A stretch of DNA of 64,000 bases, taken from Escherichia phage vB_EcoM_phAPEC6. The stretch lies in sequence record MK817115.1. The stretch is one strand, 5' to 3'. The first letter of the stretch is position 1. Each line of letters starts with the position of its first letter. Shown piece by piece: positions 1 through 64,000 of this stretch. The notes below the pieces were generated by a model, which was not told where the DNA came from, searched no databases, and saw nothing but the letters and a program-made list of their open reading frames with translations. Both the position numbers and the translations under genes were made by a program.

Positions 1-651
1 TTCCATTGTAACTGTATATTTTTCACGATAACCAGTACTAATCACTACTTCGGATATATCACCTTTCATGTATATGTCAATATTGTACATCATTGGTCTG
101 CCTGTGGCAATATCTTTCATGCGAAAGAATGCAGTACTACGATATACAATGCCTTCTGAAACCTGTTCTTGTATAGTGATATTTGAAACTTCACTCTCTT
201 GGAATTTGGACTCGAATGAATGAGTGTAATTTGTTTTTTCATTATCTGTGTGCATAGTACATGTGTATTTTCCAAAATCATCTCTAGATGTATATGATTT
301 ATCACTGCTAGTTTTATAGAACGAAACACCATTAATATGTTGTTCTTTATACATCATCGTGTCATGGGATTTGTAGTATGAACAATTAGGTGTTGAAAGA
401 GATTCAAACTTGTTCACGTCATGACAGTAAGAAATAGAAGAATCGCTATACATTACTACATCACGAATTGCAACTTCTTTTGTAAAACCTTTTTTGACGG
501 AAATTTGAAAGTCATTGTATGGGAAGATTGTATATCCATCGTATGCATCTGATGTACTGATACCAAATGGTGTAGTAGAATTCAGAAATTCGTTGATATG
601 TTCAAGTACTGAATACTTTTTAAAATTAAGAAAATCTGAAATATCTAACAT
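1..651 (-). CDS. hypothetical protein, 3' end beyond window start (partial)
   Basis: ATG at 651..649, frame open to position 1 (no in-frame stop on hand translation); absent from ORF track because it has no stop in window. Confidence 0.5.
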   Translation of the reverse strand, partial: MLDISDFLNFKKYSVLEHINEFLNSTTPFGISTSDAYDGYTIFPYNDFQISVKKGFTKEVAIRDVVMYSDSSISYCHDVNKFESLSTPNCSYYKSHDTMMYKEQHINGVSFYKTSSDKSYTSRDDFGKYTCTMHTDNEKTNYTHSFESKFQESEVSNITIQEQVSEGIVYRSTAFFRMKDIATGRPMMYNIDIYMKGDISEVVISTGYREKYTVTME

Positions 652-672
652 ATACAATCCTCATAAATTTAG

Positions 673-703
673 ACAAAAAATTAGTCGAGAATAAATCTCG
701 ACT
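673..703 (-). terminator. rho-independent terminator
   Basis: perfect 8-bp inverted repeat AGTCGAGA/TCTCGACT with ATAAA loop followed by T-run on minus strand. Confidence 0.5.
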
Positions 704-812
704 TGTGTTTTACTTTACCATTTTTCATTTCTTTTTTACGATCCACATGTGTGTGAGGCTTGTTAAACTCATTCATGTGTTTCTGTACGAAATTGTTTAC
801 TTTCTTAGCCAT
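681..812 (-). CDS. small lysine-rich hypothetical protein (43 aa)
   Basis: ATG with GGAG RBS upstream; stop lies inside terminator hairpin; below ORF-track size cutoff. Confidence 0.35.
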   Translation of the reverse strand: MAKKVNNFVQKHMNEFNKPHTHVDRKKEMKNGKVKHKSRFILD

Positions 813-814
813 AC

Positions 815-1288
815 TTACTCCAAACTGGGATCTTTAACTGTTAGACTTTCTATGTCACTCGCATAAAGAACTACATTGGATTGATTTTCAGACACTTTAA
901 AGTCGTGATAACTGTCTTTGACGATAAAATTATCTAATATAAACCCTTTACTACAGCACATCATAATTTTATCATCTTTGATTGTGTAGGTGTTTTTCTT
1001 TTTACGTACTTCAGATTGTGGCGTAATACTATCGTTATTACGAATAACACAATCAATATATTGTTCATTTGTACTCATAGGCATACCCATGATAAACGAG
1101 TTTTCAGTACTGATTGTTAGTATAAAAACGTTAGTATTTGGGTTGTGAAAAAAATCATGCATTGTCTTGCTACACAAAAATAGACATTGAATAATGTCCT
1201 TCACATTAAACATTATATCATGAACTTTGAATGCGTCCAACTCTAAAATGTCATCAATTTTCCCATTTTCAACAGTTTTAATCTCCAT
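815..1288 (-). CDS. hypothetical protein
   Basis: ORF-track ORF, AAGGA RBS, head of minus-strand tandem array. Confidence 0.5.
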   Translation of the reverse strand: MEIKTVENGKIDDILELDAFKVHDIMFNVKDIIQCLFLCSKTMHDFFHNPNTNVFILTISTENSFIMGMPMSTNEQYIDCVIRNNDSITPQSEVRKKKNTYTIKDDKIMMCCSKGFILDNFIVKDSYHDFKVSENQSNVVLYASDIESLTVKDPSLE

Positions 1289-1330
1289 GATCTATCCTTG
1301 ATCTTCTAATGCACTCCATGTGCGTTTTTA

Positions 1331-1828
1331 TTAAGTCACTGCATTATACTTCTCTATAGCATTAGTAATATTTAATATAGCTTCAGGAACCATTTCTTTA
1401 TTGTATTCACGTTTTAAATTTTCCATTTTCTTAATAATTTCCAAGAAAAATGGCAAAATGCATGAAGTATCTGTGAAATTACATGAGTACAAAGTACTCA
1501 TTTGAAATAATTCACCTGAATCAATATTAAGAGATTTGTATTCCTTAACAATGTTTTCGTTTGTATTGAAAATATGAAATACTGTTCCCATGTGATGAAG
1601 ATATACACCATTCTCATTTTGAATATTGCATGGTGTGATTACAATAGCAGTGTTGTCAATATTATTTACTATTGATAAACGTAGACTATGTAAACCTAAA
1701 ATAACAGTACAATCACTTGAACTGCTTTGAATTTGGTCAGCAGTTTGTGTAACACTTGTAATATTTTCCCCATCAAGACAACTCTTGATTTTATCAAATG
1801 AATTTTTCATTGATTTAGTTAGATACAT
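1331..1828 (-). CDS. FamA paralog (FQxS-motif family)
   Basis: core motif GELFQMSTLY; tandem minus-strand array. Confidence 0.6.
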   Translation of the reverse strand: MYLTKSMKNSFDKIKSCLDGENITSVTQTADQIQSSSSDCTVILGLHSLRLSIVNNIDNTAIVITPCNIQNENGVYLHHMGTVFHIFNTNENIVKEYKSLNIDSGELFQMSTLYSCNFTDTSCILPFFLEIIKKMENLKREYNKEMVPEAILNITNAIEKYNAVT

Positions 1829-2232
1829 TTATGAACACCTTCGAAATATTTGATTAATGATTTTATCTTATCGCTACTAATGCCATGTAAGTCAACACCT
1901 AAACACTCGTATTGAAAAAAATCAATATCCTCAAGCGTGTTTAGATCAATTTCCACCTTATCATGACCCAACGAATTCATAATAACGTTTTTATCATTAA
2001 TTGTCAAGAAAGTTTTTTTATCTGAACCTAAAAAGATTTTTACGTGTTTTTTTGGCATTACATCATAAGATAAAGATTGTGAACCATAAATGTATATGCC
2101 TTCCATTGAACCAATATCTATAAAATATAGACGAATCCCTTTGTGGTATTTTGACTCCTTAGTGATCGCCTCTATTAGTTCATCTGTGGTTGTTAACCTT
2201 GTTTCTTTCTTCTCTAAATTGCTCAAATGCAT
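1819..2232 (-). CDS. hypothetical protein, weak FamA-like
   Basis: DFFQYE remnant of motif; tandem array; start uncertain (53-nt overlap). Confidence 0.5.
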   Translation of the reverse strand: MHLSNLEKKETRLTTTDELIEAITKESKYHKGIRLYFIDIGSMEGIYIYGSQSLSYDVMPKKHVKIFLGSDKKTFLTINDKNVIMNSLGHDKVEIDLNTLEDIDFFQYECLGVDLHGISSDKIKSLIKYFEGVHKCI

Positions 2233-2653
2233 AAAATAATACCTTGATCATTTGTAATGTTTCTGACATTACATCAGCAGAAAATTGAACATCAGTGTAT
2301 TTTACCATAGTACTTTGAGTAAAGAAAGTAGCTTCAATATCATCAAGGTCAAATGGTTCATCAAATAAATTAGTACTGAACATATCAGTTTTTTTCTTAT
2401 AAGTCAACATAAACTTAGCACTGTATCTCAATACAATTTCATCTTTACTTACTAAAATTCGTGCAATGTTCTGTCTACCCAGTGTTGTAATGTTAACATT
2501 AAACGTATTCTTTCGTGCCTCAACAATATCAACGAAATAACCATCACCTTGGTAAACGTTATGACGAACTTCTAATCCTTGTTGAACTGTATTGAACAGT
2601 GCGTCCTGGATAAAATAATTTGCAGTATCGATGTTTCCTAAAATATCTAACAT
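2180..2653 (-). CDS. FamA paralog (divergent)
   Basis: motif variant ATFFTQSTMV; tandem array. Confidence 0.5.
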   Translation of the reverse strand: MLDILGNIDTANYFIQDALFNTVQQGLEVRHNVYQGDGYFVDIVEARKNTFNVNITTLGRQNIARILVSKDEIVLRYSAKFMLTYKKKTDMFSTNLFDEPFDLDDIEATFFTQSTMVKYTDVQFSADVMSETLQMIKVLFYAFEQFREERNKVNNHR

Positions 2654-3183
2654 AACTTCTCCTTTATAGCTGTCATATTTAGAAGAAATTCAGTAAGCAA
2701 TTCCTCCGTAACATGCTCTGTATACCAGAATATCACAATATCTTTTGAAAGTCGTGTATTCATAAAAATATCTACTAACTCTTTGTAGTACTCTAGCGTT
2801 TCGAGATTTGTGAGAATTAACGAGTACTGAAAGAGTAATTCTTCAGTTAGATTAAATTCTGGATAAAGTAAATCATTGAACTCATGTGATGCAGTTTGAA
2901 CTTGAATTCGGTCAAAGTTATTGGTTATACAACCGGAATAAATATTTCGGTGCAACTCTCTGTACAACGCAGCATAATCTATGAATTTTGCTTTAGGGTT
3001 AAAATCAAGAACACTTTCACCTTTATATGACAATCGGTGGAACGCCGAGAACATAGTCACTTCCCACGGTTGCCTAATATCTAGCTCAGTGATATCAATA
3101 TTATTGGACAGAAGAACCGTAAAAATCTCACCAATCTTTAATAGTAATTTTGTACGTGCCAGTGCTACCATCGGGTCAGTCAT
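2647..3183 (-). CDS. FamA paralog
   Basis: core motif EELLFQYSLI. Confidence 0.6.
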   Translation of the reverse strand: MTDPMVALARTKLLLKIGEIFTVLLSNNIDITELDIRQPWEVTMFSAFHRLSYKGESVLDFNPKAKFIDYAALYRELHRNIYSGCITNNFDRIQVQTASHEFNDLLYPEFNLTEELLFQYSLILTNLETLEYYKELVDIFMNTRLSKDIVIFWYTEHVTEELLTEFLLNMTAIKEKLC

Positions 3184-3596
3184 TATACACCTTCATATTC
3201 ATCAAGAAAATCTTCGATAATCATTTCAGCTTCATCCATATGCATAGCATCAACTTCAATGATGCGAACTTTAGATGCATCCCAAATCATATAACTAGGA
3301 ACATTATCAGGCTCGTAGTCATTTTTGTACTGAACAGCATCGTAACCTTTCGAAATACAATGTTCAATTAGTGCACGCCACTCATCATCACTACCTAAAT
3401 CTTCACACAGAAGCACGTTATCAACATCAACTTCTAAGGTATGCAAGTATACTGTACATGCGTCTACTACGTTCAGTGGGCTTCTCAGCTTGCGTAAGGC
3501 AGCTTCCAAAGCACTGTGTTTGCCTCCCATATGAAGTCCACCATACGGGATATAAAAGTTATCAATTTTTACAGTACTCGCATGATACAGTTTCAT
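3183..3596 (-). CDS. hypothetical protein (non-family insert)
   Basis: ORF-track ORF without FamA motif; visibly GC-richer than neighbours. Confidence 0.5.
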   Translation of the reverse strand: MKLYHASTVKIDNFYIPYGGLHMGGKHSALEAALRKLRSPLNVVDACTVYLHTLEVDVDNVLLCEDLGSDDEWRALIEHCISKGYDAVQYKNDYEPDNVPSYMIWDASKVRIIEVDAMHMDEAEMIIEDFLDEYEGV

Positions 3597-3605
3597 ATTT
3601 CATTC

Positions 3606-4190
3606 CTATTTCAGTACTTTAGTCAATGCTTTCACAGCGGTTTCGAGTTGAGCATAGTCGTTAATTGTAAGGTAATGAATACCATGTGCATTCATTTCAG
3701 CATCTATTTTATTATATAAATCAAACATGTCAAGGATATGATTGTATGCATATGAAGTATTTGAAACACACAATTCTTGGAACAAACGTTCTTCCAAGTC
3801 ATTCACAACTTCTCCATGAATATCAAGTACTACACCATCTTTGTAAGTGTAGTACTCTTCACTCCACTCTTCAGAAAGTCGGAACAGTAACGGATTCCCG
3901 CCGAACACTTCCATGTCATAGGAATTTATCTCACTAAGTAGTGTTTCACCTGGTTCTGGTGTGAAGTCAAAATATGCGAGTGTTGTACCATCATAGTCCT
4001 TGAGTGATATACCAGTATGATTTAAGGTTACTTCACCATAATTATTATTCTTGAACTTGATTTTGATATTAATCTCAATGTATTTTATTGTCTCATCATC
4101 ACTGAAATTGTAATCAATTTTATACTTTTTCCAAAGAAGTTTGATATCTTTGAAGTACTTTAATTTACTTTCAATTTCTTTAAAGTCCAT
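3606..4190 (-). CDS. FamA paralog
   Basis: motif EERLFQELCVS. Confidence 0.55.
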   Translation of the reverse strand: MDFKEIESKLKYFKDIKLLWKKYKIDYNFSDDETIKYIEINIKIKFKNNNYGEVTLNHTGISLKDYDGTTLAYFDFTPEPGETLLSEINSYDMEVFGGNPLLFRLSEEWSEEYYTYKDGVVLDIHGEVVNDLEERLFQELCVSNTSYAYNHILDMFDLYNKIDAEMNAHGIHYLTINDYAQLETAVKALTKVLK

Positions 4191-4782
4191 CTGGAACCAC
4201 CATTTCTTGAATGTGCTTACATTTTATATTTGCCATATTGGTATGTAATATAATGCTGTGTTTACGCAATGATTTTACTTTGTAGCACTCATTGAGTACC
4301 GAAATAATTCCCCATAACTCTTCTACACTAATAGTGATAGGTTCACTTGTACTCAGTTGCATCAGTGCTGCTTGAACATCATCTTTGTTATTAATAGTGA
4401 ACTGGATTCCTCTTTTGAGAATTTTAGTTTTTGGATTGTACTCAGCTAATACATCACCTTCTGGATAACCCTCATGAAGTAATAATGTTGTTTCAAAATC
4501 ACCGCAGTTGAAGTTAATTTCATCATAATCAGGTACACAAATGTTCCCTTCCCCGTACTCATTAGGTTCAGATTCTAGTGTTAAAATACGCTGAGTCTCA
4601 TTGCTCAGGATGATAGAATCATTCCAGTACTGGGTAGTGAATGCTCTACGTTTCTTTTGAAAGCACATACTCGACATTGACCCATACTTCTTGTATATGG
4701 ACTTCTTGAACTCAATAGCAGCAGGAGCCACCTTGATAACTTCACGAATTAAGTCAATAGCTTCTTGATAACTTTTTCTCAT
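4180..4782 (-). CDS. FamA paralog (divergent)
   Basis: motif variant AALMQLSTSE. Confidence 0.5.
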   Translation of the reverse strand: MRKSYQEAIDLIREVIKVAPAAIEFKKSIYKKYGSMSSMCFQKKRRAFTTQYWNDSIILSNETQRILTLESEPNEYGEGNICVPDYDEINFNCGDFETTLLLHEGYPEGDVLAEYNPKTKILKRGIQFTINNKDDVQAALMQLSTSEPITISVEELWGIISVLNECYKVKSLRKHSIILHTNMANIKCKHIQEMVVPDGL

Positions 4783-5330
4783 TTATCGTATCCATATAAA
4801 ATATGATCTAGTGTACTTTGGACTTCTTCATGAAAGAATGAAGGGTAAACTTGTATTAATTTATCTTTAAGTTCAAGGGAATGGCATAGTTCTAATGTTT
4901 TGTAACAATCCTCGTACTGTGCCAGATCATGTAATGTACTTAACTGAAAATGTTGTTCTTCGGAGTACAATAAATCATAAACCATATTATCGGATAAAAG
5001 ATTAGATTTGATTGAAGGATCAAGTACTGTCTGGTGGTGACCAACCCAAAAGATAGCTTTTGAGTTAATGTTATTACAACCCCATCCTTTCCCCATCTTT
5101 TGGTGAATAGCAAATACACAGGAATCATACAAATTAATGCTCAGACGTTCTTCGTCTGCATGGATAGTTACACCATCAATAGATAGTGTATATTTGAAAT
5201 CCATAGCCCCCTCACTTCGTGCACGAGAACTAAAGACCAGATATCGATGAATTATGGTATTGATTTTATCTGTCCATCCATCAACACATTTGGATGCACA
5301 TAATGTAAAAAGATCATGATTGTAGTTCAT
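4779..5330 (-). CDS. FamA paralog
   Basis: core motif EEQHFQLSTLH; ATGA-type overlap with neighbour. Confidence 0.6.
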   Translation of the reverse strand: MNYNHDLFTLCASKCVDGWTDKINTIIHRYLVFSSRARSEGAMDFKYTLSIDGVTIHADEERLSINLYDSCVFAIHQKMGKGWGCNNINSKAIFWVGHHQTVLDPSIKSNLLSDNMVYDLLYSEEQHFQLSTLHDLAQYEDCYKTLELCHSLELKDKLIQVYPSFFHEEVQSTLDHILYGYDK

Positions 5331-5391
5331 AAAATTCTCCTTTAGGACAATGTATCATACAAAAATACCAGAGTCAACCCCTGGTACGAAT

Positions 5392-5973
5392 TTAATCCAT
5401 CATAAGTGGGATAATTGCCCATATCTTTTTCATAATCATATCTTCAGTAAAAACAAATGTTTTAGGAGCAGTATATGATATTGACACACCAAATGGAAGT
5501 TTGATTGCATCATCAATTATATTATGAATATCAAACCATGTTTTAACATAATCATACGGTGGAAGTTCATGAATTGTACTTAACTGAAAGTAATTCTCTT
5601 CACCAAAATCACTATATTCAATTTCACAAATTTTAGTGAATTGATGATTCCATTTAGATATAATACTATTTTTATTATTGTACATAGTAGTTCTATGCAT
5701 AAAACCATTTTTGCTAGTATGATTTGATATTACGTTTTCTTCAATGTCAGTATCTATTTTAAAATTCATATCAAAGTTGTAGTACGGACTTGACGATTCT
5801 TTGAATTTTAAATGTAAATTGCGATTGTTATTAATTTCAATTTCAATACAAAACACATCTGAATCAAAACGATTAAACTTGTAATCGTTATCTTCCGGTA
5901 GATTCTGTATTTTTTTCATAATACTAAGCATAGGGTGTACTACACTTTTAATAAAATCATTTGTTATTTTCAT
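5392..5973 (-). CDS. FamA paralog
   Basis: core motif EENYFQLSTIH. Confidence 0.6.
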   Translation of the reverse strand: MKITNDFIKSVVHPMLSIMKKIQNLPEDNDYKFNRFDSDVFCIEIEINNNRNLHLKFKESSSPYYNFDMNFKIDTDIEENVISNHTSKNGFMHRTTMYNNKNSIISKWNHQFTKICEIEYSDFGEENYFQLSTIHELPPYDYVKTWFDIHNIIDDAIKLPFGVSISYTAPKTFVFTEDMIMKKIWAIIPLMMD

Positions 5974-6466
5974 AGTATTCCTTTAGAACTTTATATGATT
6001 CAACAATACTATCTTGTGTATAATTTGAACTATATACAACAGCACTTGTTTTAGTTGACCATAGATATGACATAAAGGTTATAACACTACTACATGGACT
6101 TAATGTATTGTTTTGAAATTCAATTTCTTCAATGTTATCAGTACTGGTATAGATGAATTGGAAAGTACCCATTGATTTATTGGACAGCGATACTATAGTA
6201 GAATCCGTACCAGGACTATACATGAATGTCTCATTACTAATTGAACTATCATTAGTATATGATGGTTTGGGAATATAAATCAAACGCATGATATCGCGTT
6301 CAAGACCTGACTTATTACTTTCCACCAAAGAAATCATATCTATATTTGATATATGTTCAACACTGACATGGAACTTTTTGTCGAGAATCACATCTCCATG
6401 AGAATTTTTATATGAAGACAAAATCTCATACATCTCAACTAATTCGCGTGCATTTAATAAACTCAT
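5957..6466 (-). CDS. FamA paralog (divergent)
   Basis: motif variant EEIEFQNNTLS. Confidence 0.5.
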   Translation of the reverse strand: MSLLNARELVEMYEILSSYKNSHGDVILDKKFHVSVEHISNIDMISLVESNKSGLERDIMRLIYIPKPSYTNDSSISNETFMYSPGTDSTIVSLSNKSMGTFQFIYTSTDNIEEIEFQNNTLSPCSSVITFMSYLWSTKTSAVVYSSNYTQDSIVESYKVLKEYYENNK

Positions 6467-6891
6467 GTTTTGTCTCTTAATGAAAGAATATCCTTAGTAT
6501 AAACTGAAACAGAAATATGATTATATTTCATCATTAATTTATACACATAAGAAGCTAGTACTAAATCGTAAATTAATTTAGTATTATACAGTACTTGGTA
6601 TTGTAACGCAAGTGAATCAATATCATCTTTACTTTCAATATCCAGAAATGTACCGAAAAATGTAGTACCGTAGAGATGAAAAGTGGAATTAATGCAATCA
6701 ATGCATTCATTGTCCAATAGAGTAGATGCTGATGCCCTCGGTGAATCCCAAATAGTCACTGCGTGTATGCCCTCAACGAACAAATCTATCCATATTTTGT
6801 GTCGTTGTCTTTTTTTTGTTTTATAATTTTCTGGATTTGAAAGTGTAGTTTCAATTATATCCCATATGTACAAACAATCATCTCTTGTCAT
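6463..6891 (-). CDS. hypothetical protein, weak FamA-like
   Basis: ORF in array; degenerate motif LALQYQVLY. Confidence 0.45.
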   Translation of the reverse strand: MTRDDCLYIWDIIETTLSNPENYKTKKRQRHKIWIDLFVEGIHAVTIWDSPRASASTLLDNECIDCINSTFHLYGTTFFGTFLDIESKDDIDSLALQYQVLYNTKLIYDLVLASYVYKLMMKYNHISVSVYTKDILSLRDKT

Positions 6892-7469
6892 TGTAGCACC
6901 TTATCCATTGCTGCATTTAATGCTTTTAAACGATCAACATTCAAAGTATTGAAGATGTACGTTCCTAAAATGTGGAAATCGAATTGGTTCTTTTTGTATG
7001 TATGATAAATTAAACTACAAAAAACAACAGTACTAAGAACCTCTTCAGGTATAACAGTGCTCATCTGGAACAGTTCTTCTTCAACTGTACTTGAATCTGG
7101 ATTGATAGCTTTTAACACATACTCTTCATCACCGAATAGTACTTTAATATTATATAAAACACCAATAGTACTAATATGGAATGGGTGATGTGAAAAACTT
7201 CCATCATCCTTAATTTGTATATCGGTTCTAATCTCACACTCTTCATTACTTTTACTTTTATTTTTTACAATACAAATATTTCTGGCCCCAGAAATAGTAA
7301 GAATACCGTGGTCGTAATATTCATTTGACCAACATTTAGATGAAATTGATACATCACGGATGAGATATTGTTTTTCAATTTCTTTCGCACTACCAACAAT
7401 TGATAGCATTTTTTTACTGATATCATATAATAACTGATGGCGTTCTGTCATATAACTATAAGCGTTCAT
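6888..7469 (-). CDS. FamA paralog
   Basis: core motif EEELFQMSTVI. Confidence 0.6.
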   Translation of the reverse strand: MNAYSYMTERHQLLYDISKKMLSIVGSAKEIEKQYLIRDVSISSKCWSNEYYDHGILTISGARNICIVKNKSKSNEECEIRTDIQIKDDGSFSHHPFHISTIGVLYNIKVLFGDEEYVLKAINPDSSTVEEELFQMSTVIPEEVLSTVVFCSLIYHTYKKNQFDFHILGTYIFNTLNVDRLKALNAAMDKVLQ

Positions 7470-8040
7470 ATTTTTCCTTAACAGATTCTATATTTTGAAG
7501 TAGTGTATTCAGAACATCAGTCTTGCAATTGATAAAATCATTGTACATAACTAGTTCACCACAATCAAGAATTTTTGCAGTATCGTAACAAAGCATTAAG
7601 TACTCGAATTCTTTGTAATTGTCCAACAAGGATTTCTGGAAAATGAATGCATCTCGAATATCTTCACTTTGGTCTAATTCTGGTGGAACATCCAACCCAA
7701 TAAATCCATCATCTTCACTGAAATTAGATTCTACAATTTTATTCATTTTTTCATGTAATGCATTCGCAAATACCATATTAGAAGAAATAGAACCAATACG
7801 TTCACGATTTCTGGATGTGCGAATGTACATAGTAATCGTATCCCATGAACTTTTAATTTTTTTAGAAAATTCATAAGTTTTATATACATCCAACTGAACT
7901 GATCCAAAACGATGTTTGGATTTGTTTTCAATTTTCAGTCGATAATCATCAAATTCAACAATTTCTGTAATGTCATGAATCTCTGAAAGTTCTGCAATGT
8001 CATGCATGAGTCTCAAAATTTTAGTTCTGATATGGTTCAT
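7456..8040 (-). CDS. FamA paralog
   Basis: core motif DAFIFQKSLL. Confidence 0.6.
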   Translation of the reverse strand: MNHIRTKILRLMHDIAELSEIHDITEIVEFDDYRLKIENKSKHRFGSVQLDVYKTYEFSKKIKSSWDTITMYIRTSRNRERIGSISSNMVFANALHEKMNKIVESNFSEDDGFIGLDVPPELDQSEDIRDAFIFQKSLLDNYKEFEYLMLCYDTAKILDCGELVMYNDFINCKTDVLNTLLQNIESVKEKYERL

Positions 8041-8615
8041 TGTGCATCCTCGAATTTAACAGGTACATGTTCATTAATGAAATTCTTAAGAGCCTGTACT
8101 AAATCCTCTAATTCTTTTGTACTGTATTTTAAAATAGTTTTAAAGTGAATCAAATCTTTTCTTTCCATGATCTTTGGAATTTTATATGCTAACTCTAAAC
8201 AGCGTACAGTACTGGCATCATACAAAAGGTTTGCGTTGAACATTAGAACATTGTATTCATCAGATGAAATTTTATAATTATATGTATCAATCACTTCATG
8301 TGTGTATAAATTCTTATACACAATTTTATTCTCACTGAAGTTTGAGCAAACACACAGATGATCGTTGTAAAATGAAGAACGATAATCTTGTTTACGTTGT
8401 ACATCTGCTATGATTTGTAATACTGTATATTTTTCTTCAGAATCCAACTCAATGTTAGCATAACTGCTCGCAGTTTCAGATACAAGGATATTGATGTTAT
8501 ATTTCTCATTAACTTTAATGTACTGGCGTGAGCCAGTATCAGGAATGAACTTAAAACAATGCTTCAGAAGTAATGTGACTTCTTTAATTAATTCAGTACT
8601 CATAGATTCCTCCAA
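8037..8615 (-). CDS. hypothetical protein
   Basis: ORF-track ORF in array, motif not recognisable. Confidence 0.5.
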   Translation of the reverse strand: MEESMSTELIKEVTLLLKHCFKFIPDTGSRQYIKVNEKYNINILVSETASSYANIELDSEEKYTVLQIIADVQRKQDYRSSFYNDHLCVCSNFSENKIVYKNLYTHEVIDTYNYKISSDEYNVLMFNANLLYDASTVRCLELAYKIPKIMERKDLIHFKTILKYSTKELEDLVQALKNFINEHVPVKFEDAQ

Positions 8616-8690
8616 CTCTAGTTAAAATCAAGTATAACACACCTGAATGCTCTTGTAAAGCCATAAACACAAAAAGACCCATACGGGTCT

Positions 8691-9209
8691 TTATTTTGGT
8701 AAAACACTGTCAATGTACGCTAGAACCTCATCTCGAAGGTACGTTCCATCTATAGTTAGGTAATAGTTCATGGGAATATCACTCCCAACCTTCTCATAAA
8801 TTTTCATACATGATATCACATCTTCATCACAAATGGTACTCAATTGAAAAAGAACTTCATCGGTTAACGGTACGATATCATGTTTAGATAGGGGATTTGT
8901 ATTTTCATTCAACACAATATTAATCAAGTTAGGAGTATTCTTTGACGAAATATAACGATGCTTACTACGAATTACCATTCTCGATAGTGAAATACTGGAA
9001 CTCCATCTTGGATCAACATCTTCATATGATAACGATATTAACATCTCGTGAAAATCTTGAAATTTCATTGACGCATAATATGTTTTATCCTCACCGTACA
9101 TACCAAATGATTTAAATTCAATATCCCCCACTTTGTATGTATCGACATCATTATTTGAGAACTTTATTAAACTATTAATTAGTCTAATTAGAATATCATC
9201 TTTATCCAT
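8691..9209 (-). CDS. FamA paralog
   Basis: core motif DEVLFQLSTIC; start moved to internal Met with GGAG RBS (track ORF runs to 9257). Confidence 0.55.
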   Translation of the reverse strand: MDKDDILIRLINSLIKFSNNDVDTYKVGDIEFKSFGMYGEDKTYYASMKFQDFHEMLISLSYEDVDPRWSSSISLSRMVIRSKHRYISSKNTPNLINIVLNENTNPLSKHDIVPLTDEVLFQLSTICDEDVISCMKIYEKVGSDIPMNYYLTIDGTYLRDEVLAYIDSVLPK

Positions 9210-9765
9210 TCTTAAATAACTCCAAGTGCATGTCGTATAAATCTCTGAAGTCTTCATAGAAATCTTTTTCTACCAGAATATCCTTTAAACTAGGAAACTC
9301 TTCCATAATTTCTTCTATATCCGATTCTATGAAAAACCCTGATGGTTTATCGTAGTTTTGTAACAGATAACTGAAAGTAATAATGTAAAGAAGTTCATTA
9401 GGATTGTGAATTAAACTTAGCTGGAACATAGCTGATTCTAAATCGGATTCAGTACTAAGATCAACCCAACGTGAATTTCTATAATCAATTCGTACTTGAC
9501 TTGTATTTGGATTCCATGTGAAGCAATGTGTACCAATATGACCTATACAACCAACCCTTGTACTGTCTCCGGTATCAACACTGATATCAACAAATAGTTC
9601 AACACAGATATCGGATGATGTTACACGACCTTTTTTCAGAAATAAATCATTATCCTTACGAAATTGTTTGGATGAAAGAGTGTCAATGATGCACATCAAT
9701 GTTTTTGCAAATGCAACACAATGACGAAATTCAAGCCTATGAAATTGGTAATCATTGATATTCAT
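9202..9765 (-). CDS. FamA paralog
   Basis: core motif ESAMFQLSLIH. Confidence 0.6.
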   Translation of the reverse strand: MNINDYQFHRLEFRHCVAFAKTLMCIIDTLSSKQFRKDNDLFLKKGRVTSSDICVELFVDISVDTGDSTRVGCIGHIGTHCFTWNPNTSQVRIDYRNSRWVDLSTESDLESAMFQLSLIHNPNELLYIITFSYLLQNYDKPSGFFIESDIEEIMEEFPSLKDILVEKDFYEDFRDLYDMHLELFKNG

Positions 9766-10304
9766 AATTCAACCCCCAATATTTTATCAGCAATTGATAT
9801 AACCTTATCATTGAATACATTACCAATCTCAATCCTTATATACATAGCAGGTGGAATCTTTCCTTGTAGTGAATAATATGTTTGTATACCTAAGTACTCA
9901 TTATCTGATAATGAAAATTTGATTCTCTCCATATCAATGTCTGTTACTGGTAAATCAATCATTTCATAATGGTAGTCAACGTTTTCAGTGTATATTTTAT
10001 CGAAGTAATTTGAATAATCACTACTAATATAGATGCTATCATCACGAATAATCACTTTATAATCAGAAGGTTCAAATTTATCTTTAGAAGAAAAGAATGC
10101 ATCATCTATCTTCTCTTCTCTTATACCGAATAACATTTTACCATCATATTTTACATCAAGAATACTACCTAGTATATTAATGGTACAATGCTCATCAATA
10201 TTATGACGTAAAGAACGAGTCTTGTATTTTGGGTTAATGAAAATTTTCATTAATTTTATACAAATGTCAGTAATGCATTTTACATTCTCATTTTCTATGT
10301 ACAT
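9762..10304 (-). CDS. hypothetical protein
   Basis: ORF in array; motif degenerate. Confidence 0.5.
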   Translation of the reverse strand: MYIENENVKCITDICIKLMKIFINPKYKTRSLRHNIDEHCTINILGSILDVKYDGKMLFGIREEKIDDAFFSSKDKFEPSDYKVIIRDDSIYISSDYSNYFDKIYTENVDYHYEMIDLPVTDIDMERIKFSLSDNEYLGIQTYYSLQGKIPPAMYIRIEIGNVFNDKVISIADKILGVEL

Positions 10305-10791
10305 TAAAAGCCCTCTTTAATTCTTTTACATTTTTAATGAATACTTTCATTGCAGAAATCTCAAAAGATAATGTATTAAATTTGCAGTACTTTTTAAAGT
10401 ACGACATTATGAATAACATTTTGAGTTCTTTTTCTGTATAAATTAAACTGTTTTGAAAGTAACTTTCTTCGGAAATGTCCGTAAGAAAAGAATAAAATGT
10501 ATTTTGCTTGTGCACAATTTTAATACTATCAGACCAAGATTTGTATGAAACGTAATCAGTACGTGCAAAATCATATAGTGAATTAGATGTATCTGTGTAT
10601 GTTTCCGAGAACACAATCTTATATATCTTATCTTGAATTCGAGAACATATGTACCTATGGTCATCTGTCTCACTGATTGCAATGTATCTATGGAGTAAAT
10701 CTTTATGAGCATTGATGAACTCAAACACTTCTAAACACTCCTTAGCGAACTTCATAGTTTCTCTGTACTTTCGGTTCATTAGTCTCTCCAA
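10288..10791 (-). CDS. FamA paralog
   Basis: core motif EESYFQNSLIY. Confidence 0.6.
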   Translation of the reverse strand: MERLMNRKYRETMKFAKECLEVFEFINAHKDLLHRYIAISETDDHRYICSRIQDKIYKIVFSETYTDTSNSLYDFARTDYVSYKSWSDSIKIVHKQNTFYSFLTDISEESYFQNSLIYTEKELKMLFIMSYFKKYCKFNTLSFEISAMKVFIKNVKELKRAFNVHRK

Positions 10792-11192
10792 ACTTTACCA
10801 GGGAAGTGTTTCTCGTAGTACTCATCATCACTTAACATATAATCAGGAGTTTCTACTTCTATGGTTTTGAAGATTGTTTCTGGAATGTGTGTGACTTTAT
10901 TGGGTTGTACTTTATGTTCGCGTAAAACCTTCTGTATCGCTCCTAGACGTTGTAAATCGATACATGTAGGAAAGACTAAGCTGTACTGAAATAACTCATC
11001 AGGGGTCATTATAGACACATCTTTAGCTTGTTTGATTTGATAATTAGTACTAATGAATATATCAAATCCTTGTACAGCATTATAGCTTACATAGGTTGTT
11101 TTATTTTTGTCAATAGGAGCACTTAAACGATATCCATATATCCCGTGTTGGTCAACAAGACAGCGTTGCATAATTTTAATCATTTCTAACAT
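10779..11192 (-). CDS. FamA paralog
   Basis: core motif DELFQYSLVF. Confidence 0.6.
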   Translation of the reverse strand: MLEMIKIMQRCLVDQHGIYGYRLSAPIDKNKTTYVSYNAVQGFDIFISTNYQIKQAKDVSIMTPDELFQYSLVFPTCIDLQRLGAIQKVLREHKVQPNKVTHIPETIFKTIEVETPDYMLSDDEYYEKHFPGKVWRD

Positions 11193-11538
11193 AATTTACC
11201 TCATATGTATTGTAACACCACGGTTTAACAATATCGATTTGTATATCATTTGCTTCATGAAAATGTTTAAGTACCTTCTGGTATTCCATTATTTCGTACA
11301 CATCTTCAGTACTTATAGTGCTCTCCTGAAATAATTCCTCTTCTGATAAAGTACTATAATCAGGGATTTTTATTTCTGAATATATATCATTTATCTTTCC
11401 ATTATATTGATAAATCTGGATATAAAATTGATTGTATTCTGGAATATAGGTTACATAATGGTTGTGGTTGATTACATATCTTGAAACAAAGTATTCAGTA
11501 CCATCAGTCATGTACTGAATTGTTGTCGTATTTTGCAT
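11176..11538 (-). CDS. FamA paralog
   Basis: core motif EEELFQESTIS. Confidence 0.6.
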   Translation of the reverse strand: MQNTTTIQYMTDGTEYFVSRYVINHNHYVTYIPEYNQFYIQIYQYNGKINDIYSEIKIPDYSTLSEEELFQESTISTEDVYEIMEYQKVLKHFHEANDIQIDIVKPWCYNTYEVNYVRND

Positions 11539-11998
11539 TCAAATAATCCACGCATTTATAGTATACTGCTAAATCTAAAAAGAATCGTTGTTTGTATTTG
11601 TAATGATGAAGTAGTGCACCATAAAATAACATAGCATTAAGTACTTTTGTATCATTAATCAATGATTTCTGAAAGTACATTTCCTCTGACATGAATACTA
11701 AATCATTATATGGAACTTGTACTGCTTCTCTAAATGTATCAATATTAATCTTCAAATCAGACCCAGGGCAATATGAAATGTATTCTGCTTTGTAATGAAA
11801 GTCATTATTATCAAAGTACTCCGCGTAGATTTGATTACCTCTACCATTAGTAAATGCTAGTCTTCCTTTAGATGAACTGAACTCATCGTATTGAAACATA
11901 CCACCAAAAGGTTTAGGACTTCTGAACTCCTTTGCAATGCGATAGATATTTTCTGCAAATTCTAAAACACCATCGTAATCATATTCTGTAGTAATCAT
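11504..11998 (-). CDS. FamA paralog
   Basis: core motif EEMYFQKSLIN. Confidence 0.6.
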   Translation of the reverse strand: MITTEYDYDGVLEFAENIYRIAKEFRSPKPFGGMFQYDEFSSSKGRLAFTNGRGNQIYAEYFDNNDFHYKAEYISYCPGSDLKINIDTFREAVQVPYNDLVFMSEEMYFQKSLINDTKVLNAMLFYGALLHHYKYKQRFFLDLAVYYKCVDYLNAKYDNNSVHD

Positions 11999-12471
11999 AA
12001 ACCATTTTTCTCCAGGTACTCAATAATACAATCGACATTGTTCAGGTCCAAGTAGAAATGATCACTATCGGAATTTAGTTCATTTTTAAGGGCTGTTAAA
12101 ATCACTGAACTGAAAACAATCCTCTCTGGATACACAGTACTGTACTGGAAGAACTCTTCTTCAGTGTTAATTACAATCGTATCAAATGCTTCATTTATAA
12201 GAAGATGATTGTAGTATTTGAAATTATCTGAACTTGGGAAATGGTATGAAATAAAATCACCACTTGGTACTTCATCAAGCACTCTAATACTACAAGTTGA
12301 TTCATCTGAGCTATAGAGTAACCCATCCATAAAGGAAAGATATCCATTTCGTTTAATAACTTTATTTTTATCAATTAAAAAATCTTCAGTAACATTCGCA
12401 AGGAATTTATAAACCCTGATAATGTCTTTTGCTATTTTTTGTGCATTGCTAAATGATAGGTCTTTGGACAT
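11995..12471 (-). CDS. FamA paralog
   Basis: core motif EEEFFQYSTVY (verified by hand translation). Confidence 0.6.
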   Translation of the reverse strand: MSKDLSFSNAQKIAKDIIRVYKFLANVTEDFLIDKNKVIKRNGYLSFMDGLLYSSDESTCSIRVLDEVPSGDFISYHFPSSDNFKYYNHLLINEAFDTIVINTEEEFFQYSTVYPERIVFSSVILTALKNELNSDSDHFYLDLNNVDCIIEYLEKNGL

Positions 12472-12530
12472 TGTGTTATAACCCTTTACAATTAATATAA
12501 AGGGATTATATCACAAAAAATCGGTGGGTG

Positions 12531-13067
12531 TCAAGAGTGGTTGCGAAGTTCTACCATTTCTTCCCAAACTAATTGGTAATCTTCTAAGTCCAGATAGAAG
12601 TCTTCATTCCAGTGCTCATGAAAGTACTTATACATGAATAGAACTCCTAAATCGTATGCAGGAAACAATAATGATAGTTGAAAGTAGTATTCCTGATTTA
12701 AAACTATATCAATAAACTCTAATGTACGTATGCCACCTTTCGATGAACGTATCTCAATGTGTGAGGTATCCTTCATACTGTAACACATGAAACCACCTCT
12801 AAATTCTGGATCATATTCACATTCGAACTGCTCACTGTTGTTATAGAAATCTCTCCCACTTTCTTGATCTTTCGGTCTACGTACTGATACATGAATATTT
12901 TTATCACGGTACATTGAACGATTTAGTATTTTCAAACATTTGAACTTATCTTCTTTAATGAACTTGATAATATCAATTATATCTTGTGCTGTACTGATAG
13001 CTGATTCGAATGTATCCAACTTAAGATGATTATATTGGGTTCCAGAGTTCATTTTTTTATCTAACAT
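12531..13067 (-). CDS. FamA paralog
   Basis: core motif QEYYFQLSLLF; start moved to Met17 with GAGG RBS (track ORF to 13115). Confidence 0.55.
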   Translation of the reverse strand: MLDKKMNSGTQYNHLKLDTFESAISTAQDIIDIIKFIKEDKFKCLKILNRSMYRDKNIHVSVRRPKDQESGRDFYNNSEQFECEYDPEFRGGFMCYSMKDTSHIEIRSSKGGIRTLEFIDIVLNQEYYFQLSLLFPAYDLGVLFMYKYFHEHWNEDFYLDLEDYQLVWEEMVELRNHS

Positions 13068-13074
13068 ATAAACC

Positions 13075-13416
13075 TCATAATTCATACATTTTTGATTTGA
13101 ACTGCATATGACCACCTATTTCACATGGATAACAATTCATAATTTTGTTCAATAGAATCTGGTATTTTTTAATAACTTCTATATCAATTTTTATATTACT
13201 ATTAAAAACTAATGATTCTTGAAATAATTCCCCCTCGTCAAGTGAAGTAAAATCATTTATCTTCAAGGGTATATTGTTGCATCGCAAGGAGAATGTATTT
13301 TCATCACGAATTAAAGTATAGAAATCATTATGTTTTTTATTATAATCAAATTTAACAAGTAGTAGTTTAATATGAGTAGCGTACATTACTTTAACTAATT
13401 CAGATTCACGTCGCAT
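13075..13416 (-). CDS. FamA paralog
   Basis: core motif GELFQESLVF. Confidence 0.6.
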   Translation of the reverse strand: MRRESELVKVMYATHIKLLLVKFDYNKKHNDFYTLIRDENTFSLRCNNIPLKINDFTSLDEGELFQESLVFNSNIKIDIEVIKKYQILLNKIMNCYPCEIGGHMQFKSKMYEL

Positions 13417-13838
13417 ACAATACCTCTCTTATGATGCAAACATTCTTGCATAATGTGTTGTATTTTTCGTAACAGAAACACATCCAGTTCATTAAAAACA
13501 GTACTGTACTGGAACATCTCTTCTTCCCCGTACTCAGTTAAATCATCAATTTCATCTCTAGAAACAGCTACAATATTAAAACCACGTGTACTACAATAAC
13601 CCTTAGTAAGATAATATATGTACTTGTACTCTCCGTTGATATCTAAGAGATCTTGTGTGATACAGAAGCTTTTGGGTGACAGTTTATCATCAGGAACCAT
13701 ATGCCTTGCTTGTACATAGCAACGGATACCATCACCTATACTATATGTAATAACTTCAAATTCAATCTTCATAGGTGAATATAATCCTTTTATATTGCTC
13801 AGGTGCAGTACTGAAACGTTTGATTGGATAATTATCAA
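13395..13838 (-). CDS. FamA paralog
   Basis: core motif EEEMFQYSTVF; start uncertain (possible internal Met near 13772). Confidence 0.55.
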   Translation of the reverse strand: MIIIQSNVSVLHLSNIKGLYSPMKIEFEVITYSIGDGIRCYVQARHMVPDDKLSPKSFCITQDLLDINGEYKYIYYLTKGYCSTRGFNIVAVSRDEIDDLTEYGEEEMFQYSTVFNELDVFLLRKIQHIMQECLHHKRGIVCDVNLN

Positions 13839-14124
13839 AGATTCTTTTCATTTCTTTCTGGATTAAACATAAGAAATCAAAGTTACAATCGTACTTATTA
13901 TCCCATACTAAACTTTCTTGGAATAACTCATCCTCTTGCATTAGTGTAGTGTCAATTACATCTTCACGGACATAGCTATATACTTCATAGCTCTTGAAGC
14001 CATCTTCTGATAATTCTAATTCATATGCAGCCATATCAAACATATCATCATGGTTTGTCTTCAAAGATATTAAACAAGTAACTAATTTTTTAGTTGTATA
14101 GTATGTAATACTTAATGTGTTCAT
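13762..14124 (-). CDS. FamA paralog (FDKKY subfamily)
   Basis: motif DELFQESLVWDNKYDC. Confidence 0.6.
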   Translation of the reverse strand: MNTLSITYYTTKKLVTCLISLKTNHDDMFDMAAYELELSEDGFKSYEVYSYVREDVIDTTLMQEDELFQESLVWDNKYDCNFDFLCLIQKEMKRIFDNYPIKRFSTAPEQYKRIIFTYED

Positions 14125-14129
14125 TTGTT

Positions 14130-14732
14130 TTATACCTCAGTATATAGCTTACAATAGCTTTCATCGAAATTACAAACACTTCTCAAGTACTGACACAGGT
14201 CATTGAAAATATTTACATTTGATATATATACATTATCAAATTCTGTTCGTTGAAAGAATGTATACATAGAATTTGTAATATATCGCATTGCATCTTCACG
14301 TCCCATAGTTATATCATTTGTGAACATTGCATCTTCATCAGTACTGATGTGTTCTATTTTAAATGATTTCATAAATGGAATACTCTTTCCTAGGGCATAA
14401 CCATCACCATATGATGCTTCTACTGCACCTTTGGAATAAAGGAATTGATATAAGTCCGAATCACGATTATAAAAAGTACGACATACGGAGGAACATAATT
14501 TATTATCTATATGAAATAAAAATCTTTTAGCATTTTTGTCTAATACTATTCGCAATGCATCACTCTCTAGAAATATATCACCATCAAGCATAAATGAGAA
14601 CTGTACTAATGCTTTTTCTAAATCCGCTCGTTTGTGATAAATCATTTCCTGCATATATATAATATCATTTGCTAATTTCTTAAAAAACAAATGCACATCT
14701 GCACTACAACATTTATTTGCATTTATTGACAT
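14130..14732 (-). CDS. FamA paralog (divergent)
   Basis: motif variant DEDAMFTNDITM. Confidence 0.5.
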   Translation of the reverse strand: MSINANKCCSADVHLFFKKLANDIIYMQEMIYHKRADLEKALVQFSFMLDGDIFLESDALRIVLDKNAKRFLFHIDNKLCSSVCRTFYNRDSDLYQFLYSKGAVEASYGDGYALGKSIPFMKSFKIEHISTDEDAMFTNDITMGREDAMRYITNSMYTFFQRTEFDNVYISNVNIFNDLCQYLRSVCNFDESYCKLYTEV

Positions 14733-15283
14733 AATAGTTCCTTATACATATGATGTACTTTACAAATCTCATTATAGTATTTCATATCAATGTCATTTGT
14801 ATTAAAAACGGAAACAGACAATACTGCTAACTTATCAATTAAGTAATTATTATCGGCGTACTGTTTTAACTTATTGAACATATAGATGCATTTTATACTT
14901 AATTCATCATGCAACACACTGTTCTGAAAAATATTCTCTTCAGTATTAGGAGATAAGTAATCTTCAATTATATACGATAAACTACTATCGCAATCTTTAT
15001 AGATTGAAATTGATGGATGTAATGTGTCATACATTACACTAAACAGATCACCGTCATATGTGGATATTAAACTATTATTGGAAACAGTAGGATGATAATA
15101 TTTCAGTACTGAAAACTTTGAACAATCAGTGCAGTAAAAATGATCCATCCCTCGACGACTTTCGTATGAGAATAGTTTACTTGTATATTCAATCCCTTTG
15201 GTGCGACGGATTGTTTCATGCATTTCTGCACATTGCATTAAAATTACCATACGTTCAAACGCAAGATCTAAATCATCGTACAT
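14723..15283 (-). CDS. FamA paralog
   Basis: core motif EENIFQNSVLH. Confidence 0.6.
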   Translation of the reverse strand: MYDDLDLAFERMVILMQCAEMHETIRRTKGIEYTSKLFSYESRRGMDHFYCTDCSKFSVLKYYHPTVSNNSLISTYDGDLFSVMYDTLHPSISIYKDCDSSLSYIIEDYLSPNTEENIFQNSVLHDELSIKCIYMFNKLKQYADNNYLIDKLAVLSVSVFNTNDIDMKYYNEICKVHHMYKELLCQ

Positions 15284-15464
15284 AACGGATATCCTTCTTC
15301 AACGAATTAATATATTCCAAAATAACTTGTTCCTGATATTGGGTTCCCAAGTACATCAGTACTTTCAACTCTTTGAATTCAGTACTATATGAGTCTGTTT
15401 GCATCATTCTAGTAGAATATATATTGAATAGTTTAGCAATATCATCTTGGTCTATTATTTTCAT
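15273..15464 (-). CDS. FamB-like small protein
   Basis: C-terminal YLGTQYQEQVILEYI motif; dispersed copy inside FamA array. Confidence 0.55.
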   Translation of the reverse strand: MKIIDQDDIAKLFNIYSTRMMQTDSYSTEFKELKVLMYLGTQYQEQVILEYINSLKKDIRYVR

Positions 15465-15660
15465 TAACCCTCTTCTGTATTAGTTCCTGTAAGTGCTGAA
15501 TATAACCCTTCATTGCAACATCCTGTTTGTTAGAGCCAACGAAGAACAAGAGCTTAAAGTCATGGTAATCCATTTTTGGTTTAGTAGTGAACCATATGTC
15601 CCACACTGCACTCACAGTTCTCATGTATTCAATTCGATTAAATGTTTTTGAATACTTCAT
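15442..15660 (-). CDS. FamB-like small protein (divergent)
   Basis: FVGSNKQDVAMKGYI variant of FamB motif. Confidence 0.5.
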   Translation of the reverse strand: MKYSKTFNRIEYMRTVSAVWDIWFTTKPKMDYHDFKLLFFVGSNKQDVAMKGYIQHLQELIQKRVNENNRPR

Positions 15661-16174
15661 CGATGTTCATTGCCAATAAGTTAATATACAAATTACTGTT
15701 AAATGCTATCTGCAATTCCATATAGAACTGAATGATTGCATAGTCAGGGTCAGTACACGATAGTTGAAAACACTGTTCGTCGAATGCATTGTAATTGTAC
15801 TTAGGGATGTGAATTTCACGCTTCAAATCAGGTTGCCCCCACTTCATCGCGTACACACCAATGTTATTGTTCTTTTTCCTTTTCTTAAATGTTAATTGTT
15901 GAATATTTCCTGCGTTATCCAGGAAAATAGAATTATTCGACACAGGTGCACCAATAGAAAACAATGATGTATCAATTACGTGTTTCTCACGTACATCACA
16001 CTTCTGAAATGCACCTGTACCCTGTAATACACGATGAAAATTGTACTTCTCATTAACAACAGTACTAGGATCAATTAAACCAGTACTGCATTTTTTGAGT
16101 ACTGGTACGATGATACGAATCTTTTTTGATAAATCTTGTAATGCATCAAAGTCATTGATGTTAACTTTCATCAC
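15638..16174 (-). CDS. FamA paralog
   Basis: motif DEQCFQLSCTD. Confidence 0.55.
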   Translation of the reverse strand: MMKVNINDFDALQDLSKKIRIIVPVLKKCSTGLIDPSTVVNEKYNFHRVLQGTGAFQKCDVREKHVIDTSLFSIGAPVSNNSIFLDNAGNIQQLTFKKRKKNNNIGVYAMKWGQPDLKREIHIPKYNYNAFDEQCFQLSCTDPDYAIIQFYMELQIAFNSNLYINLLAMNIDEVFKNI

Positions 16175-16620
16175 TCAAATGTGGCCTCTTCAGTAGTAAC
16201 AAAATTGATTAGTGTATCCAGTTCAGCAGTGTCAAGATAAAATACATCCAGTACTGATTTCTGATATATTACACTGAATGTGCATAGATTGTCAAGCGTT
16301 CCTTGTTCATAAACAGTACTACCCTGGAAGTACCCTTCTTCAGTACTCAGGGATAAAATGTCTGAAATTTTAAAAGATTCTTCAGTCGCATGTCTTTCTA
16401 TATTAACTAAATGTCCGTTTCGGTTCAATGAAATATAATCGTATGCTAACTCAATTAGACTATAATTATCCGCATTAGTGTCAAATAAAGCGACAATTTT
16501 TCGTCTCAATCTCTCATCGTGATCATGGTTTTCATCAGCTAAGTATTCAGGATTTTCTTTGAAGAACTTAACAACTTTTAGAATATCATTTGCTTTCTTG
16601 ATTGCACTTTCGTAACTCAT
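16171..16620 (-). CDS. FamA paralog
   Basis: core motif EEGYFQGSTVY. Confidence 0.6.
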   Translation of the reverse strand: MSYESAIKKANDILKVVKFFKENPEYLADENHDHDERLRRKIVALFDTNADNYSLIELAYDYISLNRNGHLVNIERHATEESFKISDILSLSTEEGYFQGSTVYEQGTLDNLCTFSVIYQKSVLDVFYLDTAELDTLINFVTTEEATFE

Positions 16621-16925
16621 AATAATTCAACCACTCCATCTCTAAAGTACATATAACTACCACCATTGGATACTGTGAATTCTATTGTCCCCAATAATAT
16701 ATTATATTTTTTTATTTCACATGTAGTACTTGTAGTGTAAGGCTCACCATCTCCTAAGTACATTGACATATGACATAGAACTTTTCTACCAGCATATTTC
16801 TCTTCAAACGATTGTTCAAAACTATGCATAATTTGATTTAAAGCTGAAATGTAATTAATAAAGTCAGGTATTTCTGTCAATGAATTATAAACCGTACAAA
16901 GTGAATCAAATTCATTTTTAGTCAT
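16617..16925 (-). CDS. hypothetical protein
   Basis: ORF in array, no family motif. Confidence 0.5.
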   Translation of the reverse strand: MTKNEFDSLCTVYNSLTEIPDFINYISALNQIMHSFEQSFEEKYAGRKVLCHMSMYLGDGEPYTTSTTCEIKKYNILLGTIEFTVSNGGSYMYFRDGVVELL

Positions 16926-17239
16926 TATATTTCTATCTCAATGTAATCCTGTGTGATTAAGTAATCCCAATGATACTTCACCTGCTTTTGTAATTCAATT
17001 AACGTAAAGAAGTTGATCGATTTATCCCATACGAGCGATTCCTGGAAAATAAATGATTCATGTTCATCGTAATAATCACACTCTAAAAAATCAGGTATAT
17101 ATTCACTATCGTGAATGTATTCAACAAACGAACTAGCTTGGCATTTCTTTACTACTAGTAATAATGAATTATCATGATCAAACAGATACAATAAACTAAT
17201 TTCACCAGGGACGTACTGAACACTGAATAAGTTTTTCAT
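16925..17239 (-). CDS. FamA paralog
   Basis: core motif ESFIFQESLVW. Confidence 0.6.
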   Translation of the reverse strand: MKNLFSVQYVPGEISLLYLFDHDNSLLLVVKKCQASSFVEYIHDSEYIPDFLECDYYDEHESFIFQESLVWDKSINFFTLIELQKQVKYHWDYLITQDYIEIEI

Positions 17240-17688
17240 TCTATACCTTCTGGATCTTTACGAAGTTCTTCGAAATCCAAATAAAATCGAGGACAGTTAA
17301 CACTCTTTAAATACCACATAATAACTAATGCTTCAAGTACTTCATCATCGTAAACAGTACTGTTTTGGAAGTAATACTCTTCACTATCCCACGGACCATC
17401 CAGTACTTCATAATTCAAAATTAATGGTTTTTTGCGATTAATAAAACGAATGCTACCATTTTCAACATAACTAATAAATTCTGCATCTCTATTGTATTCA
17501 GAAAACGATATAGGACTATTGGAATTCAACCCAAGAATAACCCTTACACCAACGGAGTTATTATACATTTCATCTTTGTAGTAGTTGCCGTTCTCGGCTT
17601 TGTACACTTCTTTGAACTTTCCTGCCTTTATATCGTCAAAGTATCCATGTAGTTCTTTTGCTTTTTCAAGAGCACTTTGTAATGACAT
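17236..17688 (-). CDS. FamA1 subfamily paralog
   Basis: N-term MSLQSALEKAK, LDGPWDSEEYYFQNSTVY. Confidence 0.65.
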   Translation of the reverse strand: MSLQSALEKAKELHGYFDDIKAGKFKEVYKAENGNYYKDEMYNNSVGVRVILGLNSNSPISFSEYNRDAEFISYVENGSIRFINRKKPLILNYEVLDGPWDSEEYYFQNSTVYDDEVLEALVIMWYLKSVNCPRFYLDFEELRKDPEGIE

Positions 17689-18154
17689 TACCTTCTCCTA
17701 CAGTATTCTCTACATATTCATAATCAAAATAGAAACTACTGGAGTCAATACTTTTGAAATACCACATAATCACAATAACATCCAGTTCTTCTTCATTGTA
17801 CAACGTACTATTCTGGAAGTAATACTCTTCACTATCCCACGGACCTTCTAGTACTGAATAAGGAATGATAGTGTCATCAGCATCACTATCTGTGTTGTAG
17901 ATGGTAATATCTTCATTACGGCAATAACTAATGTACTGATTGTACATATGATATTCACAGTTATCACTGTCACCAGTATCAGTGTGCAGTACTAATGTTT
18001 CTGCACATATCTCGGACTCGTCATAATCGTCACGGTCTTTTACAAAAAATTCAGTATCAGATGTTTTATATACACCTGGAACTGAACCTTCTTGTACCAT
18101 AATCATATACTCATGAATCTTCTTTGCTTCTTTCAATGCACTTTGTAACGACAT
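17666..18154 (-). CDS. FamA1 subfamily paralog
   Basis: N-term MSLQSALKEAK, LEGPWDSEEYYFQNSTLY. Confidence 0.65.
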   Translation of the reverse strand: MSLQSALKEAKKIHEYMIMVQEGSVPGVYKTSDTEFFVKDRDDYDESEICAETLVLHTDTGDSDNCEYHMYNQYISYCRNEDITIYNTDSDADDTIIPYSVLEGPWDSEEYYFQNSTLYNEEELDVIVIMWYFKSIDSSSFYFDYEYVENTVGEGNVITKCS

Positions 18155-18597
18155 TACAAATCCCCTGAACTTAAATATTCACATGCTCCCCAGTCAAGAA
18201 AGAATGGTTCAAAATTCAATTCCTTAAAGTACCACAACACAACCAAGGAATCAAGCATTTCTTGGTTAAAAATGAAACTCTGTTGGAAGTAATACTCTTC
18301 AGTACCCCACGGGCCATCAAGTACCCCGAAGTCAACAGGTGCATTTGATGTGTCAAACGTAATCTTAGTACCTGGAATATATACAAAAAAACTAGTATAT
18401 TGACTACATGAAGAGTACTGTATAGTATTGTCTTTATCCTGTCCCATAAGTAAAATATCATCAGAGTATGTCTTTATACCTGATAGATAATACTCATCAC
18501 CAAATGCACTTACTTTATCACCATAGAACCCACTTTTTATGTTATCGTGGAAGTGATGTATTCTGTGTGCTAGTTCAAGTGCACTTGCTAAACTCAT
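18154..18597 (-). CDS. FamA1 subfamily paralog
   Basis: N-term MSLASALELAH, LDGPWGTEEYYFQQSFIF. Confidence 0.65.
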   Translation of the reverse strand: MSLASALELAHRIHHFHDNIKSGFYGDKVSAFGDEYYLSGIKTYSDDILLMGQDKDNTIQYSSCSQYTSFFVYIPGTKITFDTSNAPVDFGVLDGPWGTEEYYFQQSFIFNQEMLDSLVVLWYFKELNFEPFFLDWGACEYLSSGDL

Positions 18598-19064
18598 ATA
18601 TCCTCTTTAATAACTCGTAGTAGATCCAAGTCCAAATAGAAGCTAGGACAATCTGTATTATTAAAGTACCACAGAATGACAAGCTTGTCAAGTACATCTT
18701 CCTCGTAGATAGTATTCTGCTGGAAGTAGTACTCTTCACTTCCCCAGTCATTATCCAGTACTGAATACGGAAGATGTTTCTCTGCTGCACCAGATATAAT
18801 GTCAGAATCTTGTATTAAAATATCAGCATCACGACAGAAGTACATGTAATTATCTTCCAAATTAACATCACACCCATTGAGTGTTGTTTCAGAAGAATCT
18901 AAGTTTTCTTCATACATGTGAATGTACTCACTACTGTCATCGTATCTCATTCGACAATAAGATTTACCTTCCTTGAATAGATATCCATTGAGACAATTTG
19001 CTACAATTTCTTTGCTGCATAAATCAATTAACTTCGCAATCTCTAATGCTCTTTCTAAACTCAT
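18594..19064 (-). CDS. FamA1 subfamily paralog
   Basis: N-term MSLERALEIAK, LDNDWGSEEYYFQQNTIY. Confidence 0.65.
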   Translation of the reverse strand: MSLERALEIAKLIDLCSKEIVANCLNGYLFKEGKSYCRMRYDDSSEYIHMYEENLDSSETTLNGCDVNLEDNYMYFCRDADILIQDSDIISGAAEKHLPYSVLDNDWGSEEYYFQQNTIYEEDVLDKLVILWYFNNTDCPSFYLDLDLLRVIKEDI

Positions 19065-19065
19065 T

Positions 19066-19557
19066 TTAACCCCTGTTAATACCGTTATCTACAGTTTTCT
19101 TTACGTATTTGTAATCGAAATAGAAGTTCCCAGAACCAATACTTTTAAAGTACCACATAATTATAATAACATCAAGTACTTCATTATCGTATACAGTACT
19201 TTGTTGGAAGTAATACTCTTCACTATCCCACGGACCTTCCAGTACTTCACTCGGAATTATAATGTCATCGGAATCGCTATCAGTACTGTAGATGGTATCT
19301 GTATCATTAATATAGACCATGTACTCATTATGCATATTAATGAAGCATTCATAATCATTAGGGTCGGTATCCAGTACACACGTTTCTGTATCCAGTACGC
19401 ACGTTTCTGTATCTGAGCAGTCATTATAAAGGAGGTTATCCGGTACATAATATTGAGTACTTGTGTCTTTGAAAACACCGTAAACTGAACCTTCTTTTGC
19501 CATATTCATGTACTCATGAATCTTCTTTGCTTTTTCCAATGAACTCTGTAATGTCAT
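19066..19557 (-). CDS. FamA1 subfamily paralog
   Basis: N-term MTLQSSLEKAK, LEGPWDSEEYYFQQSTVY. Confidence 0.65.
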   Translation of the reverse strand: MTLQSSLEKAKKIHEYMNMAKEGSVYGVFKDTSTQYYVPDNLLYNDCSDTETCVLDTETCVLDTDPNDYECFINMHNEYMVYINDTDTIYSTDSDSDDIIIPSEVLEGPWDSEEYYFQQSTVYDNEVLDVIIIMWYFKSIGSGNFYFDYKYVKKTVDNGINRG

Positions 19558-19566
19558 TTTATAATC

Positions 19567-19926
19567 TCATATATTGAAATAATAATTATTCGTTCTTGAT
19601 GGGGATGGATTAAATACGTTTTCTTTTTCAAATCTCTTCATTTCATTTTGCAAAGAAACCATTTCTTCAAATGTACAGGAGTACTTATTCTTATCAAACA
19701 CTAATGCAGCCTGAAATAGTTCACCATCGTCCAGTACTGTATAATCTATAAGACTCTCAGATTCATAGTCATAGTCGTCATGTGATACATGAATAAATTT
19801 AAAACAAGAATCTTTGTAATGCATATATAAACTCAACTCATGTTCCGAGTCGCCCTTAATAAGATTACAGCACAAGTCCCATCCTTTAGGTAACTTATAA
19901 TAGTACATAGAATAATCATATGTCAT
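19567..19926 (-). CDS. FamA paralog (FDKKY subfamily)
   Basis: motif GELFQAALVFDKNKYSC. Confidence 0.6.
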   Translation of the reverse strand: MTYDYSMYYYKLPKGWDLCCNLIKGDSEHELSLYMHYKDSCFKFIHVSHDDYDYESESLIDYTVLDDGELFQAALVFDKNKYSCTFEEMVSLQNEMKRFEKENVFNPSPSRTNNYYFNI

Positions 19927-20279
19927 TCTTGAATTCCTAAATTGAATTTGTATTCTTGATTAATACTTGCATTGGGTTTATGCAAAGCAGCATACTCTTT
20001 CATTTCATTTTGTATTGCAATAACTTCTTCAAATGTACACAAGTACTTCTTATCAAATACTAATGATTCTTGGAATAGTTCTGCGGTATCCATTAATGTA
20101 TAGTCCGGCATATCTTGGTGTGGATACTGTAATGAACTGTAATCAATGAATGTAAATTTACCCTGAGTGTAATGAATATACTCATTTGCACTGTGCATTA
20201 AATCACCTTTGTTTAAATTACAAAAGTACTGATAACTGTGCTTGAAAGTATGTACTGATATTAAAAAATCAAATTCCAT
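19923..20279 (-). CDS. FamA paralog (FDKKY subfamily)
   Basis: motif AELFQESLVFDKKYLC. Confidence 0.6.
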   Translation of the reverse strand: MEFDFLISVHTFKHSYQYFCNLNKGDLMHSANEYIHYTQGKFTFIDYSSLQYPHQDMPDYTLMDTAELFQESLVFDKKYLCTFEEVIAIQNEMKEYAALHKPNASINQEYKFNLGIQE

Positions 20280-20650
20280 CAGTACTCAACCTCTACATAA
20301 ATAGATTCAGGAAACTTAGTCATATAATCTTCTGGATAGTTCTGCATTACTTTGATCATTTCTGCCTGTGTAGCACGGACGTATTCAATTGGTGCTCCTG
20401 GTAAATTCCAGACAGTACTTTCCTGAAAGAATTCCTCTTCTGACAGTACTGTCAGATTTACAAAATCATTACGGTAATTTTTTGAATCATCATATGTGAA
20501 GATTTTAAAAGACCCATTTTCATATAGTACAAGAACAAAATGGGAGAATTTTTGTAATGCACCACCAAGGCTTTCCACGACCGCATGATTCAGTGTACAG
20601 ATGACCTCTTTTTTCCTCATACCGAATTGAATTCTAATTTCTTTTTTCAT
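20279..20650 (-). CDS. FamA paralog
   Basis: core motif EEEFFQESTVW. Confidence 0.6.
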   Translation of the reverse strand: MKKEIRIQFGMRKKEVICTLNHAVVESLGGALQKFSHFVLVLYENGSFKIFTYDDSKNYRNDFVNLTVLSEEEFFQESTVWNLPGAPIEYVRATQAEMIKVMQNYPEDYMTKFPESIYVEVEY

Positions 20651-20808
20651 AAAATCTCCTTCAGATTAGTACTGAATTTGTACAGAATATTAGAACTGTA
20701 TACAGCCTCTGTATCTGTATCCATAATCAAATCACCTTTGTTTAAATTACAAAAGTACTGATAACTGTGCTTAAAAGAATGTACTGATATTAAAAAATCA
20801 AATTCCAT
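20647..20808 (-). pseudogene. truncated duplicate of the 5' end of FamA gene 19923..20279
   Basis: 53-codon ORF; first ~27 aa (MEFDFLISVHSFKHSYQYFCNLNKGDL) and ~85 nt of DNA near-identical to start of 19923..20279, then diverges; no FQxS motif. Confidence 0.45.
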
Positions 20809-21185
20809 CACTCTTCCCCTAGATTGAAATGATTACAAAAATCATCTTCACCAGTACTGCACCAGATATCTATACATTCCCTGTGAATACATTTAATTCT
20901 ACGCTGTAATTCAATCATCTCTTCTAATGTACAGATGTACTTCTTATCAAATACTAATGCCGCCTGAAACAGTGCAGCATCATCAAGTACTGTATAGTCC
21001 AACATCTCGGTTGCTTTACCCCTAAACCCAGTACTAAAATCCATCAAATAAAAGTCAGCATTCCAGTACTTTAAAATCTTGTCCCTAGCGTAGTTTAAAT
21101 CACCCTTGTATAAGTTAGAGTGCGTAACTAACTCACCAGTGTACATCCATGTCCTTGCACAAAATTCATTATATTTTATTTCCAT
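20808..21185 (-). CDS. FamA paralog (FDKKY subfamily)
   Basis: motif AALFQAALVFDKKYIC; start moved to Met37 (MEIKYNEF), track ORF to 21293 reads through intergenic DNA. Confidence 0.55.
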   Translation of the reverse strand: MEIKYNEFCARTWMYTGELVTHSNLYKGDLNYARDKILKYWNADFYLMDFSTGFRGKATEMLDYTVLDDAALFQAALVFDKKYICTLEEMIELQRRIKCIHRECIDIWCSTGEDDFCNHFNLGEE

Positions 21186-21381
21186 CTTAATCTCTACTAT
21201 AATTAATAAGGTAAACTCCAATATAAGGAGCACGTTGCGGGGGCGGGGTATTTTTTGTTTCAGGAAACATGAACTGTACTCTGAAAAACACAATATAAAA
21301 CTTTATATTAAACATATACCTTAGCATGTTTTTCAGCGGAAATTTTTTTGACCCCCTGCGGCCTGTCAAAACGAAACGTCT

Positions 21382-21606
21382 CTATTTATTCAGCCTAGAA
21401 ACCTTGATTTCTTCAATCCTTTTCATTGCACAAAGCCTTCGACTCGTCCTCTCGTATATATTCAATACTCGCTGTAATGCATTATCTGTATTATCTGCAA
21501 CTGCAATCTGAACCAAATATGTATCCTTCAAAATAGAATCCATCATGAATTCAAAACCTTTCACACTAAAGCAATATGCCACTTCCGGCTCTTCAAACGT
21601 AATCAT
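21382..21606 (-). CDS. hypothetical protein
   Basis: ORF-track ORF, same strand, no family motif. Confidence 0.45.
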   Translation of the reverse strand: MITFEEPEVAYCFSVKGFEFMMDSILKDTYLVQIAVADNTDNALQRVLNIYERTSRRLCAMKRIEEIKVSRLNK

Positions 21607-21796
21607 AATTCCAATCCCCTATTCCCTCTAACCTTCTAAGATATCTTGCGTAAATTATTTCGAAATATCTGTGCAACGAAATTACGGATTGCTCATAATC
21701 ATCATTCCTGTACATTGTGCATGTCAGAAAATCATTTAACCCAAAATCTAAACTGCACTTGAACTTCTCCTTAGCAACATCTCTAAAATTATTCAT
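21593..21796 (-). CDS. hypothetical protein
   Basis: ORF-track ORF, same strand. Confidence 0.45.
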   Translation of the reverse strand: MNNFRDVAKEKFKCSLDFGLNDFLTCTMYRNDDYEQSVISLHRYFEIIYARYLRRLEGIGDWNYDYV

Positions 21797-21950
21797 AATA
21801 TGTCCTCTGTACAGCGTAGGTGTACTGTGAACTCAGCACCACTAATAGGTAATCTATATTGTAAGCACGATTTCCTCGTTGACTAGCACGGCTGGAATAA
21901 AGAATATTATCCACATATGTATTGAACTGATCTTCAAATAACTCTTTCAT
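21789..21950 (-). CDS. small hypothetical protein (53 aa)
   Basis: hand-translated ORF, no internal stops, overlaps start of downstream gene. Confidence 0.35.
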   Translation of the reverse strand: MKELFEDQFNTYVDNILYSSRASQRGNRAYNIDYLLVVLSSQYTYAVQRTYYE

Positions 21951-21978
21951 CAGCATTATACCATCACATAATCATACA

Positions 21979-22530
21979 TCATACATTAACAACTTTATCG
22001 ATGTAATCTTCTAACATATCAATATATCTGGTATTGGTTCTAACTAAAAGGTATGCAAATCCAGAGAACTCCTGTGTATAATGCTTTACAGCGTACATAC
22101 AACGAAGCTTATCATTGTCATACATTGTACTGTACTGAAACAAACTCTCGTCTGATAGCTCTAATAACGCTTGGGCTTCACTTCTCGTGAACTTCATAGG
22201 GTCATGTACTGCATCACAAAAACAAACCTGTGTCTCGCTATTGAAACCCTGTGATAGATATATACCTTCACACTCTGAACGCACCGATACTGCATTATAA
22301 CTATGTGTTGCCCCCATCATATCTGAACTCAAAACTAAAATCAACCCATTTTTATTTTTAATCAACAAATCTGACTTAAGGGATTTGATCTCCGTATGGG
22401 AAATATCACCAAATCTTCCTGGGACTTCAAACTTATCAACGTTGTATACAATCTTTTGTACTTGCTCTTTTAAACGCTTAATTGCACTTCTGTCTTTTTC
22501 TAATGTATCTAATAAACTCATTGAACTCAT
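21979..22530 (-). CDS. FamA paralog
   Basis: core motif DESLFQYSTMY; start at Met25 behind AAGGAAAG RBS (track ORF to 22602). Confidence 0.55.
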   Translation of the reverse strand: MSSMSLLDTLEKDRSAIKRLKEQVQKIVYNVDKFEVPGRFGDISHTEIKSLKSDLLIKNKNGLILVLSSDMMGATHSYNAVSVRSECEGIYLSQGFNSETQVCFCDAVHDPMKFTRSEAQALLELSDESLFQYSTMYDNDKLRCMYAVKHYTQEFSGFAYLLVRTNTRYIDMLEDYIDKVVNV

Positions 22531-22540
22531 TGTACTTTCC

Positions 22541-22882
22541 TTACATATTTGTACCGAACAAAACGGAACTGCGAACGTCATTGATCGACAATTCATGTAC
22601 ATATATATTTTGTCTGAACAAAGGAACTAATTGAACTAAACTTTGTTGCATAACAATATGCATATGTAAATTGTCATATGCCGTTTCGTATTGGAAACGT
22701 GCTGCTTCATCTTCTATGAAATTAGGAACTTGGACTGGATTTTCAAAATTTGTTCTTGAACTGAACTGCACATCATTATCCTGTACTTTAATACCATATG
22801 CATTATCATCATCATATACATCTAATTCAATTAAACTACCATCACTTTTTATGTTTACCACACAAACCGAAAATCGACTCAT
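22541..22882 (-). CDS. FamA paralog (divergent)
   Basis: motif variant EAARFQYETAY. Confidence 0.5.
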   Translation of the reverse strand: MSRFSVCVVNIKSDGSLIELDVYDDDNAYGIKVQDNDVQFSSRTNFENPVQVPNFIEDEAARFQYETAYDNLHMHIVMQQSLVQLVPLFRQNIYVHELSINDVRSSVLFGTNM

Positions 22883-23394
22883 AAACCTATTTCCTCTAAA
22901 TCTTTGACAAATGTATCATAATCCGATAATGACAAAAATATGTCTGTACTGATGTTTTGACGTAATGTATTAAACAAATTATGTACCTGTAATAAATCAG
23001 GTGCATAAATCAGGGATTGCTGGAAATACGATTCTTCTGTATCTAATATATCCCTGCACTCAATTTCACGAACTCGTTGGTATATTGAATTTAATAATAC
23101 ATTTTCATCTTTGAGCATTGGAAGGTATCTGATGTACATGTGCTCCATCAACTCATCCTGGATTGAACCCCTGAACTGCAACACGTATTCAAAACACATC
23201 ACTACATCTTGTAGGTAATTGGCACTGTAATTATTGCTGTAAACAATCTTATGACTTCTGAACTCATCATCATTTCTGAACCAATCGTCACCCACTTTGG
23301 TGTACTTATGACTAAGCTTCCCATCCTCCAACGCTCGAATGAACTTCATAATGTTAATTGCAAAATCATATGAATGATGCTTGTGTTGATGCAT
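22879..23394 (-). CDS. FamA paralog
   Basis: core motif EESYFQQSLIY. Confidence 0.6.
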   Translation of the reverse strand: MHQHKHHSYDFAINIMKFIRALEDGKLSHKYTKVGDDWFRNDDEFRSHKIVYSNNYSANYLQDVVMCFEYVLQFRGSIQDELMEHMYIRYLPMLKDENVLLNSIYQRVREIECRDILDTEESYFQQSLIYAPDLLQVHNLFNTLRQNISTDIFLSLSDYDTFVKDLEEIGL

Positions 23395-23402
23395 TTTTTA
23401 CC

Positions 23403-23597
23403 TCAATTCTGTCCGAAAAAATAACCAAAATGTTTAAAACAAGAAAGCATTACTATGTTCATCACTCTATCATCAAATTCATCTTGTGTTTCTGCACATA
23501 ATGTTTCACAGATATTCAAATGTAATAATTCAAGCTGGAAACTGTCGGTGAACCAATCAAACTTACGGTATTTTTGTTTAACATCAACTGTAAGCAT
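23403..23597 (-). CDS. hypothetical protein
   Basis: ORF-track ORF in array. Confidence 0.4.
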   Translation of the reverse strand: MLTVDVKQKYRKFDWFTDSFQLELLHLNICETLCAETQDEFDDRVMNIVMLSCFKHFGYFFGQN

Positions 23598-23598
23598 A

Positions 23599-24222
23599 CT
23601 ATATATCCAACCCTTTTACAACATCTACGAAATGTTCAAACACTTCTTTTGAAAAATAACCACCTTCACAAAAAAGCATACTAAACGGTGGCAGCATGTC
23701 CGATAACTCTTTAGCTAAATTGATTTCTGCTCTTAACTCTTGAACATCAATGATATCATGTACTAACGATAATTGAAACATGAATGCATCTACATCTTCA
23801 TTCATTTCTGAATTGTAATATAACTCTTCAGGGAATTTGTCGGTTTCGTAATAATAAAAAACTTTATTGTTGAACACACCACTAATAGGAACATCATTTT
23901 CATCTTTCTTTGAAATGTTTGTTTCCCATGACTCTATATTATTAGGAACAAAAAAATCATAGGCTGATTTTGAACCCTGTACTGAATCCAACTTTATTCC
24001 ATAATATTCCGTATCCATGTATTTCTGCTGTAATGTAATACCACGTGTACTGACATTCACTTGGAATATATCATCTTTATCTGGAACACTAAATGGAATA
24101 CATAACACTGAATTCTCAGGGTATTTGGCAATGAATGCATCCAGCACTTTATTAAGCACCGGAATGGCAATTTTACTGTACTGCATCAAATCATACATTT
24201 TAATTCTGGTCATATCATTCAC
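23599..24222 (-). CDS. FamA paralog
   Basis: core motif DAFMFQLSLVH. Confidence 0.6.
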   Translation of the reverse strand: MNDMTRIKMYDLMQYSKIAIPVLNKVLDAFIAKYPENSVLCIPFSVPDKDDIFQVNVSTRGITLQQKYMDTEYYGIKLDSVQGSKSAYDFFVPNNIESWETNISKKDENDVPISGVFNNKVFYYYETDKFPEELYYNSEMNEDVDAFMFQLSLVHDIIDVQELRAEINLAKELSDMLPPFSMLFCEGGYFSKEVFEHFVDVVKGLDI

Positions 24223-24742
24223 CTGTGTATGTTTTCACCCTTAGCGATTCAAAATCCCATACATCACTGATTGTACCATTGTGCCTGTAATCATAATATT
24301 CTACTAATACATTATACAATAACTTCAACGATACAAATTCATGATTCCACGGAGCTTTATTCTCATGAACACATTTGGTGATATAAGGTATAATATATAA
24401 ACTAAACAACACTAATGGTGAATGTATACATTGCATTTGAAAATATTCTTCTTCTTGCATACAATGCTCAGGAATAATCAATTCCGTATGTGACCCTAAG
24501 CTATACGAACCTGCTGTGTATTTTTTCGTATCACATGCGTACCATATTGTACTATCCGAAATAAATGGAATGATACCATTATTGTTTGCAATGTACATCA
24601 TATGGTAAGAGCGATTTGTCTTGTTAAATATCTCAATACTTTCGATATTACTACAAATCATGTATTCAATGCAATCAATAATCTTATCTTTAAATGCACC
24701 AATTTCATTGAATGTCATTGATTTCTGCACTTCACTGCTCAT
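24215..24742 (-). CDS. FamA paralog
   Basis: motif EEEYFQMQCIH. Confidence 0.55.
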   Translation of the reverse strand: MSSEVQKSMTFNEIGAFKDKIIDCIEYMICSNIESIEIFNKTNRSYHMMYIANNNGIIPFISDSTIWYACDTKKYTAGSYSLGSHTELIIPEHCMQEEEYFQMQCIHSPLVLFSLYIIPYITKCVHENKAPWNHEFVSLKLLYNVLVEYYDYRHNGTISDVWDFESLRVKTYTGE

Positions 24743-25281
24743 ATGTTCTCCTTAAAAAAATTCAAATACTCTTCATTGAAAGCATATGTATCATCTTTTT
24801 TGTTATGCACCACATAATCATAAAGAGCTATGAATGCAGGGATTATGATCTTACATGATTTATTATTGTATTTGTACTGCTCCAAATCAACGGTGTTCAA
24901 TTTAGCAATAAGCATAGCAGCAAAGATATCTTCATGGCGGTGTACTGTGCTGTACTGAAAATATTCATCCTCTCCAATATCGGGATGATATAACGGTATA
25001 ACCAAATTATTACGAATTGACATCTTATATTTTTGTAATGCAGCTAAATGTATGAACCACAATCTATCTTCATTGAAATATGGAAAAATAATTTTGTCTG
25101 TGCTAATAAAAATTTCTTCATTTCGATTATTTGTCACAAGAGGTGCATACATTTTAATTTTTGCAGATTTAATAATTAAATTAAAAATATAATGAATCTT
25201 ATGAACTGCACTTGATGCATCTTCGTATGTACTTGGGATTATGAAACTCACTATATGTTCTCCTTTAAAATGAATACACAT
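24739..25281 (-). CDS. FamA paralog
   Basis: core motif EDEYFQYSTVH. Confidence 0.6.
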   Translation of the reverse strand: MCIHFKGEHIVSFIIPSTYEDASSAVHKIHYIFNLIIKSAKIKMYAPLVTNNRNEEIFISTDKIIFPYFNEDRLWFIHLAALQKYKMSIRNNLVIPLYHPDIGEDEYFQYSTVHRHEDIFAAMLIAKLNTVDLEQYKYNNKSCKIIIPAFIALYDYVVHNKKDDTYAFNEEYLNFFKENI

Positions 25282-25333
25282 GATAACAGCTTTGGTCTTC
25301 TATGTCAATACCAAAACGAAAAAAGCCCATATC

Positions 25334-25840
25334 TTACGATACAGGCGTTCTGGGCATGTTGATTTGAATTTCATTGTACAAATCATCAATATATAGACAT
25401 GAAAAAAATACACTATCTTGTACTATATTGTTGTGATAAAGCATTTTAAATACTACATAAAAAAATAAATCAATATCATCGTGGACTAAATTCTGCTGGA
25501 ACCACCACTCGTCTGTTAAATCTTGTGCATTAAAATCATCAGGAACTTCAATGAACGACATATCACAATCTTCTTTGTACTCAAACCACATGTCGTCATT
25601 CGGATAACGTTCATGCTTCTCTGGGTAACAATTGCTGGGATTAAATGTTAAAATATTAAACCCCGTAGAGCAACGTTCTTTATTTAAAAATGTATTATTC
25701 CATACCTGATATTTTTCACCAACATCAAGCTCTTCTGTTACTGATTTTATTGCACATAATGTACTGTATATTGTTTCTATCTTGTGAACATATTTAAATG
25801 CAGCATCTAAGCTGAACTCTAAATCATACATGTACTGCAT
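25334..25840 (-). CDS. FamA paralog
   Basis: motif DEWWFQQNLVH. Confidence 0.55.
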   Translation of the reverse strand: MQYMYDLEFSLDAAFKYVHKIETIYSTLCAIKSVTEELDVGEKYQVWNNTFLNKERCSTGFNILTFNPSNCYPEKHERYPNDDMWFEYKEDCDMSFIEVPDDFNAQDLTDEWWFQQNLVHDDIDLFFYVVFKMLYHNNIVQDSVFFSCLYIDDLYNEIQINMPRTPVS

Positions 25841-26160
25841 AAAATTACCTCAACTAAAGCAAGGACTGTATTGAATTCCACTATACTTGTAATTCCTTGA
25901 AGGTACATATACTTTGCTACTACATATTTCTGTACTAAATTATAATTATTAAATTCCTCAAAATTGTAATTTAGAACAAAATCTGTACTCAAAAATATCT
26001 TATGCATCTCTAATGCACTTTGATAATACGCGTACAACTCACTGATATCAATACTGGTTAAATTATATTGTTCATATCTATGATACGGGATGGCTTCAAT
26101 TTCAATACTATAAAACCATTCTCTTAACTTATTAATATCAAATGTATTATTCAGCTTCAT
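25819..26160 (-). CDS. hypothetical protein
   Basis: ORF in array, no motif. Confidence 0.5.
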   Translation of the reverse strand: MKLNNTFDINKLREWFYSIEIEAIPYHRYEQYNLTSIDISELYAYYQSALEMHKIFLSTDFVLNYNFEEFNNYNLVQKYVVAKYMYLQGITSIVEFNTVLALVEVILCSTCMI

Positions 26161-26713
26161 AACTCAATACCTCCATTAAACACTCATACACACCATCAAT
26201 CGCATAAGCACAAAAATTGAAATTAATTTTGTGATTCTTGTGTAATGGACTATTGTGTACTGTACTCATTATGACATTATAAAATAACAAACGCACTGGT
26301 ACAAGCATTGAACCTTGGAAAAATTCTTCCTCTGATTTATATGTATTGTACTCTATTGTTTTGTTCGTTTCTTTATCATATGTTACCATTACTAATGGGG
26401 CATTTTTATTATACCATGCGTACTCTAAATCATTCTTTCCAATAACAGCACCAGGTGCGAAATCCAAAAGACCAATAACACTACGGGAATTTGGGGTATC
26501 AGGTGTATTGAATCGTTTATCAAAATGACTCGTGCACGCAATATATGTATTGTACTTCGATGGAATAATACCAATACATTTGTGGAAATGACGCTTGTGA
26601 TATTTCTGGGCATTATATAAGGCTGCAACAATACAAGCTAACTTTTGTCCCATAAGGATTGCATTAGCGTAGGTGTACTGAATTTCATTGCTGGTACGGT
26701 ACTTCGAGGTCAT
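26147..26713 (-). CDS. FamA paralog
   Basis: core motif EEEFFQGSMLV. Confidence 0.6.
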   Translation of the reverse strand: MTSKYRTSNEIQYTYANAILMGQKLACIVAALYNAQKYHKRHFHKCIGIIPSKYNTYIACTSHFDKRFNTPDTPNSRSVIGLLDFAPGAVIGKNDLEYAWYNKNAPLVMVTYDKETNKTIEYNTYKSEEEFFQGSMLVPVRLLFYNVIMSTVHNSPLHKNHKINFNFCAYAIDGVYECLMEVLSYEAE

Positions 26714-26996
26714 AATATTTCCTTTGCCATATCATGGGCTTAAAATCAATAACAGCTTTCTGTATCTTTTTTAATAATAAGACATCATAACCACCCGTGT
26801 CAATCACTAATTGCTGTTGGAACAATTCTTCATCGGATAATGTATTGAAATCTACAAAATAATCTGTAACTATCGAATCATTTAAATGTGCCATGTACCA
26901 ACCTGAACTTCTTGAATAAATCAAATTCCACCCATCGTCATCATCTTCTAATTCAACATAAATCATATCTGGGGTATACATCATTTTATACTTCAT
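26685..26996 (-). CDS. FamA paralog
   Basis: motif DEELFQQQLVI. Confidence 0.55.
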   Translation of the reverse strand: MKYKMMYTPDMIYVELEDDDDGWNLIYSRSSGWYMAHLNDSIVTDYFVDFNTLSDEELFQQQLVIDTGGYDVLLLKKIQKAVIDFKPMIWQRKYYDLEVPYQQ

Positions 26997-27534
26997 AACT
27001 ATATCCTTGCATTAATAAATCATAAACTACATGGACTAAATTTAATTGAATATAAAATTTTAAACCTTTAATTAATGGATTCAAATGCATTGTACTGAAT
27101 AACATTAGATACATCATCTCATGCGGTTTTGTGATTAATGATTTTTGAAATACTTCAGCTTCATCATAAGGGTCTATGAACTGAAATTTGTCTTCATCAT
27201 AATTTGTATTGGAATGCTGATATATAAAATAATCATCATTGGTATTGTACCACAAATATCCTTCGAATCCTGTACTAACATCTTTGGTCAATGGGGATGC
27301 TGATACTGGATTTGAACTGATTAATGCACCTACATCAACAATCCCCGTTGTATCATATTCGATTTCAACATCAATATCAATGTATTTCCTTGCGATATCC
27401 GCGTTTATGGACAAATATAAACTACCACCTGTCCTCTGACTCAGGATTCCATCTATATGCGATATAGGATGGTTGTTATTGAGGATAAGCATTATTGTAC
27501 TTATCTTGTGTGCTAATAACTCTATCTCATTCAT
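26986..27534 (-). CDS. FamA paralog
   Basis: core motif EAEVFQKSLIT. Confidence 0.6.
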   Translation of the reverse strand: MNEIELLAHKISTIMLILNNNHPISHIDGILSQRTGGSLYLSINADIARKYIDIDVEIEYDTTGIVDVGALISSNPVSASPLTKDVSTGFEGYLWYNTNDDYFIYQHSNTNYDEDKFQFIDPYDEAEVFQKSLITKPHEMMYLMLFSTMHLNPLIKGLKFYIQLNLVHVVYDLLMQGYSYEV

Positions 27535-27734
27535 AATTTACCTATCGATGGATACCTAGGATTTGTAGGATGTAAAATCCTGTCCTGTACTGAAAGGTGC
27601 TCAAATGTAATTAAACTCAAATAATAATCGTAATTATCAATACCACCCTTCAAATGTATATTGTAATACATCTTAATACTATCTAATAATGAATCCTGTA
27701 ATGCATTTAATGTTATCGTATTAATCTTTTGCAT
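27531..27734 (-). CDS. hypothetical protein
   Basis: ORF-track ORF. Confidence 0.45.
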   Translation of the reverse strand: MQKINTITLNALQDSLLDSIKMYYNIHLKGGIDNYDYYLSLITFEHLSVQDRILHPTNPRYPSIGKL

Positions 27735-27882
27735 TAATGTTCTTCTCTTAAAAATCGTTTGATAGCATAATCTAAATAAAATTCATAACACATGCTATCT
27801 CTGTTCTTTATCCATATTTTGTAATCGGATTTTATATTACGCAACAAATAATTTGTATTAATTGTGTAATAATCTAATCGCC

Positions 27883-28275
27883 CTAATCTTTCCATTTAAT
27901 AGGATACTCCTTTCCTTGTACTATATATGACAAAATCCATCCGTAATGAATAGGATGATTTTTGTCTGAATCAGGAATAAAATATAAAGCTGTACTTGGA
28001 TTATGACTGAATAAATCTTTATTGTCAAATGTAAAATGTGATAATATAATTTTCCTTGCACTTGGACGAATAACATTCTTAACACTGAACTCTGAACCTT
28101 TGTATTTCTCCGATAATTCAAATAATGCATCTGTAATTAAATCACTGATCTCTTGGATTACAAAATTCTGATAAAATGCATTAATCTCTTTTAACTCTGT
28201 ATACAATTCACTTCTGGTATTCAAAAGAAATATTACTTTTTTAAGATCCTGAACTATTTCTGGATTCATATTCAT
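27883..28275 (-). CDS. hypothetical protein
   Basis: ORF-track ORF; weak INAFYQNFVIQ motif. Confidence 0.5.
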   Translation of the reverse strand: MNMNPEIVQDLKKVIFLLNTRSELYTELKEINAFYQNFVIQEISDLITDALFELSEKYKGSEFSVKNVIRPSARKIILSHFTFDNKDLFSHNPSTALYFIPDSDKNHPIHYGWILSYIVQGKEYPIKWKD

Positions 28276-28507
28276 TTATCTCATTCTGTATCTTAAGCAT
28301 CAAAATTTGCATATTAATTTTTTGTACAAGGTGCTTGATAAATTTCTGTGCCATTTCTTCTTGTTCTTTTGTACCAAGATAAAATAACAGATTAAATTCT
28401 GATAATCGCAAAGAAAAATCTTCATCACCACCCTTTAAACAAAAATCCCTGTACTTTGTAGCGTACAAATATTGGTTTACCTTTTTATAATACCCTGTGT
28501 TTTGCAT
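28241..28507 (-). CDS. FamB-like small protein
   Basis: YLGTKEQEEMAQKFI motif. Confidence 0.5.
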   Translation of the reverse strand: MQNTGYYKKVNQYLYATKYRDFCLKGGDEDFSLRLSEFNLLFYLGTKEQEEMAQKFIKHLVQKINMQILMLKIQNEINEYESRNSSGS

Positions 28508-28695
28508 ACTATCTCCGTTCGCAACGAATTTATATAATAATGAACAAATTGTTCTTGTGAACGTGTTCCAAGAAAAATAAACATATCAAACTCTGTTGTT
28601 TTTAAATTCAATGCATCTTTTGTAAAATTCCTGTTGAATTCCCTGTACTTTTGGGTCTTCCATTCTTGATTAATTGTCTTGTATATCGATTTCAA
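28477..28695 (-). CDS. FamB-like small protein
   Basis: FLGTRSQEQFVHYYI motif. Confidence 0.5.
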   Translation of the reverse strand: MKSIYKTINQEWKTQKYREFNRNFTKDALNLKTTEFDMFIFLGTRSQEQFVHYYINSLRTEIVCKTQGIIKR

Positions 28696-28996
28696 TGATT
28701 CTCCCTGATGTACCTTGTATTAGCTTATCATACATATCGAGCATCACTTTTTGAATACTAATTAGTACTGGCATCGTGCAAATATCAATGTCGTATACTA
28801 AGCTGTACTGGAATAATTCATCTTCCTGCATTTGTACTAAATTAGGTAAAGGATAATTGTCTGCCTCTTCATCCTGGTACTTGAAATGCATAACACCATC
28901 CTTTTTGTACAAAAGAATGTCAATATCACCTAACTCATCAGCATAACCAAAAATACATATACTCGATGTTTTTGCTATATTAAATTTCATCTCCAC
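28670..28996 (-). CDS. FamA paralog
   Basis: core motif EDELFQYSLVY. Confidence 0.6.
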   Translation of the reverse strand: MEMKFNIAKTSSICIFGYADELGDIDILLYKKDGVMHFKYQDEEADNYPLPNLVQMQEDELFQYSLVYDIDICTMPVLISIQKVMLDMYDKLIQGTSGRIIEIDIQDN

Positions 28997-29232
28997 CTCT
29001 CTCCGTCAGCACAAGAGTACTGGTACGTTGTCGTTAGGGTAGGGACCATGTTTGTAATGGGCATGTTGTTAACAATAACCGTAACAGGCATAAGAATCGT
29101 CTCTACTCTACTCTGTCCTGTCCTTGTGCAATTCATCTTCTGCATTTCATCTGAATCCATGAAATACAATACAAATGGTGCAATCCCAAGAACAATACAC
29201 AAGACGATAAGGAAATTTAAAAAATTTAACAT
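28987..29232 (-). CDS. putative small membrane protein
   Basis: N-terminal hydrophobic stretch FLNFLIVLCIVLGIAPFVLYF; syntenic strand; weak RBS. Confidence 0.4.
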   Translation of the reverse strand: MLNFLNFLIVLCIVLGIAPFVLYFMDSDEMQKMNCTRTGQSRVETILMPVTVIVNNMPITNMVPTLTTTYQYSCADGERWR

Positions 29233-29291
29233 AATTTTTACCCTATGATTAACGTTAGTGTACTATATCAGTAATGAAAAGTACTGTCAAG

Positions 29292-29696
29292 CTAGTATTG
29301 CACTGTTCTAATGAAAGTACCTTTACTCATGGATTTAAGCTTATGAACCTCTTCCTGCATACCCTTAATTAACCCTAAAGGTATAGGTAAATCATGTACT
29401 AAGCTGTACTGAAAGTATTCTTCTTCAGATAAAGTACTAACATCTGGAACGCCAATTTTAGTTATATAATCTTGATGTGTTGACCAATAAATTATATCTT
29501 CAGTACTATTGTACTCCCCATATACTGAACAATATTGATGAATATCTTTCCTGTACCCTTGAGCAATAAAGAACTTATCTAATGCATTACCAGCATTAAT
29601 AGAATTTACTTCGATTGTCACAGTACTTGAGCTTGTATAACTCTTAATATTATCAGTACTCTTAATACTCAACGATGTGTTCTTCATAATCACCAT
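29292..29696 (-). CDS. FamA paralog
   Basis: core motif EEEYFQYSLVH. Confidence 0.6.
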   Translation of the reverse strand: MVIMKNTSLSIKSTDNIKSYTSSSTVTIEVNSINAGNALDKFFIAQGYRKDIHQYCSVYGEYNSTEDIIYWSTHQDYITKIGVPDVSTLSEEEYFQYSLVHDLPIPLGLIKGMQEEVHKLKSMSKGTFIRTVQY

Positions 29697-30006
29697 TAGG
29701 CTCCTGTTTAGATTCTTTCATTAGTACTATCATCTTATGTACTAATGGCATAGGAAACTCTAAATCCCATACTAATGATTCCTGAAAGTATTCCTCTGGT
29801 GATAAAGTACTTAAATCTTTAATATCAACGTGCTTGTATATTTTATTTTCGTAATTAACAAATGATATATATAAATCACTAACATAAGAATCATAGGTAA
29901 TTGTGAATGGTTTACCCTTGTAATCCATTACATCTCTACATAGACTACTTTTGATATATGTATGTTCAAATGATTTATATACCTTGAGTTGTATATTAGT
30001 TTTCAT
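29662..30006 (-). CDS. FamA paralog
   Basis: core motif PEEYFQESLVW. Confidence 0.6.
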   Translation of the reverse strand: MKTNIQLKVYKSFEHTYIKSSLCRDVMDYKGKPFTITYDSYVSDLYISFVNYENKIYKHVDIKDLSTLSPEEYFQESLVWDLEFPMPLVHKMIVLMKESKQEPNGDYEEHIVEY

Positions 30007-30256
30007 ATTTCTCTTTATTAGCTTGTTTGGTTTTATAGTGAATTAAATCTATTAATGTAATCAAGTACAACGTCAAATAGTACTCTTGTTGATCTGTACC
30101 TAATGATACAAAGAACTTGTGCTCATAGATTAAAACCTGTTTCTCTTCAAATGGACATTTAATCCTCTGTATAGGCTTAAGTAAATGATAGTACTTATTA
30201 AATCTATGATACATTTCTAGTTCTGTCAGTACTTTCATATTAAACACATACTCCAT
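29996..30256 (-). CDS. FamB small protein
   Basis: motif SLGTDQQEYY; start of 28-gene tandem array. Confidence 0.55.
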   Translation of the reverse strand: MEYVFNMKVLTELEMYHRFNKYYHLLKPIQRIKCPFEEKQVLIYEHKFFVSLGTDQQEYYLTLYLITLIDLIHYKTKQANKEKYEN

Positions 30257-30461
30257 TAGCAGTAGCAGTACTTAAAGCACTCAAATACCTCTGTACGGCT
30301 TGCTCTTGATGATCTGTACCTAAAAGTATATACACCCATAATTCATTGTAGTGTACATCTTCTGTATAAGGGTTGTTGTAACTTTTTGATAATATAGCAT
30401 CAAATTCAGATGCATAATCCCTTGTGAACTTAAACATATCTTGTTGTGTTATGATTCTCAT
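30240..30461 (-). CDS. FamB small protein
   Basis: motif LLGTDHQEQAV. Confidence 0.6.
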   Translation of the reverse strand: MRIITQQDMFKFTRDYASEFDAILSKSYNNPYTEDVHYNELWVYILLGTDHQEQAVQRYLSALSTATANGVCV

Positions 30462-30673
30462 AACTTTTCCTGTATAAGCTTCTTAAGTATTTCTATGTGT
30501 GAATTAACAGTTCTTTCTTGATGCTGTGTTCCTAAGAGTGTCAGTACTATCATCTCTGAACGCAAAAGATTTTTTTCAAGTTCACTTATATCAGTTCTTG
30601 AATCAAGTGCCATATATTTGTGATTATTCTTCCTGAATAGTGCCAAGTACTCTTGATTTGATATTTCCTTCAT
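30458..30673 (-). CDS. FamB small protein
   Basis: motif LLGTQHQERTV. Confidence 0.6.
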   Translation of the reverse strand: MKEISNQEYLALFRKNNHKYMALDSRTDISELEKNLLRSEMIVLTLLGTQHQERTVNSHIEILKKLIQEKL

Positions 30674-30900
30674 AGTTTATTCCTGATGCCATTTAAAAGT
30701 GCTCTAATATGCTCATTGACAAATCGCTCTTGGGAATCTGTTCCTAGAGTGAGTAGCAATCTTAAATCTGAACTTTTGATGTGATATTCTAAATCATTCT
30801 TTGATTCTTGCATCAGTTTCTTAAAGGATGAGAAGTTTGCAGCCATTAGTTCAATGTATTCTGCTGTTCCTAGGGGTTTGTGTGTGTGCTGTCTGTGCAT
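30670..30900 (-). CDS. FamB small protein
   Basis: motif TLGTDSQERFV. Confidence 0.6.
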   Translation of the reverse strand: MHRQHTHKPLGTAEYIELMAANFSSFKKLMQESKNDLEYHIKSSDLRLLLTLGTDSQERFVNEHIRALLNGIRNKL

Positions 30901-31112
30901 TTTAATTGTATTACCCTTTTGAGTGTATTAATGTAATTATACACATTGGCTTCTTGATAGTTTGTTCCTAGAGTAGCTTGAACGTAGATTTCATTTAACT
31001 TAATAATTTTATCAGAATCTGGAAGTTTTGATGTGTTAATGGCAAATAACTTCGAAAACAGTCCATTTATGATTGTTAGGTATTCTACTTCGGTAATGAT
31101 TCGCATTTGCAT
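30870..31112 (-). CDS. FamB small protein
   Basis: motif TLGTNYQEANV. Confidence 0.6.
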   Translation of the reverse strand: MQMRIITEVEYLTIINGLFSKLFAINTSKLPDSDKIIKLNEIYVQATLGTNYQEANVYNYINTLKRVIQLKCTDSTHTNP

Positions 31113-31324
31113 TGGATAAACCTTTTTAGTTCATTGATGTAATCATTAATATTGCATTCTTGATAGTTAGTCCCTAGTGTAGCTTGAACATAGATTTCAC
31201 TTACTAGAATACTTATTTCATCATCTGGTAATTTCATGCTTTTTGTTATAAACAGCTTTAGAATTAAACTACTTAATAGTTGGTTGTATTCTGTGGGTGA
31301 AATGATTTTCATTTGCATTTGCAT
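31085..31324 (-). CDS. FamB small protein
   Basis: motif TLGTNYQECNI. Confidence 0.6.
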   Translation of the reverse strand: MQMQMKIISPTEYNQLLSSLILKLFITKSMKLPDDEISILVSEIYVQATLGTNYQECNINDYINELKRFIQCKCESLPK

Positions 31325-31530
31325 TTTCTCAGTACTGATTCTTTAAGTTCATTAATGTAGCACTCTACATATTCTTCTTGTAGGTTTGTTCCGATATGTA
31401 ACAGTACTCTTAAATCTGCTCTCAGTACTTCTTTATCATCTTCATCTATATCAGACAGTGTTATGTTTAAGAATTTACTTGAACTCTCTATAAGTAATAT
31501 TACTGAATCACCTTTGCTTAAAATTTTCAT
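31309..31530 (-). CDS. FamB small protein
   Basis: motif HIGTNLQEEYV. Confidence 0.6.
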   Translation of the reverse strand: MKILSKGDSVILLIESSSKFLNITLSDIDEDDKEVLRADLRVLLHIGTNLQEEYVECYINELKESVLRKCKCK

Positions 31531-31738
31531 AATCTCTTTTTGCTTTCCTCGCCAAAAGGTACATATACGATTCTTCGTATTGTGCTTGGTAGTTTGTGTT
31601 TAAGAGTCGAAACAACTTCTGTTCTGCTAGAACGAGTTGCTTATCTTCATAACAACGATAGCGTATCAACTTTTTGTATTCGATGTTGATTACATCCATT
31701 ACTATAAGCCCATGTTCATCATCTGTCAAGTGTTTCAT
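31508..31738 (-). CDS. FamB small protein
   Basis: motif LLNTNYQAQYE. Confidence 0.55.
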   Translation of the reverse strand: MKHLTDDEHGLIVMDVINIEYKKLIRYRCYEDKQLVLAEQKLFRLLNTNYQAQYEESYMYLLARKAKRDYENFKQR

Positions 31739-31977
31739 GCATTTTTTCTTTTTCTTATATGTTTAGTTAAAAGGTATATTAGTTTTCTATTGTATTCTTC
31801 CTGATAGTTTGTTCCTAATAGTGCAAGAAGTTTTGCTTCAACTAAAGCTAATTGACGTTCTTCAAATGTGTGTTCCAGTATGTACTTGGGGTTTGATTTT
31901 TTAGCGTAAGCACTATTAGTCTTCATTACAATCTTATGATATTCATTAGCAGTTAGGATTTTTAAATACTTGATCAT
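31735..31977 (-). CDS. FamB small protein
   Basis: motif LLGTNYQEEYN. Confidence 0.6.
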   Translation of the reverse strand: MIKYLKILTANEYHKIVMKTNSAYAKKSNPKYILEHTFEERQLALVEAKLLALLGTNYQEEYNRKLIYLLTKHIRKRKNA

Positions 31978-32197
31978 GTATCTTTTCCTTTATAGAGAAT
32001 TTAAGATATCGAAGCATACTTTCAATGTAATACTCTTGTCTGTCAGTGCCAAGAAAGTACATGAGTTGAATGTATAAAACTTCTGCACTCCTTTCCGCTG
32101 GAGACTTGTTTGTGTCGTTTGGAAGTTGATTTGTATGTTTTCTTGATTTAATTAGTCGTTCTTTTAACTCATCGTCTGTTAAGTATTTCATTTGCAT
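31946..32197 (-). CDS. FamB small protein
   Basis: motif FLGTDRQEYYI. Confidence 0.6.
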   Translation of the reverse strand: MQMKYLTDDELKERLIKSRKHTNQLPNDTNKSPAERSAEVLYIQLMYFLGTDRQEYYIESMLRYLKFSIKEKIHDQVFKNPNC

Positions 32198-32423
32198 TTA
32201 CTTTTTCCTTAATAGTGATTTTAAGATATCTAATCATACGTGCAACATATTCCTCTTGTCTATCAGTTCCCAGAAGATATGGTAGTGATTGGAATAATAC
32301 TTCTGCACTCCTTTCTGCTGGGGTTTGGTTTAGGTCAATTGGACGTTTATTGGTATATCTCTTGGCACGAACTAATCTCTCGACGTATTCATTATAGGTT
32401 AAGTATATCATTTCATTTTGCAT
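32169..32423 (-). CDS. FamB small protein
   Basis: motif LLGTDRQEEYV. Confidence 0.6.
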   Translation of the reverse strand: MQNEMIYLTYNEYVERLVRAKRYTNKRPIDLNQTPAERSAEVLFQSLPYLLGTDRQEEYVARMIRYLKITIKEKVNANEILNRR

Positions 32424-32643
32424 TTACTTTTTCCTTAATACTCATTATAAGATGTTCAATCATATTTTGAACCATAAATTCTTGTTTATCAGTTCCAAGA
32501 ACGTATGGTAGCTTCTGAAACAATACATTTGCAGATACTTCAGATATTGATTGATTTGGACCGAACTTAAGAGTAATGTTTTTGGTTTTTAACATCTTCT
32601 CTTGAAATTCTTCATTCGTTAAGTATATCATTTCATTTTGCAT
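32413..32643 (-). CDS. FamB small protein
   Basis: motif VLGTDKQEFMV. Confidence 0.6.
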   Translation of the reverse strand: MQNEMIYLTNEEFQEKMLKTKNITLKFGPNQSISEVSANVLFQKLPYVLGTDKQEFMVQNMIEHLIMSIKEKVNAK

Positions 32644-32859
32644 TTACATTCTCTCATATATATTTTGGGTTAAAAGGTCAATCCAGATTTCCACATATCG
32701 TTGTTGGTGTTGCGTCCCTAACAGTACACCCAACTTAGCTTCACACTCTAATAACAATCTGGTTTTGTATGGTAGACTTTGGAATCCTATAGTAGCATCT
32801 AATTTGGTAATTGCATAGTTGATTCGGATGAATCTTTCTTGCAATGTGATGTTGATCAT
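32644..32859 (-). CDS. FamB small protein
   Basis: motif LLGTQHQQRYV. Confidence 0.6.
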   Translation of the reverse strand: MINITLQERFIRINYAITKLDATIGFQSLPYKTRLLLECEAKLGVLLGTQHQQRYVEIWIDLLTQNIYERM

Positions 32860-33119
32860 TTCTTAGTACACCTCAGTGGTTGGGTCATTTGATGAAAGTA
32901 CAGCTTACCTCTGATTTCCAGTAGCAACTCCGCGATTAAGCGATTTACTTCTGTATCTTGATAGTTTGTTCCTAAGAATACACCCATCTTTAACTCACGC
33001 ATCATAATCATTTTCTTACTGTGTTGAATTTCTGGGTTGTGATAGATTGTATTACGTTTGTGCGTAATTTTTGTCATACGCTCGGTATATTCATCTTTAC
33101 TTAAATTGATCATTTGCAT
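32856..33119 (-). CDS. FamB small protein
   Basis: motif FLGTNYQDTEV; start at Met10 (MQMINLSKDEY) behind GAGG RBS, track ORF to 33146. Confidence 0.55.
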   Translation of the reverse strand: MQMINLSKDEYTERMTKITHKRNTIYHNPEIQHSKKMIMMRELKMGVFLGTNYQDTEVNRLIAELLLEIRGKLYFHQMTQPLRCTKK

Positions 33120-33148
33120 GTTCATCAACCTCACATTTATTTTCAATA

Positions 33149-33388
33149 CTATTCTTTAGTTTGTAGATATAGTTTTCTTCCAATATATCTCTTAAGTGCG
33201 ATTATGTATTCATCTACATAATACTCCTGATAGTTTGTTCCTATGAATGCACCCACCTTTAACTCAAGTTTCATAATCATCTTATTTCCGTGTTTAATGA
33301 CTTCTCCGTGATGGATTTCATTAAGTCCAGGTGCAATTTTTACCAGGCGTTCTTTATATTTTGCTTGAGATAATTTAATCATTTTCAT
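33149..33388 (-). CDS. FamB small protein
   Basis: motif FIGTNYQEYYV; start at Met10 (MKMIKLSQ) behind AAGGG RBS, track ORF to 33415. Confidence 0.55.
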   Translation of the reverse strand: MKMIKLSQAKYKERLVKIAPGLNEIHHGEVIKHGNKMIMKLELKVGAFIGTNYQEYYVDEYIIALKRYIGRKLYLQTKE

Positions 33389-33389
33389 G

Positions 33390-33620
33390 TTAATTACCCT
33401 TACATTTATTTTCAATACTATTCATGAGTTCTATAAGATAGTTTTCTACCTTACCTTCCTGATAGTTAGTCCCTAGGAAGTTGCACAACACGGCTTCTAT
33501 GATTTTGATTTTCCTGATATCAGGCTTCAATCTTTTGTTATTGAATATTTGAATCCTTATATCTCTGGATGCATTTAAACGTTTTTGATATTCATGGTAA
33601 GTTAAATTAATCATTTTCAT
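33390..33620 (-). CDS. FamB small protein
   Basis: motif FLGTNYQEGKV. Confidence 0.6.
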   Translation of the reverse strand: MKMINLTYHEYQKRLNASRDIRIQIFNNKRLKPDIRKIKIIEAVLCNFLGTNYQEGKVENYLIELMNSIENKCKGN

Positions 33621-33835
33621 TTACGTTTAACCTCTCGCTGGAGGGCATCAATTAACATCAGTACAGCATTCTCTTGATAGTTTGTTCCTAAGACTGAAAG
33701 CATCTTTATCTCATTTACTAAAATCAACTTCTTTGAGGGTTCAATAATGTGACTATCATAAACGGCCTTACGTGCTGGATAAGTTTTCGCCAGTATAACA
33801 TAAAATTCGTCTTTACTTAAATTAATCATTTGCAT
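33617..33835 (-). CDS. FamB small protein
   Basis: motif VLGTNYQENAV; AAGAGG RBS 9 nt upstream of ATG. Confidence 0.6.
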   Translation of the reverse strand: MQMINLSKDEFYVILAKTYPARKAVYDSHIIEPSKKLILVNEIKMLSVLGTNYQENAVLMLIDALQREVKRK

Positions 33836-34044
33836 TTACTTTTAACCTCTTTCTGTAGAGCGTCAATCCATAGATCCACATACATTTGTTGATAGTTTGT
33901 GCCTAAGAGTGCACCTACATAGAGTTCAGTTACTAGTGCGTGCTTAAGGTTAGCTTGGATGCTCTTATCGCTTGATAAGATTTTCCTTCTGCTGGTGCAT
34001 GTTTTCAGGAGTCTGATGTATTCAAAGCCTTGTAAATTTCTCAT
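33826..34044 (-). CDS. FamB small protein
   Basis: motif LLGTNYQQMYV. Confidence 0.6.
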   Translation of the reverse strand: MRNLQGFEYIRLLKTCTSRRKILSSDKSIQANLKHALVTELYVGALLGTNYQQMYVDLWIDALQKEVKSKCK

Positions 34045-34256
34045 ATTTTGGATACCACCTTGTTACGTAAGGCACTTAACAATACGTCAGTGTAGATGTT
34101 TTGATAGTTTGTCCCTACGAAAGCACCCAACTTCATTTCAGCTATTATAACACATTTGTCCTCTTGTGCAATAGATTTGTTTAACACAATACTATACACT
34201 TTTGATTTGATAGTTTGTAACCTCCAATGATACTGAAACTCATTTAGTGTTATCAT
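34041..34256 (-). CDS. FamB small protein
   Basis: motif FVGTNYQNIYT. Confidence 0.6.
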   Translation of the reverse strand: MITLNEFQYHWRLQTIKSKVYSIVLNKSIAQEDKCVIIAEMKLGAFVGTNYQNIYTDVLLSALRNKVVSKI

Positions 34257-34491
34257 TCTCTCGTCTCCATATCTCGGTTCTAATGTGTTGACATTGTGCT
34301 TCGATGAACATATCTATTGATTTGGCAATTGCTTTTTTATCAGTGCCTGTCATCAGTACAAGCATCTCTGCCTCACTATGAATTAAACGCATGATATCAT
34401 AGGGTAATATTTCAGATACAGTGTCATAGTGTTTCTGTGCCAGTGTCTGTAATAGTTTACAATACATTTTGTGATTTAGTCTGTGTCGCAT
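34240..34491 (-). CDS. FamB small protein (divergent)
   Basis: motif variant LMTGTDKKAIA. Confidence 0.5.
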   Translation of the reverse strand: MRHRLNHKMYCKLLQTLAQKHYDTVSEILPYDIMRLIHSEAEMLVLMTGTDKKAIAKSIDMFIEAQCQHIRTEIWRRENDNTK

Positions 34492-34748
34492 TGTTTATTC
34501 CATTCTCTTCTGGCTTGACGGGTTTTATCTGATATTTCGTTTCTCAATGCAGCGATATATCGTAGAGTGAACAGTTCTTGATAGTTAGTCCCTATGAATT
34601 TATTAAGATATACATCAGCGTTGACGATATCAGCTTCACGGGAATTATAAAGTTTATTGTTCGTGCGGAGGGTGTTTAGAAGAGAGAAGAGGGCAGTCTG
34701 ATACTCCACTCCTGATAAAATCTTCATGTTTTGTGAGCAAATAATCAT
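34476..34748 (-). CDS. FamB small protein
   Basis: motif FIGTNYQELFT; true start probably Met8 near 34727. Confidence 0.55.
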   Translation of the reverse strand: MIICSQNMKILSGVEYQTALFSLLNTLRTNNKLYNSREADIVNADVYLNKFIGTNYQELFTLRYIAALRNEISDKTRQARREWNKQCDTD

Positions 34749-34968
34749 CTAGTTTATCCTGTATAACATTCGTTAATTGTTCGATATATTCTGTGCAAAA
34801 CTTATCTTGATATTGAGTCCCCATAAAGTACAGCAACCATAGCTCATTAACTTTAGCTCGCATTTGGTTCCATGTAAGGCTGGGGTCACCGTAGACTATC
34901 CTTGTGATGGGGGTTAGTTTACGAATTATAGTTTCAAATTCATCATCAGTTAAGTGTTTCATTTGCAT
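34654..34968 (-). CDS. FamB small protein with 3' extension
   Basis: motif FMGTQYQDKFC; ORF continues ~30 codons past the usual family C-terminus and overlaps downstream gene out of frame. Confidence 0.5.
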   Translation of the reverse strand: MQMKHLTDDEFETIIRKLTPITRIVYGDPSLTWNQMRAKVNELWLLYFMGTQYQDKFCTEYIEQLTNVIQDKLDDYLLTKHEDFIRSGVSDCPLLSSKHPPHEQ

Positions 34969-35177
34969 TTGTCCCTTATTAAATCAGTGAGGGCAACTAT
35001 GTGTGCAACAACATACTCTTCCTGAAAGTTCGTCCCCAGTACAGCCATCATGCGTATATCGGTGGTGTTTATCCTGTGTTCCCTTACACATAAACCTTCT
35101 GTGTGAGGAAGTGTAAAATATTTGTTTATTGCAGCAACGATAATTTTATTCTTCTCGGAGTTACTTAAATGTTTCAT
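34959..35177 (-). CDS. FamB small protein
   Basis: motif VLGTNFQEEYV. Confidence 0.6.
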   Translation of the reverse strand: MKHLSNSEKNKIIVAAINKYFTLPHTEGLCVREHRINTTDIRMMAVLGTNFQEEYVVAHIVALTDLIRDKCK

Positions 35178-35386
35178 AGTTTACTCCTGATATAATTCTG
35201 AAGTGCAATTAAGTATTCCCCTACATAATACACCTGAAAGTCTGTATCAAGGAATGCACCCATAAGTAAATCTTTTTCTAATACCCTTGATAAGTTAAGG
35301 TCTGCATTTGAAAGGTATATAAGTAAGATTTCACCCTGTGCGGAATTGAAACGTTTCTTATATTCTTCTGGTGTTAAAAAAATCAT
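35174..35386 (-). CDS. FamB small protein
   Basis: motif FLDTDFQVYYV. Confidence 0.55.
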   Translation of the reverse strand: MIFLTPEEYKKRFNSAQGEILLIYLSNADLNLSRVLEKDLLMGAFLDTDFQVYYVGEYLIALQNYIRSKL

Positions 35387-35598
35387 AATTTGCTCCTGAT
35401 ATATTTCTCAAGAGATGACAAATACTTTTCCTCATAATACTTCTGATAGTCTGTTCCTAAGAATGCACCCAATAGTATATCATTTTCCAATACCTCGGCT
35501 AAGTTTAAATCAGAAGTCTCTTCGTATATTATGAGGATTTCAAGTTGTCTGGCAGCGATGCGTTCAGTATATTGATATGAGTTTTCTATAATAATCAT
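35383..35598 (-). CDS. FamB small protein
   Basis: motif FLGTDYQKYYE. Confidence 0.6.
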   Translation of the reverse strand: MIIIENSYQYTERIAARQLEILIIYEETSDLNLAEVLENDILLGAFLGTDYQKYYEEKYLSSLEKYIRSKL

Positions 35599-35804
35599 AA
35601 TTTACTCTTTATATCTTGAATTAAAAATCGAATCCATTCTTCAACATAATCTTCCTGATGGTTTGTGTTCAGTACAGCCAACATGCGGATCTCTGCTCTT
35701 GCAACTTCAATTTCAGTTTTAGGAAGGTCTTTGCTGATATCCACCATTAAGTCCATGTATTTCAAGATAAGACCGTATGATTGGGTTCGTGTTATAGTTT
35801 TCAT
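35595..35804 (-). CDS. FamB small protein
   Basis: motif VLNTNHQEDYV. Confidence 0.55.
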   Translation of the reverse strand: MKTITRTQSYGLILKYMDLMVDISKDLPKTEIEVARAEIRMLAVLNTNHQEDYVEEWIRFLIQDIKSKL

Positions 35805-36001
35805 TGTTTCCTCGTGGACAATATTTTATTTTTCAATGTATCCATATATTGAATCACCCATCTTTCCTGATAGTTAGTTCCCAAAGTAATCAAAAGGTAT
35901 AACTCCATTCGTTCTACGTGTGTGTCTGTATTATAAATCTTTGTGAAGTTTTTACGTAACAGTGATTGATATTCTTCTTTATTTAAAATACGCATTTTCA
36001 T
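35801..36001 (-). CDS. FamB small protein
   Basis: motif TLGTNYQERWV. Confidence 0.6.
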   Translation of the reverse strand: MKMRILNKEEYQSLLRKNFTKIYNTDTHVERMELYLLITLGTNYQERWVIQYMDTLKNKILSTRKQ

Positions 36002-36195
36002 AGTTTACTCGTTATATCTTCAATTAAATACCAAATCCAATCGTTGACATACCTTTCCTGAAAGTTAGTTCCAATGAATAGTGCCATAATTAATTCACGC
36101 TTATAGGCAATACCACGGTCATGGGACTTATACATTATCATAGCCATGTTATTGATAAGTCTTTCGTGGTGCTGTTCTTTAGTTAAAATACGCAT
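35998..36195 (-). CDS. FamB small protein (first gene of array)
   Basis: motif FIGTNFQERYV; start at Met11 behind AAGGGAG RBS (track ORF to 36225). Confidence 0.55.
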   Translation of the reverse strand: MRILTKEQHHERLINNMAMIMYKSHDRGIAYKRELIMALFIGTNFQERYVNDWIWYLIEDITSKL

Positions 36196-36225
36196 AGGGA
36201 CTCCCTTAAAATTATTATCGATCAT

Positions 36226-36444
36226 ATTTTATACGATTCATATAAAAAGTCAATAACATTTTATTCGTAATACCCCTTTATCGAAGTCGCTAAGGTTACC
36301 CGCCCTTTAGCCCCCTACGCATTTTGCCATAGTCCAATCCCTTTTATTTCAAAAAAGTCAAGGGATTACCTATGCATTTTTTTAACGCATAATTTTAAAA
36401 ACGCCTTGACTTTTTTCTGAATCAGTACTAGATCCCTTTACGCA
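36226..36444 (-). promoter_or_regulatory. intergenic control region upstream of FamB array
   Basis: noncoding ~220 bp with minus-strand TTGACT-16-TAAAAT promoter-like site and repeated AAAAAGTCAA, TACGCATT and CCCTTTA words. Confidence 0.4.
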
Positions 36445-36654
36445 TTAATCCTTCGTTACGCTAACGATTATCTGTGTATCCCCGTAGTCCTGCCATACTT
36501 CCACGCCATCGGTCGCCCTGGTTAGTCGTGCTGTCATCTGCTTAATGGTCTTAGGCTTTAGTGGAACCTGTTGCAGTACTGTACGCATAGCATCATTGAC
36601 GTTATCATGTACGCCTGCAATAGTACCTAGAACGCTGTATACTGTATAGAACAT
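36445..36654 (-). CDS. hypothetical protein
   Basis: ORF-track ORF; AGGAG RBS; hairpin AGGCCGC/GCGGCCT immediately upstream. Confidence 0.5.
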   Translation of the reverse strand: MFYTVYSVLGTIAGVHDNVNDAMRTVLQQVPLKPKTIKQMTARLTRATDGVEVWQDYGDTQIIVSVTKD

Positions 36655-36722
36655 ATGTATGTACTCCTGATATAGTTAAGGCCGCTACAAGGCGGCCTAT
36701 GATGTTTGGTGATGTGTAACGC

Positions 36723-37124
36723 TTACAGTCCTAAGATAGTGCGTGCTTCGTTACGTTCCGTACACAGCTGCATGATGTGAGCAAGTAAGTCCTTGCTAAT
36801 GTATCCGTTGTCCATAGCTTCACGGATAGATACATCATAAGCACCGAACCCCGTGCGAACGATACGCACATCATTCAGGTTAGTATTATAGATACCGCCG
36901 AGATCAACGGCTTCGAATACTACATCAACAGAATATTCATTGTTGCCATCGTGGAAGTTTTCCAGTGCAATAGTATTGGATACCGCCCAACGTTTGCAGT
37001 TTCCAATGATGCGGCACTGTTCCGGTTGGATAGTGCCATTACTTACAGCGTACTCCAGTGCATCTTTACCGAAAGTCCGAGCCAGTACTAAAACGTCAGC
37101 GAAGGAATTGATTGAGAAGGTCAT
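36723..37124 (-). CDS. hypothetical protein
   Basis: start at Met12 behind AAGGAG RBS; track ORF to 37157 reads into 5' hairpin of cassette. Confidence 0.55.
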   Translation of the reverse strand: MTFSINSFADVLVLARTFGKDALEYAVSNGTIQPEQCRIIGNCKRWAVSNTIALENFHDGNNEYSVDVVFEAVDLGGIYNTNLNDVRIVRTGFGAYDVSIREAMDNGYISKDLLAHIMQLCTERNEARTILGL

Positions 37125-37213
37125 GATAAAACTCCTTAATTTAGGAGGGAGAACCATTTCCCCCTCTCTATGTAAAACATTATACTTGATTCTAAGTACT
37201 ATGCAAGTACTTT
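37125..37213 (-). promoter_or_regulatory. promoter / 5' stem-loop / RBS cassette
   Basis: TTGCAT -35, TATAAT -10, GTTTTACAT, GGGGG..CCC hairpin, AAGGAG RBS (minus-strand reading). Confidence 0.6.
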
Positions 37214-37546
37214 TTACATTTTAATACCTGGATTCAGGTAGCGGTGAGATCCATATTCTGGATCGGTTTCGGTCCAGTACTGTAAATCTATAGTACCTTT
37301 AGCGTTAATCTTGTCTACCAGCTTATTCATCTTAGCGTATACTACATCAGCATCGATGCGTTTAAAGCCAGTAGCTTTAGTGAAGTAGTAGTGATTTGCT
37401 TCACTATCATTAAGGATATACCGAGCACCGTTTGCAGTCTGTGCGATAATGATTGAGTATTCTACTTCCCGATCCAGACCGTCGATGAATACAGATGAAA
37501 CATTGGTACGGATGAAAGCTTTAACGATAGCGATTGAAGTACTCAT
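37214..37546 (-). CDS. hypothetical protein
   Basis: ORF-track ORF; TTGACA-17-AATAAT promoter and AGGAGA RBS upstream. Confidence 0.55.
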   Translation of the reverse strand: MSTSIAIVKAFIRTNVSSVFIDGLDREVEYSIIIAQTANGARYILNDSEANHYYFTKATGFKRIDADVVYAKMNKLVDKINAKGTIDLQYWTETDPEYGSHRYLNPGIKM

Positions 37547-37649
37547 TTTGAATCTCCTAACTTTGTGGGCCGTCGCACCATTGCCGCCCTACGAGATACA
37601 TTATTGCAGTACTGATATACTTTGTCAATACTTTTTTATTAATAGTTTT

Positions 37650-37790
37650 AGTTCCACCAGCAGATAGTTACTCACCGTTATTAACTATATATTTTGGATA
37701 CACTCCTGCACCCAGTGGGCTAGTTTTTGTCTATGCGTATATAATAGCAAAGGGACTGACCGGAGTCAATCCCTTTTTTATTCTTTTTTG
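37650..37790 (+). ncRNA. conserved intergenic element, candidate small RNA with bidirectional terminator (copy 1)
   Basis: GATACAC..GCACCCAGTGGGC core, TATAATAG box, GGGACTGACCGGAGTCAATCCC hairpin flanked by A-run and T-run. Confidence 0.3.
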
Positions 37791-37991
37791 TTAGATGATT
37801 CTCCAATCTTCTACGATCATGGTAAGATAACGGACCATCGATTCAAGTGATTCGAATTCCCGATAGTCTGCCGCTCCACCAGCGGTACAAGTACAGCCGA
37901 TTAAACCATTTTGCAATTCCTTAATCTGTACATCGATAAGGTTGGCTTTAGCTTCTTTCAGTACTTCAACCAGGGCGATAGCGATAGACAT
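37791..37991 (-). CDS. hypothetical protein
   Basis: ORF-track ORF; cassette upstream. Confidence 0.55.
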   Translation of the reverse strand: MSIAIALVEVLKEAKANLIDVQIKELQNGLIGCTCTAGGAADYREFESLESMVRYLTMIVEDWRII

Positions 37992-38081
37992 AATGTTTTA
38001 CTCCAAACTATTAGCGGGAGAACTATTCCCCCGCTCTATGTAAAACATTATACATTACTGGTTAGTACTGTCAAATAGTTT
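37992..38081 (-). promoter_or_regulatory. promoter / 5' stem-loop / RBS cassette
   Basis: GCGGGGGAATAGTTCTCCCGC hairpin between TATAAT and GGAG RBS. Confidence 0.6.
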
Positions 38082-38339
38082 TTATGAAATATCTTCGATG
38101 TAGTCGGCCCATTTCATTTTTTCAGTACTGTCAATGGCTACCGGATTATTTGGATCAAACCATTCACCATTACCGCAGTACATACCAACGGCTACGGTTT
38201 TATAGCCATCCTGGGCCGTACTCCACGACATTGCACGATAGATATGGCCTTTAACTGGTTGCAGTACTGGTAATGTTTTATGGTCTTCTACGTAGGCCAT
38301 AGCTTGAGGATTTACCCGATATTGTGTGAACTGTTCCAT
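38082..38339 (-). CDS. hypothetical protein
   Basis: ORF-track ORF; TTGACA-17 promoter-like site upstream. Confidence 0.5.
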   Translation of the reverse strand: MEQFTQYRVNPQAMAYVEDHKTLPVLQPVKGHIYRAMSWSTAQDGYKTVAVGMYCGNGEWFDPNNPVAIDSTEKMKWADYIEDIS

Positions 38340-38415
38340 TATGTTTCCCCTTGTAGTTAGTAAAGTTATTACATCAGTACTATCAAGCTATGTCAATAGT
38401 ACTGAAATAAAACTT

Positions 38416-38640
38416 TTAGATTAGATTATTGATGCCTGAAATGGTAGACTCACTTTCTTCTTTCTCCCATTGGCGGTAGTACTTCCACGCTTCATGATAG
38501 GTGGCGATCAGTTCATCTTTTTGATCCTGAGTACATGCCAGTACTGAATCACTGTAAGCGGTGTTATAGATAGAATCGAATGATTTCTTCTCTTCTGCCA
38601 GGTTAGCTACTTCCCGCATCAGTTCATCAAAGTTAGCCAT
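38416..38640 (-). CDS. hypothetical protein
   Basis: start at Met16 (MANFDELM) after cassette; track ORF to 38685. Confidence 0.55.
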   Translation of the reverse strand: MANFDELMREVANLAEEKKSFDSIYNTAYSDSVLACTQDQKDELIATYHEAWKYYRQWEKEESESTISGINNLI

Positions 38641-38708
38641 TTTAGTACTCCTTATTAGTGGGGGAGGATATCTCCCCCTATGCAAAACATTATACTTTGT
38701 TTTAGTTA

Positions 38709-38972
38709 TTATGCAAGTACTTTTTTCATATAAACATTAAATTCTACACCGCCGTAACCTTCTACGATGATATGTTTTGCGTTATCACGTTTGCACATAG
38801 TGAAACCGTTGTTGATGTGTTCTGCATTTTCCAGGGCGACATCACCGATAGCGGCACATACGGCACTAATAACAGTATTCCGCAAAGTACTGGTATCATT
38901 AGCGGTCATAGTAGTTTGCAGTACTACGTTGTCGTATACGTGTGCATTGATAGTGATTTCGATAGTGTTCAT
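38709..38972 (-). CDS. hypothetical protein
   Basis: ORF-track ORF; cassette with AGGAGA RBS upstream. Confidence 0.55.
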   Translation of the reverse strand: MNTIEITINAHVYDNVVLQTTMTANDTSTLRNTVISAVCAAIGDVALENAEHINNGFTMCKRDNAKHIIVEGYGGVEFNVYMKKVLA

Positions 38973-39058
38973 GGTGTATCTCCTGCACAGTCGGGAGAAC
39001 TATTCCCCCGCTCTATGTAAAACATTATACGTTAATCTAACTACAATGCAAGTACTTT
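38973..39058 (-). promoter_or_regulatory. promoter / 5' stem-loop / RBS cassette
   Basis: TTGCAT-16-TATAAT, then CGGGGGAATAGTTCTCCCG hairpin, AGGAGA RBS. Confidence 0.6.
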
Positions 39059-39250
39059 TTAAATTTTATTTCCGATATAGTCCGGTCTATTCTTTTCGGT
39101 CATACGCTTTGCTAATGTTTGCATATGGCTTATTGCGTTTAATGTGTCTTCCTCCAGGGATGAATCAACATAATCAGGATCATTCTTCACCTTGCAATGA
39201 TTATGATAGCGTAGTACTGCCAGTACTTTTTTAACTTCTTCTACTGTCAT
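39059..39250 (-). CDS. hypothetical protein
   Basis: ORF-track ORF; overlaps start of upstream gene (operon). Confidence 0.5.
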   Translation of the reverse strand: MTVEEVKKVLAVLRYHNHCKVKNDPDYVDSSLEEDTLNAISHMQTLAKRMTEKNRPDYIGNKI

Positions 39251-39519
39251 AATAAGTACCCCACTTCGTTAGCTTTCAGGTTAGTATCAATCATCAGTGG
39301 ATTTTTGTAGTTCACAAAACGATTAGTTTTCTCGATAGCGAATCCCATATAATCCAGCTTACTAACAGTACATTCATTCTTAAAAACTTCTTTCGCTGCA
39401 TTGATGGCTGATTCAATTGATAACCGACCATCTAAGTTAATGTTTCCAAATGATCCACCAGCAGAAGTAGGATTACCGTTCATATCTTTAATGATCATAG
39501 TAGCGGAGTAGCTAGACAT
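39247..39519 (-). CDS. hypothetical protein
   Basis: ORF-track ORF; cassette upstream. Confidence 0.55.
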   Translation of the reverse strand: MSSYSATMIIKDMNGNPTSAGGSFGNINLDGRLSIESAINAAKEVFKNECTVSKLDYMGFAIEKTNRFVNYKNPLMIDTNLKANEVGYLL

Positions 39520-39603
39520 AATTTTGTTTCCTTTTAGTATCGGGGAGAACTATTCTCCCCTTGATGTAAACTATTATACAGTACTAAGATACTTTGTCAA
39601 TAC
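39520..39603 (-). promoter_or_regulatory. promoter / 5' stem-loop / RBS cassette
   Basis: TTGACA-16-TATAAT variant, GGGGAGAA..TTCTCCCC hairpin. Confidence 0.6.
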
Positions 39604-39825
39604 TTAATTACGTTTAAAATGATATGTGCCTTTATCATCCTGTACGCCCCATACTGATTTACCATCAACACCAGTGAAACCGGATTGTAATTCAATATGG
39701 AAACCATTATTATCAACTACAAAAACTTTTTTATTTTCATCCCGATAACATTGATATTCTGAATCAACATTAAAGGCCGCATCATTCAGAAGATTGGAAG
39801 CGTAAATGCAAGTCATTGTAGTCAT
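39604..39825 (-). CDS. hypothetical protein
   Basis: start at Met26 (MTTMTCIY); track ORF to 39900 reads through leader hairpin. Confidence 0.5.
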   Translation of the reverse strand: MTTMTCIYASNLLNDAAFNVDSEYQCYRDENKKVFVVDNNGFHIELQSGFTGVDGKSVWGVQDDKGTYHFKRN

Positions 39826-39914
39826 GATTTTATTCCTTATTGCCAGGGAGAACCATTTCCCCCTCTCGATATAAAACATTATACTTGATTCTAAGTACAA
39901 TGCAAGTACTTTTT

Positions 39915-40056
39915 ATCAAATACTTTAAAATAGTTTTCAGTACTGAATACTTATATAATAGATACACTTATGCACCCTGTGGGTCAGTGAGTTATCTCTC
40001 AATGAATATATATTAGCAAAGGGACTGACCGGAGTCAATCCCTTTTTTAATCTTTT
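39915..40056 (+). ncRNA. conserved intergenic element, candidate small RNA with bidirectional terminator (copy 2)
   Basis: near-identical to copy 1: TATAATAGATACACTTATGCACCCTGTGGG ... GGGACTGACCGGAGTCAATCCC T-run. Confidence 0.3.
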
Positions 40057-40641
40057 TTATCGTGTTATAGTTACGGCTTTTACATCACGCTTTTTATAGT
40101 ACTGATTCCAGATATTGCGGGTTAAACCGTAATCAAGTACTTTAATAAGTCCATTACGATCCTGGCCGATATTCTGTTTTCTGATATCTCTTATCGTTAG
40201 TGTTGATAATGTATCATCGACGTGTTGTAGTGCATCAGCAAAGCGGTGCTGGCGTTCAATGGCATTACGTTTAATATTGTACTTTAATTCGTTGCACGCG
40301 TTAACGTGCTTCACACTGCCTTTACTTGCAGTACTCAACCGATCCATAACGATAAACATATTATCAGGATCGCATAAATGCATATGCACCTTTGCAAAGT
40401 ACTGTTTCAATTGAGGGCGGTCATAGTCTAAAAAATTCCATACCTTACATTCAGTTTCATTTTGTTCTACACCCGCATCACAATTGGCGACCTTAATCAC
40501 TAACCGATCATTTAAAGCGAATACGATACGGGAAGAACCCGCCCCGATGATCTCCAGGCCAGCTAACCGACAAGCTGAAAGGATCTCTTTGTTGGTTTCC
40601 ATTTCTGACAGTGTACGGATGAATTTAGTATAATTACGCAT
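40057..40641 (-). CDS. putative protein kinase (Hanks-type catalytic motifs)
   Basis: Gly-rich loop IGAGSSRIVF, VIKV lysine, catalytic loop RDIRKQN, DFG-like LDYG; start at Met20 behind AAGGAGA RBS. Confidence 0.6.
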   Translation of the reverse strand: MRNYTKFIRTLSEMETNKEILSACRLAGLEIIGAGSSRIVFALNDRLVIKVANCDAGVEQNETECKVWNFLDYDRPQLKQYFAKVHMHLCDPDNMFIVMDRLSTASKGSVKHVNACNELKYNIKRNAIERQHRFADALQHVDDTLSTLTIRDIRKQNIGQDRNGLIKVLDYGLTRNIWNQYYKKRDVKAVTITR

Positions 40642-40672
40642 TGCATGTTCTCCTTGAGTTAATGAAACTATC

Positions 40673-40915
40673 TTACAGTACTTTACTATCAATGGCAACC
40701 ACTTTTTTCACACTAACCGCGTGAATCACTTCCTTAGTGTTTTTAGTACTGAATACTTTCGCTGTTCCTTGTTCTACTGCAATGCGATAACGACCGTTAA
40801 CATCAACCATATTAATAAAGTCCGGTGTACTAAACCGAGTAGTACGGCATTTCAGTACTGTTAACAATTCCACCAGCGATGTAGTTTCTTTGATACGTTT
40901 TTCTAAAGTAATCAT
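40673..40915 (-). CDS. hypothetical protein
   Basis: ORF-track ORF; TTGACA promoter-like site upstream. Confidence 0.5.
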   Translation of the reverse strand: MITLEKRIKETTSLVELLTVLKCRTTRFSTPDFINMVDVNGRYRIAVEQGTAKVFSTKNTKEVIHAVSVKKVVAIDSKVL

Positions 40916-40973
40916 TTTGTTTTCCCCCGTGTTGGTATGTACATATAGTACTAAAACATTTGAGTACTGTCAA

Positions 40974-41192
40974 TTAGATAATAGAATATTTCTTTAGTGA
41001 TAATGCGTCTTCTGTCGGTTGATATTCTACACCGTTCCCGTTATCAACCTTAGTGAGTAAACCTTTATCAATGAGTTTTTTGATGGTACGGTTTCCCTGT
41101 TGAAAACTGGTGAAGTGTGAATCATTACGAAAGGTATAACCGTGCTTCACTGCTTCATCAATAGTTTTCTTTTCGATTTTAGATAATTTCAT
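40974..41192 (-). CDS. hypothetical protein, possible winged-helix DNA-binding
   Basis: start at Met21 (MKLSKIEKK); TTGACA-17-TATTAT promoter; weak HTH-like pattern only. Confidence 0.45.
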   Translation of the reverse strand: MKLSKIEKKTIDEAVKHGYTFRNDSHFTSFQQGNRTIKKLIDKGLLTKVDNGNGVEYQPTEDALSLKKYSII

Positions 41193-41248
41193 TTTGTTTC
41201 TCTCTCTGTGTTGGTATAGATACATAATACTAAAACAATTGAGTACTG

Positions 41249-41503
41249 TCAACGTGATATTAGTTTTATTTTTTTATTGTATTGTTGGTGTTCATATAGA
41301 TTAATTTTTCCAGTACTCTCAATTACTATTCTATTGTTAGTGTCTACATCGATAACACGTAGTTTCCCGTTGCTTAACTTCCTGGGTAATAGACTACCAT
41401 TAATAAACTCATTAGCAAGCTGTACGGCCTTTGTGATGATTCTCTGTGGTGCTTTATAGTGTACCCGCAAGATATTATCTTTAGATAGTTGTACCTTCAT
41501 CAT
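41249..41503 (-). CDS. hypothetical protein
   Basis: ORF-track ORF downstream of terminator. Confidence 0.45.
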   Translation of the reverse strand: MMKVQLSKDNILRVHYKAPQRIITKAVQLANEFINGSLLPRKLSNGKLRVIDVDTNNRIVIESTGKINLYEHQQYNKKIKLISR

Positions 41504-41512
41504 TTTAGTTTA

Positions 41513-41545
41513 TCCTATAAAAAAAGGCGGGAACTGAACCCGCCG
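41513..41545 (-). terminator. rho-independent terminator
   Basis: GGCGGG..CCCGCC hairpin followed by T7 on minus strand. Confidence 0.6.
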
Positions 41546-41567
41546 TGTTGTTAGTACTGCAAAGTTA

Positions 41568-41963
41568 TTAGATAACCTGGCGGCGTTTACTGTATACTGT
41601 TACACGGTTTCCTTTACGGTCATGACGGATCTCTTTCTGGTTACGAATCAGTTCACTTGGACGCTTAAGGTTTGCCAGGTGATCCGCGTGAGTCCATGCA
41701 TTTGCGTTAACTGTAACTTCAATATCAGAACCTTTCAAAAAGTCATCTTGAGCGTTCAGTACTTCAGCCAGTTCTTGAGCTTGCTTTAGTTCTGCTTCAG
41801 TAAGTACAGGCTCAGGTGAATTCACAATATCAGAGATCTCTTTGAACTGTACCGCCCAGCGTTGTCCTTTCGGTGCATCTTTGCCCATGTCTTTAAATGT
41901 TTCACCTTCTTCACGAGCAACGATGCGAGCTTGTTCACGGGTAGCGAAGAATTTAGTAATCAT
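41568..41963 (-). CDS. hypothetical protein (FATREQAR paralog 1)
   Basis: paralog of 53585..53851 (KYFATREQARIAAR, DRKGNRVTVY); consensus TTGACA-17-TATAAT promoter; start by analogy at Met4. Confidence 0.55.
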   Translation of the reverse strand: MITKFFATREQARIVAREEGETFKDMGKDAPKGQRWAVQFKEISDIVNSPEPVLTEAELKQAQELAEVLNAQDDFLKGSDIEVTVNANAWTHADHLANLKRPSELIRNQKEIRHDRKGNRVTVYSKRRQVI

Positions 41964-42062
41964 GGTGTACATCCTATTAGTTAAGTTAATTAGTACTACA
42001 AGTTAGAGTCTATTATAAAGTACTATCTGGGCAATGTCAAATAGTACTTTAAATGGATTCTA

Positions 42063-42386
42063 TTACATGTCTTTTTTACGTTTTACATCGTAGTAACGAA
42101 CTGTAATTTCTTTGTTGATCTCATCCTCAATTCTGTGTAGTACTTTCTCTTTCGGGTTGAAACCTATTACAGTTTCTTTAATGATCTCCAAGCCCGTGTA
42201 TTCGCCTTGTGTACCGTAACCGTAAGTAAAGGTTTCATGTCCCAGGTCTTCCCAGCGGTCACCAATCAATGCAGACACGTAGCATGAGTGGTAAGTATTG
42301 CCGTGGCTATCAGTCCACCGATTAACTTTAATGTCAAAGGAAGTTACAATTTTCATTTCTACTTTCTGGGCAAGGATCATAGTCAT
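42063..42386 (-). CDS. hypothetical protein (YGYG/DVKRKKD paralog 1)
   Basis: paralog of 48255..48599; cassette upstream. Confidence 0.55.
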   Translation of the reverse strand: MTMILAQKVEMKIVTSFDIKVNRWTDSHGNTYHSCYVSALIGDRWEDLGHETFTYGYGTQGEYTGLEIIKETVIGFNPKEKVLHRIEDEINKEITVRYYDVKRKKDM

Positions 42387-42473
42387 TTTAATTTCTCTCT
42401 TTTTGTTAGGAAGGGAACCATTCCCCTCACTTGATGTAAACTATTATACAGTACTAAGATACTTTGTCAATAC
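42387..42473 (-). promoter_or_regulatory. promoter / 5' stem-loop / RBS cassette
   Basis: TTGACA-16-TATAAT and GGGAACCATTCCC hairpin. Confidence 0.6.
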
Positions 42474-42749
42474 TTAAGTATTGTAAATGTCGTGAATAGT
42501 GATAAAGTTTTTACGACCGTAAACATGTAAATCAGTATCAATGTAGTGCTTATCAAGTACATCCTCGACGCTTAAAGCCGTGTCGTGAATATCTTCATAG
42601 AATTGTGGATCTACAATCTTACTTAAATCATCCGGCGTTAACTTATCATTGAGCCATTGCACCGCCTGGATATCTGCATCACGTTTCCAGTCTTCCAGGT
42701 TAGTAGTCAGTACTTGCTCGATTTCGTTAGCTGTCAGTAGAATCCGCAT
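42474..42749 (-). CDS. hypothetical protein
   Basis: ORF-track ORF; cassette upstream. Confidence 0.55.
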   Translation of the reverse strand: MRILLTANEIEQVLTTNLEDWKRDADIQAVQWLNDKLTPDDLSKIVDPQFYEDIHDTALSVEDVLDKHYIDTDLHVYGRKNFITIHDIYNT

Positions 42750-42838
42750 TTTAATTTCTCTCTTTGTTAGGTGGGGAACTATTCCCCACTTGATGTAAAA
42801 TATTATACAGTACTAAAAACTATTGTCAAACTATTTTA

Positions 42839-43039
42839 TCAAATTGTTTCCCATTTCATGTTACCCGCTTTACGCTGTGAAACAGGAATAAACATGTTAT
42901 TAATGTTACTAATATAACCGACCTGTAAGTCACGCTGTGAACCATACGCCCGACTTGCTGCATTTTTAGCACCGCGTTCTGATTTATAAACGCCGCTGGA
43001 TACTGTAAAGCCTACTACACCGAAAGTAAAATGTTTCAT
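42839..43039 (-). CDS. hypothetical protein
   Basis: ORF-track ORF behind tandem promoters. Confidence 0.5.
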   Translation of the reverse strand: MKHFTFGVVGFTVSSGVYKSERGAKNAASRAYGSQRDLQVGYISNINNMFIPVSQRKAGNMKWETI

Positions 43040-43250
43040 TTTGTATTCCTCTTTGTGGTTGATGTAAGTATTATACTCGTTTAATTTCTATTGTCAAACT
43101 ATTTTATCAGGGGAGGTTTTCGTATGTCTTACTCCTGGACTACTTAACGGGGTTACTTATTTCGTTCCCCGTCCTGATGTAAAACATTATACTTGATTCT
43201 AAGTACAATGCAAGTACTTTTTAAAAATAGTTTTCAGTACTTGATAGTAC
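43040..43250 (-). promoter_or_regulatory. tandem promoters separated by ~80-nt structured leader element
   Basis: two -35/-10 pairs; between them ACGGGG..CCCCGT and CAGGAG..CTCCCCTG stems; element recurs near 49950 and 52910. Confidence 0.5.
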
Positions 43251-43356
43251 TAGCCACCAGCATATAATAGATACATTTATGCACCCTGTGGGTTAGATTG
43301 TTTCTATGCATATATAATAGCAAAGGGACTGACCGGAGTCAATCCCTTTTTTAAAT
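43245..43356 (+). ncRNA. conserved intergenic element, candidate small RNA with bidirectional terminator (copy 3)
   Basis: same core and terminator hairpin as copies 1 and 2. Confidence 0.3.
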
Positions 43357-43360
43357 CTTT

Positions 43361-43510
43361 TTAAACTTGTTTTGGGTTGCGATATGTGATAGCGTTCGGG
43401 TACATTTGTTTAATGTTATTCCATGCCTGGTTAACATTGTAACCACTTGATCGAATCAGTTGGTTACTTCCTACGCCCTGAAACACTACTTCGAATAAGA
43501 ATTCTTTCAT
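43361..43510 (-). CDS. small hypothetical protein (49 aa)
   Basis: hand-translated ORF, ATGA overlap with upstream gene; below track cutoff. Confidence 0.35.
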   Translation of the reverse strand: MKEFLFEVVFQGVGSNQLIRSSGYNVNQAWNNIKQMYPNAITYRNPKQV

Positions 43511-43677
43511 GCTGCAATCCCCTCTGATTTACCTTTACGCCAGGCGTTAGCCAGTTCATTACGTTGCCATACATCCAATGCAATGTATAGTTTAGCAGTA
43601 TCCCCTTTAGGGTATTCGCCAGTAGTGCCTAACCGATAAAACAGATCTTTCAGTACTGATAATTCTACTTGGATCAT
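43507..43677 (-). CDS. small hypothetical protein (56 aa)
   Basis: hand-translated ORF in operon. Confidence 0.35.
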   Translation of the reverse strand: MIQVELSVLKDLFYRLGTTGEYPKGDTAKLYIALDVWQRNELANAWRKGKSEGIAA

Positions 43678-43766
43678 TGTATTACTCCTGATTGTGTTAG
43701 TACTTCTACGATGGCATGAATGATCATAAGTACAGCTAACACAACAATCATCGGATTCATTTGCAT
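43674..43766 (-). CDS. small hydrophobic peptide (30 aa)
   Basis: MQMNPMIVVLAVLMIIHAIVEVL; AAGGAG RBS; overlapping stop/start with next ORF. Confidence 0.35.
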   Translation of the reverse strand: MQMNPMIVVLAVLMIIHAIVEVLTQSGVIQ

Positions 43767-43783
43767 AAGCTGTACTCCTTCTA

Positions 43784-43996
43784 TTAATCTTTCAGCCAAT
43801 GATCTTGAATGAATTTTTCACAGAATCCCTGTTTCATAGATTCTAACAGGCGTTCACGGTGAGCGGCGGCATATTGCTCAGTACTATGCGTTACGCCAGG
43901 TTGATAACGTGAAACACCGTCCGGTCCGATATATTGAACATCCCACGGTTTTTCGTTAGTATCAGACCATTTACGAACGATTAGTTGACCTTGCAT
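43784..43996 (-). CDS. hypothetical protein
   Basis: ORF-track ORF; cassette upstream. Confidence 0.55.
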   Translation of the reverse strand: MQGQLIVRKWSDTNEKPWDVQYIGPDGVSRYQPGVTHSTEQYAAAHRERLLESMKQGFCEKFIQDHWLKD

Positions 43997-44081
43997 GTTT
44001 CTTTCCTCTTAGTGGGGAGAATCATTTCTCCCCTTCATGTAAACTATTATACAGTACTATAATCTATTGTCCAGTACTTTT

Positions 44082-44270
44082 TTACAGTTTATGAATCAAT
44101 TCTTTATCTAAGCGATAGCGTACATTATTAATGGTAACAGCATTATTTTTAATGCTACGCTGTACTGGCCCACCAGCAATAACAAACGTTGCTTTATTAC
44201 CCCGAACAATGATAGCACTACCAGGATTGCCAAAATCATCTTGTACTAAAATACTTGATAAGTTTTCCAT
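44082..44270 (-). CDS. hypothetical protein
   Basis: start at Met3 behind AAGAGG RBS (track ORF to 44276). Confidence 0.5.
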   Translation of the reverse strand: MENLSSILVQDDFGNPGSAIIVRGNKATFVIAGGPVQRSIKNNAVTINNVRYRLDKELIHKL

Positions 44271-44348
44271 TTTCATTTCCTCTTAGTAGGGGAAGACGTT
44301 TCCCCTTGATGTAAGTACTATAACAGTACTGGAAACTAAATGCAAGTA

Positions 44349-44705
44349 CTACGATAAAATCATGATAGGATATTCACTATCGATCAGTACTTCAAATCCA
44401 AAACTTTCATACCATTCTTTAAGATTAAAGGCGTTATCTTCTCCCGTATCGCATTCTAAAATGATACAATCTGAATCATCGGCGGCATCAATAAAGGCGT
44501 TCATCAATTCCGTACCTTCACCATTACCCCGACTAGCAGGATCAACATAAAGAGAATCAATAAACGCTACACGGTCATAATCAAGATCCGGTGCAATGAT
44601 TCCACGTTTAACAAACCAGTACTGCAATTGTGCTACTTTGCCCTGTACTTGATAGCCAGTGATCTCGCCATTGTCAGTAGTACGCGTGGTATGTTGTATT
44701 CCCAT
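44349..44705 (-). CDS. GNAT-family N-acetyltransferase
   Basis: motif A-like RGNGEGTELMNAF; consensus TTGACA-16-TATAAT promoter and GAGGA RBS. Confidence 0.55.
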   Translation of the reverse strand: MGIQHTTRTTDNGEITGYQVQGKVAQLQYWFVKRGIIAPDLDYDRVAFIDSLYVDPASRGNGEGTELMNAFIDAADDSDCIILECDTGEDNAFNLKEWYESFGFEVLIDSEYPIMILS

Positions 44706-44768
44706 GATTTCTATCCTCAGTTAAGATATAAAATATTATACACTATCTTTCAGTACTGTCAATACTTT

Positions 44769-45026
44769 TTATCTCATAGATCTATGCCAACAATTACGCG
44801 GATCTCTTTTAAAAGTACTATCATGATCCTCCTGGCAAGTTATGCAATACTTACATCCCTTAACAGCCTGGCGGCGATTCTCAGGGATTTTATCGCCACA
44901 GTCGAGGCAATGTATCAGTGATTCTATTTGTGCGTTAATTTGCTTTCTAGCGTGGTTTACGGCGGCCTGAATCACTGCGTTAATCTCGTCTTGCTCGGCC
45001 CCGTCTTTCGCGAATCCTACAGCCAT
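44769..45026 (-). CDS. TraR/DksA-family C4 zinc-finger protein
   Basis: CLDC-x17-CITC with IPENRR between cysteines. Confidence 0.6.
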   Translation of the reverse strand: MAVGFAKDGAEQDEINAVIQAAVNHARKQINAQIESLIHCLDCGDKIPENRRQAVKGCKYCITCQEDHDSTFKRDPRNCWHRSMR

Positions 45027-45223
45027 TATTTTAACTTTTTTCTGTCATTGATTAATGCTTTCAGTACTATACTAATGATTTGCAATGATTCATCAATAAC
45101 TATAAAATTATTTTCTTTCATTAGATGATAGTTACCATTGATATTATATTCTAACGAGTACTGTTTACGTTTAATTTTTGATAATGTTTCTATTTGTTTT
45201 TGTACTGATTTCATGCTAATCAT
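45026..45223 (-). CDS. hypothetical protein
   Basis: ORF-track ORF; stop overlaps start of the zinc-finger gene. Confidence 0.45.
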   Translation of the reverse strand: MISMKSVQKQIETLSKIKRKQYSLEYNINGNYHLMKENNFIVIDESLQIISIVLKALINDRKKLK

Positions 45224-45328
45224 TGTTAAACGTCCTGTAACGCATTCTAACGAGATAAACGGTTTAGTACTGGCATTGTATAGGGTAATGGATTAAAGCC
45301 CACCAGCGTTAACCAGTGGGCTATAATC

Positions 45329-45472
45329 TTACATCTTGCGGATAATCTTAACAGTATCTTTCACCGATTTACCGTTTTGCTGACATTGTTCGATCATCGC
45401 GTATTGTTCTGCGGTCAGATCCTCGCCAGTTTTTGCCAGTACTGCATCGATGAATGAATCTAGTGCGATCAT
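45329..45472 (-). CDS. small hypothetical protein (47 aa)
   Basis: hand-translated ORF between cassette and terminator hairpin AGCCCAC..GTGGGCT. Confidence 0.4.
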   Translation of the reverse strand: MIALDSFIDAVLAKTGEDLTAEQYAMIEQCQQNGKSVKDTVKIIRKM

Positions 45473-45570
45473 TTTGTTTCTCTCTTAGGTTAAGTTAACT
45501 ACTGTTTATAAAACTTATTATACAGTACTATCAAACTATGTCAATATCTTTAATAGTACTGGTAATATAT

Positions 45571-45741
45571 TTTAGCGGTAGTCGTCGTATGCTTTATTCA
45601 CCTGGCGAATGTAACTTTCAAAGGCTTCGTCTACCGTTTCATACTCCCGAACATAATCACCATAGGAAACTACATACATCCCTTTTTGATCTTCAAACGT
45701 CATGATGATAGAATCCAGGCCGATGATTTCAGTTTTTGCGA
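45571..45741 (-). CDS. small hypothetical protein (56 aa)
   Basis: hand-translated ORF preceded by cassette. Confidence 0.4.
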
Positions 45742-45832
45742 TGATAGCCATTTTTAATTCCTTAGTAGTGTAGTTGATAAAACTTATTATACAGTACTAT
45801 CAAACTATGTCAATAGTACTGTGATAATATTT

Positions 45833-46045
45833 TTAGTTAATGATAGTCAGTGTAAAATTGTAATCCCCTGCCTGGTATAGTACTTTGTCGCCGAACGTAC
45901 CAACACGTTTCATATTGCAATAGATACCCATAACACTTTTTACATCTTTGATATTCCGAACGCCTGTGATATCCTTGTTGAAATTTTCATGATCAGAAAA
46001 TAAAACTTGTTTTGCATTTTTCAGTACAGTGCAGATATTAGCCAT
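45833..46045 (-). CDS. hypothetical protein
   Basis: ORF-track ORF; cassette upstream. Confidence 0.55.
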   Translation of the reverse strand: MANICTVLKNAKQVLFSDHENFNKDITGVRNIKDVKSVMGIYCNMKRVGTFGDKVLYQAGDYNFTLTIIN

Positions 46046-46138
46046 TTTGATTTCTCTTTGTTAGTGGGGAGAACTATTCTCCCCTTGATGTAACTTATTA
46101 TACAGTACTATAATCTATTGTCAAACTATTTTTTAATA
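46046..46138 (-). promoter_or_regulatory. promoter / 5' stem-loop / RBS cassette
   Basis: TTGACA variant, GGGGAGAACTATTCTCCCC hairpin, AAAGAGAAA RBS. Confidence 0.6.
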
Positions 46139-46480
46139 TTATTCAAAATCTTCTGGACCGGACTGATAATCATCTTCACCGTATGCACTTTCTAACTTCT
46201 CGCCAGTGTGATCATCAGTTAGTGAGTCATCCTCATAGTTCACGTCTACGCCCGTGATGTAAAACTGGCTATCGTCTGGATCATTGAAATTAATTTTCTG
46301 AATGTTTACAATAACGGTATTGATGCCCAGGACACCGCCATCAGCAGTTACAAAGTACTGATAGTTTTCACAACCGCCTGTATTGAAACCGTAATTAATT
46401 TCGGCCCGACCATCATTTAAACGCAGTGCCTGGGCGATGATTTCGTTTTCAAAGTTAGATTGAGCAATTGAGATAGTCAT
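46139..46480 (-). CDS. hypothetical acidic protein
   Basis: start at Met22 (MTISIAQ); track ORF begins at TTG inside leader. Confidence 0.55.
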   Translation of the reverse strand: MTISIAQSNFENEIIAQALRLNDGRAEINYGFNTGGCENYQYFVTADGGVLGINTVIVNIQKINFNDPDDSQFYITGVDVNYEDDSLTDDHTGEKLESAYGEDDYQSGPEDFE

Positions 46481-46564
46481 GATTCGTTTCCTTATTACCA
46501 GGGGAAACCGTTTCCCCTCTCGATGTAAAACATTATACGCCAATTGAGATAGTTTGCAAGTACT

Positions 46565-46690
46565 TTTTAAAAATAGTTTTCAGTACTCAATACTTATATA
46601 ATAGATACACTTATGCACCCGGTGGGCTAGTGAGCTATCTCTCAATGAATATATAATAGCAAAATGGCTGACCGAAGTCAACCACTTTTT
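46565..46690 (+). ncRNA. conserved intergenic element, candidate small RNA with bidirectional terminator (copy 4)
   Basis: same architecture, hairpin variant GGCTGACCGAAGTCAACC. Confidence 0.3.
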
Positions 46691-46694
46691 TCAT

Positions 46695-46829
46695 TTATTT
46701 TTTAGCTTTCAGTACTGCCGCCTTTCGCGTCATGCCTTGCTTAATGTACTCCTTTACTTTCGCTTTACGTGCTTTCGCTTTATCTGCTTTCGTTTTAGGA
46801 GTACTGTAAATTAAACCGTTAGGATTCAT
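46695..46829 (-). CDS. small lysine-rich hypothetical protein (44 aa)
   Basis: hand-translated ORF. Confidence 0.35.
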   Translation of the reverse strand: MNPNGLIYSTPKTKADKAKARKAKVKEYIKQGMTRKAAVLKAKK

Positions 46830-46919
46830 TTAAATCACCATAAAGAATAGATAGGTTACTAACAATGCCGCGATCAATGCACCGATCACCGCTGAACTGT
46901 AATAAGCTAATGATTTCAT
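46830..46919 (-). CDS. small hydrophobic peptide (29 aa)
   Basis: MKSLAYYSSAVIGALIAALLVTYLFFMVI. Confidence 0.3.
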   Translation of the reverse strand: MKSLAYYSSAVIGALIAALLVTYLFFMVI

Positions 46920-47068
46920 TTTTTAGCCTGGAAGTAATGTTTAATTTGTGCGGCGGTCAGTGCACAATTACGCAGGAAGTTTTCTGTATAACTGCGGCGA
47001 GTACTGAAAGAGAATTGACCTTTGCCGTTACCGATAGTAACATCAAACCGAGCGTTGTATTGTTTCAT
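46916..47068 (-). CDS. hypothetical protein
   Basis: start at Met11 (MKQYNARF) after cassette; track ORF to 47098. Confidence 0.5.
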   Translation of the reverse strand: MKQYNARFDVTIGNGKGQFSFSTRRSYTENFLRNCALTAAQIKHYFQAKK

Positions 47069-47149
47069 TTTGTTTCTCCTGTTATTGGGGAGAATCATTT
47101 CTCCCCTTCATGTAAAACATTATACAGTACTAAAAACTAATTGCAAGTA
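47069..47149 (-). promoter_or_regulatory. promoter / 5' stem-loop / RBS cassette
   Basis: TTGCAA -35, TATAAT, GGGGAGAATCATTTCTCCCC hairpin. Confidence 0.6.
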
Positions 47150-47296
47150 CTATTTTTTAGATTTACGCAAACTTTCTACCATCTCAGGAGTAAGGCCAGG
47201 CGGGTAGGAAACCACTTCATCAACGAAACGTAAAGGGAATACCCCAGCGAAAGGTGAACATGCTTTCTTAGTATTACTCTTTTTTGATGCTTTCAT
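47150..47296 (-). CDS. small hypothetical protein (48 aa)
   Basis: hand-translated ORF with cassette upstream. Confidence 0.35.
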   Translation of the reverse strand: MKASKKSNTKKACSPFAGVFPLRFVDEVVSYPPGLTPEMVESLRKSKK

Positions 47297-47365
47297 TTCA
47301 TATTCCTTAATTAGTGGAGAGAATCATTTCTCCCCTTCATGTAAAACATTATACGCGTTTAAAAA

Positions 47366-47575
47366 CTAATTGCAAGTATTATTTGAAAGTAAATGCTCAT
47401 ACGCTGCATTAACTACGTTTTCAATAACCGACTGTACAGAAAGATCCCCCACGTCCTGGCTATAGTAGAAATCGCTTACAGTACTATCATCGTATGCAAA
47501 TACTTTACCAGGATCTGCATCAATCACATACATATTAACCTTTAAGATGTCGATCTTATCCTGTACAGTAAGCAT
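47366..47575 (-). CDS. hypothetical protein
   Basis: ORF-track ORF; AAGG RBS. Confidence 0.5.
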   Translation of the reverse strand: MLTVQDKIDILKVNMYVIDADPGKVFAYDDSTVSDFYYSQDVGDLSVQSVIENVVNAAYEHLLSNNTCN

Positions 47576-47580
47576 ATTAA

Positions 47581-47853
47581 TTAACCTTTTAAGTACTGGC
47601 TTAAGTAGTCTTGTTGATCTTCGGTGATTGCAGCCATCTTCCCTAGTACTGGATTGATGATATAATCCCCTGTAACGTCCTGTAACGCATTCTCAGGCGG
47701 TTTAACGGCTGGGGTAGCCATAGCCATTGCCTGGACTTGTTCGACGCTGTAACGCTCATAAAGGCGGCATTCTTCCGGTGTTAACATAGCATCAGTACGC
47801 TTCATCGGTTTAATGATGCTTTCGATCTCATTCAGTACTTGATTAACGTTCAT
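47581..47853 (-). CDS. hypothetical protein
   Basis: ORF-track ORF. Confidence 0.5.
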   Translation of the reverse strand: MNVNQVLNEIESIIKPMKRTDAMLTPEECRLYERYSVEQVQAMAMATPAVKPPENALQDVTGDYIINPVLGKMAAITEDQQDYLSQYLKG

Positions 47854-47904
47854 GGTATAATCCCCAATATAAGCGGCCTAAATCGACCGCTAACGATGTT
47901 TTGA

Positions 47905-48174
47905 TTAATAGGTGTATGGTTGACGCTCAAACAATGAATAGACGTTATACGCCCCGCTTATGGGCTTCGCTGGTAAATCAATTTTATATTGTTCACGCTT
48001 AAAGATAATAAAACGGCAATTGTTTTTAACATCAAAATTGATTGAACGTTCCAGGAGTTTACCATCGTGCACAAATACAAGATAACCGCTCGCTACTTGT
48101 TTTGTAGTACTGGTTGCAACCATAGACCGCCGAACATGTGTACCTGCATCAATTAAAGTACTGATATTTTTCAT
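47905..48174 (-). CDS. hypothetical protein
   Basis: ORF-track ORF. Confidence 0.5.
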   Translation of the reverse strand: MKNISTLIDAGTHVRRSMVATSTTKQVASGYLVFVHDGKLLERSINFDVKNNCRFIIFKREQYKIDLPAKPISGAYNVYSLFERQPYTY

Positions 48175-48254
48175 TATACTATCTTCTTAAGTTAATTTAA
48201 TTTCTTTCCCCTATGCAGACACTATATCAAAGTATCTGCATAAAGTAAAGCTAA

Positions 48255-48599
48255 TTAAAGATCTTTTTTGCGTTTAACATCAGTTACCGAACTGTAAACA
48301 GTGATATTATTGTCACGGCAAAAACGGGAAAGATAAGAACCGCGTAAAAACTCTTTATCTTCCATATTAATAACCTTGCTAAATTCTTCCATTGCTACAG
48401 TGTCAAAGTGATCCCCGTATCCATATTGGAACGGCACGTTTACTACTTCAATAAAATTACCATCAATTTCTACGTCTACACTTAAAGAGAAATAAGTGTT
48501 ACCATATGAAGCCTGGAACCAACGCCGAGCGGCAATATGTACAACTTCAACAGAAGACAGGTTGATATTTTGTTTTGCGATAGTGTTGATATTAGCCAT
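48255..48599 (-). CDS. hypothetical protein (YGYG/DVKRKKD paralog 2)
   Basis: paralog of 42063..42386 (GNTY, YGYG, C-terminal DVKRKKD). Confidence 0.55.
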   Translation of the reverse strand: MANINTIAKQNINLSSVEVVHIAARRWFQASYGNTYFSLSVDVEIDGNFIEVVNVPFQYGYGDHFDTVAMEEFSKVINMEDKEFLRGSYLSRFCRDNNITVYSSVTDVKRKKDL

Positions 48600-48680
48600 T
48601 TTAATTTCCTCTTAGTTGTCTTGATAAAATCTATTATGCCAGTACTATCAAACTATGTCAATAGTACTGTGATAATATTT

Positions 48681-48824
48681 TTACTTACTTTTTGCTTTCT
48701 TTGCTGCTTCCACCTGGTCGGCCCATTCTTTACCCCATACTTGTAAATTATAATGGTACTGGCAAAGTGCAACGCCCCGCTTTAAACCAGTAATAGATTT
48801 TTTACCACATTGACAAGTTTTCAT
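48681..48824 (-). CDS. small Cys-rich protein (47 aa), possible zinc ribbon
   Basis: CQCG...CQYH spacing; cassette upstream; hand-translated. Confidence 0.35.
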   Translation of the reverse strand: MKTCQCGKKSITGLKRGVALCQYHYNLQVWGKEWADQVEAAKKAKSK

Positions 48825-48910
48825 ATTAGTTTCCTCATTATCAGGGAGAACCATTTCTCCCCTTGATGTAATGTATTATACTTTATCTGATTTACTTTGC
48901 AAGTACTTTT

Positions 48911-49138
48911 TTAATTTAATTCATCCAGGCAAAGGATACGCTCAACGCCCAAATCAGTTAAACTAATCGACGGCACTTGATAGGTTTCAATGTATGCTAC
49001 ACTTGCCCACTGACCGAACTCATTAACGGCCCATTTATCCATTGCAAAATGCAATTCCGCACCTTTCTTATTAGTAATTACAGCAACAGTAGAAGAATTG
49101 CCAGTAGTACCAGTTACGCGAGTGATTACGATAGCCAT
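48911..49138 (-). CDS. hypothetical protein
   Basis: start at Met20 (MAIVITRV); track ORF to 49195 reads through leader. Confidence 0.5.
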   Translation of the reverse strand: MAIVITRVTGTTGNSSTVAVITNKKGAELHFAMDKWAVNEFGQWASVAYIETYQVPSISLTDLGVERILCLDELN

Positions 49139-49422
49139 TGTTTTAATTCCTTTGATTTGGAAGGAGAACCGTTTCCCCCTCTCGATGTAAAACATTATAC
49201 GCTAATCTCTTAATCGTGCAAGTACTTTTTATTACTTTTTGCAAAATACTTTAAACGCACTCAATCGCGTTCTTACAGCCTTAACGCCACCAGCTAGGGC
49301 AATGCATCAGATAATCAGTTTAATGCGTTAGAATCGATTCTAGGCGGTGCTGGTGGCCTGGTAAACGTTAAACACAAAAAAGCCCACTTATGCAGTGGGC
49401 TAGTGATTCAGTACTTTAATTG

Positions 49423-49905
49423 TTATGCTTCCACTTTGCGATGAGCTTCGATCCATTCCTCGCGAGTCATACCGCTGGAGTTAATCGCATCCAGTACTAC
49501 CGCAATGCAGTTACCACGCACCGGAATCAGATATTCTTCCCCGTTGTCCAGTACTACCGCTACACGTTTTTGAATCCATTTTTTAGGCTTAGATTCCGGC
49601 TTATCTTCCCCATACTTAACCGCCAGGGCTTTTTGTGCCATCTCTGTAACTACTTCCAGATCCAATCCAACTACTGCCGCCTGAATACTTTCAATTGTTG
49701 CTTGTAGTTCTGCTTCACGGGCCGCCTTTGCCGCTTCAATTTCTGCCGCTTTATTTGCTTGTAGTTCTTTCGCAGTACTATAAGCGATGTTAAAATTATT
49801 GCGTACCGCTTTCATGGTATCGTTATCCAGATCAGCCAGGATCTCTGCCGCGACGTTAGTTTCATTTGCTACCAGTGCTTTGATGAATGATTTTACATTA
49901 GCCAT
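49423..49905 (-). CDS. hypothetical Ala-rich coiled-coil protein
   Basis: start at Met6 behind GAGGA RBS; tandem promoters with structured leader upstream. Confidence 0.5.
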   Translation of the reverse strand: MANVKSFIKALVANETNVAAEILADLDNDTMKAVRNNFNIAYSTAKELQANKAAEIEAAKAAREAELQATIESIQAAVVGLDLEVVTEMAQKALAVKYGEDKPESKPKKWIQKRVAVVLDNGEEYLIPVRGNCIAVVLDAINSSGMTREEWIEAHRKVEA

Positions 49906-50103
49906 TTTATAAATCCTCAATTAAAGTTTAGTTTACGTTGGTTAGTGTATCAAAGTTTTCTCGACGTGTCCAGTTTTTCGTTCGACTTACTGGCGGTCTA
50001 CTTAGTGCTCCCCGTCTTGATGTAATATATTCTACGCCTTTTTGCGGTAATGTCAACTATTTTTTAAAACTATTTTCAAAGTATCTCAGTACTACGATAC
50101 TAC

Positions 50104-50132
50104 AAAAACAAAAAAAGCCCACCAGGTGGGCT
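50104..50132 (-). terminator. rho-independent terminator
   Basis: AGCCCACC..GGTGGGCT hairpin followed by T-run on minus strand. Confidence 0.6.
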
Positions 50133-50138
50133 ATGTAC

Positions 50139-50369
50139 TTAATCAGTAATTAAAACATTAAACACTTTATCATTTAACGTTATGGGTGTACTGCTACCAG
50201 GCTTGAGATCAGTTAGTACACCTGCAATAGCTTTTTCATTGGCGACCTTTCCAGTGTCCAACAGTACTACAGTACTGATAAGATTAACGCTCGTTTCAAT
50301 ATCATAATGCACGGCGTTAAGTAGTTGTGTAGTACTGCTTTCGTTAAGTAAAACAATTCGCTTAGTCAT
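50139..50369 (-). CDS. hypothetical protein
   Basis: ORF-track ORF. Confidence 0.5.
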   Translation of the reverse strand: MTKRIVLLNESSTTQLLNAVHYDIETSVNLISTVVLLDTGKVANEKAIAGVLTDLKPGSSTPITLNDKVFNVLITD

Positions 50370-50390
50370 GATGTTACCCCGTAGTATCTA

Positions 50391-50690
50391 TCAACGGCAA
50401 TTAATAACGCCAGTATGAGTTACTTTCTCAGTATCCATAACAGTGACCGAACCGCGTTTAGTACTTGCATCGTAATAAATTGTCGTGCTACCGTTTTCGT
50501 CTTCTTCATGGAACGGGCCGTTTTTAAATGCTTCCGGCTGGATCTCTAAATCCTTTAAAACAATCTCGCCAGTACTTTCATCGGTCATTGCAACAGTGCA
50601 CTGAATGAATTTTTCACTACTTACATCTAATGACGCATTAACAGCGAAAGAGGAAACAGATAAAGCCAGGGCGATGATTGCAATTTTCAT
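50391..50690 (-). CDS. secreted/periplasmic hypothetical protein
   Basis: classical signal peptide MKIAIIALALSVSSFAVNA with AXA site; two Cys; cassette upstream. Confidence 0.55.
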   Translation of the reverse strand: MKIAIIALALSVSSFAVNASLDVSSEKFIQCTVAMTDESTGEIVLKDLEIQPEAFKNGPFHEEDENGSTTIYYDASTKRGSVTVMDTEKVTHTGVINCR

Positions 50691-50775
50691 TTGATTATCC
50701 TTAGTTACCAGGGGGAACCGCTCCCCCCTTGCGATGTAAAATATTATACAGTACTAAAAACTAATTGCAAGTACT
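50691..50775 (-). promoter_or_regulatory. promoter / 5' stem-loop / RBS cassette
   Basis: TTGCAA, TATAAT, GGGGGAACCGCTCCCCCC hairpin. Confidence 0.6.
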
Positions 50776-51012
50776 TTATGATTTTTTATAAAACATTTCG
50801 GCAGTGATATTTTTACCCGTTGGTTGTACTTTATCCAGAATTTTTTGATGTCCAGGGCGACCAAATGAATAAGATCCGTAAACCGTAAACCAGTAGTTAC
50901 CCTCAGTGTTTACATGTACAGCACAATAGGGAACGCCCCGCGATTCATCACTAGTAAAGTGTGATACCGTACCCGTTACATTCGCAGACGTTGATTTGAT
51001 TTGTTCGACCAT
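50776..51012 (-). CDS. hypothetical protein
   Basis: ORF-track ORF; cassette upstream. Confidence 0.5.
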   Translation of the reverse strand: MVEQIKSTSANVTGTVSHFTSDESRGVPYCAVHVNTEGNYWFTVYGSYSFGRPGHQKILDKVQPTGKNITAEMFYKKS

Positions 51013-51120
51013 TTTCTTATTCCTTAGTTACCAGGGGAACCGCTCCCCCTATGCAAAACATTATACGCGTTTAAAAACTAATAGCAAGTATTTTAATAAA
51101 AAGTATTTGGAAAATAATTG

Positions 51121-51149
51121 TTGACAAGTGCATCCAGTACTGGCATAAT
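51121..51149 (+). promoter_or_regulatory. plus-strand sigma70-like promoter
   Basis: TTGACA-17-CATAAT; followed by CCCACCGGGTGC-containing ~100 nt and a terminator hairpin. Confidence 0.45.
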
Positions 51150-51262
51150 TACTACATCAAGACGAAACAGTCACTAACCCACCGGGTGCCGAGATCCGTC
51201 TATTAAATGATTCAGTACTAAAAAAAGAAAGGGGATCAATTGATCCCCTCGTTGTTATTTTG
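51150..51262 (+). ncRNA. candidate small RNA
   Basis: bounded by promoter above and GGGGATCAATTGATCCCC hairpin plus T-run; no ORF. Confidence 0.3.
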
Positions 51263-51476
51263 TAAGGTATAAACAGAAGTCACCTTTATTTGCTACGCCG
51301 CCAGTGTAACGCGAGGAATAGTTAGAAACGTCCTGGACTTCTGCTATTACCAGGGTATCATCATTCAATTCGTCGCAGAAGCAAACGGCTGGATCTTGTA
51401 CGCCGATATTGTCGGCATGTTCCCGCATAGATTTAACCAGTGCTTCAAGTTGGGAAAGAGTAGTGATATTAGCCAT
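51255..51476 (-). CDS. hypothetical protein
   Basis: start at Met11 (MANITTLSQ); track ORF to 51506. Confidence 0.5.
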   Translation of the reverse strand: MANITTLSQLEALVKSMREHADNIGVQDPAVCFCDELNDDTLVIAEVQDVSNYSSRYTGGVANKGDFCLYLTK

Positions 51477-51559
51477 TTTATTTTCCTCATTACCAGGGAG
51501 AACCATTTCTCCCCTTGATGTAAACTATTATACAGTACTAAAAACTAATTGCAAGTACT

Positions 51560-51841
51560 TTAACTGTAAGATCCGCAACGGTCGCAGTAGTGCCCCTCGT
51601 CATCGTCAACGAATTGACCAACGAAATTATCTACTTTCGCTTTCAGGTTATTATAATCGTTTTCTACTTCATTTAAACGCTTCTGGTAGTATTCCAGTGC
51701 TTTAAGATATGCCGCATCAGCAGTTTTCTCCTGCATAGCTAAATTCATGCCACGCGTTTCATCGTACAGCCAAAAACCATCGGTGCACTGGCTAATAGAT
51801 AATGACTTGCTTAGTACTGTATAGTTAATTACTTTACTCAT
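51560..51841 (-). CDS. hypothetical protein
   Basis: start at Met28 behind GAGGG RBS; track ORF to 51922 reads through GGCGGGG..CCCGCC hairpin. Confidence 0.5.
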   Translation of the reverse strand: MSKVINYTVLSKSLSISQCTDGFWLYDETRGMNLAMQEKTADAAYLKALEYYQKRLNEVENDYNNLKAKVDNFVGQFVDDDEGHYCDRCGSYS

Positions 51842-51899
51842 TAGATAAACCCTCAATAAAGGCGGGAACCATTCCCCGCCATTGTTACAGTACTGAATA

Positions 51900-52139
51900 T
51901 TACATTCCAACCATTGCAGCACGGATCGCAGTAGTGCTATACTTAAAGCCGTCCGGCGTTGTAGTAGTACCGTTGGCTTTTAATCTGCGGTACATGCATT
52001 CCGCTGCAATATCTTTAGTTCTACTTTGTGCGATACAACTTTGTGCAAGCCGATACAATGACTCACCGTTATTAATCCATAAGGAAACATTCCAATGAGT
52101 TTTGTTTTTGTGCCCGTTGTAAGTTTTAGTACTAGCCAT
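51900..52139 (-). CDS. hypothetical protein (THWNVSLWINN paralog 1)
   Basis: paralog of 53937..54176 (GHKNKTHWNVSLWINN, TPDGFKYSTTAIRAAMVGM). Confidence 0.55.
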   Translation of the reverse strand: MASTKTYNGHKNKTHWNVSLWINNGESLYRLAQSCIAQSRTKDIAAECMYRRLKANGTTTTPDGFKYSTTAIRAAMVGM

Positions 52140-52231
52140 TTTTTTTAATCCTCGTTTGAGCGGGGAACCACTCCCCGCCTCGATATAAAGTATTATACGC
52201 TTTTAAACTTAGTTTGCAAGTACTTTTTAAA
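52140..52231 (-). promoter_or_regulatory. promoter / 5' stem-loop / RBS cassette
   Basis: TTGCAA, TATAAT, GCGGGGAACCACTCCCCGC hairpin. Confidence 0.6.
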
Positions 52232-52843
52232 TTAATATTCGATTGATTCTACTACGCCATCAATAACATTGAATTGATATTCGTTACCCTCAATCAGTGC
52301 TGTAATGTTTTCAGTAGTGAATTGATCCTCATATGCATTCTCTAAATCACGGTACAACTTGCGGGATAATTCACGAATAGTTTCAGTGAGTAGTTCCTCA
52401 AGCTCATTAACTAACGTTTCTTGTTTTGCGGTTAAATCAGTGTAAGCCGATTCAATGTACCCGCTTACAGTGTTTTCATGCGAGTAGTGGGAGTGAGAAC
52501 GCTTTACACTCATCGCCAAATCATCTTCATTCAGCAGGTGACGGATTGAGCGATACTTAGTTAATGCTCTTACCTTGCGTAAAAACTTCACTGCGTCAAC
52601 GTGGTCAGTACTGATTGATGCACCGTCACCCTGGGACCAAAAACCACTGAATTGTATTTCAGCGTCATTAATGCCATATTCCGGCAATACTGTTTCTTTA
52701 TAGTGTTCAATTTCACTTTCAGAAAAATAATCGTCGTTTGAGTTTTTTTCACGTTCCCGAACCAGTTCGATAGCTGACGTTTTTTGTTCTGCGTTCAATT
52801 CAGAAAAATCCATAACATAAGTAGTAGTAGTGATAGTTTTCAT
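52232..52843 (-). CDS. hypothetical acidic protein (203 aa)
   Basis: ORF-track ORF, strongly Asp/Glu-rich; tandem promoters with structured leader upstream. Confidence 0.55.
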   Translation of the reverse strand: MKTITTTTYVMDFSELNAEQKTSAIELVREREKNSNDDYFSESEIEHYKETVLPEYGINDAEIQFSGFWSQGDGASISTDHVDAVKFLRKVRALTKYRSIRHLLNEDDLAMSVKRSHSHYSHENTVSGYIESAYTDLTAKQETLVNELEELLTETIRELSRKLYRDLENAYEDQFTTENITALIEGNEYQFNVIDGVVESIEY

Positions 52844-53060
52844 TTTGTAACCCTCATTCAGTAGTTTATGTAAGTATTATACGCTTTTAAAAACAATTGT
52901 CAAACTATTTTATCAGGGGAGTTTTTCGTGTGCCTTACTCCTGGGCTACTTAACGGGAAGTTACTTATTTCGTTCCCCGTCCTGATGTAAAACATTATAC
53001 GCCTTTAAACATAGTTTGCAAGTACTTTTTAAAAATAGTTTTCAGTACTGAATAGTAAAA
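52844..53060 (-). promoter_or_regulatory. tandem promoters separated by ~80-nt structured leader element (copy 2)
   Basis: near-identical to 43085-43170 element with compensatory stem changes. Confidence 0.5.
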
Positions 53061-53065
53061 AGGTA

Positions 53066-53094
53066 TTGACAGCACTATCCAGTACTGGTATAAT
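53066..53094 (+). promoter_or_regulatory. plus-strand consensus sigma70 promoter
   Basis: TTGACA-17-TATAAT; downstream CCCACCGGGTGC and GATACACTCCCGCACCC elements, no ORF. Confidence 0.45.
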
Positions 53095-53268
53095 ATACCC
53101 CATGACAACAGCTAACCCACCGGGTGCACAATTGTAACTGTACTAAACTACTTTTTCTATAGATACACTCCCGCACCCTATGGGCTACGGCTTATCTGCC
53201 AATGAATACATTATGCCAGTACTGACAAAATAAGTCAATACCGGCAATTGTAAAGATTTGTAAACTAC

Positions 53269-53499
53269 TTATACTGCAATCGCGTCCAGGCTATAATAAT
53301 AATAAGTGCCGTATTGGTGTACTTTATTACCTTTTATTTCAGTACTGAATGAATCCGAACGATTGGCATATGATGTTAATTTATAGTACTTTACTTTACT
53401 AATACGTTGCCATACACCGCAGATCCGCTGTAAGTAAGTAGTTTTATTTGTGGTAGTATCTTTTACGGCTTTCAATTCGATCATATACATAGTGGTCAT
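53269..53499 (-). CDS. hypothetical protein
   Basis: ORF-track ORF; AAGGAG RBS and cassette upstream. Confidence 0.55.
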   Translation of the reverse strand: MTTMYMIELKAVKDTTTNKTTYLQRICGVWQRISKVKYYKLTSYANRSDSFSTEIKGNKVHQYGTYYYYSLDAIAV

Positions 53500-53584
53500 T
53501 TTATTACTCCTTGCTTTAGTGGGGAACTATTCCCCACCTGATATAAAGTATTATACGCGTTTAAACTTAGTTTGCAAGTACTTT

Positions 53585-53851
53585 TTATTCAAGTACTGCG
53601 ATCTTTTTAATACGGTACACGGTCACGCGGTTGCCCTTTCGGTCGAGCTTTATTTCTACCACTCGACGCGATACACTATCAGGACTTTTCAACGCCGCTA
53701 ACCAGTACTGTAATGATCTGGCGGTACTACGCTTTACAATGGCCCAACGTTTACCACGTTCCGATTGTACGCCCATATCTTTAAACGTTGCCCCGTCCTG
53801 GCGTGCGGCGATCCGAGCTTGTTCACGCGTCGCAAAATACTTAATATTCAT
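53585..53851 (-). CDS. hypothetical protein (FATREQAR paralog 2)
   Basis: start at Met13 (MNIKYFATREQ); promoter region also paralogous to that of 41568..41963. Confidence 0.55.
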   Translation of the reverse strand: MNIKYFATREQARIAARQDGATFKDMGVQSERGKRWAIVKRSTARSLQYWLAALKSPDSVSRRVVEIKLDRKGNRVTVYRIKKIAVLE

Positions 53852-53936
53852 GCTGTTGCCCTTATCGTTGGTGTATGAATAAAACACTATTATAAAGTAC
53901 TATCGCAAAAAATGATAGTACTTTAAATAAATTCTA

Positions 53937-54176
53937 TTACATTCCAACCATTGCAGCACGGATCGCAGTAGTGCTATATTTGAATCCGTCCGGTGTTTTA
54001 TCTTGTCCAGTCTGTTCTAAAAATAACATCATATGACGGGCCGCATCATTACGATTAGTATTGGCGGCAATAAAGTCCTGGGCCAACCGGTATAATGATT
54101 CATCGTTATTAATCCAAAGGCTTACATTCCAATGAGTTTTGTTTTTGTGACCTAAGAACATTTTTGATTTAGCCAT
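53937..54176 (-). CDS. hypothetical protein (THWNVSLWINN paralog 2)
   Basis: start at Met14 (MAKSKMFLGHKNKTHW) by analogy with 51900..52139. Confidence 0.55.
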   Translation of the reverse strand: MAKSKMFLGHKNKTHWNVSLWINNDESLYRLAQDFIAANTNRNDAARHMMLFLEQTGQDKTPDGFKYSTTAIRAAMVGM

Positions 54177-54269
54177 TTTTTTAATCCTCTTATATAGTGG
54201 GGAACTATTCCCCACCTGATGTAAAACATTATACGCTTTTAAACATAGTTTGCAAGTACTTTATTAAAC
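54177..54269 (-). promoter_or_regulatory. promoter / 5' stem-loop / RBS cassette
   Basis: TTGCAA, TATAAT, GGGGAACTATTCCCCAC hairpin. Confidence 0.6.
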
Positions 54270-54632
54270 TTATTCGTAAATTTTGCCACTGTCAGCCCAT
54301 ACCAGGAAACGAGGCATATTATCCCATGCATCTTGTTTTAAATTTAAACCGTGTAATACTTCTGTACTTTCCATTCCTGGTACTGGTTTACTATACACCG
54401 CAAATAGTTCACCCATATACTGATAAGCCATCGTTAAATCACTGGCGATCATCTTATGGATCATCGCATCAAGCATCACGGTAGCGGCGTATTGTTCACG
54501 CTTAAGCGGTAACATTGCAATAAGTTCCCGATAAGCTGAAATGTGAATTTTTACCGTTTCAGCCGGAAGACCTTTCATCTCTTCACGGAAGTTAACCAGG
54601 TTAGCAATAATTTTATTGATTTGAGTCGCCAT
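54270..54632 (-). CDS. hypothetical protein
   Basis: start at Met20 (MATQINKII) behind AAGAGAGA RBS; first gene after the noncoding hub. Confidence 0.5.
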   Translation of the reverse strand: MATQINKIIANLVNFREEMKGLPAETVKIHISAYRELIAMLPLKREQYAATVMLDAMIHKMIASDLTMAYQYMGELFAVYSKPVPGMESTEVLHGLNLKQDAWDNMPRFLVWADSGKIYE

Positions 54633-54746
54633 CGTTTTCATCTCTCTTACAGTGTAGCGGGAAGTGTTCCCGCTCTCGATGTAAAACATTATACGCTTTT
54701 AAACATAGTTTGCAAGTACTTTCTACATGTACTTTTAAAATAGTTT

Positions 54747-54840
54747 TCTTTCTATATAGGAGTACTATTATTCAGTACTGCAACCATCCAGGGGAACTAT
54801 CTTTCTATATAGTAGTACTATTATTCAGTACTGAATCAAT
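54747..54840. repeat. direct repeat, 2 copies of ~36 bp
   Basis: CTTTCTATATAGGAGTACTATTATTCAGTACTG repeated ~60 bp apart. Confidence 0.55.
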
Positions 54841-54995
54841 CAACCAAATCACTACTACACCCCGTAAAACGGCCTCAGACGCATTCTAACGCATTAATAC
54901 ACCCAAGCTATACATTTGCACCATTCCAATCATTCCAGGGCTTTACGGGCCGTTTAAACGCGTTAAATTATTTTCAATTATTTTGTTTTTAGGTA

Positions 54996-55023
54996 TTGAC
55001 TCAGTACAGAAAAAGCGTATAAT
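54996..55023 (+). promoter_or_regulatory. plus-strand sigma70-like promoter
   Basis: TTGACT-16-TATAAT; followed by GGGTGCGG..CCGCACCC inverted repeat. Confidence 0.45.
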
Positions 55024-55210
55024 TACTATATAGACGCGAGAAAGCGGAAACCCCAGAGGGTGCGGAATTACGCCCAAAATTCAAGATATAAAAAAAGGAT
55101 ACACTCCCGCACCCTAGCAGGTAAACGCACTTTCTCAGTACTGAAATATAGTACCATAGTCCGGCCCAGGATAGCAAGCAAATTAATTAAAACTTTTTTC
55201 ATCCAGGGTA

Positions 55211-55238
55211 TTGCTTTATTTTTCCAGTACTGTATAAT
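55211..55238 (+). promoter_or_regulatory. plus-strand sigma70-like promoter
   Basis: TTGCTT-16-TATAAT; followed by GAGAAAG..CCCACCGGGTGC..TTACGCCCAAAATTCA element shared with 55040-55100. Confidence 0.45.
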
Positions 55239-55469
55239 AGTTCCATCAAGTCGAGAAAGACTCAAGCCCACCGGGTGCATAGTTACGCCCAAAATTCAGT
55301 ACTAGATTATTTTTTAAAAATATTCATCCAGGCGGTTGACATTGCCCCCAGTTTATAAGATAATGATTCCAGATTCAGAAAAATCTAACTCCAGATACTG
55401 CGGGGAAACTATCCCCACGCGGTAGGGGAACTATTGGAAAAAACAAAATAAAATTTTGATTTAGCCGTC

Positions 55470-55600
55470 TATACTTCCAGACGTGTAACCATCTAGCCGT
55501 TTAGCCGTCCAAACGTCTAGCCATCCAGCCCTCCAGAAATCTAGCCGTTTAGCCGTCTAGATGGATAGCCATCTTTACTTCCAGACTTCTGGAGGGCTAG
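55470..55600. repeat. iteron-like repeat cluster with inverted repeat
   Basis: CTAGCCGTTTAGCCGTC twice, multiple TAGCC(G/A)T words, 11-bp inverted repeat GCCCTCCAGAA/TTCTGGAGGGC. Confidence 0.5.
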
Positions 55601-56631
55601 ACATATCTACGTCCAAAATCCACCCAGGGTAACTACGCCCAAAATCCGTCAGTACTATACCATAGATCTATCTTTTGAAAGGGAGTATTCAGTACTGCCA
55701 TCATAGCCCTCACTATGTTACCCTAGGAGGATGAAGACTATCATGTAGTACTGAATACTGTTAGAGGGAATCCACCAGCACAAGCTGGTGGCATAATGCT
55801 TTAGATTAAAATCAGTACTGACACCATTCTGTTAATATCAGTACTGTTATTACGATTTTCATATGAGGTTCAAAAAGATGTACCACCACAGGAGGAACTA
55901 TCTTTTCTGTACTGTCTCACGACAGGAGGTAGAGTAAATGAATTGTTCGCAGCAACTCATCACCCTATGTAGAACATTATACAGTACTGAATCATAATGT
56001 CAATAGCTTTCTTTCATTATTCAGTACTGATATTCTTGAGAACTACCCGACTACAAACATCATTATATCCCACAAATCATAAACGTCCCAACGTAAATTT
56101 CAACTTTCGAAGATCCAACTTTTATTTCATAGGTACTCCAAAATTTTTAGGATCGAGATTTAGGATGGAGTACTAACCAACTTTTTGCTGGAGCCTCAAG
56201 GGGTAATGGAATTTTACCCCGAAGGGTAAAGGGGTAATTGAAATTAAGGTGAAAGTAATAATTCAGTACTAATCATTGCGTGATTACTTTTGATTACATT
56301 TGATGTAATTTGAAAAATGGAAAAGGAGCTTGGAAACTACAAAGTACGGCAGACTTCCTCTGCCTACTTAGTGGCATATCAGTACTGAATCCTTCCCGTG
56401 CATTCTTGAGCATTCTTGTCTATACTAATCAGTACTGAATCATATATAATCATTCTGTGATTCTACGGTGCTCATATAAATGTTTATATATGATTACTTA
56501 TGACTACCTATGATTACGGGGTTTAGCCTGGGGAGAATCCTAGTGATCGCATTTGTCCAGGCTGAATTTTAACAATTCGCCTGTACATAAAGGTTGTTCA
56601 CTAGGAGCTTCCCCTGTCTCTATGTGTTTAA

Positions 56632-56823
56632 TTACTTTCTATATATAAGCATTAAGATATAGTAGTACTGATTATACTGTACATTCTCTTTAATATTATA
56701 AGGGTCTATAGCAATCTCGGTACATCTGTTAAATGCATATCTATTAAATGCCAGTGGAATTATAGATCTAATCCATACTTGTTCATTTTCTTTTAGTTTA
56801 CTTATATAGAAGTTTTTATACAT
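56632..56823 (-). CDS. FamC mini-protein
   Basis: N-term MYKNFY, C-term ILMLIYRK; tandem array. Confidence 0.55.
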   Translation of the reverse strand: MYKNFYISKLKENEQVWIRSIIPLAFNRYAFNRCTEIAIDPYNIKENVQYNQYYYILMLIYRK

Positions 56824-56838
56824 AGTATTCTCTATTAA

Positions 56839-57021
56839 TTAATATGATAGTACTAGTGTTAGTACTGAGCACAATTGTTCTTTATAGTTCTTAGGGTATA
56901 TAGAATCTTTTATGCACTCATTGAAGTGCCATAGGTATAATCTTGGGTCGCATTCTTTATATATTCTTACGGGGACGAATGTTAGTTTTCTTATATAGAA
57001 TTCTTTATGTTCTTTATTCAT
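56839..57021 (-). CDS. FamC mini-protein
   Basis: N-term MNKEHKEFY, C-term LTLVLSY. Confidence 0.55.
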   Translation of the reverse strand: MNKEHKEFYIRKLTFVPVRIYKECDPRLYLWHFNECIKDSIYPKNYKEQLCSVLTLVLSY

Positions 57022-57022
57022 A

Positions 57023-57211
57023 TTAGTACCTGAATATAAGTAGGATTATGTTATAGTACTGGTTAGTACTGCAATGATTCTCTATACATCGATTAACAGT
57101 TATGGAATAGCTATATCTGGCGTAAGCATTATCCAGCGGGATTTTACATTGAGCACTTAGAGAAAGTACAGTAGGTAGTGTATTCAAATAGAAGTCTTTG
57201 TAATTATTCAT
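57023..57211 (-). CDS. FamC mini-protein
   Basis: N-term MNNYKDFY, C-term ILLIFRY. Confidence 0.55.
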   Translation of the reverse strand: MNNYKDFYLNTLPTVLSLSAQCKIPLDNAYARYSYSITVNRCIENHCSTNQYYNIILLIFRY

Positions 57212-57413
57212 ACAGGAATAGTATACCTATGATACCTGAGTACAGGTTAGTACTGTTACCATCTTCGTTTGCGTTTAAAGTCATTTGAATACAATTATTG
57301 TAGCATACTCTGCCGAAAAATGTATTAGTACTTAAAGGTGGAGTAGTCCTTAGAAACATTTGTTCTGAGGGGCTTATGTATTTGGAGTAGAATTCTTTAT
57401 GTTCTTTATTCAT
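57204..57413 (-). CDS. FamC mini-protein
   Basis: N-term MNKEHKEFY; near-duplicate of 60216..60425. Confidence 0.55.
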   Translation of the reverse strand: MNKEHKEFYSKYISPSEQMFLRTTPPLSTNTFFGRVCYNNCIQMTLNANEDGNSTNLYSGIIGILFLYE

Positions 57414-57418
57414 ATTAG

Positions 57419-57604
57419 TTAGTGTCTGTATATAAGTAATAGTAAGAATACGTACTGCACATCTTCATCTTTAGTATTGAGTACTGTACGTATTGCGTCA
57501 TTAAACAAGAATATAGTACTTGGGTCATGAGAATTTAAAGGGGTTCTGGGTACGGCATGTTTGTAGTTCCCTTTAACAAATTGTGTGTAGTATTCTCTAT
57601 GCAT
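57419..57604 (-). CDS. FamC mini-protein
   Basis: N-term MHREYY, C-term LLLLIYRH. Confidence 0.55.
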   Translation of the reverse strand: MHREYYTQFVKGNYKHAVPRTPLNSHDPSTIFLFNDAIRTVLNTKDEDVQYVFLLLLIYRH

Positions 57605-57605
57605 A

Positions 57606-57791
57606 TTAGTACCTATATATTAGGGCGATAATGTAGTACAATTCATATGGAATGTAATTTGGGGTGATCGCACACTGTGTATGGTAAATGAATTGTTCGG
57701 TATTTTTCTTATCCTTGATATCTATTGGGATTAGTGGTATAAGCATTTGGGAGTTTAGATCGAGATGGCTTAAGTAGAATTCTTTATGCAT
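57606..57791 (-). CDS. FamC mini-protein
   Basis: N-term MHKEFY, C-term IALIYRY. Confidence 0.55.
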   Translation of the reverse strand: MHKEFYLSHLDLNSQMLIPLIPIDIKDKKNTEQFIYHTQCAITPNYIPYELYYIIALIYRY

Positions 57792-57800
57792 ATTGTTCTT

Positions 57801-57989
57801 TTAGAATACGAAAGCTAGGTACAGGGTATGATACAGTACTCGATGATAGCTGTCAAAATCTAGTATACATGCTTTAGTGCACATAGTAAAGTACACTTTA
57901 TCGTTTTGTGCATTGATACCGCGAGGTTTATCTAATAGATTAGTACTGAGGTACATTGGGAAATATTTTGTGTAGTATTCTTTATGCAT
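57801..57989 (-). CDS. FamC mini-protein
   Basis: start at Met16 (MHKEYYTKYF); track ORF to 58034. Confidence 0.5.
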   Translation of the reverse strand: MHKEYYTKYFPMYLSTNLLDKPRGINAQNDKVYFTMCTKACILDFDSYHRVLYHTLYLAFVF

Positions 57990-57990
57990 A

Positions 57991-58173
57991 TTAGTACCTG
58001 AATATAAGTAGGATAGTGTTATATAGCTGGTCATAACTACTACTATTTTCTATACTTCGTTCTATGCAGTTATTGAATCCCAGTACTGCCAAATCGTTAT
58101 CCATAGGGACTTTGTATCTGGCGTAGTGTTCAAAAATGCTGGGGAGAAATTGTGTGTAGTATTCTTTGTGCAT
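57991..58173 (-). CDS. FamC mini-protein
   Basis: N-term MHKEYY, C-term ILLIFRY. Confidence 0.55.
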   Translation of the reverse strand: MHKEYYTQFLPSIFEHYARYKVPMDNDLAVLGFNNCIERSIENSSSYDQLYNTILLIFRY

Positions 58174-58174
58174 A

Positions 58175-58360
58175 TTAGTACCTATATATTAGTAAAAGGA
58201 TGTGATACAGTACTCGATTATAGTCTTCAATATATATCGAGGATTTAGTGCACTGAATGAAGTAGTCTTTTTCGTAGTTTTTTTCTATACCCAATGGTTC
58301 TGTTGGTACAAGGTGTTGGAGATACATTGGGAGTTTCTCTATGTAGTATTCTTTATACAT
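58175..58360 (-). CDS. FamC mini-protein
   Basis: N-term MYKEYY, C-term LLLIYRY; AAGGA RBS. Confidence 0.55.
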   Translation of the reverse strand: MYKEYYIEKLPMYLQHLVPTEPLGIEKNYEKDYFIQCTKSSIYIEDYNRVLYHILLLIYRY

Positions 58361-58369
58361 ATATTATCC

Positions 58370-58567
58370 TTAGTACTGGAACGCAAGGTACAGGGTGTGG
58401 TAAAGTTGTACTTGATAATTGTTTTCATTAGCTTCTTCATTAAGTACTTGTTCAGTACATGTACGGAAGTAATCAGCTTCATATATACAGTCAATACCGC
58501 GAGGTTCATCTTCTAATAGATTTCCTTGTAGAAACTTTGGTAGTTCTTTTATGTAGAATTCTTTATA
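58370..58567 (-). CDS. FamC mini-protein
   Basis: start at Met23 (MYKEFYIKELP); track ORF to 58633. Confidence 0.5.
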   Translation of the reverse strand, partial: YKEFYIKELPKFLQGNLLEDEPRGIDCIYEADYFRTCTEQVLNEEANENNYQVQLYHTLYLAFQY

Positions 58568-59234
58568 CATAGTTTGTAATATACGTAATGAGGTGATGCA
58601 TTTTCTTATCAGTACTGATAATTTCCTGTACATGTTTTGTCAGATTGTACGCGTTTTTATAGAGTACTGGATTATCGATTACAGTACTGTACATGAATAG
58701 TTCTTCTTCCTGTAGTTCTTTGTGTTCTAGTTCTTTGAGGAATTCTACAATTGATTTAGTTTCTTCTGTACGTTGTGCTTGCCAGAAGTGCATATTCTCG
58801 TGTACTTTTTTTGCACCTATACTGTATATACCACCCATTTGGAATTGTGCTGTATTGACATCGTGGGAGGTGTTACAATTCCCGAAGAAGTATGTATTCC
58901 CGAAGTATAGCATTAAAGTGCACGGGGTATTATCCAACTGCATATGGATGATGAAGGATGCGTTCTTTAGTACCTTTGTGCTCGTATTAGTACTCAATAC
59001 TTTTAAATCAGTATTATAGATATTCATATAATGAACAGCTATATTATTTTTCTTCATGTACAATCCCAGGTTCTTTGATACGTTAACTCCATTTGTACTG
59101 GATTTTTCCTTTTTATTTCGTTTCTTTAGTACATTCGGGTGATACGTATATGCAGATGTAACTGATTCTGCCTGAATACTATTGAGGTACTTAAAGTGCT
59201 TAAGGTATTGTTTGCTGTGTGCATTAAGTTTCAT
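58563..59234 (-). CDS. FamA-like protein embedded in FamC array
   Basis: 223 aa with QEEELFMYSTVIDN (FQxS-type core with M for Q). Confidence 0.55.
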   Translation of the reverse strand: MKLNAHSKQYLKHFKYLNSIQAESVTSAYTYHPNVLKKRNKKEKSSTNGVNVSKNLGLYMKKNNIAVHYMNIYNTDLKVLSTNTSTKVLKNASFIIHMQLDNTPCTLMLYFGNTYFFGNCNTSHDVNTAQFQMGGIYSIGAKKVHENMHFWQAQRTEETKSIVEFLKELEHKELQEEELFMYSTVIDNPVLYKNAYNLTKHVQEIISTDKKMHHLITYITNYV

Positions 59235-59244
59235 TTGGTTTCCT

Positions 59245-59424
59245 TTATATAGATGCCAGGGCGAGGATTTCCCTGTAGGGATTATCTTGTGTTAGTACAG
59301 CATAAATGCAGTTATTGAGATTAATATTTTTAGTACTTTTTGTTCCTAGTTTGTAGTACTTCACGAAGGTGTCGTACATGAAACGGTCTTTTATGGTTAT
59401 ACGTTCTCTATAGAATTGTTGCAT
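59245..59424 (-). CDS. FamC-like mini-protein (59 aa)
   Basis: hand-translated; N-term MQQFY, C-term EILALASI; just below track cutoff. Confidence 0.4.
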   Translation of the reverse strand: MQQFYRERITIKDRFMYDTFVKYYKLGTKSTKNINLNNCIYAVLTQDNPYREILALASI

Positions 59425-59432
59425 AGTATTCC

Positions 59433-59615
59433 TTAAATAGCGATTAGTTTCATTACTTCTCTGTATGTGTACTTTTCGTTTTGTGCATCTCTTGTGACGA
59501 CATATAGGAAGGTGTGTTTATCTTTTTTGTTCCCGCAATTGTAGAAAATATTGAACTTATTGAAGTTGAATCTTTCGGCGTGTTGTAGTTTAGTTAAATA
59601 GAATTCTATGTTCAT
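59433..59615 (-). CDS. FamC mini-protein
   Basis: N-term MNIEFY, C-term KYTYREVMKLIAI. Confidence 0.5.
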   Translation of the reverse strand: MNIEFYLTKLQHAERFNFNKFNIFYNCGNKKDKHTFLYVVTRDAQNEKYTYREVMKLIAI

Positions 59616-59623
59616 TTTCTTCC

Positions 59624-59809
59624 TTACATTTCAATAAGTTTCAGTACTGCTCGGTACGTGTACTTAGTTGTCAGTGCTTCTTTAATAGAAATACAGAAGT
59701 AATGTTGTTTGTCTCTTATACTGCCGCGTTTGTAGTACCACACATGGGAGTTGTGACTGTACTTGTCTCTGTCGGATAGTTGTTGGTAGTAGTAGCTTAT
59801 ATGATTCAT
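59624..59809 (-). CDS. FamC mini-protein
   Basis: C-term TKYTYRAVLKLIEM, paralog of 59433..59615. Confidence 0.5.
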   Translation of the reverse strand: MNHISYYYQQLSDRDKYSHNSHVWYYKRGSIRDKQHYFCISIKEALTTKYTYRAVLKLIEM

Positions 59810-60018
59810 TATAATGTAATTAGCCTTACTATATTAAAGTACTCGGTCCCTGGTGTACCTTGTAGTATATTACGCACGACATTTTTTTGGTGCTGGATGA
59901 TTGCTGAAGGTGCGGTTCTTTTTAGTTTTTTTAAAGTACTGAATTCTTGTTTAAGTATGAACTGTACATCTTTAGGGAGAATATCTATGTAGTACTGATG
60001 AATGTTTGTAGTTTTCAT
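59809..60018 (-). CDS. FamC mini-protein (QYYID subtype)
   Basis: HQYYIDILP and RNILQGTPG; paralog of 60427..60630. Confidence 0.5.
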   Translation of the reverse strand: MKTTNIHQYYIDILPKDVQFILKQEFSTLKKLKRTAPSAIIQHQKNVVRNILQGTPGTEYFNIVRLITL

Positions 60019-60028
60019 ATAGCACCTT

Positions 60029-60223
60029 TTAGAACTTAAAGATGAGGTTCAGGATAGAGCGGTACTTAGTTTCAGGGAACTGATGTTCTATTGCATAACG
60101 TGTCGCCATCCTGAAATCGTAATTGTAATATAGATTATCCTTTCTCATAGGTGGTGCTAAAGAGAATGATAGCTGGTCTTGCTTGTGTAGTTTACTACCA
60201 TAGAAATCTTTATGATTATTCAT
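60029..60223 (-). CDS. FamC mini-protein
   Basis: N-term MNNHKDFY, C-term LNLIFKF. Confidence 0.5.
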   Translation of the reverse strand: MNNHKDFYGSKLHKQDQLSFSLAPPMRKDNLYYNYDFRMATRYAIEHQFPETKYRSILNLIFKF

Positions 60224-60425
60224 AGAAGTAGATTAGTCCTATTAAACCTGAGTACATAATATTTTTGTTATTGCATTCGATTGCTTCTAGAGTACTACGT
60301 ATACAATTATTAAAGCAATCTCTACCGAAGTGAGTATTGGTACTTACAGGTGATACACTCCTTAGAAACAATTGTTCTTCGTTGCTAAGGTATTTGGTGT
60401 AGAATTCTTTATGTTCAGTATTCAT
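60216..60425 (-). CDS. FamC mini-protein
   Basis: N-term MNTEHKEFYTKYLS, near-duplicate of 57204..57413. Confidence 0.55.
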   Translation of the reverse strand: MNTEHKEFYTKYLSNEEQLFLRSVSPVSTNTHFGRDCFNNCIRSTLEAIECNNKNIMYSGLIGLIYFYE

Positions 60426-60426
60426 A

Positions 60427-60630
60427 TTAGTACTCGATTAAAAGGGCAAGGATATAATAGTATTGCATACTTTCTGCCCCTTGTAAAGCATTTCTTATGA
60501 TATTATTCCTGTACGAGTTCAGGAGTTTAGGACAACGTTTGTAGTGTATAATAGTATTTTGTGTATACAGTAGGCTTTCTCGTAGACCTTTTGTTGGTAG
60601 TGCATCGATGTAGTACTGTTCGATATTCAT
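60427..60630 (-). CDS. FamC mini-protein (QYYID subtype)
   Basis: EQYYIDALP and RNALQGAES. Confidence 0.5.
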   Translation of the reverse strand: MNIEQYYIDALPTKGLRESLLYTQNTIIHYKRCPKLLNSYRNNIIRNALQGAESMQYYYILALLIEY

Positions 60631-60854
60631 ATAGATAGCAGTACTAAGATTTTTGATAATTGTTTATTGCTATCCCCGCAGATGTTGCTGTGTAAAATAC
60701 TCACAATGAGGGTATCAATTGCATTGTTCATCATAAGGGTGCATCCTGGACTATTATAATTTTTTAGCTCAATTAGCCACGAACTATCCGAGAGAAACTC
60801 CCCGTACTCTAGTTCATTTAGAGTATTGAGGTAGTACTTAAGAGTATTTGTCAT
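60627..60854 (-). CDS. FamC-like mini-protein (first gene of array)
   Basis: ORF-track ORF, C-term KILVLLSI; divergent point of transcription. Confidence 0.45.
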   Translation of the reverse strand: MTNTLKYYLNTLNELEYGEFLSDSSWLIELKNYNSPGCTLMMNNAIDTLIVSILHSNICGDSNKQLSKILVLLSI

Positions 60855-60899
60855 GTGTAGTTCTCCTTATATTCCTTCTATAGTACAACAGTACTGAAA

Positions 60900-60956
60900 G
60901 GATGTCAAGGGTTTTCTTTATGGGGTAAATATGATATAATGAATAAGGAGGGATTT
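60900..60956 (+). promoter_or_regulatory. promoter-like region and RBS for first RCC1-like gene
   Basis: TATAAT box then AAGGAGG RBS 5 nt before ATG; -35 not obvious; same block repeated before the two downstream paralogs. Confidence 0.4.
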
Positions 60957-62105
60957 ATGTTACCTTTTGCAAGAATGATTAAGTACGGGAATATTGCCCC
61001 TGGTGATGATGGACGTTTTAAAATATATTCCAGTGATTCCATGTATCTTCATGATACTTATACTGATAAGTTGTATGCATCTTCTGCGACGAATTGGGGT
61101 ACTGGTACAGGTGTAGCATCGAGTAAATTTATTCTTTGTGCGGAGAATGTTAAACGAGTTCTATTGGAAGATAACAGTAGTGATTGTCAATTGTACGAAG
61201 AGAAAGGTACGGGAAAAGTTTTTATCACTGGCAACACGAAGGCATTCACTGGTGTAACTGATAGAAAAACTTTGTGGACGGACTGTACTACATGGATAAC
61301 ATCAGGTGGTATTAATGTTTCTGATATAAAATACATGAGTAGTTTTTATGATATGAAGGTGAATTTGATAACAAACGATGGTACATTGTATTGTTGTGGA
61401 GCTAACAATATATCGAACATATCATCATTTGGTGATGGCACAAACATTAATTCTTTTAACACATTCAAAAGAGTAGATACTATAACTTCGGTTAAAAAGG
61501 CAGTTGGTAACATTTATTTGCGAGAAGATAATACTTTATGGGGTTGTGGTTTTAACTATTACTACCAGTTGGGTACGGGTAATCAAACTTCTATTACTGG
61601 GGTGACGATGATTTCTTCGGATGTTATAGATTTTAATGTAAGTTATCAGAGTACATTTTTTATCAAATCGGATAATAATTTGTACGCTTGTGGTAAACAG
61701 TTCGGTGCACAATATGGGAACGAATTTGGTACAGGTGGTACTTCTACATCTACAGATATACAATATAAAACTCCGACATTATTGAGTTCAGGAGTTTATA
61801 CTCTATATACTTGTGTTGGTAACATGGCATCACATATTGTCAAAGCAGATGAAGTTCTATATGCTTCTGGAACGAATGGGTTTGGGCAATTAGGTGTTGG
61901 TAATAATAATAATCAGTACTCCTATACTCCTTCTTATACTTCTTTTAATAGTTCGTGTGATTTGGTACGCAGTCCATCTGGATCACTTATACTTACGGAT
62001 ACTGGAAAATTATATTATTGTGGCATTGCAATAGTAGTAATGGGTGGTATTTCTGGACAGAACGTTCTTAATTATACAGAAGTAGATATGTCATTTATAC
62101 AATGA
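60957..62105 (+). CDS. RCC1-like repeat (beta-propeller) protein, FamD copy 1
   Basis: repeated LWGCGFNYYYQLGTGN, LYASGTNGFGQLGVGN blocks; start at MLPFARMIKYGN behind AAGGAGG (track ORF begins 18 nt upstream). Confidence 0.6.
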   Translation: MLPFARMIKYGNIAPGDDGRFKIYSSDSMYLHDTYTDKLYASSATNWGTGTGVASSKFILCAENVKRVLLEDNSSDCQLYEEKGTGKVFITGNTKAFTGVTDRKTLWTDCTTWITSGGINVSDIKYMSSFYDMKVNLITNDGTLYCCGANNISNISSFGDGTNINSFNTFKRVDTITSVKKAVGNIYLREDNTLWGCGFNYYYQLGTGNQTSITGVTMISSDVIDFNVSYQSTFFIKSDNNLYACGKQFGAQYGNEFGTGGTSTSTDIQYKTPTLLSSGVYTLYTCVGNMASHIVKADEVLYASGTNGFGQLGVGNNNNQYSYTPSYTSFNSSCDLVRSPSGSLILTDTGKLYYCGIAIVVMGGISGQNVLNYTEVDMSFIQ

Positions 62106-62113
62106 ATTAATAT

Positions 62114-62142
62114 GCCAGTACTTGATACTGGCTTTTCTTTTT
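62114..62142 (+). terminator. rho-independent terminator
   Basis: GCCAGTA-CTTGA-TACTGGC hairpin followed by TTTTCTTTTT. Confidence 0.6.
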
Positions 62143-62177
62143 GTATTAAATATAGTATAATGAATAAAGGAGGAATT

Positions 62178-63320
62178 ATGTTACCTTTTGCAAGAATGGT
62201 TAAGTACGGGAATATTGCACCTGCACAAATCGGTAGATATAAAATATACAGTTCATCTTCTTCACTATTTTTATTGGATACCCAAAAACACAATTTGTAC
62301 AGTACATCGAACATTAATTATACTAGTGGTACAGGTAATGTTGAGCCTAAATTTGTGTTAAGTGCAACTAATGTTAAAAGATTATTACTATCTGATAATA
62401 GTTGTGCAATGCAAATATATGAAGATATGAATGGGCGTGCAGCGATGTGTGGCACAAGAACTGCATATAGTGGGGTTGCAAATGATAATGTACTGGTATG
62501 GACGGATTGCACTACATGGTTCACAAATGTAGGGTTGAATGTATCAGATATTCAGTACATGTCTGGTTTTTATAATCTGAAACTAAACATAGTTATGAAT
62601 AATGGTGATTTGTGGTGTAGTGGGAAAAACAACACTACTACTATGTCATCATTTGGTAATAGCACAAATATCGATTCATTCAATCAGTTTACCAAAATAA
62701 CAACAATATCAAATGTTATTAAAGCCACCGGGAATATATACTTATGTGCAGATAATACTTTATGGGGATGTGGTTTTAACTCTTACTATCAGTTAGGGAC
62801 AGGTAATCAAACATCCAGTATTAATTTGATTATGATGGCTTCTAATGTTATCGACTGTAATGTTGGTCTTCAAAATACTTATTACTTGACTAATAATAAA
62901 GAACTTTATGGATGTGGTACACAATTTGGTACAACTTACGGGAATGAATTTGGAACAGGAAGGCAGGGAACATCAATACAATATAAGACTCCTACTATAA
63001 TTTTCACAAATGCAGATGGTCTGGCTGTTTGTGTCGGTAATATGTCTACTCATGTTATTCAATATGATAAAGTTTTTAGTTCTGGTAATAATGCCCTTGC
63101 ACAGTTGGGTGTAGGCAACCGTGACAATGTGTACACATATACACAATCATTTGATAATTTCAAAATGGATTCTTCTATAGTACGTGCAAACGTTGGAACA
63201 TTGATAATGACAGCGGACAATAAGTTATATTACAGTGGGAGAAATGATGTTGTTATGGGTGGAACAAGCACACAATACACGACGGTTTTCAGTGAAGTTA
63301 ATATGTCATTTATACAATGA
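62178..63320 (+). CDS. RCC1-like repeat protein, FamD copy 2
   Basis: same N-terminus MLPFARMVKYGN and C-terminus EVNMSFIQ as copy 1; LWGCGFNSYYQLGTGN; start behind AAGGAGG. Confidence 0.6.
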   Translation: MLPFARMVKYGNIAPAQIGRYKIYSSSSSLFLLDTQKHNLYSTSNINYTSGTGNVEPKFVLSATNVKRLLLSDNSCAMQIYEDMNGRAAMCGTRTAYSGVANDNVLVWTDCTTWFTNVGLNVSDIQYMSGFYNLKLNIVMNNGDLWCSGKNNTTTMSSFGNSTNIDSFNQFTKITTISNVIKATGNIYLCADNTLWGCGFNSYYQLGTGNQTSSINLIMMASNVIDCNVGLQNTYYLTNNKELYGCGTQFGTTYGNEFGTGRQGTSIQYKTPTIIFTNADGLAVCVGNMSTHVIQYDKVFSSGNNALAQLGVGNRDNVYTYTQSFDNFKMDSSIVRANVGTLIMTADNKLYYSGRNDVVMGGTSTQYTTVFSEVNMSFIQ

Positions 63321-63326
63321 ATTAAT

Positions 63327-63357
63327 GCCAGTACTTGATACTGGCTTTTCTTTTTTG
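63327..63357 (+). terminator. rho-independent terminator
   Basis: identical GCCAGTACTTGATACTGGC hairpin plus T-run. Confidence 0.6.
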
Positions 63358-63392
63358 TATTAAATATAGTATAATGAATAAAGGAGGGAATT

Positions 63393-64000
63393 ATGTTACC
63401 TTTTGCAAGAATGGTTAAGTACGGAAATGAAGCACCAGAACCAAAACCTCTATTTAAAAATAGATTACAAGCAAATTATAATACTCGTTTTTATTTGCAT
63501 GTTAATGGTGACTTGTACTGGTATGGTTCATCTTCATTTGGACAAGGTGGTAATGGTTCATTACAATCATCCACCGTATGGACCCGTGTGAATAATAATA
63601 TTGAACGTTACTGGGGTGGTGTTCTTGGTTCCATTGCCATTAAGAATGATGGAACTATTTGGTTCACAGGTGCTAGTATAGTAATGCCACAAATCGGAAC
63701 AAATACAAATGGGGTTTGGATTGATGTAACCCAGTACTTCACTGATTTTGGTGTCAGTGCTGATGATATTGATGGTATTGCTGTTGGACAGAATTTGCGT
63801 GTATTTTTGAAAAATGGAAAATGGTTCTACTGTGGTGCTGGCGAGGGTGGTGTATTTGGTAACGCATCAACAGCTAATGTCACATCGTTCAGATACAGCA
63901 CTATAGAAAATGTTAAAAGTTATGGCTGTTCTTTGCTCAGTACTGGGTTAGTTCTTGATGATGGTTCCTATTGGTATGCAGGAAATACTGTTGCTCCTGG
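63393..64000 (+). CDS. RCC1-like repeat protein, FamD copy 3 (partial, continues beyond window)
   Basis: ATG behind AAGGAGGG; frame open to window end on hand translation; N-terminus MLPFARMVKYGN; SFGQGGNG and CGAGEGGVFG glycine-rich repeats; not in ORF track (no stop). Confidence 0.55.
   Translation, partial: MLPFARMVKYGNEAPEPKPLFKNRLQANYNTRFYLHVNGDLYWYGSSSFGQGGNGSLQSSTVWTRVNNNIERYWGGVLGSIAIKNDGTIWFTGASIVMPQIGTNTNGVWIDVTQYFTDFGVSADDIDGIAVGQNLRVFLKNGKWFYCGAGEGGVFGNASTANVTSFRYSTIENVKSYGCSLLSTGLVLDDGSYWYAGNTVAP

What the first reader, a model, noticed from the sequence alone, without database searches (positions are those of the whole stretch)
60900..64000. Three RCC1-like repeat genes with identical 5' ends, each with its own terminator; strand switch at ~60.9 kb
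After about 60 kb of minus-strand genes, transcription switches to the plus strand with three paralogous genes. Each has the same upstream block (TATAGTATAATGAATAAAGGAGG), the same first 12 codons (MLPFARM(I/V)KYGN) and, for the two complete copies, the same C-terminus (EV(D/N)MSFIQ) and an identical terminator hairpin. The middle regions carry divergent glycine-rich repeats of the RCC1 beta-propeller type. Conserved ends with variable middles resemble exchangeable receptor-binding or adhesin modules.
Basis: partly seen in the sequence, partly recalled or inferred. Interest (0 to 1): 0.65.

Follow-up and report, generated by a model that had tools for sequence, protein, structure and literature searches.

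The report
Swappable propeller-protein genes in jumbo phage
These are the first three genes of an already annotated tandem array of RCC1-like beta-propeller genes in a 121Q-type giant E. coli phage; each is a self-contained, probably late-expressed cassette that related phages swap at a shared junction, and relatives of these proteins are found in virions, so they are more likely exchangeable virion-borne binding modules than the 'DNA condensation' proteins they are annotated as.

Summary
Three plus-strand genes (60957-62105, 62178-63320, 63393->64000) share an almost identical junction block of about 150 bp. The block holds a terminator hairpin, a TAAATA/TATAAT promoter-like element, a Shine-Dalgarno site and 12 leader codons. 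The gene bodies are only 54% and 29% identical.

Both complete proteins model as seven-bladed RCC1-like propellers, and the leader MLPFARM(I/V)KYGN lies disordered outside the fold. The window comes from an Asteriusvirus jumbo phage, where such arrays of 9-12 genes are already annotated as "regulator of chromosome condensation".

Comparison adds three points:
- **Cassette shuffling.** Order and content differ among six near-identical phages (at least 23 cassette types). Homology breaks exactly at the junction block.
- **Late expression.** The TAAATA element matches the one upstream of head and tail genes and is absent from early genes.
- **A shared leader.** The MLPF leader is conserved across genera with different codons. 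It also heads Kelch, LamG-lectin and two other protein families, and five of the seven such proteins in phage CBB were found in virions by published mass spectrometry.

The best reading is leader-addressed, exchangeable virion binding modules. Location on or inside the virion, and the ligand, remain untested. The genes are known; the cassette and leader logic appears undescribed.

The parts
60880..60908 (-). Sigma-70-type promoter-like site (TTGACA-17-TACTAT) for the leftward early genes, inside the divergent 102-bp intergenic region. It contains the palindrome CAGTACTG (60889-60896).
   Evidence: same layout as the early promoters listed
60926..60953 (+). g1 upstream block (a variant of the junction block): TAAATA 60926-60931 (late-promoter-like), TATAAT 60935-60940, Shine-Dalgarno AGGAGG 60946-60951.
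60957..62105 (+). g1, cassette type A: 382-aa RCC1-like seven-bladed propeller. Leader is residues 1-12 (60957-60992); C-terminus is EVDMSFIQ. It is the ortholog of 121Q gp248 (94.5% aa) and UE-S1_212 (96.9%).
62079..62229 (+). Junction block 1 (about 150 bp, 97% identical to block 2): last 8 codons of g1, terminator, promoter-like element, SD, and the first ~17 codons of g2. Homology breakpoints against 121Q, G17 and PBECO4 fall at its edges.
62114..62142 (+). Intrinsic terminator of g1: hairpin GCCAGTACTTGATACTGGC (62114-62132) plus T-run.
62147..62173 (+). Promoter-like and ribosome-binding block of g2: TAAATA 62147-62152, TATAAT 62156-62161, AAGGAGG 62167-62173.
62178..63320 (+). g2, cassette type P: 380-aa RCC1-like propeller, 54% identical to g1. 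It is rare: found in only 2 of the records in the phage collection (96.8% aa), at a different array position.
63294..63445 (+). Junction block 2: last 8 codons of g2, terminator, promoter-like element, SD, and the first ~17 codons of g3.
63327..63355 (+). Intrinsic terminator of g2 (identical hairpin plus T-run).
63361..63387 (+). Promoter-like and ribosome-binding block of g3 (TAAATATAGTATAATGAATAAAGGAGG).
63393..64000 (+). g3, cassette type F: the first 202 codons of an RCC1-like gene, cut by the window end. It is 100% aa identical to 121Q gp247 and 29% identical to g1.

Best explanation
The three genes are the start of a hypervariable tandem array of late-expressed accessory virion proteins in a 121Q-type (Asteriusvirus) jumbo phage.

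Each gene is a plug-in cassette. A junction block holds a terminator hairpin, a TAAATA late-type promoter element, a strong Shine-Dalgarno site and 12-15 leader codons. It is followed by a variable body that folds into a seven-bladed RCC1-like propeller.

Shown:
- The propeller fold, with the leader lying outside it.
- Junction blocks kept about 97% identical while bodies have diverged to 29-54%.
- Cassette gain, loss and reordering between near-identical phages, with breakpoints at the junction block.
- The same leader on at least five unrelated protein families in related genera.

From the literature: leader-bearing proteins of several fold types are detected in purified virions.

Inferred:
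- The junction block is the homology used for recombinational cassette exchange.
- The leader is the address that docks each module onto a common site of the virion.
- The propeller is a ligand-binding module, most likely displayed on the particle surface. The array would then supply a changeable repertoire of adhesin or decoration domains.

The annotated role in 'chromosome/DNA condensation' is a name transferred from eukaryotic RCC1. It is not supported.
For: Fold: AF2 gives pLDDT 89 for g1 and 92.4 for g2. The g1 model has 28 beta-strands (7 x 4), and the g2 body is equivalent. Residues 1-17 (g1) and 1-13 (g2) have pLDDT below 50. Foldseek TM is 0.72-0.75 to UVR8, HERC2 RLD and RCC1.

Junction: 97% identity against 55-68% in the bodies.

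Shuffling: cassette order is window A-P-F; 121Q A F B G C D Q E H I R K; UE-S1 A S T B E D C J G; PBECO4 L B G A C E J M K; G17 U L B N A F C D H V I O; JP4 A B J C N D E H W I O M. The tail tube protein is 100% identical in five of these phages (98.2% in UE-S1; the window does not reach that gene). g2 is an exact junction-to-junction insertion relative to 121Q. Homology with G17 and PBECO4 stops 35-48 nt into the ORF.

Selection: type-A orthologs have dN/dS 0.14-0.34 and dS up to 0.27, next to flanks that are 99% identical. These look like old functional alleles moved by recombination.

Late expression: TAAATA lies 31-32 nt before the ATG in most of the 53 (of 61) cassettes that carry it. It is present upstream of 22 of 39 head, tail and baseplate genes of 121Q; the capsid and scaffold genes carry TATAAATA. 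It is present upstream of 0 of 41 early genes, against a background of 1-5%. 121Q encodes an annotated late sigma factor.

Leader: it is conserved in Yersinia phage Yen9-04, GAP32, Serratia phage BF and CBB, with different codons (CCA instead of CCT for Pro3, and so on). Identity at positions 5-15 is 0.67 within the genus and 0.27 between genera, against 0.12 and 0.08 for the next 30 residues.

Same leader on other folds: Laminin_G_3 lectin-like proteins (47.8 bits), Kelch propellers, phrog_6011 and phrog_4474.

Virion proteomics:
- CBB_548, 549, 551, 552 and 553 (five of seven leader genes) gave 2-7 peptides and up to 50.7% coverage.
- GAP32 gp1 and gp2 (RefSeq annotation).
- Seven phAPEC6 RCC1-like proteins.
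- W70_237-239, with 141-233 spectra.

Surface-type relatives: bacterial homologs carry T9SS sorting, dockerin or MucBP domains. RCC1 domains occur in Pseudomonas phage tail fibres.
Against: - No experiment places these proteins on the outside of the particle or ties them to adsorption.
- The phAPEC6 and JP4 mass-spectrometry lists also contain obvious non-structural proteins (RecA-like, SSB, ThyA, ClpP-like), and the RCC1-like proteins there have only 1-4 peptides.
- The predicted proteins are compact monomers with no fibre or trimerisation domain.
- No docking partner was identified, and no neighbouring gene is conserved between genera.
- CBB has tail 'hairs' but no RCC1 homolog, so RCC1 proteins are not the hairs themselves.
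- The late-promoter assignment rests on a 6-nt motif and on analogy with T4; there are no transcript data.
- The array lies among early-type genes, far from the tail-fibre genes.
Confidence: 0.45

Rival explanations
1. The proteins are internal or ejected head proteins. On this view the MLPF leader works like the T4 capsid-targeting sequence (CTS). It would load diverse cargo into the prohead core, and the proteins would be packed with the DNA (for example in the 'inner body') and injected to act on host targets such as defence systems. That would explain the rapid cassette turnover.
For: [quoted passage not shown] That is the same logic: a short conserved N-terminal leader on diverse bodies that end up in the virion.
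- 121Q has a T4-like head module, with annotated gp20-, gp21-, gp22- and gp23-like genes.
- phAPEC6 has an inner body of unknown composition, and its authors nominated the RCC1-like proteins for it.
- The g1 model gives the leader a short low-confidence helix; in the g2 model it has no secondary structure. It is unstructured outside the fold either way.
- The array sits outside the structural modules, as the T4 ip genes do (from memory).
Against: - Only 4 of 54 cassette proteins have a T4-protease-type (L/I)xE motif in their first 30 residues, so the leader is not followed by the expected cleavage site.
- No head-core or scaffold protein of 121Q carries the leader.
- The bodies are 25-42-kDa beta-propellers and lectin-like domains. 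Their relatives are extracellular or tail-fibre proteins. They are not small basic proteins: median pI is 6.7.
Confidence: 0.2
2. The proteins are late intracellular accessory proteins and not true virion components. For example, they could bind host or phage proteins during assembly, lysis timing or superinfection. Their detection in virion preparations would then be carry-over of abundant late proteins.
For: - Each cassette has a strong Shine-Dalgarno site and its own promoter-like element and terminator, so high expression is plausible.
- The phAPEC6 and JP4 virion lists contain clear contaminants at similar peptide counts.
Against: - Detection is consistent in four independent studies and three phage lineages. 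In W70 the spectral counts are comparable to baseplate proteins. In CBB coverage reaches 50.7%.
- A leader conserved across five folds calls for a common interaction partner.
Confidence: 0.12
3. This is plain tandem duplication with concerted evolution. The identical ends would simply reflect recent gene conversion between paralogs and carry no function of their own. The proteins would do whatever a single RCC1-like gene does, including the annotated 'DNA condensation'.
For: - Within Asteriusvirus even synonymous sites of the leader codons are uniform (TTA CCT TTT ... AGA ATG ... AAT in 52-54 of 54 cassettes), which indicates DNA-level homogenisation.
- The phAPEC6 paper, citing Hua et al., interprets the array as tandem duplication.
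Against: - The leader peptide is kept in other genera with different codons, and on Kelch, LamG, phrog_6011 and phrog_4474 proteins that are not RCC1 paralogs.
- W70 RCC1-like virion proteins share a different leader of their own, MLEM(L/M)NLG.
- The proteins are neutral or acidic and poor in charged residues, unlike DNA-condensing proteins.
- Bacteria have no Ran or nucleosome system for RCC1 to act on.
Confidence: 0.08

Closest known systems
RCC1-like ('regulator of chromosome condensation' / 'putative DNA condensation') paralog arrays of Asteriusvirus and other Rak2-like jumbo phages (121Q gp234-248, PBECO4 gp286-296, the eleven in phAPEC6, GAP32 gp1)
   Same: It is the same locus. g1 is 94.5% identical to 121Q gp248, and g3 is 100% identical to gp247 over its 202 aa. 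The position is the same, after the block of small minus-strand genes. The arrays and their virion association are mentioned in PMC5259590, PMC7247149 and PMC13070987.
   Different: This window has its own cassette order (A-P-F). Its P cassette is seen in only two other records of the collection. The searched literature treats the genes as duplicated 'DNA condensation' genes. I found no description of the leader, the junction cassettes or the shuffling.
T4 internal proteins (IPI, IPII, IPIII and their polymorphic locus), addressed by an N-terminal capsid-targeting sequence
   Same: A short conserved N-terminal leader on otherwise unrelated, fast-turning-over proteins that end up in the virion (PMC3012670).
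   Different: - The leader sequence is unrelated (MLPFxRxxxYGN against MKTYQEFIAE; the T4 sequence is from memory).
- There is no (L/I)xE cleavage motif after it.
- The cargo is large propellers and lectin-like domains rather than small proteins.
- An internal location has not been shown.
[quoted passage not shown]
   Same: Repeated promoter-plus-terminator blocks flank non-essential ORFs. Insertions, deletions and replacements between close relatives have their breakpoints in those blocks.
   Different: - Here the promoter element is of the late type (TAAATA, no -35), not a sigma-70 early promoter.
- The repeat extends into the coding sequence on both sides (leader codons and, in one subfamily, the last 8 codons).
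- The cassettes encode virion-associated proteins.
- True PeSL-like early blocks (TTGACA-N17-TATAAT plus hairpin) occur elsewhere in the same window.
- Mini-circles were not tested.
Exchangeable receptor-binding proteins anchored by a conserved N-terminal part (phage tailspikes and fibres; the adenovirus fibre tail motif docking on the penton base) - recalled from memory
   Same: A conserved N-terminus is followed by a variable binding domain. Genes are swapped by recombination at the conserved part. RCC1-like domains do occur in Pseudomonas phage tail fibres.
   Different: - The anchor would be only about 12-15 residues long.
- The bodies are predicted monomeric propellers with no fibre shaft.
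- There is no evidence for a position at the baseplate or for a role in host range.
- 121Q has conventional tail fibres and spikes elsewhere, and two of those proteins share their own N-terminus.
Eukaryotic RCC1 (Ran guanine-nucleotide exchange factor bound to chromatin)
   Same: A seven-bladed propeller built of RCC1 repeats.
   Different: - Sequence identity is only 14-18%.
- There is no Ran or nucleosome partner in bacteria.
- The proteins lack a basic character.
- The name is an annotation transfer, not a function.

Membership tests
RCC1-like repeat beta-propeller (Pfam PF00415 / PF13540 / PF25390) | RCC1 repeat matches above the Pfam gathering score | tested here: met
   g1: RCC1 34.6 bits (GA 21.7) and RCC1_2 36.4 (GA 22). 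g2: 26.3 and 26.3. g3 (partial): only the RLD model, at E=4.6e-9 and below its GA of 150.
RCC1-like repeat beta-propeller (Pfam PF00415 / PF13540 / PF25390) | Seven four-stranded blades forming a closed propeller | tested here: met
   The AF2 models have pLDDT 89 and 92.4. The g1 model has 28 strands, and the g2 body is equivalent. Foldseek gives E=4e-19 and TM 0.72-0.75 over the full length to UVR8, HERC2 RLD, RPGR and RCC1.
PHROG 4219 (phage 'regulator of chromosome condensation' family) | Full-length match to the family profile | tested here: met
   E=1.2e-111 (g1), 7.7e-75 (g2) and 5.6e-62 (g3).
Eukaryotic RCC1 function (Ran-GEF / chromatin binding; the annotated 'DNA condensation') | A Ran GTPase partner and nucleosome or DNA binding through basic surfaces or a basic tail | tested here: not met
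   pI is 5.1 (g1) and 7.4 (g2); the median over 54 cassette proteins is 6.7. K+R is 23-26 of about 380 residues. The N-terminal leader is hydrophobic and aromatic, not basic. Actual DNA binding was not testable.
T4-type capsid-targeting-sequence (CTS) internal proteins | A short conserved N-terminal leader on otherwise unrelated proteins | tested here: met
   The leader is shared by RCC1, Kelch, LamG, phrog_6011 and phrog_4474 proteins.
T4-type capsid-targeting-sequence (CTS) internal proteins | Leader ends at a prohead-protease site ((L/I)xE in T4-type heads) and is removed | tested here: not met
   The motif occurs in the first 30 residues of only 4 of 54 cassette proteins. Actual processing was not testable.
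T4-type capsid-targeting-sequence (CTS) internal proteins | Location inside the capsid and ejection with the DNA | not testable with these tools
   Published mass spectrometry shows virion association only, not location.
PeSL-type mobile regulatory cassettes | A repeated block of terminator stem-loop plus promoter between ORFs | tested here: met
   A hairpin plus T-run followed by a promoter-like element lies after g1 and g2. It is also found after 42 of 53 Asteriusvirus cassettes, with dG at or below -6.
PeSL-type mobile regulatory cassettes | The promoter is a strong sigma-70 early promoter | tested here: not met
   There is no -35 box at a 16-18 nt spacing. The block instead carries the TAAATA element shared with head and tail genes.
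PeSL-type mobile regulatory cassettes | Indel and replacement breakpoints between close relatives lie in the blocks | tested here: met
   Breakpoints fall at window 60991 and 61004 (against G17 and PBECO4). Against 121Q they fall at 62229 and 63294.
Phage receptor-binding protein / adhesin | Exposed on the virion and determining adsorption or host range | not testable with these tools
   The evidence is indirect only: virion mass spectrometry of homologs, extracellular-type bacterial relatives and RCC1 domains in phage tail fibres.
Phage receptor-binding protein / adhesin | A conserved N-terminal anchor followed by a variable distal binding domain | tested here: inconclusive
   The sequence pattern fits: a conserved leader and a variable propeller. 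However, the 'anchor' is only 12-15 residues long, and no partner or oligomeric shaft was found.

The most novel reading that the evidence does not exclude
Rak2-like jumbo phages may use a leader-addressed 'plug-and-play' system. One 12-15-residue N-terminal address (MLPFxRxxxYGN) would deliver at least five structurally unrelated binding domains to a common site of the virion. These domains are the RCC1 propeller, the Kelch propeller, a ConA/LamG-like lectin domain, phrog_6011 and phrog_4474. The genes would be exchanged between phages as units through a recombinogenic terminator / late-promoter / leader junction. A second, unrelated leader (MLEMLNLG) on the RCC1-like virion proteins of Vequintavirinae suggests that the principle has arisen more than once.
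Probability: 0.4. Interest if true: 0.7.

Novelty: new variant of a known kind. Interest (0 to 1): 0.5.

Why it matters
If the leader really is a virion address, it would do three things:
- Give a function to one of the largest paralog families of these 350-kb phages.
- Replace a misleading annotation ('DNA condensation') now used in more than 30 genomes.
- Offer a short tag for loading or displaying foreign domains on jumbo-phage particles, much as the T4 capsid-targeting sequence is used.

The cassette junctions also identify where host-interaction repertoires are exchanged between therapeutic-candidate coliphages that are otherwise almost identical. That is relevant for predicting differences in host range or environmental binding. 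If the proteins turn out to be carry-over late proteins, the finding reduces to a tidy example of PeSL-like shuffling in a non-T4 phage.

Tried and rejected
- **Junction promoter as a sigma-70 promoter.** I looked for one in the junction. No -35 box is present, and the consensus scan is not enriched over shuffles (34 sites against 31.9 expected).
- **15-mer elsewhere in the window.** TAAATATAGTATAAT with up to 3 mismatches gave 18 hits against 17.8 expected, so the full block is specific to the array.
- **Velcro-strand explanation.** I considered that the conserved N- and C-termini together close the propeller. This is rejected for the N-terminus, which lies outside the fold with pLDDT below 50 in both models.
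- **Conserved neighbouring gene as a docking partner or chaperone.** The gene downstream of the Asteriusvirus array (phrog_34359) and the one downstream of the Yen9-04 array (phrog_3739) are unrelated.
- **Other libraries.** NCBIfam and PADLOC gave no hits. The PDB sequence search with the non-RCC1 cassette gp243 gave none. Rfam and tRNA scans of the window gave none.
- **JP4 proteome supplement.** Locus-tag searches failed because the file uses different gene numbers. Reading the file showed two leader proteins with one peptide each, in a list that also holds non-structural proteins.
- **Diversifying selection on type-A orthologs.** dN/dS is 0.14-0.34, so there is no gene-wide positive selection. 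The divergence is better explained by exchange of old alleles.
- **UE-S1 and Sharanji papers.** They say nothing about these genes.

Full report
**What is there**

The window is about 60 kb of small minus-strand genes followed by a switch to the plus strand. The last leftward ORF starts at 60854 and the first rightward gene starts at 60957.

Three rightward genes follow:
- g1, 60957-62105, 382 aa
- g2, 62178-63320, 380 aa
- g3, 63393 to beyond 64000

All three begin MLPFARM(I/V)KYGN. g1 and g2 end EV(D/N)MSFIQ.

After g1 and g2 lies the identical hairpin GCCAGTACTTGATACTGGC with a T-run (dG -10 kcal/mol). It is followed by GTATTAAATATAGTATAATGAATAAAGGAGG and the next ATG. g1 has a close variant, TATGATATAATGAATAAGGAGGG.

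Along the 1.2-kb repeat unit, nucleotide identity is 55-68% in the bodies and 97% in the junction. At the protein level g1 and g2 are 54% identical, and g1 and g3 are 29% identical. g1's upstream block is a variant, and g3's terminator is outside the window.

**Identity of the locus**

The DNA is 93-97% identical to Asteriusvirus jumbo coliphages of about 350 kb, such as 121Q, PBECO4, G17 and UE-S1. In 121Q the same position holds 15 annotated CDSs, gp248 to gp234. Fourteen are named 'regulator of chromosome condensation' or 'putative DNA condensation protein', and gp243 is 'hypothetical'. The window catches only the first three genes of such an array.

Published papers note:
- the multiple copies in 121Q and PBECO4, and that GAP32 gp1 is a structural protein by mass spectrometry (PMC5259590)
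- eleven copies in phAPEC6, seven of them detected in virions, with the suggestion that they organise DNA or the inner body (PMC7247149)
- that these genes are among the most different between sister phages (PMC13070987)

**Fold**

Pfam RCC1 and RCC1_2 repeats score above threshold, and PHROG 4219 matches end to end.

AlphaFold models of g1 (pLDDT 89) and g2 (pLDDT 92.4) give closed propellers. The g1 model has 28 strands, that is seven four-stranded blades, and g2 has an equivalent body. The best solved matches are UVR8, HERC2 and RPGR RCC1-like domains and RCC1 itself, with TM 0.6-0.75 at 14-18% identity.

In both models the first 13-17 residues, which are exactly the conserved leader, have pLDDT below 50 and lie outside the propeller. 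The conserved N-terminus is therefore not a structural 'velcro' strand.

The proteins are neutral to acidic (pI 5.1 and 7.4; median 6.7 over 54 cassette proteins), poor in charged residues and rich in Ser/Thr/Asn and aromatic residues. That does not fit a DNA-condensing role. The name is an annotation transfer from eukaryotic RCC1.

**The junction is a regulatory cassette of the late type**

Early genes in the same window (36-55 kb, minus strand) carry textbook TTGACA-N17-TATAAT promoters followed by a 5'-UTR hairpin. The RCC1 junction has no -35 box. Instead it has TAAATA, 31-32 nt before the ATG in most of the 53 (of 61) cassettes from six phages that carry the element.

The same hexamer lies upstream of 22 of 39 neck, tail, baseplate and head genes of 121Q. 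Examples are TATAAATA before the major capsid and scaffold genes, and AATAAATATAGTATAT before a tail fibre gene. One tail-tube gene has a hairpin plus TGCTAAATAAAGTATAAT, the same layout as the cassettes. The hexamer is upstream of 0 of 41 early genes, against a background of 1-5% per 80-nt window.

121Q encodes an annotated late sigma factor and a T4-like head module. By analogy with the T4 late promoter TATAAATA (established knowledge), each cassette is most likely an independent late transcription unit. This is an inference from motifs, not from transcript data.

Not every cassette in related phages has its own block. 42 of 53 have a stable hairpin; the rest are translationally coupled to the next gene.

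**The junction is also where cassettes are exchanged**

I clustered all leader-bearing ORFs of six arrays at 70% aa identity or more. This gives at least 23 cassette types with different order and content:

| Phage | Cassette order |
|---|---|
| window | A-P-F... |
| 121Q | A F B G C D Q E H I R K |
| UE-S1 | A S T B E D C J G |
| PBECO4 | L B G A C E J M K |
| G17 | U L B N A F C D H V I O |
| JP4 | A B J C N D E H W I O M |

The tail tube protein is 100% identical in 121Q, PBECO4, G17 and JP4, and 98.2% in UE-S1.

Three comparisons locate the breakpoints:
- Relative to 121Q, g2 (type P) is an exact junction-to-junction insertion. Homology runs to window 62229 and resumes at 63294.
- Against G17 the flank is 99% identical up to 35 nt into g1, and then a different cassette follows.
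- Against PBECO4 the break is 48 nt into g1.

Type P occurs in only two other records of the collection, three cassettes further downstream.

Type-A orthologs have dS up to 0.27 with dN/dS 0.14-0.34. The cassettes are therefore old, functional alleles moved around by recombination, not genes that mutate fast.

This behaviour matches the PeSL 'mobile regulatory cassettes' of T4-type phages (PMC2839356, PMC4122927). There are two differences. The promoter element is of the late type, and the repeat reaches into the coding sequence.

**The leader is the most telling part**

Within Asteriusvirus even the synonymous sites of the leader codons are uniform, which shows DNA-level homogenisation.

The peptide is nevertheless also kept in other genera, with different codons: Yersinia phage fHe-Yen9-04, Cronobacter phage GAP32, Serratia phage BF and Pectobacterium phage CBB. 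Beyond the MLPF used to find them, positions 5-15 are 67% identical within the genus and 27% identical between genera. The next 30 residues are 12% and 8% identical.

The leader is not confined to RCC1 proteins:
- 121Q gp243, inside the array, is a phrog_4474 protein.
- GAP32_002, annotated as a virion structural protein, is phrog_6011.
- In CBB, seven tandem genes (CBB_548-554) all start MLPF... and encode two Laminin_G_3 (ConA-like lectin) proteins, two phrog_6011 proteins and three Kelch propellers.
- In Serratia phage BF, nine tandem leader genes mix RCC1, phrog_4474 and phrog_6011.

The CBB paper's mass spectrometry found five of those seven proteins in virions, with 2-7 peptides and up to 50.7% coverage.

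In the unrelated Vequintavirinae phage W70, three tandem PHROG-4219 proteins are virion components with 141-233 spectra. They share a different leader of their own, MLEM(L/M)NLG.

A short, lineage-specific N-terminal peptide on heterogeneous beta-rich binding domains that end up in particles is most simply read as a virion-incorporation address.

**Where in the virion, and what for**

Two readings remain.

(a) Surface display. The leader docks interchangeable binding modules onto a common external site.
- In favour: the nearest non-phage relatives are secreted or surface proteins with T9SS, dockerin or MucBP domains.
- In favour: RCC1 domains occur in Pseudomonas phage tail fibres, and the LamG and Kelch relatives hit 'tail', 'baseplate' and 'virion structural' PHROGs.
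- In favour: these phages carry unexplained fibres and decorations on capsid and tail.

(b) Internal or ejected proteins, addressed as T4 internal proteins are by their capsid-targeting sequence (PMC3012670). These phages have a T4-like head module and an inner body of unknown composition.
- Against: only 4 of 54 proteins have the (L/I)xE protease motif near the leader.
- Against: no scaffold or core protein carries the leader.
- Against: the cargo is large and folded.

I favour (a) at about 0.45 against 0.2 for (b), but no available tool can settle it.

Two further points limit the conclusions. CBB has tail hairs without any RCC1 gene, so the RCC1 proteins are not the hairs themselves. The phAPEC6 and JP4 virion lists include clear contaminants at similar peptide counts, so carry-over of abundant late proteins keeps a minor probability.

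**Verdict**

Its idea of 'exchangeable modules' is well supported by comparative genomics. The receptor-binding function is plausible but untested.

The genes themselves are already annotated, under a misleading name. I did not find the following described in the searchable literature:
- the cassette anatomy (terminator, late-type promoter, leader)
- the junction-mediated shuffling
- the sharing of one leader by at least five unrelated folds

The closest known systems are T4's CTS-addressed internal proteins and PeSL cassettes. This looks like a variant that combines both principles.

Noticed in passing
whole window; e.g. 60889-60896, with dense clusters at 53.0-56.5 kb: The palindrome CAGTACTG occurs 58 times against 0.66 expected from dinucleotide shuffles. 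AGTACT occurs 271 times against about 22 expected. Copies lie in early-promoter spacers (..AGTACTGTATAAT), upstream of -35 boxes, in the cassette terminator stems, and inside ORFs. AGTACT is also enriched in the 121Q tail module (51 copies in 28.7 kb). The cause is unknown; a regulator site or a modification or restriction-related signal are possibilities.
   Followed up: partly
window ~54700-56630: An ORF-poor stretch of about 2 kb, unannotated in 121Q as well. It holds an 8-bp-period tandem array at 55466-55617 (CGTCTAGC / CGTTTAGC / CATCCAGC ...) next to a 36-nt imperfect inverted repeat. It also holds at least 11 copies of TTCAGTACTGAAT. It looks like an origin, regulatory or packaging-type region. 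There are no tRNA or Rfam hits.
   Followed up: partly
window ~36400-55300, minus strand: Dozens of small genes are each preceded by a near-identical block: TTGACA-N17-TATAAT followed by the 5'-UTR hairpin GGGGAGAA-TAGT-TCTCCCC and an RBS. These are PeSL-like early regulatory cassettes, distinct from the late-type junction of the RCC1 array.
   Followed up: partly
window ~56630-60854, minus strand: A run of about 20 tandem paralogous mini-genes of about 60-75 aa. Many begin MN/MK..(E/Q)(F/Y)Y.. and end in ..L(I/A)..(Y/I). It is interrupted by one 223-aa ORF (58563-59234). Copy number differs between 121Q, G17 and JP4 in the annotation tables.
   Followed up: no
L001 (121Q) 21403-22582, 23743-24991, 25072-26224: Several cassettes in 121Q are split or truncated: gp240+gp239, gp237+gp236, gp235+gp234, and gp238 at 269 aa. 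The array therefore also accumulates broken copies.
   Followed up: no
L135 (phage W70) 3450-6948: The three RCC1-like virion proteins of this Vequintavirinae phage share their own N-terminal leader, MLEM(L/M)NLG. Their C-terminal endings (..PLDLTGLE, ..TPLELPE, ..SMPWY) resemble the ..LP.. endings of many Rak2-like cassettes.
   Followed up: partly
L136 / L008 (phage CBB) CBB_548-554; L005 (Serratia phage BF) 2189-11724: Tandem arrays of 7 and 9 genes that all start MLPF... but encode Kelch, LamG, phrog_6011, phrog_4474 and RCC1 bodies. In these phages most genes are tightly coupled, without individual terminators.
   Followed up: yes
L137 (121Q) 7283-10337: gp572 (virion structural protein) and gp573 (colanic-acid-degrading protein) share the N-terminus MAVFSN(L/F)EGTM. 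This is the usual sign of two receptor-binding proteins using one anchor.
   Followed up: no
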